DNA of 64,000 nucleotides from the NCBI GenBank assembly GCA_977017645.1, contig OZ360242.1:19964001-20028000 (forward strand), in the 5' to 3' direction. A program made the position numbers and the translations under genes. Source of the stretch: Torpedo marmorata. Its lineage: Eukaryota. Positions within the stretch are counted from its first letter, which is position 1. Each line of letters starts with the position of its first letter. The notes below the pieces were generated by a model that worked only from the letters and a program-made list of their open reading frames with translations, did not search any database and had not been told where the DNA came from. Shown piece by piece: positions 1-64,000 of the stretch.

Positions 1-364
1 ATGTGGACTCAAATCCAAGCAATCTCCCCTGCAGCGTTGGCAAGATCTGCGGTGTTCAACTTTATACAGTTCATGCATGAACCAAATTTGATCTTGACTG
101 TTTTCTGCCCTAATGAACTGCAATAGAAAGCCTTCTTCCCTCATCATCCCTCAACTATCTGGTCAATTTGTGTATCACCTGGAAAACCTCCAAGGATCAA
201 GAACTGTCAACTTACTAAATGTTTAAATGAACGTTCATGAAAATATTTTAATCTTTTAATTTAGCAAAACTCTTAAGCCAACTTTTCACATTTTAATTAG
301 GATGTAGAGTTCCTCTAATTTATAAGCGAGTTATTCTATAGATATTACTTTTTTCATTTATTTT

Positions 365-582
365 TAAATCCAGCATGGTAACAGGCCCTTCTGGCCCATG
401 AGCCCCTGTTGCCCAAATATACCAATTAAATGACAAACCCCACACGTTTCTGGAGGGTGGGAGGAAGCCCACTCAGACATAGGGAGAATGTTAAAAACTC
501 CTTACAGACAGCGCTGGATTCGAACCCATGTCGCTGGTGCTGTCATAGTGTTGTGCTAACCACTACGCTAACCATGCCGCCC
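365..582 (-). mobile_element. tRNA-derived V-SINE (HE1-like)
   Basis: A box TAGCGTAGTGG, B box GGTTCGAATCC, V-domain-like CTGTAAGGAGTTT...TTCCTCCCAC. Confidence 0.8.
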
Positions 583-834
583 CAAAAATTAAAATACATC
601 CGATTCAGTGCAGCAGCAACAGCAATGCAACAAATAATGCCTGTACTTCCGAATAATGTTAAAATAACAATTCCAGCCACACCAAGTCTATGGAGCTCAC
701 TGGAAGACATGACTGAACACAGGGGGGATTAGGTGTGGCATTTTCTACAGCACTGGAGTCATTGGAGGAGCTGCACTAGAGAGCTTGCTAATCACTTGGG
801 GCCTGGTCATAATCATCAAATGTGCTGTATGGAA

Positions 835-1432
835 ATAGTCATAGAGTGTGGAAACAGGCCCTTCAGCCCGACTTGCCCGTGCCGACCAAAATGTCCAACC
901 CATAATAGTCCCATCTATCTGAGTTTGACCCATATCCCTCCAAACCTATCCTATCCATGTATCCATCCAAATGTTTCTTGAACATTGTAATAGCACCTGC
1001 CTCAACTACCTCCTCTGGCAGCTTGTGCCATACACCCACCACCCTCTGTGTAAAAATGTTGGCACTCAGGTTGCTGGGCAGCACATTTAGTGCAACGCTA
1101 TTACAGCACCAGCGATCCGGATTCGAATCCGGCGCTGTCTGTTTGTACATTCTCCCCGTGTCTGCGCGGATTTCTTCTGGGTGCTCTGGTTTCCTCTCAC
1201 CCTTCCAAAATGTATGGGTATTGCAGGTTAATTTGGGTATTTAGGTGGCATGGGCTCATGAACTGGAACGGCCTGTTACCATGCTGTATGTTAAATTAAA
1301 TCAAATTAAATCTCTCCCTCCTCACCTTAAACCTGTGTCTTCTGGTTCTCAATCCCCCAACTCTGGGCAAAAGACTCTGTGTTCACCTGATCTATTCCTC
1401 TCAGGTATAGATATGAGATCACCCCTCATCCT
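835..1432 (-). mobile_element. CR1-clade (HER1-like) LINE 3' fragment split by a SINE
   Basis: FTQRVVGVWHKLPEEVVEAG..TMFKKHLDGYMD. Confidence 0.85.
1076..1310 (+). mobile_element. tRNA-derived V-SINE nested in CR1
   Basis: GATTCGAATCC B box; TTCTCCCCGTGTCTGCG...CTCTGGTTTCCTC; (TTAAA)n tail. Confidence 0.8.
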
Positions 1433-1520
1433 GAATGTCGACTGTGATGCCTGAAAATGGTATTGTAAATGGAACAACACACAGGTCAAGCAGCATCCAT
1501 GAAAGGCAATAGAGAGTCAA

Positions 1521-1897
1521 TAGCCTCTTTTACATTGGCTAACCAGTAAATTGGCCATTCAGTGTCCCGGTTAAAGAAGCCATTTTTGCTGTTCTCACTG
1601 GGCCACTGTTAACCAGGACACTGCGTCCTTTCACATTCACCACAAGGCATCCCCGGGGATAGGAAGAGCCTTCCTTCTACCGGAAATGTCATCAATGCAT
1701 CACTATTTGGTCCCAGGATACTAATTGTCCCTTTCACACTGGGCTAATTGGCACGCAGGCGTCTGTTGATGCCGGGGATGAGAGAAGCGGCCTAGGCCGT
1801 CCATCCCCGGCGTGATTTGACGCCGGCGTCCGATTAAATTGCTTTCACACTGGAGCCTTAACCAGTAAATTGGCCGTCAAGTACTAGGACAAGGGCA
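1521..1897. mobile_element. Putative PIF/Harbinger-like non-autonomous DNA element fragment inside a Penelope remnant
   Basis: Repeated CTTTCACACTGG-like subterminal motifs and TAACCAGTAAATTGGCC twice. It splits the Penelope repeat (GAGAGTCAA | ACGTCTCAGGCTGAAACCCTTCATCAG). TIRs are poor. Confidence 0.4.
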
Positions 1898-2754
1898 AAC
1901 GTCTCAGGCTGAAACCCTTCATCAGGACTGGCAGGAAAGTGGACAGAGAAAGAGAATTGGAAATGGAATTGTGAAGCAGAGAAAAGAGTAGAGCAAAGTA
2001 AGTGTTAATGACTGTGGGTGAATTTCCAGACACTCATTGTTAGTATCATGTCAAACACATTTAATTGGTCACTGCATTTCTCTGACATTGGGAAACAATG
2101 AAACTTGGCTGACACCAAGACAACAGGGCCATCAAATTTCTGCCGCACCCAATGGATTGTGGAAGCTGTATTTCCATCAATGTGAACCAGCATTATGTTT
2201 AAAAACAAATAACAAAGATGAACCACTGACACGACAAGAAGTTACGATTTGTTAAATAGGTTGGGGGTGGAGGGGAAAGAGAAAAAGTGGTGAGCAAAAT
2301 TTTTCCTGCTGCAAGCTACTAGACCAGACTGAACTCAATGAAGTAAAACATATGACATTAGGTACATTCCCAGTAGTACCGAACTCAAATCAGGTATGAT
2401 TAGTCATAAAAACTACAAATGCTGCAATCTTGAGTGAACAAAGAGAGGCTGGAGGAACACAGAAGGACAGGCTATGTCCATTGATAGATAGGGCCAGTCA
2501 ATAGTTTGGGTTTGGAGCTCTTGATCTGCCTACACTTGGCTCATGCAAGCATCACATGCTTCTGCCGTTAGTAATGAGGGTAGTACACCAAGTTACACAA
2601 GCATATTAGAGAATAATCAGGAGCCACACTACCCAACAATAGGTGCCTGTGGAGGCAAATTTTCCAGCTTGTGTCCCAGCTGAAGTCTGTGCGATGGTCA
2701 GTGATTCCAATTTATATTGTGTTTAATTGGTTTTCTTCAATTAGCACATTTAAT

Positions 2755-3575
2755 GCTGCGCCAACAACAACTTCGCACTCAATGTCACCAAAACCAAGGA
2801 GCTGATTGTTGACTTCAGGAAGGGGAAACCAGATGTGTATGATCCAGTGATCATCGGGGGATCAGAGGTGGAGAGGGTGAGCAAATTTAAGTTCTTGGGA
2901 GTCACTATCTCGGAGGATCTTTCCTGGACCCAACACACCAATGGCATCGCGAAGAAAGCACGTCTGCGCCTCTACTTCCTCAGGAGTTTGCGGAGGTTTG
3001 GTATGACATTGGAAATCCTGGCAAATTCCTACAGATGTGTGGTGGAAAGTGTGCTGATCGGCTGCATCACGGTCTGGTATGGTGACGCTAATACCCCTGA
3101 GCGTAAAGCCCTGCAAAGCCCAGGACATCACAGGCAAAACCCTCCCCACCATCGAGAACATCTACAGGGAACGTTGCCTTCGGAGATCAGCAGCAATCAT
3201 CAAAGACCCACATCACCCAGCACACGCTCTGTTCTCGCTGCTACCATCAGGAAAGATGTATAGGTGCCACAAGACTCACACCACCAGGTTCAAGAACTGC
3301 TGCTACCCCTCTACCATCAGACTCCTCAACAACAAACTCAATCAGGGACTTACTTAAGGACTCTTACTTTTGCACTGTATTGATTTTTTTTCTATCTCTG
3401 TATTGCAGTCAGTTTGTTTTCATTTCTTTATTTGTTTACATGTGTACGTTGAGTCAGTCTTTTTTGCACTGCCAGTAAGTGGTAATTCTGCCTCACCCGC
3501 AGGAAAAAGGAATCTCAGGGTTGTATGTGGTGTCATGTATGTACTCTGACAATAAATCTGAAATCTGAAATCTGA
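2755..3575 (+). mobile_element. Rex1-clade LINE 3' fragment
   Basis: KTKELIVDFR...FKFLGVTISEDLSW...LYFLRSLRRFGM; tail TGACAATAAATCTGAAATCTGAAATCTG. Same family as 41077-41802. Confidence 0.9.
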
Positions 3576-4239
3576 ATTTGGGTCATTAAAGAAAAACTTT
3601 GGCCATGCACCTCAGTCAGACCTGGTGCTCTTTGCTGAAGTAGTCTTCACAGATCAAGAGCTACAAACTTCAATGCTGTGGATTAAATCAAAGTTAGAGC
3701 CTGTAATATATTTACAATAGCCTGAATGTAAGATGGCTTGGAGTGTAACACCTGCACTGGCTGAACAACCAGGTAAGTGGCCAATGAACAGATTAGCATA
3801 GTGATGAAAATTAGCTGGGGACCTGTAAAACTTTACAATGCAAACAAAATTACTGTTATTAGTAAACAAAACCAGACTTCCACAAAAACAAATGGCAACA
3901 CATTTAACTTCTATTCGTTAAGTAGCTTAGAGGGATGAGGAGGCAGTAGTAGAAGGGAATAAGCTTGAAATGACCCTGTTTTGTCAAATGTTTTATTGAC
4001 CAAAATCTTGGTTCCCTATGATGGGGTTTTTATAAATCAATTTAATAATTCAGGTCTTCAACTTTATTTAAAAATACTTTATCTTATAAAAATACTAGGC
4101 TGCAGCATTAACCTTCATTTCTTTTATACCTGTTTCTCTGCAAAGCTTACCAATGGGAATTTAAATCCAAAAGCAATTGTATTTGCATTGTTGACAGATA
4201 AGAAGCTGGTTTGAATAAATGTGCTAATTTTGTTGGGTT

Positions 4240-5150
4240 AAAGGAAGCAAATGGTGAGATCTCACATGGATCTGTGCTTTGGTCACAGCTATTCGTAATA
4301 TGTAATGAGTTGGAAGAGGGAACACAATATAATATTTTGAAGTTTACTGCGAAGAGACTTTAAAGTGTCTGTGATTAAGCAAGTAACCAAAACAGCAGAT
4401 GCAGTGTAGATAAAAGTAAAATTATCCACTTCGGTAATAGAAGGCAGAACCTTCTGTTAGATTGGGAAGTGATGTACAAAGAGATTTGGGTGTTCTTGTG
4501 TACCATTCTCTGAAAGCAAACACACGGATGCAATAAGCAGTTAAATCAAAAATGGTACATGGCCTTTGCAACAAGAGTATATGTTTTTTGGAGCAAAGAT
4601 GAGAGTTACTTCAATTGTACATAGCATAGGCAAGTCCACACCTGGAGAATTACATGTAACTTTGTTGACCTTACCCAAGAGATGTAATAAATGCAATCCC
4701 TTTATGGCAAGTAAGGTTCACCAGACTGATCCCTGCGATGATGAGACTGTTGTACAAAGAGAGATAAAGTTTAACTAGGTTTGTATTCATCAGAATTTAG
4801 AACAATTAGGGGAGATCTGATTGAAATTTACAACATTTTGACAGGCCTAGACATGCTGGATGCAGAGAGGATCTTTCCCCAGGCTGGAGGTCTGAAATGA
4901 GAGGTCACGGTCTCAGGTTACAGGGCAAGAGATTTAAGATTGAGAGGAGGGGAAATTTCTTCACTTATAAGGTGGTGAACAAGTGGAATTCAATACCACA
5001 GAGAGCTGAAGAGACTAAGTTTTTCATTGTATGTAAGGCATGAAGTGGTCTAGGATAGAAGGGATATTGCTTGAGAAAGGTGATTGGTGATGATAGTTTG
5101 AGTGTCAAAGCAGCCTCGAAGAGCTGAAAGGCCTATTGTCATTTATGTCT
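4240..5150 (+). mobile_element. Degraded CR1-clade LINE
   Basis: QRDLGVLV-like and RGDLIE-like remnants; FFT..VVN.WN motif. Confidence 0.7.
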
Positions 5151-7669
5151 CTCTGACTAAAGATAAACAAATGCAAAACAATTGCAGATGAATCACCATA
5201 AACTGGATAGAAGCACATGTGGAAAAGGATATGTCATCTTTCCTGTTGTCATTCCTCAACAATTATTGCACAGAAACATACCTTGGAAGTGTTGTTCCAG
5301 CAGTGTATTCTCTGAGCACAGGAAGAGTTGATGGCTGAACGATCTGGCACTTAGGCAGAATTTGGTAAGAACTTACAACAAGGGCCTCCAAGTACATCGT
5401 TCTTGTGCTAGACATCATCATTCTGCAGATTCAGACTGTGCCAAATTTTGAGTATAAATAATTTATGGAGAGCAAAACTTCAGCACAAATGATGGAAGTG
5501 ACAGACCTGGTTGCAGTGAACCAGTATGATACGTCTCTCACCATAGACTATTGAACGCTATAGTGCAGAAACAGACACGTTGGCCCATCTCGTCCATTAG
5601 GGGAAGATAAAGTTAAAAACTTGCTTTAATTAAGGTGGAATTATAAACTCCATCATCACTTCAATGTAATTATAAGTTGATTGAAAGCAGAATTATTTAT
5701 TCTGCCTAATCCCGTACACCTGCACCCGGGCCATAGCACTCCATACCCTTCCCATCCATATATCTATCCAATCTTCTCTTACATCTGTGTTGCACCAAAT
5801 ATTGAGGGGATTTAATATTCATTTATATTCATGTGACCTTACCATTCACCAAGAAACTTTTGTGCATTGTGGAATGATTTAGTTTGCCATTTCTCCCCTC
5901 TCATCACCAACGCAGAGTGCACCAGTTTAGTCTGAATCATGCAGGACAGAATCAGACCCTTCTGCCTGTTTAACTGCTCTCCAAAACGAACCCAGTATTT
6001 GTGATACATTAGTCTTTTAACATTCAGCTGAAGAAATTCAAAATGAATAAAGCGACTGCTGCTCTTCGTCTAACTTTGACAAGCTGAGTATCAGCAAAAT
6101 TCACCCTCTACATGGATTACTCCCTCCGCTAGGGAATGTCTTTTACATCTAACCAGACAAATTAGTCTAAAGAAACATTTAAGTAGAATCTCAACATTTC
6201 CAAAGTGACTTATCTGCAGACCAAACCACATCAGCCATGTGTTGTAAATTGCTGCTGTGTTCCACATATTCTGCATACAGTATGACATGGGTCACATGTC
6301 GAGTATAGTTTCCAGCTGTACTGAAACATAACTCTGCCAAGTAACAATACACAGGTGGTTTAAATTTAACTCTTTTGTCCCATGTTTTGATGTTGTTCCT
6401 TTCAAAGCACGCATCTCAGCTTCACAAACTCATGGATGTGCAAACAAGGACCCACAGTTCTTTTCTTCACTAAATATGACACTTAACTAACATTAAAAGA
6501 TACAATGAATGTTTTGTTGAGATTGTCAATCAAATGAGCTCCCACATCCCCCTCCCCCCACGAGAAAGAACCTCGATTTAAAATAGTCTAAAAAGAGATA
6601 TGGAGCAGGTCTAAAAGTTCTGCTTTCAGTTAAATTCTAACTACATTGAAGCAATTATACATTTTATAATGCCACTTAAATTAAAGCAAGTGTTTAGGTT
6701 TCTATTCCCCTGAATCCAGACTGCACCATATGGAGTGCTAAAAGGTCTATTCTTGTGATAACAATAGCAGAAAACTAAAACTTCATATCCAAAAGGGTCC
6801 AGCTTTCCTTCTGAAAGAAATTACATCTATAAATCTACATAACAGATCGCTCAATCAAACAACAAATCTGTTCTTTGCAGGCTCTTATTTTCTTTAAAAG
6901 ACAAGCTGCATTGACAGAATAGGTTAGGTTAACGGCATAGTCTTGTTGCATAGTTGTTTTCCAAAGTTATTAAAATGACACAGTTTTAGAAATTGTACTT
7001 CCTCATTTCTACATTTAATAAGTATTTGCAACATGAATAGAATTATTGCAGCTCAGCTGCTGAGGAGGAAAAGAAACAAAAGGAAGAATTTGGATGTGAC
7101 ACATGCTTGGCATTGTTAAAGACAAATGAACCATACGCTAAAGGTTAACCTTGCCCTCACTTGAGTGAACTGGAGATTTTTTCCATATACAAAAACTTGA
7201 GGTGAAAAAGAACCCTATTGAAGAATTGAACTGAAAGATGCAGAAGTTTTACATTTGAAAACACAAAAGTTCCTTTCATTATGGGACAAATGTGTGGATT
7301 GGTTATACAAGCAGCAGTTTAAAATATAGTCAGCAAAGATGCATTGCCTAAGCTTATTTCACAAGTGCCATACAATTATGTAACTCAGGAATCATGTTCT
7401 AGTAGCAAAATTGACTTATGCACATTTCAATGAACAAATCTCCAAAAGCAAAGAGGTGCACGATTTCTGTTAATGGTTGTTACACCCTGTAGATGACATC
7501 AATTTCTACAGTGGTCAGAAAATCTGCTTCTGATGGCTGCCAACTGTTTTTGGATGAAATGTTATTATGTCACCCTTACTCTTTGTAAAAAAACATCTTA
7601 CTCTCTTGTGACTTGACCCTAGCCACAGTGATGGCACCCAAGGTTTACCACCTTGGTTGCCAATACTTG

Positions 7670-7800
7670 ATATTTATTCCTGATGAAGGGCTCAAGCCCA
7701 AAATGTTGATTGCCTTTTACTTCCCATGTCCTGCTGAGTTTCTCCAGCACTTTTGCGTATTGTGCTTGACCCCAGCATCACAGATTTTCTTGTTTAACTT
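7670..7800 (+). mobile_element. Penelope terminal-repeat remnant
   Basis: CCTGATGAAGGGCTCAAGCCCAAAATGTTG...CCTGCTGAGTTTCTCCAGCA. Confidence 0.7.
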
Positions 7801-9044
7801 GAAATTTAGCTTCCTTGGTCTCTCAAAGAGCAGTGTTGATAGCTGGGGATAATGTTGGATTCTCTTAACCCAGAAAATCCTCCAGAATGAGACGATCATT
7901 GCCGACCAATTGGGTGCAGTTACAGGACATCTCCTTGACCAGATATATCACTGATCACTGTTGCATTAACAGGGAAACCATGCAAATAGGTCTGCATACA
8001 AATCAAGGAGAAGCTATACATTGCAGATTGGCTGTGTAGCTTTTTACACCTAGAGTAATAACCTACCCTGCTGAACAACGTATCAAACTAGGCCTATAAG
8101 GAGTTGCCAGGGCCCCATCACATTCATTATATTTACCCATTTGTTGAATAATTAGCAAAATTCAAACAAATAAGAAAAAAATTCTGTGGCTAACATTTAA
8201 TTTTCTCTATGCAAGACCTGCCAGTCAGACATGGATTTCCCGTAAAAGACATAAAAATGGTTTTCTCATAAAACCTATAGATAAAACAATGTAAACTGTT
8301 ATAGCAGAGCCTCAATTAGCAAACAACACATGTTTCATTCTGATAATTAATTTATTAACCAATGTAACTAGGGAATATAATTCTCAAATTACTACAATAA
8401 CGATCATTCTTAACTGGATTAGTTTCAGGATTGAGGGTAATTCTAAGCTTTATTTTAGGATGCAAAATTTACTGAAAATATTCTATTCTTCATAAAGTAG
8501 TCAAATGATAATATGCTTCATGATGCATGAATTAGTCTTCTACTTTTACCACAAAAAGACTCATAGAGCTGAAGAATGATAATGAATGGAGTTATATTGC
8601 CTCCAACGACAAGTCTCTTTTGTTGAACTAATTGACCGGATTTGACCTGAAAATAGAAGCCCATGTGAAACACTTTTAGTCAAATAAATTCACATTTAAT
8701 CCAGATTTATCCGATCGAAACACAACACTTGAAACAATATTCCCGTTTTCTCACAAGCCAAATCATAGCATTCCTTGACAAATTAGCAATCTCCATAAAT
8801 CCTTCATGTGAAGTGGGTTGCAAAGCTGATCACCCATTTTTGGATTCCATTTCAAATCTAGTTGAACTCCAGGTTGAAAAGGGCCTCTTTTTGGTTAGGT
8901 AGTGAAGGAGTGTACAACATTTTAAACACAAACATATCTGTGAATATTCCATTTATGCCCACATGTGCATGTATATTTGTGATGTCAAAAACGTGGATTT
9001 GGCTGAGACTCCAGTATTCCCTCAAGTGAAGGATCTGAGAAATG

Positions 9045-10200
9045 GCCTTATGGAGTTTATAAAATCATGAGAGACATAGATAAGATGGATGGTTACAGCT
9101 TTCTTCCCAAAGTAGGGGAATCTATAAATAGAAGGCATAGGGTTTCAGTGAGAAGCAAAGGATTTAAAGGCAGGATCTGAGGTACAACTTTCTCACAGAG
9201 GATGGACAATATATTCAAGATTCAATTTATTGTCATAGTAATAAAACAGTGTCATATTACATGAAATTTATTTTTGCCTGCTGCAAGGCAGACAGATTTG
9301 CCATCGGCAGAAACTGCCTAAGCACCTCTAACATTCCTTACAGTCAGAGAAAGAGAAGCAAAAGAGAGTCCCCCCAGAGTCACCAAGTGTCTGTAGATTC
9401 GCCTCCAGCGCTTCCGCAGCCTCCGCAGCCACACAGAGTCCAGTCCAAACGATCGGCAACCTGAGCTCCAGATCCAAACCTCCAACACGGTCAGGAACCC
9501 TTCGGTGCCCTCGGCACGCCCTCGCATCCCGGTTCCGATACCTGGTACTCCTCCAGCCAGTTCGAGCCAGTCTCCAGCAGCCCGCAGCCTGGCGCGAGTC
9601 TCCCGACAGCAGTCTCCAGGAGCCCACAGCCTCCGCGGGTTCTTCGCCTCGAGTCGCCAGCAGCTCGCTGCATGTACTGGTCCTTCAGCCTCAGAGCCCC
9701 TCACTGGTCCGCTACCGTGGTCACCGTCCCATGGGTCGTCTCCTCTGCTTCTCCTTCTCAGACTGGGGGGGGGGGGTAATCTTTCTGCCCTCTGGTGCCC
9801 TGCTCCAGTCCTCAGCTTCCCCGGAGTCTGCAGCCCCTCGTGGCTGCTGCCGATTAATAGGCGCTGCCATCTTGGGCGCAGACCCCGCGGTCGCGAGATC
9901 TCAAACAAAACCACCGTTGGCTCCCGCAACGGGCCGTTCGAAGCCCGTGCAGAGCCGACGGCAGTCAACTGGGCGGCTGGACCCCGCGGGAGCGCTGCAT
10001 CTCCGCTCCCTTGCTCCCCGTGGGTTCAGAGGGTGCAATCTAATGTTTAAAAGACATTTAAACTGGTACATGGAGAGGAAAGGTTTAGAGATATGGGCCA
10101 AATGCAGGCAAATGGGACTAACTCAGGTAGATACCTTGGTCAGAATGGACCAGTTGGGCCAAAGGGCTGTTTCCACGCTATATAACTATGAATCTACTGA
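9045..10200 (+). mobile_element. CR1 3' fragment split by the 0.8 kb retroposon
   Basis: GAGTTTATAAAATCATGAGAG before the insertion and FKRHLNWYMERKGLE after it. Confidence 0.7.
9214..10030 (-). mobile_element. Same non-autonomous retroposon, inserted in a CR1 fragment
   Basis: Starts on + with TTCAAGATTCAATTTATTGTCAT. Shares AGAAAGAGAAGCAAAAGAGAGTCCC, GAGCTCCAGATCCAAACC and GCCATCTTGGG blocks with the other copies. Confidence 0.8.
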
Positions 10201-10214
10201 CCTTTAATGCACTA

Positions 10215-10845
10215 TTTCTAGATTTCTATGGTGAATATATCCTTTCTTGTACAAGTAGTGGTCTCATAGTACTCTGTATAATTGCACCAGTACTCAAAAC
10301 CTCTTGGAATAAAAGACAACATAACATTTGCTTTTGTAACTGCTTGCACCACCTGCATATTTTCTTTCAGTGACTGGTGTGCGAGGACACCCAGATCTCT
10401 TTGAATCTCAACTGTCCCCAAACGTGGTACTATTTAAATCCACCCCCCCCCGTCTTCTCTATCAAATTGTATAACTTCACACTTATCCATGTATTTAACC
10501 AGTAGTTCAATTTGTCTAACACGGTTTCATGTTGTTGGAAAGCTTTAATATTCCATTCTCTTCCAAATCATGATTCTGTATATATTGTGAGAGCTGGTGC
10601 CCAAGCCTCTATCCCAGTCATTGCCTACTGTCCTCCAAAGGGCCATTTATTCCTGCATTGGTTGCCATTTGTCAGCCTCATCCCATGTGCACACCAATCT
10701 CTTAAGTGGGATTTATTCAAGGGCCTTGTGAAAACCCAAATATATCACATCCACCAATTCTCTCTTATTCTACCACTTATTTCCTCAAAACACTTCAGTT
10801 AGTTAGTCAAACAATTTTACTTTCATAAATCCATGTTGACTGATA
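10215..10845 (-). mobile_element. Degraded CR1-clade LINE
   Basis: QRDLGVLAHQSLK..MQV.QAVTKANVMLSFI.RGFEY. Confidence 0.75.
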
Positions 10846-13800
10846 CTGTTAATCTTTAACAAAGTAGAAAATGCTGGGAAAACTCAGGTCAGGCAGGATT
10901 TGTGAAAAGAGGAACATTGTGCTGTGAGGGTAAATATTCTTCTGTGAGGGCAGATCCAGTATTTCATTGTGCTGCCATTTCTACATTCGCCATTATAAAT
11001 TCTCCTTTTTCTGACTGTAGTGAACCTATATTTGTCTTAACTGATATTTTCTATTTTAACATACTTGTAGAATCTTTTACAGATACCTTTTGTATTTCTT
11101 GCACGTTTACTCTCGTACTCTATTTATGTTTTATTAATGTCATTGACCTGTTTTTCTCTCCAGATACTGCTTAGCCTGCTGAGTATTTCCATTAGTCTGT
11201 TTATATTTATGCTTAGCCTAGTTGTTTTTTTTCTGCACACATATTTAACTGATAAAACCGGTTTCAACTATTTCCATGCCATTGATGATCAAAGGGACAG
11301 CCAAATGGCTGCATTAATCTATTAATAAAGTCATCTTACTCTGGAGCAAGGACAGTTGAAAGATCAAATAGATTATTCTCCATTTCCCACTCACCCTTTT
11401 CATGTAGGTTGCTGCAATACTGTTTTGCTCTATGTTATACCTTGGGGGTAGCATATCCATTATCCTTTCCCACATCTTCACACTAACCACACAGACCAAC
11501 ACTTTGGGCTCTGGATAAGAGGAGACTATATTAACGGTAGGACACAACACTAGTTGAAACCTTTTGTGCACCATGCAGCCCTGCTTGGAATGATATTAAA
11601 GTTTTTCACAAATTCTGGGCAAAACAACCATTGGTTGAAAATAGTCTGTGCTGTTAGTAATTTTCCAACAATTCTTTTTGTGGATTTTGGATGTCAGAAA
11701 GCATAAGGAGGGAAAATACATTTTTTTAAATTTTTGAAGTAATCTGGATTTTTCAATGAGACTTATTTTCCCATCAGAACTCATTTCCCCCATCATTCAC
11801 TATTTTCTGACGTAGCCATGATGTTACACTTAGCACCTGTGCAAGCCCAGATCTACTGTCGAGGCTAAAGAGCAACATGAAGCTGCTGGTGTAGATGGAT
11901 ATTTGGCAAAAAAATGAAAACAAAGAAGAGGTAGTCTCATATGATTTTATCTTTATAAACTGCCAGGGTTGAAAATCTGATTAACTTATTTATTTTATAA
12001 AATTAACTTGGATCTTTTGTTTGCTCTAATTGAATTTTGACTGGACAAAGAGAGCTGCAGAAAAATATTGCTGGTAGAATGAAGTTGCATACAAGGAGGC
12101 TCCATTGCCTCTTGCAACAAGGGTCACAAATGAAGTAACTCCCCACTCATTTTACAACAAACAATTGACGTGTAAAAATATAATGTAGCAGAATATAGTA
12201 TAAATGCTAAGAAACAAGAAGCAGAACATACATTTGAATGGATATAGGACCAAAGAAACTAATATTCATAATGCTTTTTTATTCACCATTGGAATTAGTT
12301 CAGGAATGGAAAACCATACCAGCCATACCGACTATCTCCTGCAAGTCCTTCCAGAGTTACTTTAGCTGGCCAGAAAGTGGAACAGTGGAAGATTAGGGGC
12401 TGAGTGTCCAGGTAAGCATTTTCAAGTTGGTTTACAAGCAATAAATACATTTTCAACTTGGACCTTAAACAACCAAAATAGATATCTTGAGCAAGAAGAA
12501 TGCCCGGGATGGGAAAGAGATTGGACAGGTCCATTTTCAGTAATGTTGCTGCCCTTTCTTATGGTTTCAAGGGCTGTAAACTATAAAGTAATACTAGTTC
12601 TTTGAGGATAATTTCTTGACAGCAGTTCCCTAATAGTCTTCAACAGAGAGGATGGAGTAACGGTGTGGAGACAGAAAGATCATAACGGGTTGAAATTAGA
12701 TATTTAGAGAAAAGTTATTCCCATCAGTAGACAAATCGAGCACACAGATTCGAACTAATGTGCCAAAGGTGATTTGGGGAGAGGCGAGTAGAGAATTTTA
12801 TGCACAGAGCAGTTTTGTTCTGGAACTCACTGCCAACAGAGTCAGCTTTCAGCAGGAAAAGACAGGCTTGAGAAAATAATTTGCAAAACCACAGGGAAAG
12901 TTTTCAGATGCTTTAGGAGCCAACAAGAACAGGATGGTATGAATGGCCTTTTTGTACAATAACATTTGATCATCATTCAAAATTTTAAAAGAAATATTAA
13001 ATCTTACATAATGCAATGGGAATGATGTCATCAATACGTTATGTAAAATACACATGAACACATAAAGGCTGAGTTTACAGATCTTACAGTCATCCTTACC
13101 TAATATTGAATTGAATAATAAAAATCTTTCCCTTTGTATCTCTAAGAATGAAAAAAATCAACATGAGAGCTTTCAAAACTTTGTGACATTAAAATGGGTT
13201 TTTGAATTTTGTATTTCAATTGACACAGACCTCTTAATATTGCTTTTGCTTCAAGTTTTCAAAACAACTTGGAATTTAAAGGAAAATGCTCGTTGGGCAT
13301 TTTGAATTTTAAGATACTTTGTTAAAGGTTTCAGATTAACTGTTCCATAAATCTTATTCTACCTTCATCTTTCTAAACTCAAAGTCCACAAGGATATTGG
13401 AGGCAGACGATTTTTAAAAAAAAACTAATTTCAAGGCAACATGAAGAAATACTTCACAATCACCATGACAACAGACCTAATCCTTAATCTTTCATGCATC
13501 CGAATAAAAGACAGTTTTTTTTCTGGGCTCAACACACTGGGCTTTTGTTTGCACTACCACAAAGGTGCTATTGGGGTTTACAAGCACAAGAACATTCTTG
13601 ACCCCCAATGCACTTGCAGAATTTTCCTCCCTCCATGAACTTGTTCTTAGGAAATGGGGAGGAATTCTGTGTGTGAGCCATGCAAAGCCAAACTGTAGTG
13701 AGATTTAAACATCACAACGACTCATTTTCAAGTTGGTGTCCAGATGAACCTAGTTGAACCCATTGGACTTCAGTGAACAGTACAAGATTAAGTCCTAATT

Positions 13801-14721
13801 AAACAGAAAAGCAATGTAAAAACAGGAAGACTCAAGTGCCAAATAAAATAACCCAGGCCCTAAAACTATTGCTGCTAAGTTTTCTGTCATGTTCAATCCA
13901 CAAAGAATTTTTTATATCAAAGAGTCTTAAAGGCCTCAGCCTTTTGGAAAAAAAACTATCATAATTCTCAAGTGAACACATAGGCAAAGCATTGTACCAT
14001 TGTAATAGCATGGAAGATGTAAGCAATGAAAGACATAATTAAAGTCTCTATATACTTTCTTTGGGTAAACTGGAGTTTGTTCCTTATACTTTCAATTATC
14101 CCTATTGACTTTGCAATGGTTTCTTTGCTTACAAAAACAGCTCAGGCAAGAGTCTTAATCTCTTCGACCTGAGGAGTTTAAATTTCAAGTAAAAATAGAA
14201 AATAATAGTAAAACTCAGATCAGGCCAAATCTGTGATGAGAAACAGAGTTGACAACAGAAACATGCCTGTGCGATTTACTGAGCATTCTCAGCTCTTTTT
14301 GTTTCTGCTTTTTGTTTCAGGTTTTTGCTGTCCCATTCCATAGAAAATCAAATCAACTCATTTAGAAGTATGCCAGATTAAAAGCAAAGGGGGAAAGACT
14401 TCATGTCACAGGGAAAGACAACCAATTGTTTTCTTTCTTCCTGATGCTGAACAAAATTGCTTTTCAATTCAATCTCTCCTCTGCACCTGTGAAGCTCTGC
14501 CTTACAACTCCTCCCTTCCCCACCATCCCCATCCCTCAGTCTCCCCAGCATGTAGAAAACAAGTTACCTGTGTGAAATTATTATCGTAATGGGGAGATTC
14601 ATCCCAAAGTCATCAATTTCATGAACATTTTAAGGAACCTCTTACTTTAAACATAGGTAAAGTATTGATGTGAAAAATTTCCCTGGCCTCTCCAGAAATG
14701 ACAGCACGAATGCTGATGAAT

Positions 14722-15400
14722 TGAAGATTCCTTTATTGTCATGTAATAGTACAGAAAATGTAATATTACATGAAATTGCTTTCTGCCTGCTGTAAGAGAG
14801 AGAGTGTCCCCTCAGAGTCATTGAATGTTGATTCGCCTCCAGAGCTCCCGCAGCCTCTGCAGCTGCAGATTCCTGTTCGATTCATCAGCAACCCGAGCTC
14901 CAGATCCAGTCCGCTGACATGATCAGGAAGCCTTCAGTGCCCAAGGTCCTTCAGGAACCCCTTTTGCCCTCAGCAACCTCTCGAATCCCAGCTCCGATAC
15001 CTGGCTCCCATGAGCCAGTCTCCAACAACCGCAGCCCATGCGCATCCACCGGCCGCAAGTCGCCCGCAGCCTGGGTAGGACTCTCAGCCGCTGAGCCCCT
15101 CGCTGGTTCACCGCCGTGGTCACCGTCCTGCAGTGTCATCTCCTCTGCTTCTCCTTCTCAATAGGGGGGTTTTCTTCCCGTTTCTGGTGCCCTGCGCTGG
15201 TCCGCTGCTCCCCCGGAGTCTGCATCCCCTCGTGGCCGCTGCCAATCACTGACACCACCATCTTGGGCACCGACCCCGCAGTTGCAGGATTTTATTGGCT
15301 CCTTTAACAGGGCGTTTAAAGCCTGTACGGAGTCGCCGGCATTAGGACCGGGCGGTTGAACCCTTTGGAGCAGCGCTGTGTCTCCAAAATCCGCTCATTT
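14722..15400 (-). mobile_element. Same non-autonomous retroposon
   Basis: AAGATTCCTTTATTGTCATG start plus the shared internal blocks. Confidence 0.75.
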
Positions 15401-15549
15401 CAGATGCTGATGAATACTTCCAGCATTCTCTGTTCTGATGAGAGATGGTCAACCTCAAGTATTATATTGTTGATGTGATTTAAAAAAAAGCAGAGCCAAC
15501 AATCTAACTTAGTATCTAACAATACTTTTGTTTTCCACTGCTCTTTAAA

Positions 15550-17580
15550 CATTGGCCCTTTAGAAGTGAAGACTGAGAAGAAATAAATTTTAAGGATTCT
15601 AATCTATTTGGATTGAGCTGGATTGGATAACACAGAGGGCATTAAAAACAGTCTAAAAATAATAATCAAGGGGATTAATGGAGGGAGAAACAAAACAATC
15701 TCCATCACTGAACAAAAATTACCAAGCAAAAGAATGATGCTAAAGACCAACCAGTCCCCTGGACCTGTTTACATGCATCCTAGGGTATTAAAGGAAGGGA
15801 CTGCGAGATAGTGGTGAGTTGATGGTCATTTCCATAATCCCCTGGATTCTGGAGGCCCCTGGGAAATGAAAAACTGAAAATGTAATTAAAAACACACAGT
15901 AAATGCTGGAGGAACTCAGCCGGTCTTGCAGCATCCATAGAAGGTAAAGATATATTACTGACATTTCGGGCCTGAGCCCTTCTTCAAGCTATACCTTGTC
16001 ATATCTTGAAGAAGGGCTCAGGACTGAAACATCAGTAATATATCTTTACCTCCTATGGAAGCGGCGAAACCAGCATTTACTGTGTGTTTTTACTACAATC
16101 ACAGCGTCTGCAGACTTCCGTCTTTCACTCCTTAACTGAAAACGTAAAACATTTATTTAAGAGTAGAGTAAGTCATAAAGCAGGAAACTGTAGGAAAGTC
16201 AAACATATGTCAATAGAAAATACTAGAAACATTATTAAAGAGATAATAGCAGGATGTTTACAAAAATCACAAGGCAATCAAGAAGAGTCAGTGTGATTTT
16301 ATAAACGGGAAACAGTGTTTTTCAGTCTACTAATAGGAGAGCAAGTAGATGTGAAGCATTTGCATTTGATAAGGTACCACCTGAAATGTCACCATATAAG
16401 AGCGCAATGGGACAACATTTTGGTATCAATCATGGAAAACAGTGTCAGAATAATGGCACACTTTCATAATGGCAATCAGGTGCCATTATGAAAGGATCAG
16501 TAAGGAGGCCTCAACTATTCATATTCCATTATTATTAATGACTTGGATGAAGGAGTAAGTGTAGTATAGGCAGTTTGTGATAATACAAAATTAAGTAGGT
16601 TATCACGTTGAGAGAAGAGACCAATGAGCCTGCAATGGGATATAAATAAGTGCAGTGAGTGGTGTATAATGTGGAAAATGTGAGTTTATCTACTTTAAAG
16701 TAAAAAAAATTATTTAAGTAACTACAAAATACCGTGCATTTTTTTCTTGAACTATGCTAACTGAATATTTATTATCCATCTATCTTTTGTATTTATTATC
16801 ACTTTTTAATTTAATTTAGTTTAATGTATTCAAACTAAGTACCGTTCAGCAGCAGCAAGTAATAATTTTGGTGCATATGTATATTGCACAATGTATATTA
16901 CAATAAACTAATTAATTATCATTGTAAGTATATTTAGGTCTCCCAGTACATGATATAAAATAACAGTATGAAGGCACAGCATGTAAGATAATGTAAGGAA
17001 GATAATGGATTGTTGAATTTTATTGCAAGGATTATAGAGTATAATAGCATGCAAGTTTGGATGCAGCTTTACAAGCTGCAATGCAACCAAACCTGGGACA
17101 CTGCATACAGTTTAGTTCACCATTTTAAGGAATAATATGATTGCATTGAAGACAATACTGAAAATGTTCAGTTAGTTGATTCTTGTGATAAAAGGCAGAG
17201 CCTTTCCTGATTAGAGTTCAGATAAGAAATGAAGGGTGTGTGTGTGTGTGTGTGTTGGGGTGGGGGAATTTATATGATTTATGCCAAGAGTTTTTCGCTT
17301 AGTGGAGGTATTAAGAAGTTGGAAGAATTGTTTCAGAACAAAGATGTCACCATTTAAAACAAATAAATGGAATTTCACTGAGGGTTATAAATCTCTGAAA
17401 TCCTCTACCCGAGACAGCTGTGGAGGCTGATTGATTGAATACATTCAAGAGGGAGATCAACAGATTAAACTACAAGTACGTCGAGGGGAATGGGAAGAGA
17501 ATGGGAACATGCTGTTGGAGACAGGTTGGATTATCCTGAACTTTATTGAATGCCTTGTGCTGACTAGTCTACCACATGTC
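15550..17580 (+). mobile_element. Long degraded CR1-clade LINE with nested insertions
   Basis: SPGP..MHPRVLKE, INDLDEG and 3' end remnants. Confidence 0.65.
15886..16133. mobile_element. Palindromic Penelope terminal-repeat dimer, second subfamily
   Basis: Inverted arms around CTTCTTCAAG...CTTGAAGAAG. 14 bp TSD AACTGAAAA(T/C)GTAA at 15872-15885 and 16134-16147. Confidence 0.8.
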
Positions 17581-17986
17581 CTTCTTTCCTCCCAGTAATA
17601 TACAGTACAAAAATCAAAAATTGGTTGCAAAGGATTTGGGGATCTCCTGAGATTGCCAACCTAATTATAGAAATGCATATCTCAAGTTTCCTTACTGCAC
17701 TGTGATGAATATTGGAGGTGGAGAAAAGTGGAAATTAAGTGAACCACAAGCTCACACTATAATTCAGAAAATGTCACTTCCTAGAAACGGGTCAGCACCT
17801 CACCACTGGACTCTGAACATTGGCTGTAGTTGTTGACAGTTTTATAGATAAGTGTCGAGTGATATAATTCCCAGCCTCCTTATGAAATGACAAGAGGCCT
17901 GCGAGGTAAAAGAAAAACCCCAGCTTTAACGACAGTGACCAAAATGCCCACTGGGATCAATGCAGCTTCAAAGCAAGGCTCCTTAC

Positions 17987-18435
17987 TTTCCACCTGCTGA
18001 GGGAGTAGTGCTCCGGAGCTCCAGTCCCCGCGGATGTCGTACTTAAAGGCGGCAATCCGGCGGCTGATGTCCCGGTGCAGTGTGGATTGGATGAAGAGCG
18101 TTACCCTCTCGCCGGCCAAGCGGCTGAAACAGTGCACTTTAGGCTCGGCCCCCTCCTCCTCCTCCAACGCTGCTTCTCCCGGGTGATCTCGGACCAGCAG
18201 CTGCAGCTCTGCTCCCTCCTCCAGGTAGATCTGCGCCCCACGAAAGTCGTCGGCCGGTTTGATGCACGCCGTGATGCGACCGAAGTTTCCTCGGGTAGCC
18301 GAGGAGGCGGTCCGCGAGGGGAGCCGGGGAGAGAGGCTAAGTCGCAAAGCTCCCACTGGATACAACCACTCCACATCCCCTTCGGCGCAGTTAAGGAAGA
18401 TCTGCTCCACGTTGCCGGGCTCCTGGGATAGACCA
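17987..18435 (-). CDS. METRN: Meteorin coding exon 2 (CUB-like domain)
   Basis: ORF 17880..18479 contains SGLSQEPGNVEQIFLNCAEGDVEWLYPVGALRLSLSPR...CIKP...FRGAQIYLE...LFIQSTLHRDISRRIAAFKYDIRGDW. Acceptor ccgccgcag|T at 18435; donor GAAA|GTAAGG at 17987; 449 nt, phase 2 to phase 1. The QEPG..EWLYP.GALRL pattern fits METRN better than METRNL (HEAH..EWMYP.GALIV). Confidence 0.93.
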
Positions 18436-20805
18436 CTGCGGCGGAACACAGGCACGTTAGTGACAAAATGCACCTGCACACATCTCCAACACCTTTAACA
18501 TCGAGGCAGTGAAATCCATCATCTGTTCCACTATTATTCATCTAGGACCATTAGCGTGAATTGGAAAGCCCAATAACGAATCCCTAAAACAGGCGAAACC
18601 AGTCAACTTCTCGGACGGTGCTAGCCCTGCCCTTTCCTCATCCCTTGCATGGCACGGCATCATCTCAGGTACCGTGACCAGAGCTTACAGGTTTGCTGCG
18701 TTAAAGCTAATCATTTGTCTGATGTTGCCTACATTTCTGCCCTTTTATTCTTTCCGCTCAGAGTCGCCAGCAGAAAATCTCTGCAAATGTAGAGAGTAGA
18801 GAACGGGGGACAGTGCCGGGACTGCGACCTTCTTCAGACATTGTGGAGTCGAGGTGGATTTGCTCACTACCCCGTTCAAATGTGCGGATCACGCGAAATT
18901 TGGAAGATTAGTTGGTAGTGGAGAGGATAGTAAAAGATAGCATGAATACGGAGTGAATGGACAGAGGAATGAAAGATGAAATTTGAAGAAGTGCGAGGTG
19001 ATCTTCGTTCTGCCAAAGGGCGGGGGACAATATAAAAGTGACCGCTTTTTTTTTTCGAGCGCTGGGAGGACAGTGTGTGTATTATAAAACATGGTTGGTG
19101 AAATAACCCAGATCCTCGGCAACATGGAGGCACAGGTTACAAAAGTAAGGAATTTACTGTTCCAAACACTGTCCAACTCAAATTGGGATACAGCTTTCTT
19201 TTTAAAAGTTGCGAAAGTGCAAAGAAAATCAGAAAAAAAAAACCATTAGAATTGTTGCAGGGAAAAGGGAGTTCAGCTGTAGAGTTAAACCGGAGTTATT
19301 GGAATCCCCCTCTCTCGCTGGAGAAAGGATTGAGAGGACATTTGACAGGTGCACACGATTCTCTGCGCCTGAGAGAGAAGGGGGGGGGGAACTATTCCCA
19401 TCAGACCCGAGAAACACAATTTCGGGCAAATATGGGAGTAAAGGTGTTTTACTTGGTCACCGAGATTCCCAATTCGTTATCTGCAGGGGTGATGTTTAAT
19501 GAAGCAAAAGGGAGAACAATTGAGAGGATTGATGAGGAAAGAGGCGGGAATGTTTGTCGGGATAGATACGATAGGCGGAATGGCCTCTGCTGTAATAGCT
19601 GACTTTACACCCGCCCCGCGAATGGAAATCTGCCATCGAAGGATGAGATGATCTTCTGCTGAAATACCTAATGAACCCTGATTCCACCTGCCACCAACAG
19701 TTGTTGCTTTGGGCTGTTGAAGAAGATACAAACGCGAACGCCTTAAAATACGTTCAGGTCTCGCTCAGTGCGCCAGCTATTTCGCAGTCTCTGACCCTTC
19801 CTCCTTTTGAAACCAGTTTTACCTGTCGGACGGAGTTCGTCTTTTAACCAACGAAAACACAGGCAACTCAAGCCTAGCAGTGAAACGTCGCTGTGTGGAA
19901 CCTACCTCCCCACGGGTTTAATCTTTGTCATCGTTCGAATTAATTCAACACGCAAAGGTCGCACCCCCACCCCTAACCACCATCGTCCGCATAAAGATAT
20001 TTTGCAAACAAAATAAATTTAAAGCACAGATGAAGTGGTGACTGGGTCCCACGCTCGGGAGAGAGGACAGATTGCAAGAGATTCCGCCGCTGTCAAGCGC
20101 ATCGCTGCACTTAATGGAAAAGACAATTGTAACAATAAGAGTGCGCGCCAAATATAACAAAGGGGGTCCATTTTAATACAAAGATGAACTCCACCACAAA
20201 TTATCGACAACAATAATCCCATCATGGGAAACAAAATCGAGTTCAGGGCTCTTGCTCTTGAGCTAAAATTGTGTGCAAAGTGATGTTCTAGATACGAATT
20301 AAAATAAGTCCATTGGTCAACAAATACAGACAAGGTAGGAATGTGAGTAGTAAGATCATCTAACACTCGTTTGATGGGAGCCAAGCTGCTTTCAGCAACA
20401 AATGACACAAACCAGACAGGCATTCCTGACACAATTCATCAGGACGCTCACGTTTTCCGCGGAAATACGTGAAACATTAAGAAAGTTGGCAAGACATGAC
20501 ACATGACTGCTATTTTCGAACACAGCCGATGCGAAACAAAAAAAAAAACTCTCGAGATGATCCCTGCCGTTTCTTGGAGATCATTCAATTTTTCGTCAAC
20601 CAGAAAAACGGCGACAAACTTATTTCTATTCACAAGAGGATCCGCAAACATAGTCCAGAAGTTTAGCGAGGTGGGCAGGGGCGCAATTTCTAAAGAACTT
20701 TAAAGCGACTTTGTCCCGTTCCCGACTGTGAAACGATTAATCCCTATAAAGTTCAGGATTTTAACTGACTGATATTATGGTAAATTAATAAAAACAGCCC
20801 CATAC

Positions 20806-20906
20806 CTTCCTTTCCAATTGCATTGATCTACAGAGTAATTGGAATATCCCGTTTTCACCAGGGTCAGTAGAAAAATCCAAAGTGCAAAAGGAGTGATCAA
20901 CGGCAT
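20806..20906 (-). CDS. METRN: Meteorin coding exon 1 (signal peptide plus YSxDxCxWKG motif)
   Basis: Manual translation gives MPLITPFALWIFLLTLVKTGYSNYSVDQCNWKG + AG, followed by donor AG|GTATGG. The start context is GAAGATG (A at -3). The phase-2 junction joins exon 2 as WKG-S-GLSQEP, matching human METRN CSWRGSGLTQEP. Too short for the ORF track. Confidence 0.92.
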
Positions 20907-20929
20907 CTTCAAACGTAATCCTGATTTAA

Positions 20930-21345
20930 ACAACTGGAAAACGTATTACAAATGATAACCAGGGAGAAATGTGGTAAAGTCCGCAACAAAGCGTGGGCAT
21001 TCTTAGTATTCCGCGGGACAAGTCGGCTGCGTTCTGCCCGTCCCGACCTGACCCTTCCTTCACTGTTCCCTCAGCTTCAAATCTCTTACACTGACATACT
21101 TACACTGACCAGACTGCGCCTCCTGCTAACTTTTGTTCCGCACTCCGGATCTCCCTGGCCAATCAATCCACAAAGGTGGCAGTTCTTTTTTTTTGCCGAC
21201 AGCCAATTAGCGGGCTAAGTCGATTTTGCCGAAATCACGCCTCTAAACATGACGTCTGCCGGCGGCACAAGTATGGATTTTTAAAAGGGCAATGTCGGTG
21301 ACTGAACTCGCCCCCTTGGGACCAGTTTCTCTTTATAGCCCTGCC
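20930..21345 (-). promoter_or_regulatory. Putative METRN promoter / 5' UTR region
   Basis: CpG-rich and immediately upstream of the ATG. Two CCAAT boxes (about 21159 and 21203, + strand), a CRE-like TGACGTCT (about 21250), TATAAAG on the minus strand (21331-21337), and a GTAAGT donor at 21103. Confidence 0.55.
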
Positions 21346-22741
21346 ACCTTAACGAGAGCACTTTCCTAGATACCGAATTTTAAACAAAACCATTTTGATG
21401 CCATGTCGGCAGAGTATTGAACAAATCCCAGTGTTCAAGATTCCAGCATCCGAGTTCTTGTGTTTCTCGGTTTCATCCACTTCGAAAGTCTACAATTTTT
21501 GAGGAAGAATCTCTAGGTGCCACATGCACTTCCCAAGAAAGGACGTTCGAGATATTATCATTCTCTGGGGATGTTTGCGACTCGATATTAACAAGTATGC
21601 AATACACAGTGTTTTTGTTGTAACTTTAAAAAGCCGCCAATAAAATTCTCTCATCGGAATTTCACCTACACCTCAGCGTAGATATCACCAAATTGTATGA
21701 TAATAAAGTATCTTCATGTTATTTATAAATCAATCTAATGTTATTCACAGTAAAGAATGTATGTGACCATCACATTCCAAGGCTCAGTGCGCTGAATGTA
21801 ACGTAACATTTTTTTCCAAGTAGTTATTGCACAATATATTTTCCCCTGATTATCCGTGACTTAATTACAATAGGTATTTATAGAAAAGCGCTTTCCACGC
21901 TAACGTTGTTTTAAGAAGTCAGTTTAGTGCCTAGTTTTATTGATACGGGAATCATGCATACTAATTATTTTCCGAACCCACCGCAGTCAAATTTAGCGAA
22001 CATTGCTTCAGTAGAAGATTTGCAGAATGACATACATAACATTTTAGTGTAATGCAGATTTAAGAAATAGATAAACTTGGAATGCACAATTTATATTTAT
22101 GTGGCCCTAAATTTAAACATAGAAGTTAAGCCGGTAACTTTGTGGATATTATTTGCTCCAAATTCTAGCATAGAACGGTGGAGAATAAATGTGTAGTCGC
22201 TTGTGTCTCCGTGGAATATTATCGTGAGTCACTGAATATTTTAGCAAGCCAACCGCTTTTTTTAAAAAATAAAGTTTGCTGGAGGAACAAGCAGCATCAG
22301 TCTGCTTGTGGCGGTGGGTGGGCGGGAGGCGAGTTGGGGGGGGGGGGGGGGTGAGGGAAGAGTTGACGACGTTTTGGGTCAAGACCGTGCATCAGGTCAG
22401 TAAGAAATGGGTTTCAACACGACAATTAAACTCCAACTGAACCTCGGCTCCCAACAAGTGTTTTCGGCTTAAAGAGAATATTCCCTGATATAAATAATAT
22501 TGGCGAACACTTCCAGTTTAGAAACTACATTACAGTTTCCGACTTATTCATCACGTAAAGAGCGCTTTTGCTGATGACACATTTGAGAAAATAAAGGCCT
22601 CAATGGCAAGTTATCCAGCAAATCTCCGCTGGTGGAATGTTAATGCTCTTTGTCCGCCTTTTTGAGTTGCATTCCTTTTCCATAAGAACATCCAGCAATC
22701 GTGGCACCCTTCCCCTAATCCAACCAATACTTTAATAAATT

Positions 22742-22935
22742 GGGGGCGGCACGGTTCGCCAGCGCCAGCGATCGGGACCGGGGTTCTAATCCCGCGCTGT
22801 CTGTAAGGAGTTTGTACGTTCTCCCTGTGTCTCCGTGGGTTTTCCCCGGGGGTCTCCGGTTTCCTCCCACCGTTCAAAACGTACCGGGGGTTGTAGGTTA
22901 ATGGGGTGTAAATTGGGCCGTATGTCTAAAAAAAA
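22742..22935 (+). mobile_element. tRNA-derived V-SINE
   Basis: GGGGCGGCACGGTT...CTGTAAGGAGTTTGTACGTTCTCCC...CTCCGGTTTCCTCCCAC. Confidence 0.8.
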
Positions 22936-25099
22936 ATTGTTTTTAATTAAAATTGATGTATATATTGTGGTTTGAAAGAAAATAAAACTCTTCCAAGGAT
23001 TATTGTTTTTTTAAGCGTATTGTATTGTCGTATTGCCCGCCAAAATTTTGAAATAGAGAGCAGAATTCCATTGACAATGCGAGGAGACAGACGGAGTTCG
23101 ATGCAAACCGCTGATGGAGAGAAAATGACCAGAGACATGTCTCGGATCATTCAGCGGCGATGTAACCTCAGCAACACTTCGCGGATTGTTCCACAGGGAT
23201 CCATTGAAAGCCACGCATTCCGCAATCATTTATATAGTCTGATGTATGCAGGCAGTGGGTTGAAATCTGCTGTGTAACTTCATGTTTGGGGCACGCTCGC
23301 CCTACAGGATGCCACAGTTCACCCCTTTCTATTTCAGCTGCAGTGTTACGACGAAACCCTGTTTTTTTTCCCCCCCCAGCCCCATAGCAATAATAACATC
23401 GACATTTTAAGCAACTGCCCTAAAGTGGCAACTAGTCCGAGACGTATTGCAACTCTTAATGAGCAATGGGTTGTATTTTTCTCTCTGAGTTCAATGTATT
23501 AAAGAACAAACGTCTTCAATCGTTTTCTGGACCTCAATCGGGCTACGCGGCTGTTCTGCATGGTCAAGGTGAATTTGCTGAATTTTGACATGTCAGCAGT
23601 GCAAAGGAGACGGTGGCTGTCAGTCAGACACCGAGGCTGATCCGTGAACCGTGATGGTCAGGGTGATGAGGAGTGGAGGTTCACTCCCGCCTACAGTTTG
23701 TCAAGCGCCAGATTTCAAGCAGTCCCGCCAAAATGAGCCCCGTTCATTGAGTTGAATGGTCAATAAATTATCATCGCCCCATCCATTGTCTAATGCACAT
23801 CAGAAATTTGTCCTGCTTTTTGTATGGAAACATTTCCAGATAAGTGAAAAGAGGCATCTGATTGGGGTTGCAATGCACAAAATAATTATTTGTTCTCTTC
23901 TAGCTGTGGTCCAAGAAGTGTGGTTCAGTGTACAGTGCACGGCGCTCCGGCGCCAGTCGTTTCGCGCTCATCCTTAAACTGAAACATTAATCTGAGCAAA
24001 TGACCGGTTACGAGCTCACCGGTTAACTAACCAAATCGATTATCATTTCAACCTTATATGACAGTGCATACGCCATAACAGTTGGTCAACCAAATACTAT
24101 ATAAATTAAAACCATCTTGACATATAGATAAAATCAGGTCAGTAAATGACTAAGAGGTAAGTACTTCGGTTTCCTTTCCACTTGCTGGCCATCCTGGAGA
24201 AGTGGGACGGCTTGGACAAGTAATAGCATAAAAATACCAAAGATTGGGTAGCAACATTCTAATCTCTCCTTCCCAACCCTTCTCCAGGAGGCCTCCGCAT
24301 AATTGATCCGAATTTACAAGGGGTGCAGTATAACTCTAACGCAGTGGAACGCCGCATTTCAAAAGTGCCCAGGCAGTTTGATGGGCCTCCCGGGGCCTTA
24401 TTAAACTTGCCTTTGAATGTTTTTATTGTTAGTAGATAGCAGATGTTTCGGCCCTGCTACTAACATTATAAAAGCTAACCATCCTGTGATTGGTTACCAA
24501 GGATACCTCGGGAGGGAGAGAGGGTAGTGAAGGCTCATTCTATAATTGGATATGGCAAACGGGCTGAAGGTCTGGATCAGACATTCAGGATAATGGGATA
24601 ACCCTAAACATAAAGGCTGGGGAAGGATTTCCCTGTATCCTGATCAAACTTCTCACAGGGAAAGTCAGCATAGATTTGTGAATGGAAAGTCTGGTTGCCT
24701 AATTAGATTGGTTTTTGAGAGCATCTCAATGGTGACTGAAGCAAAAGGAATTGTTAAAATGTACATGTGAATTGTTCAGAACGTATGCGGTGTGTCATGC
24801 AAGGCGTAGAAACAAAGGTATGTGACAGAAGCGAAGCTTATCTAGAATGTATTGTGGATGTGGATTTTTCTGTCAGCTCATGCCCTGGAAATATCCAAGT
24901 GCTGCCAATGGAAGTAGGTCAATTAATTAAACAACAGGATTTATGAGCAAAGACCCACAATTTAGTTGGGTGCAGTTATGGCTCTTCATTTCTCACTCCT
25001 TCATTTGAATTTCTCCTCCAGAGAACCAGGTTCGCACTTCATGGCAAAACAATCAGCTTATCGATTGTGGGTACAAATGTATTGTGGGTTTTAGTTAGT

Positions 25100-25870
25100 A
25101 GATTCAAGATTCAAGATTCCTTTATGCAATAGTACAGAACAAGTAATATTATACGAAATTGCCTTCTGCCTGCCGTAAGGCAGACAAACAGACGCCATTA
25201 GTGTTGCCCGGTGCCCCTTACAATATGAGAGAAAGAGAAGCAAAAGAGAGTCCCTTCAGAGACACTAAGTGTTCGTTGATTCGCCTCCAGCGCCCCCGCA
25301 GCCTCTGCAGTCGCACAGACTCCTGTTCGATTCATCAGCAACCCGAGCTCCAGATCCAAACCTCCGACACGATCAAGAAGCCTTCAATGCCCGAGGCCCT
25401 TCGGGAGCACTTCTTCCCCTTGGCACCCTCTCAAATCCCGGCTCCGATACTTGGTTCCAATGAGCCAGCCTCCAGCAGGCCGCAGTCCGTGTGGGTCCCC
25501 CGTCCACAAGTCGCCCACAGCCGCTGAGCCAATCGCTGGTGCGCTGCCGTGGTCACTGTACCTGTAGGGTCACCTTACATGCTTTTCCTTCTCAATGGTG
25601 GGGGGTGGGGGGGGGGTTGTTCTCCCCTTTTCTGCTGCCCTGCACCAGTTCACTGTTCCCTGGAGACTGCAACCCTCGAGGCCGCTGCCAAGCACAGGCA
25701 CTGCTATCTTGGGCACAGACCTGTGGTTGCAGGATTTTAGTTCAAAAACACCATTGGCTCTTCTAACATTCTGTTTAACGCCTTTACGGAGTCGCCAGCA
25801 TTTGGACCATGCGGTTGAACCCTTTGGAGCAGTGGGGCGTCAGCACTGCCATTACAACGGCTCTCTCAAT
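25100..25870 (-). mobile_element. Same non-autonomous retroposon
   Basis: AGATTCAAGATTCAAGATTCCTTTAT start; TCTGCCTGCCGTAAGGCAGAC; shared internal blocks. Confidence 0.8.
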
Positions 25871-26089
25871 GACGCCTTTGCAGCATATATTTCACTGGTT
25901 AATTTTTACTTCTGTGGATCACATATTTAAACATTCTTCATCCTGGTGAAACCTTTAATATAATCTGCCTGTTCGTATTATGTGTTCCATCTAAAACTGT
26001 GTAAAATAATATTTAATAGTCTGCCAGATGACATCTGAAGAGAACCATCGCAAAAAAGCTGTGAATAAGGTACAAGAAAACATTGGACA

Positions 26090-26720
26090 TGAGTGGGTAT
26101 CTGGCTCTGGTTAGTAGTTGGGAAGCAGGATACTAAGGAAAGTCTTCTAATACATGGTATGCAGAAAATTATGTTTTCCTGAGATCTACACGGGTGCCTC
26201 AAATTTTCCCCATATTTATTAATTACAGATGAAGGAGTAAAGAGTTGAACATCGATGTTTGAAGATGACACTTAAGTTTAGAGGATGGGGGCAGGAAGTT
26301 ACAAATAGGCACTGGTCCAGTGGCAAAGCTCCAGCCTATTCCTGAAGGAGTTCAATGCAAGGAAGTCGACAGTCATATATTTTTGATCTGCACAAGTTAA
26401 AAATGGATATTTGCATGTGGTCAGAGACCTGAAAATGAGCAAAACAATCTGAGTGCCCATAACATAACCCCATGGATTATTTCACAGATCACTAAAAACT
26501 GAGGTACAGGTACTAAAATCAACCAACAGGCTGTTAGCTTTCAATTCAAATGGTTGTAAAACAATAGAGAGGAAGGAGGTGATGCTTTTTTTGCGTAGTG
26601 ATTTCCTCAGACCCCAACTAACGTATTGCATTCTATTCTGGATCCTGACTTGCAAGAAAGATGCACTGCTCTGAGGACGGGGCAGTGCAGGGAGGGGGGG
26701 GAAGGAGGAATACAATACAT
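26090..26720 (+). mobile_element. Degraded CR1-clade LINE
   Basis: KANRLLAF-like and RPQL.YC..FW.P remnants. Confidence 0.55.
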
Positions 26721-26734
26721 ATCACAAAGGATTT

Positions 26735-26976
26735 TTTTAATTTACAATAAGGTAGAAGCCAATTCTGGCCAATTGAGACCCATGCCGCCCAATTACACCC
26801 AATTAACCTACAATCCCATATGTCTCGGAGGGTGGAAGGAAACCGAAGCACCCAGGGAAAACCCACGCTGGCGATGGGGAGAACATACAAACACCTTACA
26901 GACAGTGCCGGATTCGAACCCGGGGCGCAGGCGCTGAAATAGTGTCACGCTAACTGTTACACTGACCGTGCCGCCT
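26735..26976 (-). mobile_element. tRNA-derived V-SINE
   Basis: Reverse copy with GGTTCGAATCC and V-domain. Confidence 0.8.
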
Positions 26977-27051
26977 AAAGGAATCAATTCGGTAACTTTC
27001 CTGGATAAATTTGGTTTTTATTCCCTTAAGATTGCAAGTTTGAATGCTAAC

Positions 27052-28410
27052 TCTTTCCTGGACCCACCACATGTTGTGTTTGGAAAGTATCAGGTTCGGT
27101 GGGTTCACAGAGAGACGAGTCTGGACACAAGTGTTACAATCAAAGGTAACTTTATTGAAAACACAGGAGACAAACAGGGGAAGATGTCAAATGATACTTA
27201 ATTACTCTGCCATGAAACAACTATATAGATATTCACATCGGACCCAGGTTGGACTCCAATACCAGTGGCCGCCTATCTTCTACACACTCCCGCACATGTA
27301 CACACTTCACAGACAGGGACTTTCAAACACACTCCCGATTCCCTGTACAAACGGGGGTGCGGCTCTCTGCAAGCACTGATCTATCTCAGTACTATGGCTC
27401 AACTTAAGTGTAATGCACACCTTACCCGCGACTCCTCCAGCGATGTCCACAGTATCGACCTGGCATGGAGTGATGTCCGGGACTTGGACCAAGAGGCAGA
27501 GAGAAAGAAATGTGTCATGCATCGATGTTTTATTCTGTTCTGAGCTGGGCGTCTGGTCATGATGACAATGAGTTATTTAAATGAGCCAACAGTACGGTGT
27601 GCACTAATAGGTGGCTGGAGTCCAACCTTGGTTGGCAGGTGATGTGACTTCCAAATAAGTTTCAGACAGGGAGGTCACGTGACCATCTGCAATCCACAAT
27701 GTTCCAGACAGACAGGGAGGCCACGTGCTCCTCCACAATCCACATATAACAACACACTAATGGCATCGTGAAGAAAGCACGTCAGCACCTCTACTTCCTC
27801 AGAATTTTGCGGAGGTTCGGTATGACATCGGAAACCCTGGCAAATTTCTACAAATCTGTGGTGGAAAGTTTGTTGCCTGGTTGCATCATGGTCTGGAATG
27901 GAATCACCAATACCCCTGAGTGGAAAGCCCTGCAAAAGGTAGTGGACACAGCTCAGGACATCACAGGCAAAACCCTCCCCACCATCGAGAACATTAACAG
28001 GGAACGCTGCTGTCATAGTGCAGCAGCAATCATAAAGGATCCACACCATCCAGAATACGCTTTGTTCTCACTGCTACCATCAGAATATGTGATAAAAGAC
28101 TCACACCACCAGGTTCAGGAACAGCTGCTACCCCTCCACCATCAGACTCCTCAACAATAAACTCAATCAGATACTCATTTAAGGAGTCTTACTTTTGCAC
28201 TTTATTGATTTTTTTCTCTCTCTGTATTGCACAGTTTGTTTACATTTCTTTATTTATTTATGTGAATACGTATCTTCTTGAATCCAGTTTTTTGCACTAC
28301 CAATAAGTGGTAATTCTGCCTCGCCCGCAGGAAGAAGAATCTCAGGGTTGTACGAGATGTCATGTATGTACTCTGACAATAAATCTGAACTTTGAACTTT
28401 GCACTTTGAA
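27052..28410 (+). mobile_element. Rex1-clade LINE 3' fragment interrupted by a solo LTR
   Basis: CTTTCCTGGACCCA at 27052 resumes at 27752 (ACACACTAATGGCATCG); ORF 27768..28160; tail (GAACTTT)n. Confidence 0.85.
27072..27751. mobile_element. Probable solo LTR (about 680 bp)
   Basis: Termini TGTTG...TAACA, flanked by ccaca/acaca (5 bp TSD, 1 mismatch). It splits a Rex1 copy cleanly. AATAAA on the minus strand near 27150. Confidence 0.7.
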
Positions 28411-30979
28411 CTAATGTTTTGGGGTTATATTTTAAAAAGTAAAAGAATTCAGTGGAACAAATTCATTAACACTGCTTCCTCCATTGGAGAAATCCAGAAC
28501 AAAGAGACATTTTCCTAAGCTGGTCCATTTAATAATGAAATCAGAAAGCACCTCGGCACAGAAAAGGGAGTGGAAATCTAGAAATTATGCATCTAAAATG
28601 ACTGCATATGTTCAGCGTTTCAAAACTGAACTGGATAAATTTTGTTCAGCAAGTGAACCAAATGATAAAGAACAAAGGAGGTCAAAGAGCAGGAGTTCAG
28701 AGAAACCACTGTGCAAACTGAGCACTGGGATTGGTTTGGGGGACTGAAAGACCTTCTTCTTCCCTGTTTTCCTATTAGAGTCAATTACAGAAGAACAAGA
28801 TAGTCTTAAGTGCTGACTGTAATTTAAGGGCACTTTCACAATGCTAATGGATTATCCGAAGATCTATGTCAAAAAGATAATTTTAGTGTAGCAACATAAA
28901 ATGGTGAATCAACATTGCAAACAATTTAAGTTTTAGAAAGATAGAAGGCAGGTCACGATGTGTCAGAAGTGCACAATTCATCAACCTCATACATGCCCTT
29001 CTTAAGACCCATGATATTTTTCTTGCAGACAATGACTGATTTGTTATGCATTTTCAAAATTTTTAATTTCACTTTAAATACCCAGAATGTGAATTTCTTT
29101 GTACTTAATTGTGCTACAAAATGTATTGCTTTCAAAACACCTTCTTTCAACTTTTATTATGATTACCGGTATTAACTTGTCCATGTTCAACTCTGTCAAT
29201 AAGAAGTCATTTAACACCGGTTACACATCAACATTAAGTTCATTGACAACGGTAGAAAGCCTGGTGGTTCTTTGGTAAGTTTGAATTGACAAAACTATTT
29301 ACTGATCATTATGCTATTTTTCTTGCACAGTACAGGAAATATAAGTTACGATTTCAAAATTAAAGTGTAGTACACACTGCAGAAGGAAGCTTTACTGACA
29401 ATATAATTAATTTTCAATCAATAGTTTGAAATTAATGATTTTTGTACAATAGCTTCAAGAAAAACATTGCCAATTTAATGCCCTGATTAGAAAACATGAC
29501 AATTGCATGAATTCTATTTATTTCATAATGTGCTCAAAGGCCAAAAGACTTACCTTCAAACACACATAGCATTAGCATTTTTACTGCAACATTTGTACCC
29601 ATTAAATGTATAAGTCTGCATTCACGCATTCCATGTGTCCTTTTGAAGCCGGATTCTAACCCAGGTCAATGGCCATTCATTTGCCATTGGCTGATGGGTT
29701 CCACCCACTGTTTGCCATTATAGCTCTTCAGTTTTGACTACAAAATGTTCTCAAACAAGTTTAAATCCTTTATTTGCAAGGCCTCGTTGACGTCATTCTC
29801 CTTAGCAGTACACTTATGTTTTTACACTTATGTTTTAATCTTTATTAATTCTGCTGGTCCATTCTTCACAAATGTCAAAAGGTACTATGATCTATTTATA
29901 GATTAGTGGTACAGAAATGCAGACATTTTAACAACAGACTTAGCCAAAGATTTACATTGTTATTTTGATGTCGATCTACTTGTGAAGTTTTCCATTTTTA
30001 ATTGATTACATAAAAATTCTTTTACTTCATGGGCATCTCTTCAAACTTATTTAATCAATATTACCTATCTTCATGCGTAAACCAAAGCTGATTAAATAAT
30101 TCAGAAATGTAATTGTATGCTCTGCATAGTTTGCACTGTCAATGTGATATTGTAGCACCAATGCCTGTTTAACAATGACAGCATTAACACCCTTAATGTA
30201 TGAAGAATATCCACATAAGTAAAGTGCATTCATCAATGGCACATCACCATGCTGCCAAGGTCATTCCTTCCTGTTGTAAGCACTATGATGATGCAAGCAG
30301 CTTTGGCAACCCCAGACATGAGGCCAACAGTATCTTATTTCCAATCATTACCCAGTGATTCTTGTTAAAAACAAATTTCTTTATTTGCATTAGTGTGTGT
30401 GTGAGGGGGGGGGCGGTGGGGTGGTTGCGGGTGGGAGGGTTTCATGTTAAAGCACTTCATATGATCAATATCATGCAAAATTCAGAATTAACCCACATAC
30501 AGAGATATAAGCACAAGTAAAGCAACACCTGCATTTACATAGAACCTTTCATTTCCCTTTCAGGACATCTCAAACTGCTTGCTAGGTAATGAAGAACTTT
30601 TGATGTATAGTGCTGTCATAATGTAGAAGCAGCAGGGAATTTTCACAAACTATACTCCCATGAATTGGAATGTAATGATCAATTCATCCATTCTTTAGTG
30701 TCATCAAGTAAGGGATAAACATTACCCAGTGCACTGGGAATATTTTTCCGGCTTTTCTTAAAAACAGTACACCGAAGAGGGCTGATTATGGCTTAATACC
30801 TTGTACCTAAGCCTGTCCCATTTGCTTGTGTTTGGCCCATATCCCTTGAAATGTTTCTGCCCCATGTACCTCTCTAAATATCTTTTAAACATTATAAGTG
30901 TTACCCAGATAATGGCGCATGCTGTTTATAGATTTTGGACATTGGCTTCACCTCACACTTTTGGAGATATTTTTGGGAA

Positions 30980-31600
30980 CCTTCATCAGTGCTGGGTGAA
31001 TCTGTAATAGAATATTGCTGCTCTACATCGACATCAGTAGCACAATCATTAACAATGACGGGGAAACAGAAAACTTCCCAATCAAATCTTGTGTTGGGTA
31101 AGACTGCCCTGTCATCCGTTAATTGGGAACCTCTCTGATTCCCAATTAACCTTTGGAATGTACAATTGCCAAGAATGTTTGGAAAGAGATGCAGTGGTCT
31201 TTGGTGAGGATCATCCCCAACAGCTGTGTAACACAGGGCTCTGTAGTCTAGAGACTGTACTCAGGGACCCACCGCAAAGACTAACATCAACTGCTGCTGG
31301 AAGATTAACATCTCAGTCAAAGATGCACGTCCATCTACCTGAAACTTGCTGACCTTAAAGTGGAAAGACTGGCTCATTCCAAGGTGAAGGATGGACTGAA
31401 GCTTGGTGCTGCCACAACAGAGGTTCCATGGGGAAAGGCTAGAGTTTAAGACCCTTCCGCCACTGTACACAGAGGGGATGAAGCTGTGTAATAATATCTT
31501 ATTGCTCTCGGAATGTATGTGAAAAAAATGATGTCATACTGATATAATGTAAGCCTTGTAAATAAATGGACTGATGTGTCTTATACAGTGAATAGCAAAA
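30980..31600 (+). mobile_element. Tx1-clade LINE 3' fragment
   Basis: AKNVWKEMQWSL.RIIPNSCVTQ...NINCCWKI..SVKDA across frames. Confidence 0.7.
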
Positions 31601-32109
31601 TAAAAAAATGTGCTATGTTACTTACATATATGCATATGTTATAAATATATTTTTGGATTTAAAAAAGATGCAAGACAATATTTTCTCTAAAGTTGTCAAT
31701 AAAGAGACATTACATTGCTGGCAAACAAAAAAAAACATTTGTGTTTTATAGGGAAATAAACTATACAAATATTCAAAGGTTATAAAAGAACTTAAGTAGA
31801 TAGGAGGACTCCCCAGGACCTTTGGAGCATGAAGAAGCCTGAGGAAGAGAAACAGGCAGCCAGGGTGAATCCTCTTTTGGACTTTCTAATCTTGACCTCA
31901 TATGATATCTATATTTTTGTCAACAAGGTGATCAACTACAGCTGTGATATTTTATTAAAACAAAAAATGACACCGATTCAAACAACGGTGACAAAGTTGA
32001 TCAAAATCCTTATGACACACCTCTTTAAATAATAACTTTCTTGTCCTCAATAGTTTATCTCGGTTGTCTTTTACTTCCTAGTGTCAGCCCTGCTAGCCCA
32101 GCACACGTC

Positions 32110-32980
32110 AGGATAACTGTCTTATGAAGCAAGGTTGACCTTTTTGGAGTGACAAAGGATGAGCAGAGACTTAATAGAGGTAAAAACACAAATGCTGGAG
32201 AAGCTCAGCAGGTCAAACAGTGTCCTTTATGTAGCAAAGGTAGAAATACATAACCGACGTTTTGGGCTTGAGCCCTTCATCAAAGTATGAGAAAATACCG
32301 GCAGGCGTCCGAACAAAAGAGTGAGGGGGGGGGAAGGGGGTGGCAAAGGCAGGAGATGATAGGTGGAGAAAGGAGGGAGGGGACAGCAGCAATGAGGGGG
32401 GAGGAGGGATGGCTGGGTGGGTGGAAAAACTGGAAGGACAGGGAAGGGGGGAGGGGAAGGAAAAGGTGAGCAGGTTTAGTGGAAAGCAGAAAAGTCAATG
32501 TTCATGCCATCTGGCTGGAGAGTGCCAACACGGAAAATAAGGTGTTGTCCTCCAATTTGCAGGTGGTCTGGGTGGGATAGTACATAAGGCCATGGACAGA
32601 CATGTGAGTGTGGGAGTGTGACTTGGAATTGAAATGGTTGGCTACTGGGAGGGCGCTGTTGTTGCAGACAGAGAGGAGGTGCTCAGCGAAGCGATCTCCC
32701 AATCTATGACCGGTCTCTCCGATGTAGAGAATGTCACATTAGAGGTAAGAGAGGTATATAAGATTATGAGGGGCTTAGATAGGGTGGACAGCCAGTACCT
32801 TTTTCCCAGGGCGACAATAGCATCTGTTTAAGGTGAGTGGAGGAATGTTTAGGGGATATTTATATATATATTTTACGCAGAGTAGTAGGTGCCTGGAATG
32901 CATTGCTGGGGTTATGGTAGAGGGTGGTACAATTGGGGACATTGAAAGGATCTGTTCTGTGCTGTATCGTTCTAAGTTCT
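32110..32980 (+). mobile_element. CR1 3' fragment split by Penelope
   Basis: DLIE | EVYKIMRGLDRVDSQYLFPR. Confidence 0.75.
32183..32738 (-). mobile_element. Penelope-like element 3' fragment (GIY-YIG C-terminus plus terminal repeat)
   Basis: GDRFAEHLLSV...LPVANHFNS..HSHTHMSVHGL...KLE, followed by the TTGATGAAGGGCTCAAGCCC terminal repeat. Flanked by TAGAGGTA repeats inside a CR1 copy. Confidence 0.85.
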
Positions 32981-34491
32981 AAAACAAGTTCCAATGTATG
33001 TTGAGACCATGCCTCTTTGCATCTGAGCATATTTACCAAGTAAAAAAAGTTAATAAACATCCAGAAATTGCCAATATAATACTGCACAGCTCAAAATGTT
33101 GATTTGTCTGGTCTCTTCACAGATTCTGAGCCCGGCTCCAGTATTTGGGGGGCTTTTCACACCATTCTTGTGATTAGCCCAAAATGGCCTTTAATTAAAA
33201 AAAAATGTTTTGGGATCATTTCAGGCACATTTTAATCAAGGCGTTTAACCAGTTGGATCATTGAGACTTTCTTCTTCCTCCGAGCACCCCTCCTTTGGTA
33301 CACTGCTTAAAACTACTTACTGTACATCAACCCACCAAGCTTTTCGACACCAGTTCAAACATGGCCTTATATGACTCAGTCATTGTTGTCACGCGTGTAC
33401 GTTGATGCTTCATCTCAATACTGGCGTTAATTTTAGTCGTGGGCATTTCCAGTGAAACCTGTCACCGCTGGGAAGTGAAATAACAGGTCGGTCATCTCTG
33501 ATCGCCACAGCAGTTCTCAAAATTGTTTACCTGACCACTCATAGCAGGCAGAATATTTCCTTTGCAGCGTCAGTGAATTGAATTGGAATGATTATAAATA
33601 TATCAGAAAACACTTTTATGGCGCTGAGCATTGCGTTTTGCTTTGAAGTGAACGACAGTCTGAGCGAACGCTGCAGGTAAAGGATACACTCAGAATAATC
33701 GCTGGACGCGCCCCGAACCAATAATACATCCGGAAGGAGAGGAAAATTAGTTCTTATCTTGACCCATAAACGTTAACTTCATTTTACACGTCTATCTTAC
33801 ATGTACACACAGAAAACTCTTGTAGTTCACCGGTTAGGCACAATGACTCCAATAAAGTCATAAAGTGAATTGTAATCGATGCATATTCTGAAAATTGTGA
33901 ACGAGCCGCCTGGGTTAATTCCGAGAGACTTAATTACTCTACCACACCTGTACAAAAAATCAGAAACTTCAAGGAATAAAGGCTCCCTCTATTTTCTCAG
34001 ATGATTCTAAATCGTTATCTAATTGGATTATTTAAAAGGTATGAATTGTTTTAAAAGCGTTTTGGGTCGTTCCGAAAACGGCAGAGAGAATAACTCCACG
34101 GGACATGACACAACCACCGAGGATTTCCTGCAGCTCTTTCATTTCAGGTTCACATGCACCACCATGACCGAGAGATTTGATTTGCCCGCTTATAAATATC
34201 TTGACAGCGATTGCAACCATTGTTCTGTGGTTATGATAAGGCCAAAATTCAGCGACCTCTGACTGTAGGGGAGGATAGAGATTCTGGTCGTTTTGTGCGC
34301 GAAGAGTCGCTTGGGTAGAAAACTCAGTCCTCATTCTAAAGAATCAGGAAGATACAGATACTTCAAAACAACAGGAAGTTTTTGCAAGTTTTTTAAAGGT
34401 GACTAGGGATGAAATTTATTGAAAGAGCGACTCTTTAAAAACTTTCTTTAAAGTCTTTAACACTGGTCTGATTGTCAAGGCGACTTATTTA

Positions 34492-34965
34492 ACACACACA
34501 CACACACAGACAGATACACACTCACAGATAATACACACACACAGATATACACACACACAGATATACACACACACAGATATATACACACAGATATATACAC
34601 ACACACAGATATATACACACACACAGGTAAACACGAAAATCTGTAGACACCGTGGTTAGAGTAAAAAACACAAATGCTGGAGAAACTCAGCAGGTCAAAC
34701 AGTGTCTTTTATGTAGCAAAGGAAGAAATACATAACCGACGTTTCGGGCTTGAGCCCTTCATCAAAGTGTTGAAGAAGGGCTCAAGCCCGAAACGTCGGT
34801 TATGTATTTCTTCCTTTGCTACATAAAAGACACTGTTTGACCTGCTGAGTTTCTCCAGCATTTGTGTTTTTTACTATACACACACACAGATACACACACA
34901 GATATACACACAGATATACACACACAGATATACACAGATACACACACAGATATATACACACACGC
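34492..34965. repeat. (AC)n/ACAGAT(AT) compound microsatellite split by the Penelope palindrome
   Basis: Visible directly at 34492-34626 and 34877-34965. Confidence 0.9.
34628..34876. mobile_element. Palindromic Penelope terminal-repeat dimer
   Basis: About 100 bp essentially perfect inverted arms (about 34660-34760 and 34775-34875), inserted in an (AC)n/ACAGAT microsatellite. Confidence 0.85.
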
Positions 34966-35509
34966 ATACTTTCTTCGAGGGTGCAGGCGGCAGGTTTTAT
35001 CAGCTGGTTAAACTCCAGAAGGAACAGATCGGCTGGCGGAAGTCGGGAGACCGCCAGCCATGCACATCGATTTGGGTGTTCAACAGCTAAAATCTATTCT
35101 GTGTTGACAATAACTTGAGATTTGGCTGTTATGTAAAAGAAATGTTAAAACTCAGCAGAACAAAATTAAAGAGGGCGCACACGCTTCCTTTAACTACTGA
35201 ATATACATCAATTTCACTTGCAACCTTTCATTTTAGAGAAACCTGCATAATCCTATTTAGAAGAATCCCAGTTCAACCCGCTCAGTTCGTCGAGTGTTGC
35301 CAGATGACTGCAGTTGTTTGTGGAGAACTCTAAACGCCGCTTTCACGGAACTGCAATTTAATCTAAAACCAGAGCAGCCGCATTTCTAAATTCGTTAACT
35401 TCCATCGCTCGTTTTGCTTCCTGCAGAACTGAGGTAATTCATCTTCCCCCAATCTCATTCAGGGTACTCTTGAGGTGCCACTGGACACACTAAGTATAAC
35501 AATTCAAGA

Positions 35510-35679
35510 GTTAACACGAAAATCTGTAGACACCGTGGTTGAAGTAAAAAACACAAATGCATTTTCTCATACTTTGATGAAGGGCTCAAGCCTGAAACGT
35601 CGGTTATGTATTTCTACCTTTGCTACATAAAAGACACTGTTTGACCTGCTGAGTTTCTCCAGCTTTTGTGTTTTTTATT
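35510..35679. mobile_element. Short inverted Penelope terminal-repeat insertion
   Basis: 15 bp TSD TATAACAATTCAAGA at 35495-35509 and 35680-35694; contains TTGATGAAGGGCTCAAGCCTGAAACGTC. Confidence 0.85.
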
Positions 35680-38600
35680 TATAACAATTCAAGACGATGA
35701 CATCGAACTTGGAATTGTTTTTGGACACAGGTAAAGTGCGGGAGCGCGCTCGATCTTCAGACGTGTGATGAAGTGTGGACGGGTGGGGTCGGGGTTTGGA
35801 TGTGCAGACTTTCGTGTTTCTCTTGGATTCTTTAATGATGTGTTGACTCCGCATCAAATCGGAAAGCAGCAGAGCCCAATTCACTGTGACATTGGCCAGT
35901 CCCCTTGCTGTTTCAACAAAGTTCTATGCTTTAATTTCAGGACCGCACTTTGAAGTTGTTAATGATTATCCTGCAACTGTTTTTCAAATAAACAGGAATC
36001 GGAGACGCTTTAGATGTCCCGTGGTTTTCCATATTAGTTTTGTAACCACAGGTGGCACATTTACACTTTATCACCCTTCCATGGTACGTGGAAGTGAAGC
36101 TCTATGCTTTGTTCAATGGCTTCTAACAGGCCTGTTTTATTGCCTGCGCTGAGTACTTTTTTGTTTAGTTAGTGTCTCAGGGTGGGGTATTTTTCAGCAA
36201 AATAATTACAAGGAACCCCCTTTCTCACTTTCACTGGCATTTCCGCCGAGCCCAATGTTTACTTCTCTTATTCCGCCTGCCCTCCGCTCACCAAACTCCT
36301 CCCATCTTACCCACTCCCCTGCTGCCACCCCAGGCTCCAACTTACCGAGATGGCCAACCCAACATCATCCCCTCCCCCTACTCCGAGGCAAGATCAGTTC
36401 CACCCGCCTTCCCTCTTGCCGACTCTGACTCACCGACTCCCTCGGATCCCAGAACACCTGGTCGACAGAACTTTGGACCATTGATTAAGAATTCAGGATT
36501 TGGCCCCGACTACGAAAACTGCAAGCGTTTACATAAGGTCTGGCATTTGCAAGGGAGGTGGGTAGGGCAATGGTAGCCACGAATCCACCGTTCTGTTGTG
36601 AAAACTGTTTAGTTCTCTAATGCCCTACAGAAAAAGAAATCTGCCATTCCCCTCAGATCTGGAGATATAAGATTCCAGCCCCAATAATGTGGTAGACACT
36701 TGACTGTTCTTCAGTTCAGGGACAGTTCCGGTTGTAGATTGGATGTCAACATCCTGTGAGCCAATTTGACATACACACACACACAGATATAGTGTGTATG
36801 TATGTATGTATATATATAAACAATTATGTTTGTAAACTAGACCACATTCTAGAGCTGATTGAACACTAGCGTCTGGAACAAGACTAGTCAATAGTGGAAG
36901 CATTGAGCAGGTCAAGCACCAGCTGTGGAATGAGAAACAGTGGTAATGACCCTTCCAGTGGATATAGGCTCTTGACATCATAATGCAGGTGAGTCACCCA
37001 TCCCATCAGAAATATGTGCCTTAATCTGAGAATCAAAGTGTATGGAAATATAAAATATTTGTGAGATAAAAAAATACCAACATTACTTGATGCAATGATT
37101 CCAGGACCTGTCACAAATGGAGCCAGGTGAACAGAGAGGAGAGTGGATGCATGAGGATATCAGTGGTGATTGAATGAAGACAGGAGAGAACGAGTTAGAG
37201 GTTAGGAGGCAGGAATCTCTGAAGCAGGAGAAATACTGTACATTTTATGAAGATGGAAAACTGAGGAAAGAGATGGGAAAAGGATAGATAATGCAAGAGT
37301 GGAAAAGTTATGTGTGTTATGTCTGTATGTGTGTGTGTACTGTTTTGCACCGTGGACTGGAAAACGCTGTTTCGTCGGGTTATACTGCTACAATCGGATG
37401 ATAAATAAACTTAAACTTGGAAAAGAAAATTTGAAAAGGGGGCCAAGAAGATTCAGGGGGGTTAGTAAATTCTGGTCATAATGAAAAAGGCACCATTGGC
37501 AACAATGATAACAGCTTTACTTTCATTGGACAGTTCAGCATCAAATTCTAAACTCTTGGTAATGAGTTATGGAGTGGTCTCTTTCAGGAGGAACACTGTC
37601 AAATTTTGAAGAGATGTGAGAAATAGGTCAATAGGCAAATAGTTAATGTAACGACAGCTGATTGATTGAAAAGTGAGAGGAAAAGTGTTTAAATAAATTG
37701 ACAGTAAGCTTTGCAGACAAAAAATCTTTGCATGGGAAGAGAAGAGAGATAATCTATGGAATAATAATCTGTTAGTGGGTTGTAGAAATGCTGAACTTTG
37801 ATTAAAATTTTGCCAGTGAGAGAACAGTAGGGTTAGGACAACAGAGATCGTTGGGGGCCAAGAAAGTGTGCTTCTGCTCTTCAACGTAATTTTGAATACC
37901 TGAAAGTTAGCCTGTGAATTGTGCACCGGACATATTAAGTTGTGAGCAACAAAGGGGCTGATCTGATGGAGATAGAATTATGGATATTCCCATCCTTGCA
38001 TTAAATATGTAAATTGGTTATGTAAGAAAGTATAAACTGATTATCTACTAATTGGTAATATACCTGTTTATATATTATTACGCTTTAACTGATTGGGGCA
38101 GAGCAGGGCACATGATCTTAAACAACATAAGACCAGGAACAGATGGGATGCTAGACAGTTCTTTGCTGGAGAACAATGAACTTACAGGATACATTACCAC
38201 TTAGTATGGAAGCTGCTAACTCTTTTGTGTCATTTAAAGAAGGTGCTGGTACAGGAGTAGCTCAATGCAGTGATTTATTACATGGGAGGTAAGTGGCTTT
38301 ATTTATAATACATGGTCCATGTGATCTTTTGTATTGATGAGGAGGGCAGGGTTTTTCATAGTAGCTTTTCATCACTTTATTTTTATCTTTTCCAGGCTGC
38401 AGGGTAATGATAAGAATTGTTTTGGTAGACTTTAAATTGTTTTGGTCGACTTTGCCAATAGCAGGGAAGGTTCAACAGATCAAATGGTCGTTTTTTGGCC
38501 CATCAAAATTCTGTTGTCATAATAATCTCTATGCTCTCATGCTACTTTCAAAGTTCTCCCTAGAGCATTTGTCAAATATGGCAGTCTATGATGTCTCGGC

Positions 38601-38987
38601 CACTGATACACAATTAGACATTGCAAAGGACTTCCTTTATGTGTGCTAAAAACAACTTCAAAGAGCCAGCAGTGGCTTCAGCACTTTGTCAGTGTGAGCT
38701 GTCTTACCCAAGAGGAGAGGAGCTCACGGATGAAATCCATACGGACAAATAACATACTTTCAAGAATCGAATAAACTTCCAGTTCCTCAATAGATTTTGT
38801 TGCCGCCTTCACTTAATTGTTTTAGTAACCAAATCACAGGTTGCTGAATATATTGAAAATGAACAAAAATTGAGGTCTCAAACTATAATTCAACAGTTGG
38901 TTTCCTCAGCTACAATCTGATCAACAGCAGCGAGTGACTGCAGTTGATTTTACACACATAATTTTGTCATGTGACTAACGTCCACCC

Positions 38988-41900
38988 GTCGTTCGTCCAT
39001 CGTTGTTGATGAAGACCTCGACACCATTAGTCACTTTAAGATTGGATGCGGTGTGTCCAAAGATGACTGGTCAAGCCAATTCGGGCACGGAATGTCCTGG
39101 CACTTGTTGGGCAGACGTGTGTAGGCACTGCAGTTGTTGCGCTGATGTCTCTGGACTTGCGCAGCTCGCGCTTATGATGTGCTTCAGCAGTGCGCCTTGC
39201 TTCGTAAACTTGACAGCTCATGTGGATAAGGCCGCGCCAGGTAGGGCGGTTTTGTGCCAGCGACTTCAGGGAGACCTTTAGTGTGGCTTTGTAACATTTC
39301 TTCTGCCCTCCACGTGAGCGTCTACCAGCAGAGAATTCCCCAAAAAGGAGCTGCTTGGGTATGCGCTCATCCGGCATACGGATGACGTGACCTGCCCACC
39401 GGGTCTGTGCTCTCATCAGCAGTGTGTGGACTGATGGTAGACTTTCTCTAGAGAGAACTTCAGTGTCTGGTACTTTGTCTTGCCATCTGATGCCTAATAT
39501 TCTGCAAAGACAAGTCATGTGAAAATGGTTGAGCTGTCTTGCATGCCTTCGATACACAGTCCACGTTTCACAGGCATACAGAAGGGTAGTGAGTACCACG
39601 GCTCTGTAGACCTTCAGTTTTGTTGCTGGACTGATTCCTCGACATTCCCACACAGTGGAACGCAGCCGTCCGAAAGCAGAACTTGCCTTTGCTATTCTGC
39701 AGTTAACTTCTGTATCAATAGTCAATGCTCGGGAGAGGGTGCTGCCAAGGTAAGTGAACTTGTCCACTGCCTGTAGTTTCTGCCCTTTGATTGTGATTTT
39801 GGGTTCTGTGTACGGAGCATGAGGAGCAGGCTGGTACATGACTTCAGTCTTTTTAATGTTGATGGTGAGTCCAAAGTTGACACAAGTCGTGGAGAATTTG
39901 TCCATACTGACTTGCATCTCTGGCTCTGAGCCAGCATACAGGGCGCAGTCATCGGCAAAGAGGAAGTTTCTCAGAACAGTCTCCTTCACTTTGGTAATAG
40001 CTTGAAGTTTCCCATCCACTCTGTACTTGAGGCTGATTCCAGCATCACTGTCCTGGAAGGCATCATTCAGCATGGCAGTAAACGTCATGCTGAACAGTGT
40101 GGGTGCAAGAACACAGCCCTGCTTGACGCCGTTGGTGACTGGGAATGCCTTAGAGGATTCTCCACTGTCCAGCACTCTGGCCATCATGCCATCATGGAAC
40201 TGGCATACCATCTGAATGAATTTGGCAGGGTAGCCAAACTTTGACATGATCCTCCACAGGCCTTGTCAGCTGAGGTCAACAAAGGTTTGTAGAGTTCGCG
40301 ATTCTGCTCCTGACACTTCTCCTGAAGTTGGCGCACAGCAAAAATCATGTCCATAGTCCCACGACCTTTGCGGAAGTCACACTGTGACTCTAGCAGCAGG
40401 CCCAGCTCCAGATGAGTGACCAGACGATTTAGCAGGACTCTTGCAAGGGTTTTTCCTGCGATGGAAAGCAGCGAGATACCTCGGTGATTGTCACATACTT
40501 GTCGATTGCCCTTCCTCTTGTAGAGGTGTACGATGGATGCACCTTTAAGTTCCTGAGGAATGGATCCTTGCGTCCAAAAAGACTGGAACAACTTAGTGAG
40601 CTTCTCTATAAGTACCAGACCACCGGCTTTGTAGATCTCTGCAGGTATGGCGTCTTCCCCTGGGAATTTGCCACTGGATAGCTGGCTGACAGCTTTCGTG
40701 ACTTCGGCTACTACCGGTGGGTCATCCATGGCGCTGTTGATGTCCACCTGGGGAATCCTGTTTATCGCCTCATCGTTGATAGATGACGGTCGGTTGAGGA
40801 CGGCTTCAAAGTGTTCAGCCCATCAATGCAGGATCTGAGCCTTCTCTGTAATGAGAGTTGTACCATCTGTACTCAGGAGGGGGGAACTCCCGAGAGACTG
40901 AGGTCCGTAGAGAGTGTTGAGGGCTTCGTAGAACCGTTTCAAGTCGTTTCTGTCAGCATATCCCAGTATTTCATCTGTCTTGGCGCTCAGCCAGGCATCT
41001 TGCATTTTACGCAGTTTATTCTGGACTGTCCTGCGAACACTGGTGAAGGCATTTTTCTAGGCAGCTGATGATGATGGTCACTATCTCGGAGGATCTTTCC
41101 TGGACCCAACACACGAATGGCATCGTGAAGAAAGCACGTCAGCGTCTCTACTTCCTCAGGAGCTTGCAGAGGTTTGGTATGACACCAAAAACCCTGGCAA
41201 ATTTCTACAGATGTGTGGTGGAAAGTGTGCTGACCGGCTGCATCATGGTCTGGTATGGGAACACCAATACCCCTGAGCGTAAAGCCCTCCAAAAGGTAGT
41301 GGACACAGCCCAGGACATCACAGGCAAACCCCTCCCCACTATTGAGCACATCTACAGGGAACACTGCCGTCAGAGGGCAGCAGCAATCATCAAAGACCCA
41401 CACCACCCAGCACACGCTCTGTTCTTGCTGCTGCTATCAGGAAAGAGGTATAGGTGCCACAAGACTCACACCACCAGGTTTAGGAACAGCTGCTACCCCT
41501 CTACCATCAGAATCCTCAATGACAAAGTCAAATCAGAGACTCATTTAAGGACTCTTACTCGTGCACTTTATTGATTTTTCTTTGCTCTCTCTGTATTGCA
41601 CAGTCAGTTTCATTTTCAGTTTCATTCATTACCTGTTAGCAGTTATTTTGATTGTTTACATGTTTACGCTGTGTACAGTTTACTTTTTGCACTACCAATT
41701 AGTGGTAATTCTGCCGCGCCCAAAGGAAAAAAGAATCTCAGGGTTGTATGTGACGTCATGTATCTACTCTGACAATAAATCTGAAATCTGATCTGAAATC
41801 TGATGGGCACAATGAAGGCGGTGCTTTTCAACAAGTAGAGCCTGTATCTCCTCATCATTCTCATCGAACCAGTTATGCTGCTTGCGGGTAGAGGGCCCTA

Positions 41901-43505
41901 GCATCTTCAGTGCAGATGAATGGACAGCATCCCTGAAGCATTCCCAGTCGTCTTCAGTGCTGCCTGCAAGGTGTAGGTCAGCAAGTTTGGTTTCAAAGTC
42001 TTCAGCCAGTGCTGAAGCTATGCTGGGGTTCTTCACCCTGGCCACATTGATTCTTTTCATGGCCTTGCTTCCTTGTGGTCGCCTCTTGAGTCTGATGCGG
42101 AGCTTATTTTGGAGACAATGAGCCTGTGATCTGTCCAACAGTCAGCACCACACATGGCCTTGGTCACTCTGACATCCTGCCTGTCTTTTCTCCTGACAAT
42201 GACATAGTCAATAAGATGCCAATGCTTAGAGTGGGGATGCATCCAGGAGGTCTTGTTGCAGGTAGGCAGGCGGAAATTTGTGTTGGTGATGAAGAAGTCT
42301 TGTGCTGCACAGGTCTTTAGTAAGAGTAGGCTGTTACTGTTACACTTGCCCACTCCATGTCTCCCAATGACTCCCTGCCTGGCTGCAGAGTCACACCCTA
42401 CTCTTGCATTGAAGTCGCCGAGCAAGATCAGCTTGCTCACTGCTGATAGCAGGGTGTCCAGTTCTTCATAAAACCTGTCTTTCGTCTCGTCCAGGTTGGT
42501 CATTGTGGGGGTATAGGCACTGATCAGGGTGGCTTGACTTCTGTTCTGTAGCGGAAGCTGTAGTGTCATAAGCCGGTCGTTCACACCCTTGGGTAGACTG
42601 GCAAGTTTCCAAACAAGGTGACTCCTGATGGCAAATCCAACTCCAGCATCACGACACTCATCGCTGCCGCGACCGCTCCAGAAAAAAGTGTATCTACCTC
42701 CAGTTTCAGTCAGCTGACCTTCGTTGGCAAGACGAGTCTCACTCAGGGCTGCAATGTCAATGTTGTAGCTCTCTGGCAACTAAGGCTGATCTTCTCTCTG
42801 GTCTGTCTGCTGTAGGTTTGTCCAAAAGTGTGCGCACGTTCCAAGTTCCAAAGGTGAGCAGTGTCACCTTGCGTTTTGTTGTGTTTGTTTGACCGCTAAG
42901 ATGGGATCCCCGCCAGCCGCGGTAAACTGGCCAGTGTGTAGTGAAGCAGGCAATGTTTTGGGCACCTTTTCTAGCCCCTTCCTTATGCTACGGAGGTGAA
43001 CAGTGCGTTCCTAAAGACGGCTTCTCAGTCGCCCAGGTAGACACCGAGTTTCACTGCTGCTTCGATCAGCGAGAAACGACCATTAGACCTGAGCCACCTG
43101 TATGCAGGTCCATGACTGCAGCTCCCAGTGTATCCACACCTGCTGCTTCGTTGCTCGCCCATCGCCACAGGACTTCAAAGGTTGAACAAGAGGGTGATGA
43201 TGGTATTGAGACTAGTGCTTGATTTGGATTAAAGTGAGGGAGAGCTGCGCAGCATCATCCTCACTCTTTCTTCCAAATTCCCATCTGGATCCAGTGGCAG
43301 GACAAAAGTCGAGACGGCTGGAGATGGGATGAGGCGCAGTGGATGACCAGGACGTCTTCTGTGTCTTGTCGTGCTCTTCGCGTTCCAGGACGCTTGCAGA
43401 GACCGCCTTCTTGACCGTTGGACCTTCCATTGGTCTCGTCCGCTCAGTCTGCCAGAGTCTGTCTTCATATGTTGGGATCGACAACTCCCTGTCCCACCGA
43501 GGGCT
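38988..43505 (-). mobile_element. RTE-clade (BovB/RTE-1-like) LINE, near full length, frameshifted, interrupted by Rex1
   Basis: APE motifs (TWNVRTL, IDIAALSETRL, LGDFNARVG, HLIDYVIV, WTDH), RT motifs (GVKQGCVLAPTLF, FADD, FTYLGS) and a C-terminal zinc-finger remnant (HVCPTSARTFRARIGLTSHLWTH). 3' end reads ...GATGGACGAACGAC. The ORF is split across several frames. Confidence 0.95.
41077..41802 (+). mobile_element. Rex1/Babar-clade LINE, 5'-truncated, nested in the RTE
   Basis: ISEDLSWTQHT...RQRLYFLRSLQRFGM...FYRCVVESVLTGCIMVWYG...RFRNS; 3' UTR ends TGACAATAAA(AAATCTG)n. Confidence 0.9.
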
Positions 43506-43764
43506 CACTCAGTGTGTGTGTGGCAGCCGCGTGGTAGGCCTGCGCACTTGCAACCCGCCTCGGGCCCAGAGCCACAAGACGCACCGGCCCAGCCTGCGCA
43601 CCACCTGCACCACTGGCACCCGCACCACCGGCACCCTCACCCGGCGCCAGCGGCCGGTGGCCCGGCAGGAGGCAAGTCCAGCCTGGGGGGCAATGGCACT
43701 GGGGTAGGTGGCGGGGGGGGGGGGGGCGGCCGGAGCCAGGACGACCTCTGCTGGCAGCCCCGGG

Positions 43765-43902
43765 GCCTCATGGGCAAGTATGCCAAGGTAGGCGACAGCC
43801 TGGCCGAGATGTGCAAGCTGGTGGTGGCGTCGGTCGAGTCGTCGGCTCACGCCGCTTACCTGGCGGTTGCCGAGGTGCCCGGCTCGCAGGCGGCCGTCAA
43901 GT
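43765..43902 (+). pseudogene. TLNRD1: Fragment of talin rod domain-containing protein 1 (MESDC1)-like coding sequence
   Basis: Translation [43 protein letters not shown] aligns by recall to human TLNRD1 [42 protein letters not shown]. The N- and C-termini are absent and similarity stops abruptly at about 43902. Confidence 0.75.
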
Positions 43903-46900
43903 GTCCACCCACTGCATTGTTGGAATATAATTCAGCTTTTAGAATGTGACTTGCAGTCACTGTAGACATTCCATTTAAATTTCCCTGATGGCTGACTAAA
44001 TAGACTCAGATGTGAAACAGATTCAGTTTACAGAAGTCCTGCTATAAATCCCACCACCATTTCCTCAGCTAACTGACACAATACTTTTATACCATAAAGC
44101 AAACTAGAACTGGAGGAGGAGACATTTTTTCTTCATTCTGAGATTGATGATCCTTTGGAATTCTCTACCTCTGAGGACTCTGGAAGCTCAGTTAATGTCT
44201 GCACTGAGAACTGAGATTGATAGGTTTTTGCACATTAAGGGGTTCAAGTGAGTGAGGATAATGAAGGTAAATGGTGCTGAGTTAGAATCTTGGCCATGAA
44301 TCCAAGGATTGGACCAAAGGGCCTTCTACTGCTCCCATTTCTTATGTTATTATGATAATGAGGTAGTAATCTTAATTAAACCACATGCTAAATCAGTGGA
44401 GGTGCGTTGATGGAGATGTGTTAATGGGTCAACCACAGAAATAGAGGAGAGATGAATTAGTTGATCTTGCTGGTGATGCAGGGTCCAACATATTATTCCA
44501 AGGTTGAAGAAAACTAGCCAAGATTTCCGAATCAAATGTGATTCCAGTTGTGTTTGTGCGCATATTAAGCGAAGGGAGGATCAGTTTGACAGTGAACTCA
44601 CTACCTGGGCTCACACACATGGAATAATACCAGGGGATGTCCAGCACCTGGGACAAGCAAGTAGAAATCATCTCCTTAGGTGGTGAATCAAAACTGAGGT
44701 TATTGCCGGTGAAATGAGCTGTGTAAGATATATAATTACATATCAACTCTTCTAGTAGCACAATGTAACCAAATGAACAAATCAGATGATAATTTTGTAG
44801 AAGCATTGTCATTAAGTACTGCTCATATTATATGAACTTTGTATGATGGCAGTCAAGCAATATCACTATCCTGTCTTTTTGTTCTGTGGCTGTCAAGCTT
44901 CACTAGGCCAAATACGGCTCCTGCTATGTTTGGCGGCCCTGATTTAGTGTGACAAGTGAAGAAAAGATACTTGCTTTCCCCACGATTACCCTGCCATAAG
45001 TAACTCTGTTTCTTGTGCTGACGACTAGAATACCCTGCTGTGGCAACCCTGAACTTTGATCTTTTTGTCTGACTTGTAGAAAATCCTAATCATTCAACCT
45101 CACCTCTTTTTAATCCTCACCTTTATGTATACAAATCAACAAAATCTTCACAGTGAATGCGGCAACTTTAAACACATAAAAGTTACACTGAAGCAATTAT
45201 TAACAGTTATACTGAAACATCTAGTACTCATCAGTTTAATTCCATAGTAGGTTACAAAATATATAATTTCATGACCATAATGTATCTTATAACATGGAAC
45301 TAAATGTCCTTGATTTAATCCCAAATTTGGGTTAAGTCTGTACTGAACTAAACCATTGACATTTCCTGGAAAATTAGTTGGATCTTCATATTTTATCAAC
45401 CGGTCCCTTAAAAGGTGACTAGCTTATACTGAAAAGAACACAAAAAATCATTTTGGCAAAGTACCAAATGTAAACATATTAAAGTATTGCATTCAAGTAA
45501 TGCCTTTGATGACAAACTCCCAAAGCAAATTCAAGCCAACAAACATACCCTTGGATTGCAGTCACTGCTGTAACATAAAGCAATGTTGCAGCTAATTCAG
45601 TACATAAAATGGGCCACGATAATGATTCTCTGTCAGTGATGCCCTTTGCGAATGGATATTGGTTTGGAAATATGGTGCCTTCAATCACTCTTCATTGACA
45701 TCTCCCATTTAAACCCACCTGAGAGGGCATGGTTTAACACCTTTTTCAAAAGATCACAACTTTGACAGAACGGCAATCCACCAGTATTCCACTGAAGTAT
45801 CAACCTAGACTTTTTTCTCAATTATCTGGAAGAGACAACTTTCTAACAGATCCATTATCCATTGTAGCTTGGGTCATTAGGTAGTGAATCGTTGGAATTC
45901 TCTGCTGAAGAGATCTATTGAGGGTCTGTTGCAGAATATATTCAAGGCAGAGACTGAGATTTTTAGATATTATGGAAATCAAGGGATACAGAGTGATTGC
46001 AGGAAAGTAGTTCTGAGATAAAAGATTAGGAATTACCTTATAGAAAGGCAGAGCAGACTAAGTGGTCCACCTCTGCTTCTATTTCTTATGTTATAAGGAA
46101 GGGGTAGAGGATTAAGATTAACTGGATTTCTCTGATATAAATCCAGTACAGACTCAATGGGATGAATAACCTCTTTCCGCATTGTAACCATTTTGTGACT
46201 GTAAAATATTAGAACTGTTAGGATAAGTAACATCCAGACAGAACATATTCCGAGTGTGAAACAGTTTGCCCCGGTTTTGCCAGACAACAATATTGATCAA
46301 TCACTTTGGACAGCAGTAAAAGTGGGCAGAGGTATATTCATTGAAAGATTTAATGCAATACTTGGCCAGATGTTCTCATTGATAGGTGTTAGTATGTAGA
46401 GAACCACTGACTAGGTACAGTGTGGAAGTCTGGAGAATATTGAAGGTCATTGGTCGGCAAATGTGATCTGTCACTCTGTCCCTGGAGCACTGAGGTTTGG
46501 AGGATTCCATGAGGGCTTGAGCCAGGGGGCTCAATACAGCTTGTATCTGGCCCCTCATCTTAATGCTGGTCAGAGCTGACACATCCAGCACAGCTCCAGT
46601 CATCTTAGTAAGTGGCAGACTTTCATTAAAAACATAATGGTACAATTTTAATACTTTATTTTAATTAATATAATATTTTAGTTAATTTACAGTTTGTTGT
46701 TTTTAAGTAAATTAATTATTTTTTTAAAAAAATATGAATAGTCTTAATATTCTTCACATGTGTTTGTTTCCACTGTCTTCAAATCTCTGGCAATGAAAAG
46801 GCTGCTCAATAATGCAAGTTGTCTCATGACCATTGGGGCAATTTAGGGGTGGGGTCTTAGTTTGCACCACATGAGGCCAACTTGTTGCTCACAACCTGCT

Positions 46901-47649
46901 CTGCCTCCTGGCATTACTGCATCAATAAAGCCTCGAGCTTGCTGGGAGTTGTGTAACTGTGAAAGGTTGGTGTGTCAGCCGGGACTTTGCTGGTGGCGTG
47001 ACCCCAGAGAAGCAGGCCAAGCCCAGCATGATCTGGTCCAGTGGCACAGAATGAGCAGCTAATGAGAAGCAAACATGAAGGGAGGAGGAAGGCATTTATG
47101 AGGTCATACCTATATATCTGGCAGGAATTCCTGAGACAGTTTGGGGCTGAGTGATTTGGAAGCAACGCTGAGCATTTTGGTGCTTTTTGCTTATACAGTT
47201 CCCATCATTTACAACAGACATGCTGTTAATAATGCGATTTGCCCACTGTAAAGTGATGGATAGTCAAGCCTGTCTTCTTCTGCTTTGATCCCTGTGGTCT
47301 CTCCTGGTTGTTGGTATTTGGACAGGAGCCAGAAGAAGCTTCCGATCAGTTCCTGTTCTGACCCGGTGAATTGCCAATTGCCATGACGTGCTTATCATTT
47401 AAAAGGGAACCGTCCAGAGAGAGACACAATAGCTCTGACATTGCCTTGAATCTGATTTGGGGCTGAGAACTGAATACATACAGGCCCCTAGGTAAATAAG
47501 ATTTAGTTAATAAGATGCAGTTTAGATAGTTGGGGGTCAGGTCCCAGACTGCTGTGACACCCTGTAAGTACCTGTGAATATTGCCATCCACATCCAAGCA
47601 GTATTAAACTGTACAGCTGCAAACTATGGTCCCATTTCTCTACAGCAAC

Positions 47650-47935
47650 AGTACCACACTGTGATGCAGCCAGTCAGGATACTCTCGATAGAGCTCCTGT
47701 AGAAGGTTGACATGATGGTGGCCGGTAGCCTTGCCCGCTACAGTCTTCTCAGGAAGCGCAGTCGCTGTTGCACCTTCCTAACAAGTGAGGAGATGTTGAG
47801 TGTCCACGTTAGGTCACTAGTTAAGTGAACTCCAAGGAACTCGGTGCTCTCCACTCTCTCTACTACAGAGTTGTTGATGTGTAATGGAGAGTGGTTGTTC
47901 CTGGTCCTCCTGAAGTCCACGATCACCTCCTTCAT
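47650..47935 (-). mobile_element. Rex1-clade LINE internal fragment
   Basis: KEVIVDFRR...VERVESTEFLGVHLTSDLTW...KVQQRLRFLRRL. Confidence 0.8.
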
Positions 47936-50067
47936 ATACAGCCATCCACCATCTCCTATGGGCCATTGAAAAGACCAAGAGCATCCTCTGCAGCAGGAAC
48001 AAGTGTGCACTCTCACCCTCTCTGGAGCTGGCCCACCCACTATCCTCACCCCTGGCTTTGCATTTAACCCAGCGTCTTACCATTTGCGGCTCCCTCTTCG
48101 ATGTCGACCTTGAAGTTACTTGCAGTGTCAGGATCAGAGTTGGTGGATGTGGGTAAAATTACTGTCTCTTTCCCAACATAGACTTCCATGACTGCCAGGA
48201 TGCAGGGTGTAGAAAGGCACAAAGGTACGAATGTAATGAAGGCAGGTTAGGTGTTGGGTTGACACTGAGTTGTTCATGCTTATGCTATCTCCAGCTTGGA
48301 AACCAAAGGAGAGTAGAAGAATGGAGAAGTGGGATGCAGTTAGCTGCCAGCTTCTTGCAGCCTGCTCACCCTCACAACAGCTGCATGAGCCCACAATTGT
48401 TGATTAAGACCAGGGGACTAGCATTGTAAATAGCTAGCTCCACTTAAAGTATAAATTCAGCTTTTGAGTTTAGGTTTATTGTGGCTGCAGGAGATGGAAG
48501 TTGTGCATAACTCATTCTAATATGGAAAATCATAGCATCAAACAAGAAAAAGTAACTTGCATTTCTGGAATTATAGTGTCAAAGACATCTATAGCTCAGA
48601 GGCCATATGATTCCAGTGGAAGCCAACAATTGCTATGATGTTGTATTCTGTTAGAGAATGTCGCCATTTACCTATATATTTCCCTCTGTAATTGTCAGTT
48701 ACTGGGTTTTCTGCACAAATGTGAAAGTTTTAGGGTTGAGGTCAGCAGTTTTTCTGAATGCATTCTGTTCTGGAATCCTCATGGAGTTCAGAGGTAGAAT
48801 GTAGAATTGCAATAGTTCACCATTAGGTATGGTGGGGAATCTATACAAACATCCTAACCCAGGTTGGACTGGGCACGAGGACTGATTGTCCATTGATTTC
48901 AATGGTGGGAACAGACATATGGGACTAAAATGTATCTTAATCAATTTAGACATGTTTGAGCATTTGTGTGTGTGTGCGTGTAAAGGATTTTAAGAGTTTT
49001 TAAACTTTAAGTATTTTGAATTTTAGATTTATTTAATTTTCATGGTTTTAATAGTTTTACTTGATTTGAATAGGTTGTGTATGTTTCTGAGTGCTTTTGA
49101 ATTCCAGAAACATTCAGTTCTTTTGACAGCTGACTGAATGGCTGCTGTAGCTGGTCAAATGTATTATCCTTAGCTATTCTATGGTCAATGTTTGTTCTCC
49201 CATCAGCCTTCTAAACAGCTCCTTCCCCAACCACACTCCCCTCCCCCAACTAAATGGGATCTGATTATGTCACAGATGTCTTGACTATGTCTATGACAAG
49301 GGACATTGAGGGATCCTCTTATGGAAATGCCCACTAGATAAATTGAAAGATTTTTCAGAAGCCAGCAATAATGGTTTGCCATTGATTTTAAATTCTGCTC
49401 AACATCTTCAGAAGATGAGGAAAACAAAATATCTTTCTTTTTATAAAACATGCTGCATGAAAGGAATATAAGCAAATACAGCATTCCTGCACAGTCTTAG
49501 TACTTAAGGTCGGTTTTCTGGAGAACAGCTATTCTGAATAATTTACAGTGAATTCAAACTATGAGTTTCTTTCCAATACACCATCTAACTGAACCATGAC
49601 AAAGATATTGCACTTTCAATGTGCAATATAGTTGATTTAATCTAGAAGGCATATGATGTATAAACAGTCCAGTGGAACAAAATAAGACCAATCATGACAA
49701 CAGTGCCTTCATGCCCAGTGGTAAAGAAATCTTCCAGACAAACAATCTCACGTGTTCTCCTCCCTTCCCACCAAGCAGAGTGCAAAGCTCTCGTTCCAGA
49801 TGAAGCAGCAAGTTACACATATTTTCCAATTTAGTTTACTGCATTCTCTGTTCAGTGTTTGTTCCTCCCGAATGGGGAGGCCAAAGACAGATTGGGAAAA
49901 CCACTCAGTTTGCAATCATGACTTCAAATTTCTGGTTGCCTGACACTTTAGTTTGTCAATCTGCTCCCACTCAGACTTCTCTGTCTTTGATGTCCCACAC
50001 TGTTCCAGTCAAGGCCAAGTGAACGCTGCCTCAACTTTTGAGTAGCCAGGCCTTCTTCACATTGCAT

Positions 50068-50250
50068 TAAGAACATAAGAATATAAGAAATAGGAGCAGG
50101 AGTAGGCCATCCGGCCCGTCGAGACTGCTCCGCCATTCAATGATCTGATGATAGGCTCATCTCCATCTACCTGTCTTTTCCCCATATCCCTTAATACCCC
50201 TACTATGTAAAAATCTATCCAAACTTGTCTTAACTATATTTACTGAGGTT
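50068..50250 (-). mobile_element. CR1 3' UTR and tail
   Basis: AAGAACATAAGAATATAAGAAATAGGAGCAGGAGTAGGCC. Confidence 0.7.
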
Positions 50251-50379
50251 CAACAATTAAGTTCAACAATTTTGGAAGGCAAGCATTTCTGGCAATTTTT
50301 GCTTGTTATTCTATATTTCCAAAATCCAAATTGTTTCACTTTTCTAATTACAGGCCATGAATTTGTTTTTCATTTACAC

Positions 50380-51585
50380 CTGTCCACATTGATGGTATGG
50401 AGGTGGAGGGTGTTATAACCCTCAAGTTCCTGGAGGTCCATATTTCAGAAGACCTCTCCTGGAGCCAGCACATCATGGCAATCATGAAGAAGGAGCACCA
50501 ATGTCTCTACTTTCTAAGGAGTCTGAGGAGATTTGGCATGCTCTTGAATATTCCATCAAACTTCTACCAGTCCACTATGGAACGTACACTGGCAGGTTGC
50601 AGCACAGCCATGTTTGTGGATTTGACTGCCCAGAAACACAGAATACTCCAGAAGGAAACAAATACAGCCAGATCCATTACAGGCTCTGACCTGGTCCTCC
50701 ATCACCCTAGTCACAAGCTCTTCTCACTGCTACCTTCACCTCTAGGTTTCCAACAGCTATCAGGCTTCTGAACTCCCTTTATTACACTAATCAGTAAAAA
50801 ACACAAATGCTGGAGAAACTCAGCAGGTCAAATAGTGTATTTTATGTAGCAAAGGTAGAAATACATAACCGACGTTTCGGGCTTGAGCCATTCATCAAAG
50901 TATGAGAAAATGCCGGCAGGCGTCCGAACAAAAGAGTGAGGGGGGAAGGGGGATGGCAAAGGCAGGAGATGATAGGTGGAGAAAGGAGGGAGGGGACAGC
51001 AGCAAAGAGGGGGAGGAGGGATGGCTAGGTAGCTGGAGAAAAACAGGAAGGACAGGTGAGGGGGGAGGGGAAGGGAACGACAAGCAGGTTTAGTGGAAAG
51101 CAGAAAAGTCAATGTTAATGCCATCTGGCTGGAGAGTGCCGAGACGGAATATGAGATGTTGTTCCTCCAATTTGCGGGTAGTCTGGGTGGGATAGTACAT
51201 GAGGCCATGGACAGACATGTGAGTGATTGCGGGTAGTCTGGGTGGGATGTATTTCTACCTTTGCTACATAAAAGACACTGTTTGACCTGCTGAGTTTCTC
51301 CAGCATTTGTGTTTTTTACTTCAACCACGGTGTCCACAGATTTTCGTGTTTTACTTCATTACACTATGCTATTGCCAAGCTACCTTTTTGCACTGTGAAT
51401 ATTTATCATCTATTTTTTTGTGTTTATTGACACTTTTAAATTCAATTAAGTATACCATTGTAGCTGCATTTTTTAGTTGTTTTTCTGTTTTTTTTCACAA
51501 AGTGTTTAGCAGCAGCAAGCAAGAACTTTAAGGCATGTGTGTATGATGTACAATGTATATGACAATAAACTCATTATCATTATCA
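50380..51585 (+). mobile_element. Diverged Rex1-clade LINE 3' fragment interrupted by Penelope
   Basis: KFLEVHISEDLSWSQH...LYFLRSLRRFGM. The 3' UTR resumes after 51357 and ends TGACAATAAACTCATTATCATTATCAT. Confidence 0.7.
50790..51357 (-). mobile_element. Penelope-like element fragment with inverted terminal segment
   Basis: Nearly identical to 32183-32600, plus an inverted copy of the terminal repeat (about 51248-51350). TSD ATTACACTA at 50781-50789 and 51358-51366. Confidence 0.85.
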
Positions 51586-51864
51586 TGCAGATTATCTGAC
51601 AAACCAACCTGTTTCTCTCCCTGACCATTGGCAACCTCTTTACATTATCTTCCCTTTTGTCATTAATCTCTCCTACATTCCAACATGAAAGTATCTTTTG
51701 TTACTTCATTCACATCTTTCTTTCTTTCAATTTGAAGATGAAAAGACATTCATCTGAAACTATGTTTCTCTCTCCACGGATGCTGCCTGACCTGCTGAGG
51801 ATCTCTGGTATTTTCTGTTTTTATATTAATCTCAACTAATTCAACTAACATTTACTGTAGCATC

Positions 51865-52650
51865 CCTTTACTTTGTGACGTGTTTGAGGAGATTCGGTAT
51901 GTCACCGAAGACTCTCGAAAACCTCTACAGGTGTACCGTGGAGAGCATTCTGGCTGGTTGCATCACTGTCTGGTATGGAGGTGCCAATGCTCAGGAAAAT
52001 AAAAATCTCCAGAGGGTTGTTAACTCGGCCTCAGACATCACGGGCACCGGACTTCACTCCATTGAGGACATCTACATGAGGCGGTGTCTTAAAAAATCAG
52101 CCTCTATCCTCAAAGCCCCCCACCACCCAGGCCATGCCCTCTTCACTCTGCTTCCATTGGGAAAAAGATACAGGAGCCTAAAGACGAGCACTCAACGGCA
52201 CAAGGACAGCTTCTTCCCTGCTGCCATCAGATTCCTGAATAATCAATGAACCAAAGACACTGCCTTGCTTTTCGTGCACTATTATTTATAATTTTTTATA
52301 GTAATGTCGTAAGATGGTTAATATGAATGTTAATTGCACTGTGATGCTGCCGCAAAACACCGAATTTCACGACTTGTTCATGACAATAAATTCTGATTCT
52401 GATCCTCAAGGACCCTCACCACTCAGGCCATGCCCTCTTCACTCTGCTACCACTGGGGAAAAAGGTACAGGAGCCTAAAGACGAGAATTCCAGGGCACAA
52501 GGACAGCTTCTTCCCCGCTGCTACCAGATTCCTGAATGACTTTGACTTTTCATGCACTATTTTTATTTATTTTTGTAAGGTGGTTTATATGAATGTTTGC
52601 ACTGTGATGCTGATGCAAAACAACGAATTTCATGACCTGTTCATGACAAT
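51865..52650 (+). mobile_element. Two tandem Rex1-clade 3' fragments
   Basis: ORF 51875..52249 (LRRFGMSPKTL..YRCTVESILAGCITVWYG) with tail AATAAATTCTGATTCTG at about 52400. A second copy of the 3' end follows directly (about 52402-52650). Confidence 0.85.
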
Positions 52651-52910
52651 AGCGGCATGGTTAACGTAGCAGTTAGAGCAATGCTATTAAAGCACCAGCG
52701 ATCGGGACCGGAGTTCGAATCCCACGCTGTCTGTTAGGAGTTTGTACGTTCTCCCCGTGTCTACGTGGGTTTCCTCCGGGAGCTCCGGTTTCCTCCCACC
52801 ATTCGAAACGTACTGGGGGTTGTCGGTCAATTGGGTGTAATTGGGCGGTACGGGCTAGTGGGCCGAAATGGTCTGTTACCGTGCTGTATATCTAAATTTA
52901 AATTTAAAAT
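52651..52910 (+). mobile_element. tRNA-derived V-SINE inserted in a Rex1 tail
   Basis: GCGGCATGGTTAACGTAG...GAGTTCGAATCC...V-domain...(AAATTT)n. The Rex1 tail AATAAATTCTGATTC resumes afterwards. Confidence 0.85.
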
Positions 52911-54344
52911 GTAATAAATTCTGATTCCCAGGCTATGAGTTGTTTATGCCCAATGTACAAGTGGCTAATTACTACAGAACTTGTTGCAACATACTTCAAA
53001 TATCTTTTTTCTGTAACTGACAAAAAAATCCTAGTCACTCGGATAGATTCTGAACAGCTTAAAAGAGGAGAAAGATGGAGATGTGAAAGTTTTAAGGAGG
53101 GGATTTGGGTCTGGGGTCTTAAGGCTGGATGTCTTAAAGTGAAGAGCAGAATGAAGGGAGCAGGGGATTCAGAAGAAGTCAGATTTGGAAGAGTGTCAAG
53201 TTGTTTTTGGGTTGTACAATTAGGTATTTCAGTGCTGCTGCCTGAGGAGTTTAGTGCTCTGAGAGTTAATGGCTATCAAAGCTGTGTTAGAATCATCCTG
53301 GACAGTTCTTTTACTGTTACAGACCAAACACTTCGAACATACACAGAAGTGTAAAATTTCATGCAATTTCCAAAGTTGTCCTTTGCAACGCCTGCAAAAC
53401 AGCATCTCTTTGATGTAGTTAAAGACATACATTCAGATGTCCTTATTAAGTTGGAGCACCACATCTCATCTCATTCCTGACCCAAGAGGCTCAGTCAAAC
53501 TGTTGCTACTTCCAACAGCTAAAGAGGCACCAATGTTATCCAACATCTAACGACTGGCAGTTGGCAAATCGGACCCACAGATACTGAAAAATTAAAGTGT
53601 GCCATTTATAAGCATACTTCAACCAATTGAACTGCAGGCAATAATATATCTGAGAATGGGGCCACTTGTATGGGAAAAGGGAGAGGGAGGTTGGGACAGC
53701 TACTTGGTCGGCAGGTATAAACAACCTCTCCGAGTCACTGTCCTCATCTGAATTCCATGCACATAGCGATCCCAGTGGTTCTGCCCCCTTGTTCAAGTCC
53801 CATTATGGAAGCTGGAGAATTTAACTTCCTGTCACCAAATAAAAGTGTACTTAAAGCTAATTTCTGTCACATTGACTGTGAAAGAATAGATTGTTGTAAA
53901 AAATAACCCTCAGGCTTACTAATGTCCTTCTGAGAGAGAATCTGTGATCTTTACTTGGTGTACTCTAGCCTGTACGGTTAGCTATCAAATGTCTCCTTAG
54001 TTGAGAGGTAACTAGAAAGTTACAATAAAAATGCCATCTTTGCTAATGAGATTCACATCCTCTGAGTGAATGAATAGAATGCAAACAAGAATGGCAGATA
54101 CATCAGATTCCTGGTTTCCCACTTTTGACTCATTCCTCTTTAGTAACACACACAGCCTGACTGTAATGATCCTACCTGACTAAAAGAGTAATGGCCAGTG
54201 GTCAAACCCAGGATGTTCTTCTGTAACGCTGACCATTATTTCACATGGTGACTAAAGCTATCCTTCCAGTATGCCTGGAATATCACCCACAAGGCACGTT
54301 GTCTCCGAGGCGATTGTGGTGGAGTGGAGACAGTCTCCTACCTC

Positions 54345-55130
54345 TTTGCAGAATGCTAAGGGTGTGTGGAGAAGGATGCAAAGGTCCTTGTCACGGATCA
54401 TCCCCAGCAGCAGCGTGACAGAGGACTCTCTAATCTACAGGCTGTTCCCGGGGGATGCATGCAGAGACAGACATCCAGAGCTGCTAGATCATCAACTCGG
54501 TGAAAGCTGGCCTTTGGTCTGCCCGAACCTTGTTGGTCTTTCAGCACACGGAGATGTCAGTGATGGAATGCTGCTAACTGACACATTCCAGGCTGCAGGA
54601 ATATGTGCTGAGGGACGCACTGAGGCTTGGCGCAGCCAACGCGAAGGCGCTGTGGGTAAGGACCACAGTGTAGAGCAGCTATTTTCAACGGAGGCCCTCG
54701 GCTCCCCCCCCACCCCCCCCTCCATCGGGGGCCACAGGATATTTAAGTAAAAGTCTTGTTGTCTTTTCACCTCACGTAACATAAATATGTAGCCGGTAGG
54801 AGAGAAGTATGGAAGAAACCAAAACTTGACTGCTTTGCAGGGAAGGGGGCCCATAAACTTTGAGCAGCGTCCTAGGGGAGCTATAGCCAAGAAAAGGTTG
54901 AGAATGGCTGGTGTAGAGTCCTTCCGTTACCAGGCGTTGTGGGGCTGAGACCAAGGGAAAGCCACTCAAACAACAGAAGGGGGAGTAATGACAAGGTGCC
55001 ACAGTGGTGGCAATGGTGTAAATAGAGAGTGCATGTAATGATGCATAATGACGGGAATGTATGGATATGACACTAAGACTTTGAACGGTTTTCTTTTCTG
55101 TAAATAATTTATTATGAATAAATGTTAGTA
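54345..55130 (+). mobile_element. Tx1-clade LINE 3' fragment, with a short hAT-like insert at about 54745-54910
   Basis: AKGVWRRMQRSLSRIIPSSSVTEDS...LQEYVLRDALRLGAANAKALW. The insert ends AAAAGGTTGAGAATGGCTG, resembling a hAT/Charlie TIR. Confidence 0.7.
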
Positions 55131-55389
55131 TGGTAAAACATGGCAACTTAATTTTCTTCAATTATTACATAATCCAATTAATTAATTTTAATAGCAGTAA
55201 CATCTACTACACAGTTTACAAACTGAAATCACTATATTGGGTGCTCCAACCATTTAGTTTCTGCGCATCAATCTACTGAGTAAAAATACCACTTGCCTTA
55301 AATATTTTATTGGGTGCAGAAATCAATCCAAAAGTGGATCTTTTGTATTATTTATGTGAGTGCAAAAAGTTTGTTGGAGCAAGGCCTTA

Positions 55390-56244
55390 AAAATGGCAGC
55401 GCTGCCGGAGCTGCTGTAACGGCAGCGCTGCCGCTGGTGCGGAACCGCGGAGAGCGGGGAGCAGAAACATAGCACTCCCCCTTGAGGTCCAAACGCACAG
55501 TCCGACTGCCGTTGGCTCCATACAGGCTATAAATGGCCTGTTAAAGGAGCCGACAGTGGTTTATTTTAAAATCCTGCGACCGAGGGGTCTGGACCCAAGA
55601 TGGTGGCGCCTATGCTCGGCAGCAGCCTCGAGAAGTTGCTGACTCCGGAGAAGCAGATAACTCGTGCAGCGCACCAGAAAACGGGAAGACCACCTCCCAT
55701 TTCAGAAGGAGAAACATGAGGAGACAACCCACGGGACGGTGACCACGGTGGCAGACCAGCGAGGGGCTCTGAGGCTGAAGAACACACAGACAGCCGGACT
55801 GTTGGTGACTCGAGGCGAGGAACCCACGCAGGCTGTGGGCCGCTGGCGACTGCGGTCAAGGAACTCGCACCAGGCTGGGGACTACTGGAGACTGGCTCGA
55901 GACTGGCTGAAGGGGTACCAGGTATCGGAACTGAGATGCGAGAGGGTGCCAAGGGCGCTGAGGGCTTCCTGATCGTGTCAGAGGTTTGGATCTGGACCAT
56001 GGGTTGCCAATGGTTTGGACTGAAGGCTGTGTGGCTGCGGAGGCTGTGGGAGCGCTGGAGGCGAATCCATGGACACTCAGTGACTTTGGGGGGACTCTTT
56101 TGCTTCTCTTTCTCTGACTGTAAGGGGCGCCGTGCAATTTCTGCTGATGGAGAATCTTTGCTGCCTTACGGCAGACTAAAGGAAATTTTGTGTTATATTG
56201 CATTTTCTGCTTTAATACATGACAATAAAAGAATCTTGAATCTT
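55390..56244 (+). mobile_element. Non-autonomous ~0.85 kb GC-rich retroposon with Rex1-type tail (longest copy)
   Basis: Homologous to three other copies in the window. Contains CCAAGATGGTGGCGCC, the 3' hairpin CTGCC-TTAC-GGCAG and TGACAATAAAA(GAATCTT)n. No conserved ORF across copies. Confidence 0.8.
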
Positions 56245-57815
56245 TTTTTAAAAAAATATTTTATTTAAAATTTTTTAATCACAAAATACATAAAATAAAA
56301 TATAAAATTATCAAAGTATTTGTGATACATTTTCACCCCCCCTCCCCTCCCCAACCCTCCCAACCCCACTAATCTAATAAAAATAAAAATAGAAAAAGAA
56401 GAAAAAAAAAGAAAGAAAGAAAATGATAGAGTAAGGAGAATGCCAGTCTATAAACTAATTCTATTATGGAGGTAAAGTATGCCAGTAGATCCAATATCCA
56501 GAGATCTTCAAATCCTTAAACCAACAACTTTCATATATGGGCTCCAAATTTTTAAGAAGAAATGATATTTATTACGTAAATTATAAGTAATTTTTTCAAG
56601 TGGTATACACGAACGAAGTTCTGCATGCCATCTTTCTAATCCTAAATCTAAATCAGATTTCCAAGTAATAGCAATACATTTCTTTGAAACAGCTAAAGCA
56701 ATTCGCAAAAATTCTATTTGATACATATTTAATTTCATCTTAATACTAAATTTTCTAATATCTCCAAACAAAAATATCATAGGATCCATTGGAAATGTAA
56801 TCTTAAATACTTTATCTAAAATTTTTTTAACTTTCAACCAAAAATCATAAAACATTTGGACAAAACCATGTAGAATGTACAAAAGACCCTTCCTCTTTAT
56901 TACATCTAAAACATAAACCTGATAATGTCGGATTAAATTTCTTTAGTTTTTTAGGTGTTAAATATAATTGATGAAAAAAATTATATTGTACTAATCTATA
57001 TCTAACATTAATAATCTTCGTCATACTTAATTTACATAATTCTTTCCAATGATTTTCATCTATTCTTACATTCAAATCTAATTCCCATTTTAATCTTGAT
57101 TTATGAATTCCTACTTTAGGCATTTTCCTCTGAAACAATTTATACATTTGAGAAATAAATTTATTGACATTTCCTTTAGTAACTAATAATTCTAATTCAT
57201 TCTGTCTTGGTAAAATCAAAGCATAACCTAATTTCTCAATCAGAAAAGCTCTAATTTGATAATAAGCAAAAAGTGTATTATCTAATATATTAAATTTATC
57301 TTTCATTCTTTGAAAAATAATAAATTTCCCAGCTTCAAAACAATCATTAATCTTCTTAATTACTTTTTGAAACCAAATTTTAAATAATTGATTATTAATA
57401 GTAAATGGAATAAGTCCATTTTGATATAAAGGCATCCTTGGAGAAATCATTCCTTTTCCTCCTATTTCCTTATCCGTTTTATTCCATATTTCTAACAAAT
57501 GTTTAAAAATAGGCAAATTTTTCTTTCTTGTTGATATTAATTTAGAATCCCATTTATAAATAACTTCTTCTTTGGAATCTTCTCCTATATTATTTAATTC
57601 TATTTTATTCCAAGCAGAAGATTTAGTTGAATCAAAAAATTCATTAACAAATTTTAGTTGAGCTGCTTTATAATAATTTTGGAAATTAGGAAGTTGTAAA
57701 CCACCCATTTCATAATTCCAAGTTAATTTTTCCATACCTACTCTTGCTAACTTTCCTTTCCATAAAAATTTTCTAATAATTGAATTTAAATCTTTAAAAA
57801 TTTTTTGAGGAATTT
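56245..57815 (-). mobile_element. L1-clade LINE, 5'-truncated ORF2 C-terminus plus 3' UTR and poly(A)
   Basis: GGLQLPNFQNYYKAAQL and the CCHC-type knuckle CFRCNKEEGSFVHSTWFC. 16 bp TSD AAGAATCTTGAATCTT at 56229-56244 and 57816-57831. Confidence 0.9.
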
Positions 57816-58519
57816 AAGAATCTTGAATCTTGAATAAGGAACTCATTTGGCAATGCCAGGGGCTGGAGTGATGTATCTCCATGGGCTGACTTTTGGACTG
57901 GCTGAGTTATCACGGAGGTGAAGGAGAGAGCCGGGTGTAGCAAGGTCATGGATATGGAATTAGGGAAATGGAATGAAGCACAGGCTTCTGGAAGCAAATG
58001 AGGTACTCATAGGAAAAGACAGCTGGAAAATGTTGATTATGATGTGAATTCCAGATATTCCTTCTTTGAAAAAAACCCCTTGATTTGTTTTGTGTAAAAT
58101 TGAAATTTACATGGGATAAACAGAAATATCTAATAAAAAGCCTAAAATAAAAGATAATAAGAACAAATTGTGCAAGTAAAAATACTCTTGGGCATTATTC
58201 TCCTCCACTTGGACCTGTGACAAATAGCCCTAATCTTCAGTGACTGGATCTCATTAAAATTGAGCAGATCTGTGCTTGGAGAGTTGGCTAAAACTATACT
58301 ATCTCCTAAAATACCAATGAAGCATAAGTTTCTAAATCAATGGGCCTTGCTGCTTTTCCCCCTGATTTCCAGCTGTTCATGTGATTTTATGATCTTATGG
58401 CTTGATTTGTTTGAAAATAATTTAAAGGGACACAATTATTTGGAAGGAAGTTGACTCAAAAGACAGAATCTTGTGGAAACTCAACAACAAGAACAATCAG
58501 AATAATTCTTCCCATTTGG

Positions 58520-59440
58520 GACTGGCAAGTTTGAGTAATAAGGAGAGATTAGATCGGCTGGAACTAATTTTCAGGAATGAAGGAGGCTGAGGAGTGACCT
58601 TAGAATCAGAATTAGAATTTATTGTCATGAACATGTCACGAAATTTGTTGTTTTGCGGCAGCATTGCAGTGCAAATCTTGCTATAAAATTACGTATAAAA
58701 AGAAACAAATTAGTGCAAAAATAAGACAATGTGAGTTAGTGTCTGTGGTTCATTGTCCATTCAGAAATCTGATGGCGGAGGGGAAGAAGCTGTCCTTGTG
58801 GCACTGGGTGCTCGTCTTCAGGCTCCTGTACCTCCTTCCTGATGGTAGCAATGTGAAGAGGGCATGGCCTGGGTGGTGGGGACCCTTGTGGATATAGGCT
58901 GCTTTCTTAAGACACCGCCTCTTGTAGATATCCTCGATGGAGTGAAGACTGATACCCATGGTGGCGCTGGCCGAACTCACAACTCTCTGTAGTTTTTCTT
59001 GACCTGTGCATTAGCACCTCCATACCTGACAGTGATGGAACCAGTCAGAATGCTCTCCACGGTACACCTGTAGAAATTTGCAAGTCTTACAGAAGTTTAT
59101 AAAATCATAAGGGGCATGGATAAGATGAATGGTCACAATCTTATTTCCAGGGGAGGGGAGTCTAAATGTAGAGGACAGAGGTTTAAAATGAGAGGGGAAA
59201 GATTTGAAGGAGCAAATTTTTCACCACAGAGATAGGAATGAGCTGCCAGAGGAAATAATAGAGGCAAAAAAACCCAATTACAATGTTGAAAAGACATTTG
59301 GAGGAGTACATGTATAGGAAAGGTTCAGCCGGATATGGGCCCATCATGGGCAAAGGAAATTCACTCAGGAAGCTACAAGCTACTCGCTGATTGGCTACAA
59401 GTGGGATGAAGGGTCTGTTTTTGTGCTGTAGAACTCTATT
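58520..59440 (+). mobile_element. CR1 3' fragment split by Rex1
   Basis: GGCTGAGGAGTGACCTTA | CAGAAGTTTATAAAATCAT...CTGCCAGAGGAA. Confidence 0.7.
58602..59085 (-). mobile_element. Rex1-clade 3' fragment nested in CR1
   Basis: LHSIEDIYKRRCLKKAA...HHPGHALFTLLPSGRRYRSL; tail on + reads AGAATCAGAATTAGAATTTATTGTCATG. Confidence 0.85.
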
Positions 59441-59599
59441 GTGAAGAGGGCTGTTGATTTTTTCTCTGGACACTGATTACACACAATTATATTGAAAAGG
59501 GGCATTTAACGGAATATGAATTAATTAATACATTGGGTTAATCAAATTGGGTGTTAGGAGTGCTCCTACAAATAAAGGTTTTACACTTTAAACCAAGTA

Positions 59600-59790
59600 C
59601 AGGTAAACCCCGCTTTACGAATACTCACTTAACGAAAATGTGCTTTTACGAAGAAACCTGTGTTCGCTTTAACGAAGAAATTATAATGGGTTTTCGCTTT
59701 AACGAAAATTGCCTCCAATAGCTTTACTAATTTTTGGCTTACGAACGGTTTCTCAGAAATGCTCTACCTTCGTAAAGCGGGGTATACCTG
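59600..59790. mobile_element. Tc1/mariner (pogo/Tigger-like) MITE
   Basis: 22 bp TIRs CAGGTA(A/T)ACCCCGCTTTACGAA with 1 mismatch; TA on both sides (59598-59599, 59791-59792); internal CGCTTTAACGAA repeats. Confidence 0.9.
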
Positions 59791-60189
59791 TATCTCTGGG
59801 ATCCACTCTCCAACCCTTTCCATCTCTTAACATTTCTCTCTTTAGATTCTCCTTTAAACCCAATTTTCTATCCTACAATCATCTCTGCTCAGTGTCAGAG
59901 AGTGTCAGAGTTTGTTTAATAATGTGCTTGTGAGTGTCTTAACTTATTTCATTTTGTTATATTGAAGAGAATTATTCACTTGGCTTGAGGCAGTGAATAC
60001 TCTGGTGGTGCATCGTCCTCAGATGAAAGCTCCAAGCATCATTAGAAACATCACTTAAGATATGGAAATGCACCTGACCCCAAAGTTACTGTCAAGAGGC
60101 ATGGCTGGACACAAAGGGGCCTCTCTACTGAAGCAGAATTTCAAGCTTTGAGACTTTGCTTGCCTTTCTCTCTCTTGCTTTCACCCAAC

Positions 60190-60191
60190 TT

Positions 60192-60222
<31 letters not shown>

Positions 60223-60232
60223 TTCTCTCTCT
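60190..60232. repeat. (CT)n microsatellite
   Basis: Visible directly. Confidence 0.9.
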
Positions 60233-61042
60233 CCAACTAAAATTCTATTCCCCCTTAACTTTATTGTACATGATTGATAAAATCCAATCATCAATAACAA
60301 AATCTCTCTGAGAATTTACTGAATTTAAGTGGAGCTCATAACATACAATCCCTACAACTTTATTTTAATTAGTTCATGGGTGGGCTGTACTGTCACAAAA
60401 TAAAGCAAGAAACCATATAATGTCAAGTAGACTAGACCATACTCACCTCAGAATTGTGCATCTAATCCTACTCATTATTAGGCACAGATGTTCAATGCAA
60501 ATTGAAACATTTTCATATGCGTTCTGACAGGAGAAAGATTTATCTTCTGAAAGGGCCTGATAAATTATGTTAATTTCTGATTTATCTCTCCATTCCTTGC
60601 CAAAGCTTTAGTCAGTCTTGAGGGTGTCTGGTACAATACGACCTCAGGTTTTGTATGGTGGCCAAAATAGAGCATCACTAAGTATAATTACCCCCTGTGA
60701 AACCTCTCAGATCAGTCAAATAAAGGACACATCATCACTCCCTTTCTCTTACTTGAACCTTTCCCACTCTCTTCAATACACGTTGAAGGTGCACTGGTGA
60801 AGTTCATCTGACTGAGCCAGCAGTTCTTTCTATTTTGTCTACCAAGTTCCGGCTCAAAAACCAGCTGTCATTTGGCTTTGGTGGAAGATGGTTGAAATTT
60901 GAAATGTTATTATTGCAAATTAGAGCATTTCTGACGTGCTGAATATAATCAATTCCATATAAACATATGTAGCAAGAAGGAAGAAAAATATTTGGGGTAT
61001 TTCATGACCTTTAAAGATACAAAAGCATTTCATAGCCAATGA

Positions 61043-61180
61043 AGTAAAAACACATAGAAATGCTGGAGGAACTCAGCCGGTCTCCTCCCCCTGCCATCCT
61101 TCTGTCTTTATTCAGATGCCTTCCTGTTTTTTGCTTATACTTTGAAGAAGGGCTCAGGCCCGAAATATCGGTAATATAAG
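61043..61180. mobile_element. Short inverted Penelope terminal-repeat fragment
   Basis: AAATGCTGGAGGAACTCAGCCGGTC joined to TTGAAGAAGGGCTCAGGCCCGAAA. Confidence 0.7.
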
Positions 61181-61339
61181 AAAGCTCTACGCCCATGGCA
61201 AATTAAGTACTTTAAAAAAATTTAGTCACCATAGATGGAAAGAAAATATTTCCTTTGGTGTTTAGCTCTTTTCCTCAAAATACTGTGAATGATCTCAAGC
61301 TTGAGATTAATTTATTTTTAATTTATATTTTTAAAATTT

Positions 61340-62595
61340 AGAATCAGAATTTATTGTCATGAACATGTCATGAAATTTGTTTTTTTGCGGCAAATATTGC
61401 TATAAAATTACATTGAAAAAATAAATAAATTAGTGAAAAAATAAGAGAAAGTGAGGTTGTGTCTGTGGTTCATTGTCTGTTCAGAAATCTGATGGCAGAG
61501 GGGAAGAAGCTATCCTTGTGCCGCTGGGTGTTCGTCCTCAGGCTACTGTACCTCCTTCCCAACAGTAAAGGTAAAGGTAAAGGTTCCATTATTGTCATGT
61601 AATACTACATTTTAGAATGTAGCATACATGAAATTCTTTAATTTTTGTCTACCGTAAGGCAGACAGAGGGTCGCTCACAGAAACCTACAGCACCTAGTGT
61701 TCCTTGGCGGTCTCCCCTCCAAGTACTGACCAGTCCTGTGCCTGCTTAGCTCCCGAGATCAGACAATCCCAGTCGTATTCAGGCTATTGGTGTACTGTGA
61801 AGTGGGCATGGCCTGGGTGGTGAGGATCCTTGAGGATAGAGGCTGCTTTAAGACACTGCCTCTTGTAGATGTGCTCGATGGAGTGGACACTGATGTGATG
61901 GCCCTGGCTGAATTCAGAACTCTCTGTAGTTTTATCTTGTCCTGTGTATTGGCACCTCCATACCAGACAGCGATGCAACCAGTCAGAATGCTCTCCACGG
62001 TAAACCTGTAGAAATTTACAAGTCTTTGGTGACATACCAAATCTCCTCAAACTTGTCACGAAGTATAGCCACTGGCGAGCCTTCTTCGTGATTGCATCAA
62101 CATTGAGGCCCCAGGACAGATTCTCAAAGGTGTTGACACCCATGAACTTGAAGCTCTTAACCCTTTCCACTGCAGACCCCTCGATGAAGACGGGTTCATC
62201 TTCTCCTGATTTCCCCTTCCTGAAGTCCACAATCAGCTCCTTGGTTTTGCTAATGTTGAGTGCAAGATTGTTGTTGTGGCACCACTCAACTAGATGATCT
62301 ATCTCCCTCCTATACGCTACCTCATTGCTGTCTGTGATTCCGCCAATGACCGTGGTGTCATCGGCAAATTTGGAGATGCCATTTGAATTGTGCCTAGCCA
62401 CACAATCGTGGGTGTATAGCTCGTCGAGCAGTGGGCTAAGCACGCCTGTGTTGAGGTGCGCCTGTGTTGATCGTCAATGAGGAGAAGACGTTGTGGTCTT
62501 CCGATGAGGAAGTCAAGGATCCAGTTGCAGAGGGGGATGCAGAGGCCCAGGTTTTGGAGCTTGTTGACCAGCACTGAGGGTATGATGGTGTTGAA
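61340..62595 (-). mobile_element. Rex1-clade LINE fragment with RT core, interrupted by a 5S-derived SINE
   Basis: [48 protein letters not shown]. Confidence 0.9.
61565..61790 (-). mobile_element. 5S rRNA-derived SINE (SINE3-type) with Rex1-type tail
   Basis: Minus strand reads AGCCTGAATACG...GTCTGATCTCGGGAGCTAAGCAGG...CTGGTCAGTACTTGGAGGGGAGACCGCC...GGTGCTGTAGGTTT, a diverged 5S rRNA with box A and box C. It is followed by a hairpin, TACATGACAATAA and (CCTTTA)n. Confidence 0.85.
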
Positions 62596-62959
62596 AGGTT
62601 ATTTAGACATACAGCACAGTAACAGGACCTACTGGCCCATGAGCCCGTGCTACCCAAATACCCCAATTAAACTACAACCCCCATATGTTTTAGCTAAGGA
62701 TTTCAGGTTATGAATTGAAGGCTGACAAAAGTAGTTTAAATTACAGATCAGCAATCATCAGACTCAGTGATCAAAAAGGCCCAAGAACCTGACTGGACGA
62801 CTCCTGTTCTCATACTTTGAAGGGAGATATAGCAGTGAATGAGCACAATTAGGTCAGCAGAAAGTTCACTTTGTTTGGGAATTATCGGCACGGGCTCGTG
62901 GACTGGAAGGGCCTGATACCGTGCTGTAGGCCTAAATTTGAAAATTTAAAACTGAAACA

Positions 62960-63355
62960 AGTTCCTTCATATGAAATCCTTCATGCACAGCCAAGAGGTC
63001 AGAACCAATGCAGGCTATCCTCAAGGTGGCTGTGGCAGGGTTTTGTTATAACAAGATCTTGTTATCCCATCTTCTGGAATGTGGGTTTAGCATGAAGGTC
63101 TGGAAAATGATGCAGTTGTCTTTGACGAGATTTATCTACGCATGGCACAGGACTCTATGGACTCCAATCAGTTTCAAGGGATGTATACTGAAACACTTCT
63201 TCTTGAAGATTACTATCTCAGTGAAAGATGCTGCCTGATCTGACCAAACACTGGCCTTCTAGTGCAAGGAGTTGTCCATGACCAAGTGTTGCAGACTGCC
63301 ACATATATTTGGTGCGCTACCACATGCAAAAGTTTGGAGCAAAGGCTGTTTGGGG
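62960..63355 (+). mobile_element. Tx1-clade LINE 3' fragment
   Basis: HLLECGFSMKVWKMMQLSLTRFI...SVKDA. Confidence 0.65.
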
Positions 63356-63357
63356 AA

Positions 63358-63810
63358 TTAGAACATAGAGCATAGAACATAGAACACTACAGCACAGTAC
63401 AGACCCTTCGGCCCTCGATGTTGTGCCGACCCATGTATTCCTTAAAAAAAATACTAAACCCTCCCTACCCCGTAACCCTCCATTTTTCTTTCATCCATGT
63501 GCCTGTCTAAGAGTCTCTTAAATGCCCCTAATGTTTCAGTCTCCACCACCATTCCTGACAAGGCATTCCAAGCACCCACAACTCTCTGTGTAAAAACCTT
63601 ACCCCTGATGTATCCCCTAAACTTCCCTCCCCTCACTTTGTACACATGTCCTCTGGTGTTTGCTATTCCTGCCCTGGGAAACAGGTGCTGGCTGTCCACC
63701 CTATCTATGCTTCTCATAATCTTGTAGACCTCTATTAAGTCTCCTCTCATCCTTCTACGCTCCAAAGAGAAAAGTCCCAGCTCTGCTAACCTTGCCTCAG
63801 AAGACTTATC
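63358..63810 (-). mobile_element. CR1-clade LINE 3' end
   Basis: ERRRMRGDLIEVYKIMR...FTQRVVGAWNAL...FKRLLDRHM; (TAGAACA)n tail. Confidence 0.9.
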
Positions 63811-64000
63811 ACTGAATTGTCACTGTTTAAGACCCTCCCTGCAATTCATACTGAGAAACTGTGTAAAACCTCCTCAGTCTGTTTCTCATGGAGAGCATGG
63901 AAAAGAAAAAATTGATGTCATGCTCATGTAATTTGAATTTTCATAAGTAAATGGAATGACATGCCTCGTACAATGAATGGTGACATATGAACATCCTGTA

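What the first reader, a model, noticed from the sequence alone, without database searches (positions are those of the whole stretch)
61565..61790. 5S rRNA-derived SINE with a Rex1-type 3' end
Seen: about 105 nt of diverged 5S rRNA with Pol III type-1 promoter boxes, joined with almost no body to the hairpin TGTCTGCC-TTAC-GGTAGACA, then TACATGACAATAA and (CCTTTA)n. It is inserted inside a Rex1 copy. Known: SINE3 families are rare, and the zebrafish SINE3 has a CR1/L2-type tail. Inference: a compact SINE3 mobilised by a Rex1/Babar-clade partner, possibly undescribed in this lineage.
Basis: partly seen in the sequence, partly recalled or inferred. Interest (0 to 1): 0.7.

Follow-up and report, generated by a model that had tools for sequence, protein, structure and literature searches.

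The report
Ribosomal-RNA-derived jumping repeat in rays
A short, very abundant mobile element, most likely of rays, uses a piece of the 5S ribosomal RNA gene as its promoter and borrows the tail of a Rex1 retrotransposon to be copied; this pairing appears not to be described for cartilaginous fish, though the repeat databases could not be checked.

Summary
On the minus strand, 61791-61565 is a 227-nt insert inside a truncated Rex1 LINE. It consists of a 110-nt 5S rRNA-derived head with promoter boxes, a 98-nt two-hairpin tail and (CCTTTA)3. It is not a one-off chimera. In contigs of 4 of 4 public runs (4 organisms), head and tail lie at about 10^3-10^5 times single-contig depth. Contigs read across the head-tail junction, and head and tail carry lineage-specific variants together. 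The tail has the terminal layout of the window's Rex1 copies. By sequence, however, it matches a non-coding 670-850-nt family (4 copies in the window), not the host Rex1. The autonomous partner was not found. This copy is decayed, with an 18-nt deletion. Best reading: a body-less SINE3 family of (probably) rays, mobilised in trans by a Rex1 LINE. Ten literature searches found no cartilaginous-fish SINE3. Repbase, Dfam and SINEBase could not be searched. Salmon OS-SINE1 may be a precedent for 5S plus a Rex1-type tail; its partner's clade is unresolved.

The parts
61565..61791 (-). Whole SINE copy, 227 nt (224 nt if the last three letters are counted to the host)
   Evidence: Boundaries from empty-site comparison and empty-form joints in 4 of 4 runs
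61682..61791 (-). 5S rRNA-derived head, 110 nt, about 10 nt shorter than 5S upstream of box A; first 9 nt pair 8 of 9 with the 3' strand of helix I
   Evidence: Rfam RF00001, 33 bits, model 1-120; pairing count
61741..61751 (-). Box A of the type-1 Pol III internal promoter (about model position 51)
   Evidence: Located; position against the Rfam model; box definitions recalled
61729..61733 (-). Intermediate element (about model position 69)
   Evidence: box definitions recalled
61709..61721 (-). Box C (about model position 81)
   Evidence: matches conserved Rfam positions; box definitions recalled
61584..61681 (-). LINE-type 3' tail joined directly to the 5S end; this copy lacks about 18 nt at 61675/61676 that other copies carry
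   Evidence: blastn of the 56-kb non-coding copy hits 61683-61580, 67% over 107 nt, E 2e-5; loose end at 61675 in 138 X1 contigs
61646..61665 (-). Tail hairpin 1 (8-bp stem, TTAC loop)
61595..61631 (-). Tail hairpin 2 (long stem, CTAA loop), closed by the TGACAATAA motif at 61597-61589
61565..61583 (-). Terminal (CCTTTA)3C repeat; last 3 nt overlap the host sequence
   Evidence: bin 61564-61589 is deep in all 4 runs
61792..62598 (-). Host Rex1, 5'-truncated, upstream piece (end of RT, frameshifted)
   Evidence: Pfam RVT_1 E 4e-6 and ALKBH8_N E 0.002, both below curated cut-offs; homologues
61340..61564 (-). Host Rex1, downstream piece with its own 3' end (TGACAATAAA + TTCTGA repeats)
   Evidence: 84% to the copy at 58608-58839
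55390..56241 (+). Longest of 4 GC-rich non-coding copies that share the SINE's tail (others 9213-10023, 14720-15385, 25106-25860, all minus strand)
   Evidence: no tblastn hit with 4 Rex1-type proteins

Best explanation
The insert is one decayed copy of a high-copy SINE3 family with no middle body: a 5S rRNA-derived head fused directly to the last ~115 nt of a Rex1-type element. SHOWN: the anatomy, the insertion into a Rex1 copy, the abundance of head and tail in four organisms, and lineage-specific variants. INFERRED from known SINE biology: (1) TFIIIA/TFIIIC bind boxes A, IE and C, and Pol III transcribes the element and runs on to the next T-run in flanking DNA (61441 for this copy). (2) The reverse transcriptase of an autonomous Rex1 recognises the two hairpins and the terminal motif. 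(3) It primes at a nick through a short overlap with the terminal repeat and integrates the cDNA without a target-site duplication. The family probably arose by a template switch from the RNA of a Rex1 (or of its non-coding derivative) onto 5S rRNA. It then spread in several bursts, at least one of them in the lineage closest to this genome. The host is a cartilaginous fish, probably a ray (inference).
For: (751 nt laid on 4 runs; 140,297 records laid). Flank bins 61200-61303 have depth 0-12.6. The three inner head bins average 1.93 million (X1), 0.89 million (X2), 96,000 (X3) and 2,800 (X10). That is about 120,000, 47,000, 12,000 and 780 times the median depth of the 8 listed pieces per run; the tool warns this is not a copy number, so it is an order of magnitude only. 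Tail bins are of the same order as head bins in each run. Tail-side contigs in X1 (138) run on through about 18 extra letters into the head's 3' end. One X2 contig spans 61611-61751. The share of depth differing from the window copy is 0.06/36/42/49% at head site 61734, 0.17/89/67/75% at head site 61739 and 3.6/97/94/98% at tail site 61642 (X1/X2/X3/X10). Head and tail therefore changed and multiplied together, and the head is not the conserved 5S gene. The insert's 5' boundary, set from the host alignment, coincides with Rfam model position 1. The element strand has no run of 4 T. The terminal layout (A-rich stretch, AATTTC/AATCTC, stem-loop, TGACAATAA, short tandem repeat) also ends 6 RT-bearing Rex1 copies in the window. 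Rex1 identity: 19 of 33 full-length-range homologues of the host RT carry the N-terminal motif that I read by hand from published ray Rex1 consensus 5' ends; the other 14 lack it, most starting further downstream. The best homologue is from a sawfish (63%). Rays have the highest Rex1 coverage in a 2026 survey (PMC13343379).
Against: No autonomous LINE with this exact tail was found. Similarity to RT-bearing Rex1 tails is weak: scores 22-28, background 95th percentile 28 and 99th percentile 37. Only 1 of the 32 listed pieces (142,465 in all) bridges the junction with 31 or more letters on both sides, and depth dips at 61673 (4,787 in X1), which I explain by the deletion. The Rfam score is below the gathering threshold. 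Absence of a T4 run is weak evidence: 41% of shuffles also lack one. Covariation in the hairpins is not shown: 3 of 24 pairs have a two-sided change and the covariation term is unfavourable at +2.52 with 5 sequences. The family's own 5' end was not seen. No second head lies in the 64-kb window. Transcription was not tested.
Confidence: 0.8

Rival explanations
1. A real SINE3 family, but its tail comes from another CR1-group LINE (L2, Crack, Daphne, Zenon) that merely has a similar AATAA-type end.
For: The tail is not significantly closer to the host family than chance (z 0.4-1.3) and only weakly closer to the other Rex1-type tails (z 2.0-3.3). The partner was not seen.
Against: Of 15 near-matches to the terminal motif in the window, 6 end RT-bearing Rex1 copies, 3 end the non-coding family, 1 is this element, 2 end a third similar tail without shown RT, and 3 look like chance. 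The non-coding family that shares the tail carries the AAGATGG(C/T)(G/A)GC motif (2 of 4 copies), which resembles the start of several published Rex1 consensus sequences.
Confidence: 0.1
2. The 5S segment is an internal module of a longer element (a dimeric SINE or a Pol II-transcribed non-autonomous LINE), and this copy is 5'-truncated at the head.
For: The head is about 10 nt short upstream of box A. Two X10 contigs stop aligning at 61788 and carry 111-123 further letters that I could not see.
Against: The insert begins exactly at Rfam model position 1, and its first 9 nt pair 8 of 9 as helix I. A random truncation would rarely stop there.
Confidence: 0.07
3. A one-off chimera: a 5S retropseudogene joined once to a LINE tail by template switching.
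For: There is only one copy in 64 kb. No copy was found in metagenome, prokaryote, viral or plasmid collections, which are not eukaryotic genome sets.
Against: Depth, junction-crossing contigs and linked lineage-specific variants in 4 of 4 runs. At four sites 80-100% of X1 depth shares one base that differs from this copy, as expected for a decayed member of a family.
Confidence: 0.03

Closest known systems
SINE3-1 of zebrafish / AmnSINE1 (5S-headed DeuSINEs; Kapitonov & Jurka 2003; Nishihara 2006, seen through PMC3747384 Table 1 and PMC4824008 passages)
   Same: 5S-derived head with a type-1 Pol III promoter; LINE-derived 3' tail; vertebrate host.
   Different: Those have a ~330-bp Deu body and a CR1-4_DR/L2-type tail. 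This element leaves no room for a body (tail homology begins at the 5S end) and has a Rex1-type end.
OS-SINE1 of salmonids (5S + Deu + RSg-1 tail; PMC3747384 Table 1, PMC3272025 passage)
   Same: 5S head in a fish SINE with a short LINE tail. If RSg-1 is a Rex1/Babar element, as I half recall, it is the precedent for a 5S SINE on Rex1 machinery.
   Different: Has the Deu body and is a teleost element. The clade of RSg-1 was not stated in anything I could read.
SINE2-5_NV / Rex1-24_NV of the sea anemone (PMC3747384 Table 1; alignment in the PMC3472496 supplement)
   Same: The only SINE listed there with a partner named Rex1.
   Different: tRNA head, cnidarian host, different tail sequence.
Cartilaginous-fish SINEs HE1, SacSINE1, CmiSINEs/SINEX-1_CM (PMC3747384, PMC5499810 passages)
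   Same: Same host class; stringent-type LINE tails.
   Different: All have tRNA heads with V, Deu or CORE bodies and CR1/L2 tails.
Ped-1, 5S-Sauria, HaSE3, MEG-RL/RS (PMC10946416 Table 2; PMC3747384; PMC5786205)
   Same: Independently born 5S-headed SINEs.
   Different: Ped-1 and HaSE3 have RTE/BovB-type tails; all occur in mammals, lizards or insects. None is listed for cartilaginous fish.
5S retropseudogenes and one-off 5S chimeras (class distinguished from SINEs in PMC3531059; tailless class seen only in a search listing, PMC5322556)
   Same: Retroposed 5S-derived sequence.
   Different: Here the head carries family-wide and lineage-specific changes, a fixed tail and high abundance.

Membership tests
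SINE3 (SINE criteria of SINEBase, PMC3531059) | Short (<1 kb), non-coding, interspersed rather than tandem | tested here: met
   227 nt, inserted alone inside a Rex1 copy. Dispersion of the other copies was not seen directly.
SINE3 (SINE criteria of SINEBase, PMC3531059) | [quoted passage not shown] | tested here: met
   Head depth about 780 to 120,000 times single-contig depth in 4 of 4 runs. A proxy from other organisms' contigs, not a count in this genome.
SINE3 (SINE criteria of SINEBase, PMC3531059) | At least 60% identity to 5S rRNA over at least 60 nt | tested here: inconclusive
   Rfam hit over the whole model, E 4e-5, but 33 bits against a gathering score of 38. No real 5S gene could be fetched. 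By recall about 85% over the 3' 80 nt, which is not a tool result.
SINE3 (SINE criteria of SINEBase, PMC3531059) | Distinct from a 5S pseudogene: extra sequence and family-wide diagnostic changes | tested here: met
   Fixed tail; variants at 61734 and 61739 nearly fixed in X1 and different in X2, X3, X10.
SINE3 (SINE criteria of SINEBase, PMC3531059) | Boxes A, IE and C present; no internal Pol III terminator | tested here: met
   Boxes at about model positions 51, 69, 81; longest T-run is 3. Box definitions recalled.
SINE3 (SINE criteria of SINEBase, PMC3531059) | Transcribed by Pol III | not testable with these tools
   No RNA run was laid.
DeuSINE (SINE3-1, AmnSINE1, OS-SINE1) | Central Deu domain | tested here: not met
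   Tail homology starts at 61683, directly at the 5S end; there is no space for a body.
SINE mobilised by Rex1 | 3' end identical or near-identical to an autonomous Rex1 | tested here: inconclusive
   Layout and terminal motif shared, sequence scores weak. Published ray Rex1 consensus 3' ends were cut off in the supplement.
SINE mobilised by Rex1 | 3' stem-loop plus short tandem repeat, as in stringent LINE/SINE pairs | tested here: met
   Two hairpins, z -5.05; (CCTTTA)3; covariation not shown.
Rex1 (host element) | RT of the Rex1 superfamily | tested here: met
   Indirect: 19 of 33 long homologues share the N-terminal motif of published Rex1 consensus sequences. No phylogeny was built, and no homologue is named Rex1 by its source.
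Any family catalogued in Repbase, Dfam or SINEBase | Sequence match to a catalogued consensus | not testable with these tools
   These databases are not held; the SINEBase supplement was not readable.

The most novel reading that the evidence does not exclude
An undescribed, body-less SINE3 family of rays with up to ~10^5 copies. It would be the first 5S-headed SINE reported from cartilaginous fish and the simplest SINE known on Rex1 machinery. It would have been born when a 5S head replaced the Pol II front of an ORF-less, 670-850-nt non-autonomous Rex1 derivative that is itself undescribed; PMC5786205 lists only RTE, Ingi, Vingi and R2 as producing such derivatives. Its lineage-specific bursts would give insertion markers for ray phylogeny and a minimal ~115-nt test substrate for how Rex1 recognises its RNA.
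Probability: 0.4. Interest if true: 0.65.

Novelty: new variant of a known kind. Interest (0 to 1): 0.5.

Why it matters
5S-headed SINEs are rare: 2.3% of SINEBase per PMC10946416, whose table lists only salmon and zebrafish families for fish. A 2020 paper says vertebrate SINE3 families are moved by the CR1 clade (PMC7245038), although Rex1 belongs to the wider CR1 group in Repbase's scheme (PMC13343379). A head-plus-tail SINE3 at high copy number would add a head-partner combination, show that Rex1 supports SINEs in the lineage where Rex1 is most abundant, and delimit the RNA signal that Rex1 needs. It is a repeat-biology result, not a new mechanism.

Tried and rejected
No whole genome is held for this window, so no direct copy count was possible. 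Pattern scans for head+tail or tail found only chance matches: metagenomes 5 loci and prokaryote genomes 4 loci, none similar beyond the pattern; viral contigs 0 and 0; plasmids no match. No RNA holder was listed among 16 runs, which is no evidence on expression; I laid 4 of the 16 runs. No tRNA in the window, so no tRNA-5S dimer here. Rfam microRNA hits in the window are hairpin or repeat artefacts below their gathering scores. The host Rex1 as partner was rejected on tail scores. A target-site duplication was sought and not found. Absence of T4 was judged weak. The published ray Rex1 consensus set could not be compared at the 3' end because cells were cut at 400 nt. The clade of RSg-1 was not resolved; PMC3242629 is not held. 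Earlier scan findings by sequence, place and words gave no copy of this element.

Full report
Observation. On the minus strand the stretch 61791-61565 reads as a 5S-like head, a short linker, two hairpins, the motif TGACAATAA and (CCTTTA)3C. Rfam RF00001 matches 61791-61682 over model positions 1-120 at 33 bits (gathering score 38), with E 0.0063 on the whole window and 4e-5 on 401 nt. It is the only 5S hit and no second head exists in the window. Boxes A, IE and C lie at 61751-61741, 61733-61729 and 61721-61709, about model positions 51, 69 and 81 (box definitions recalled). The head is about 10 nt short upstream of box A. Its first 9 nt pair 8 of 9 with the 3' strand of helix I, which favours a start at 5S position 1 plus a short deletion over a 5' truncation; this is inference. 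The tail folds into two hairpins, z -5.05, 0 of 200 shuffles as good. The first hairpin pattern has 6 matches in the window against 0.06 expected.

Insertion. The flanks are the two halves of one 5'-truncated LINE copy (62598-61792 and 61564-61340), 84-87% identical to the copy at 58608-59088. Aligned with six other Rex1 copies, and letter for letter with the three of the same family, the host closes up without loss when 61791-61568 is removed. There is no target-site duplication; the last three letters of the terminal repeat could also belong to the host. Contigs of all four runs show the empty form (joints 61559 or 61562 to 61796). These are paralogous copies, not the orthologous site.

Host identity. 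The host RT piece hits Pfam RVT_1 and ALKBH8_N, both below the curated cut-offs; two of the three other window copies scanned pass the ALKBH8_N cut-off (5 stretches scanned). Its best homologue among 1,028 is a sawfish protein at 63%, so the genome is a cartilaginous fish, probably a ray (inference). No homologue is named Rex1 by its source. Of 33 homologues of 800-1,100 aa among the 120 listed, 11 carry a strict and 8 a loose form of the N-terminal motif that I read by hand from Rex1 consensus 5' ends in the supplement of PMC13343379; 14 lack it. [quoted passage not shown]

Copy number, the decisive test. No genome is held. I laid 4 of 16 listed runs, from four organisms, on 61200-61950 at 80% likeness. 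Flank bins up to 61303 have depth 0-12.6. The three inner head bins average 1.93 million, 0.89 million, 96,000 and 2,800. Divided by the median depth of the 8 listed pieces per run, that gives about 120,000, 47,000, 12,000 and 780. The tool states that summed depth is not a copy number, and it drops human-like records, so these are orders of magnitude only. Tail and terminal-repeat bins are of the same order. Depth dips at 61673 (4,787, 404, 670, 43). The reason is visible: 138 X1 contigs leave the tail side at 61675 and continue with about 18 letters absent from this copy, then with the head's 3' end (consensus agreement 0.66, median loose length 14). One X2 contig spans 61611-61751; it is the only one of 32 listed pieces, out of 142,465, that bridges with 31 or more letters on each side. 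Two head sites (61734, 61739) and one tail site (61642) match the window in at least 96% of X1 depth but differ in 36-98% of depth in the other three organisms. Head and tail therefore multiplied as a unit, with a subfamily typical of the lineage nearest this genome, and the head is not the host's conserved 5S gene. At 61598, 61622, 61696 and 61752, 80-100% of X1 depth differs from this copy, so this copy is decayed.

The tail. The window's Rex1 copies end in an A-rich stretch, AATTTC or AATCTC, a stem-loop, TGACAATAAA and a short tandem repeat; the SINE has the same layout. By sequence, however, it scores 22-25 against the host family, 26-28 against a second RT-bearing family and 30-33 against a third tail type, with window background at 28 (95th percentile) and 37 (99th). 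Against the three copies of a GC-rich non-coding family scored there it reaches 58-77 (z 14-19). That family has four copies of 666-852 nt with clustered 5' ends and no hit to Rex1 proteins. Its homology to the SINE begins at 61683, at the very end of the 5S part. So the SINE has no body of its own, and its partner is a Rex1-type LINE that is not in the window. Covariation across five tails is not shown.

Mechanism. Shown: anatomy, insertion, abundance, linked variants. Inferred from known stringent LINE/SINE pairs (PMC3747384, PMC5135761 passages): Pol III transcription from the internal promoter, read-through to the first T-run in the flank (61441 here), recognition of the hairpins by the partner's RT, and priming at the terminal repeat. 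Confidence is 0.8 overall: about 0.95 for a multi-copy head-tail unit and about 0.85 for a Rex1 partner.

Comparison with print. Ten searches of the open-access library listed no paper describing a 5S-derived SINE in sharks or rays; I saw the top 4-30 listings of each. I read passages, not whole texts, of PMC3747384 (with Table 1), PMC7245038, PMC5499810, PMC5381603, PMC3531059, PMC4824008, PMC10886601, PMC5786205, PMC10946416 (with Table 2), PMC6274825, PMC3272025, PMC13343379, PMC5135761, PMC3472496 and bioRxiv 10.64898/2026.10.27.761883. I also read parts of the supplements of PMC13343379 (cells cut at 400 nt) and PMC3472496 (one file not searched). Listed shark and ray SINEs are all tRNA-headed. 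The only SINE listed with a partner named Rex1 is the anemone SINE2-5_NV. Salmon OS-SINE1 has a 5S head, a Deu body and an RSg-1 tail. I half recall RSg-1 being a Rex1/Babar element but found no statement of it; if so, the head-partner pairing has a precedent. The SINEBase table, the preprint's supplements, Repbase and Dfam could not be seen and may already hold this family, at least as an automatic repeat model.

Verdict. New variant of a known kind; interest 0.5.

Noticed in passing
window 9213-10023(-), 14720-15385(-), 25106-25860(-), 55390-56241(+): Four copies of a GC-rich (55-60%), non-coding family that shares the SINE's tail but ends in (GAATCTT)n-type repeats. The 5' ends cluster within about 100 nt and two copies carry an AAGATGG(C/T)(G/A)GC motif like Rex1 5' ends. 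Candidate ORF-less non-autonomous Rex1; PMC5786205 lists only RTE, Ingi, Vingi and R2 as making these. It could instead be a long 3' UTR of the partner.
   Followed up: partly
window 61660-61683, with the loose-end consensus at 61675: By eye, the family's linker resembles the first ~28 nt of the published consensus HypSab_Rex1-6. If real, the SINE would hold both a Rex1 5' and a Rex1 3' piece. It is GC-rich and untested, and may be chance.
   Followed up: no
window 61749-61772 (-): In the head, the stretch upstream of box A is predicted to fold as an 8-bp hairpin where the Rfam alignment opens an 11-nt gap; possibly a family-specific refolding of 5S helix III.
   Followed up: no
window 2754-3576, 27750-28398, 41077-41797 (+); 51866-52400, 52402-52651 (+), 58608-59088 (-); 16844-16922, 51504-51586 (+): At least three Rex1-type tail families coexist in the window, all ending in TGACAATAAA-like motifs with different hairpins; 52402-52651 is a second 3' fragment directly behind 51866-52400.
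   Followed up: partly
window 32175-32610, 34627-34875, 35510-35680, 50793-51351: A young repeat (91-98% identity between copies) occurs several times, partly as inverted pairs next to dinucleotide runs; a shorter, older relative lies at 15879-16051 and 61038-61178.
   Followed up: no
window 343-580, 1083-1305, 22760-22924, 26736-26975, 52652-52916, 62599-62690: Several copies of another LINE-type 3' end (CR1-like by recall); one abuts the 5' end of the host Rex1 at 62599.
   Followed up: no
protein P0020: A Rex1-type RT fragment is filed under Escherichia coli on a 1.1-kb contig, probably fish DNA contaminating a bacterial record.
   Followed up: no
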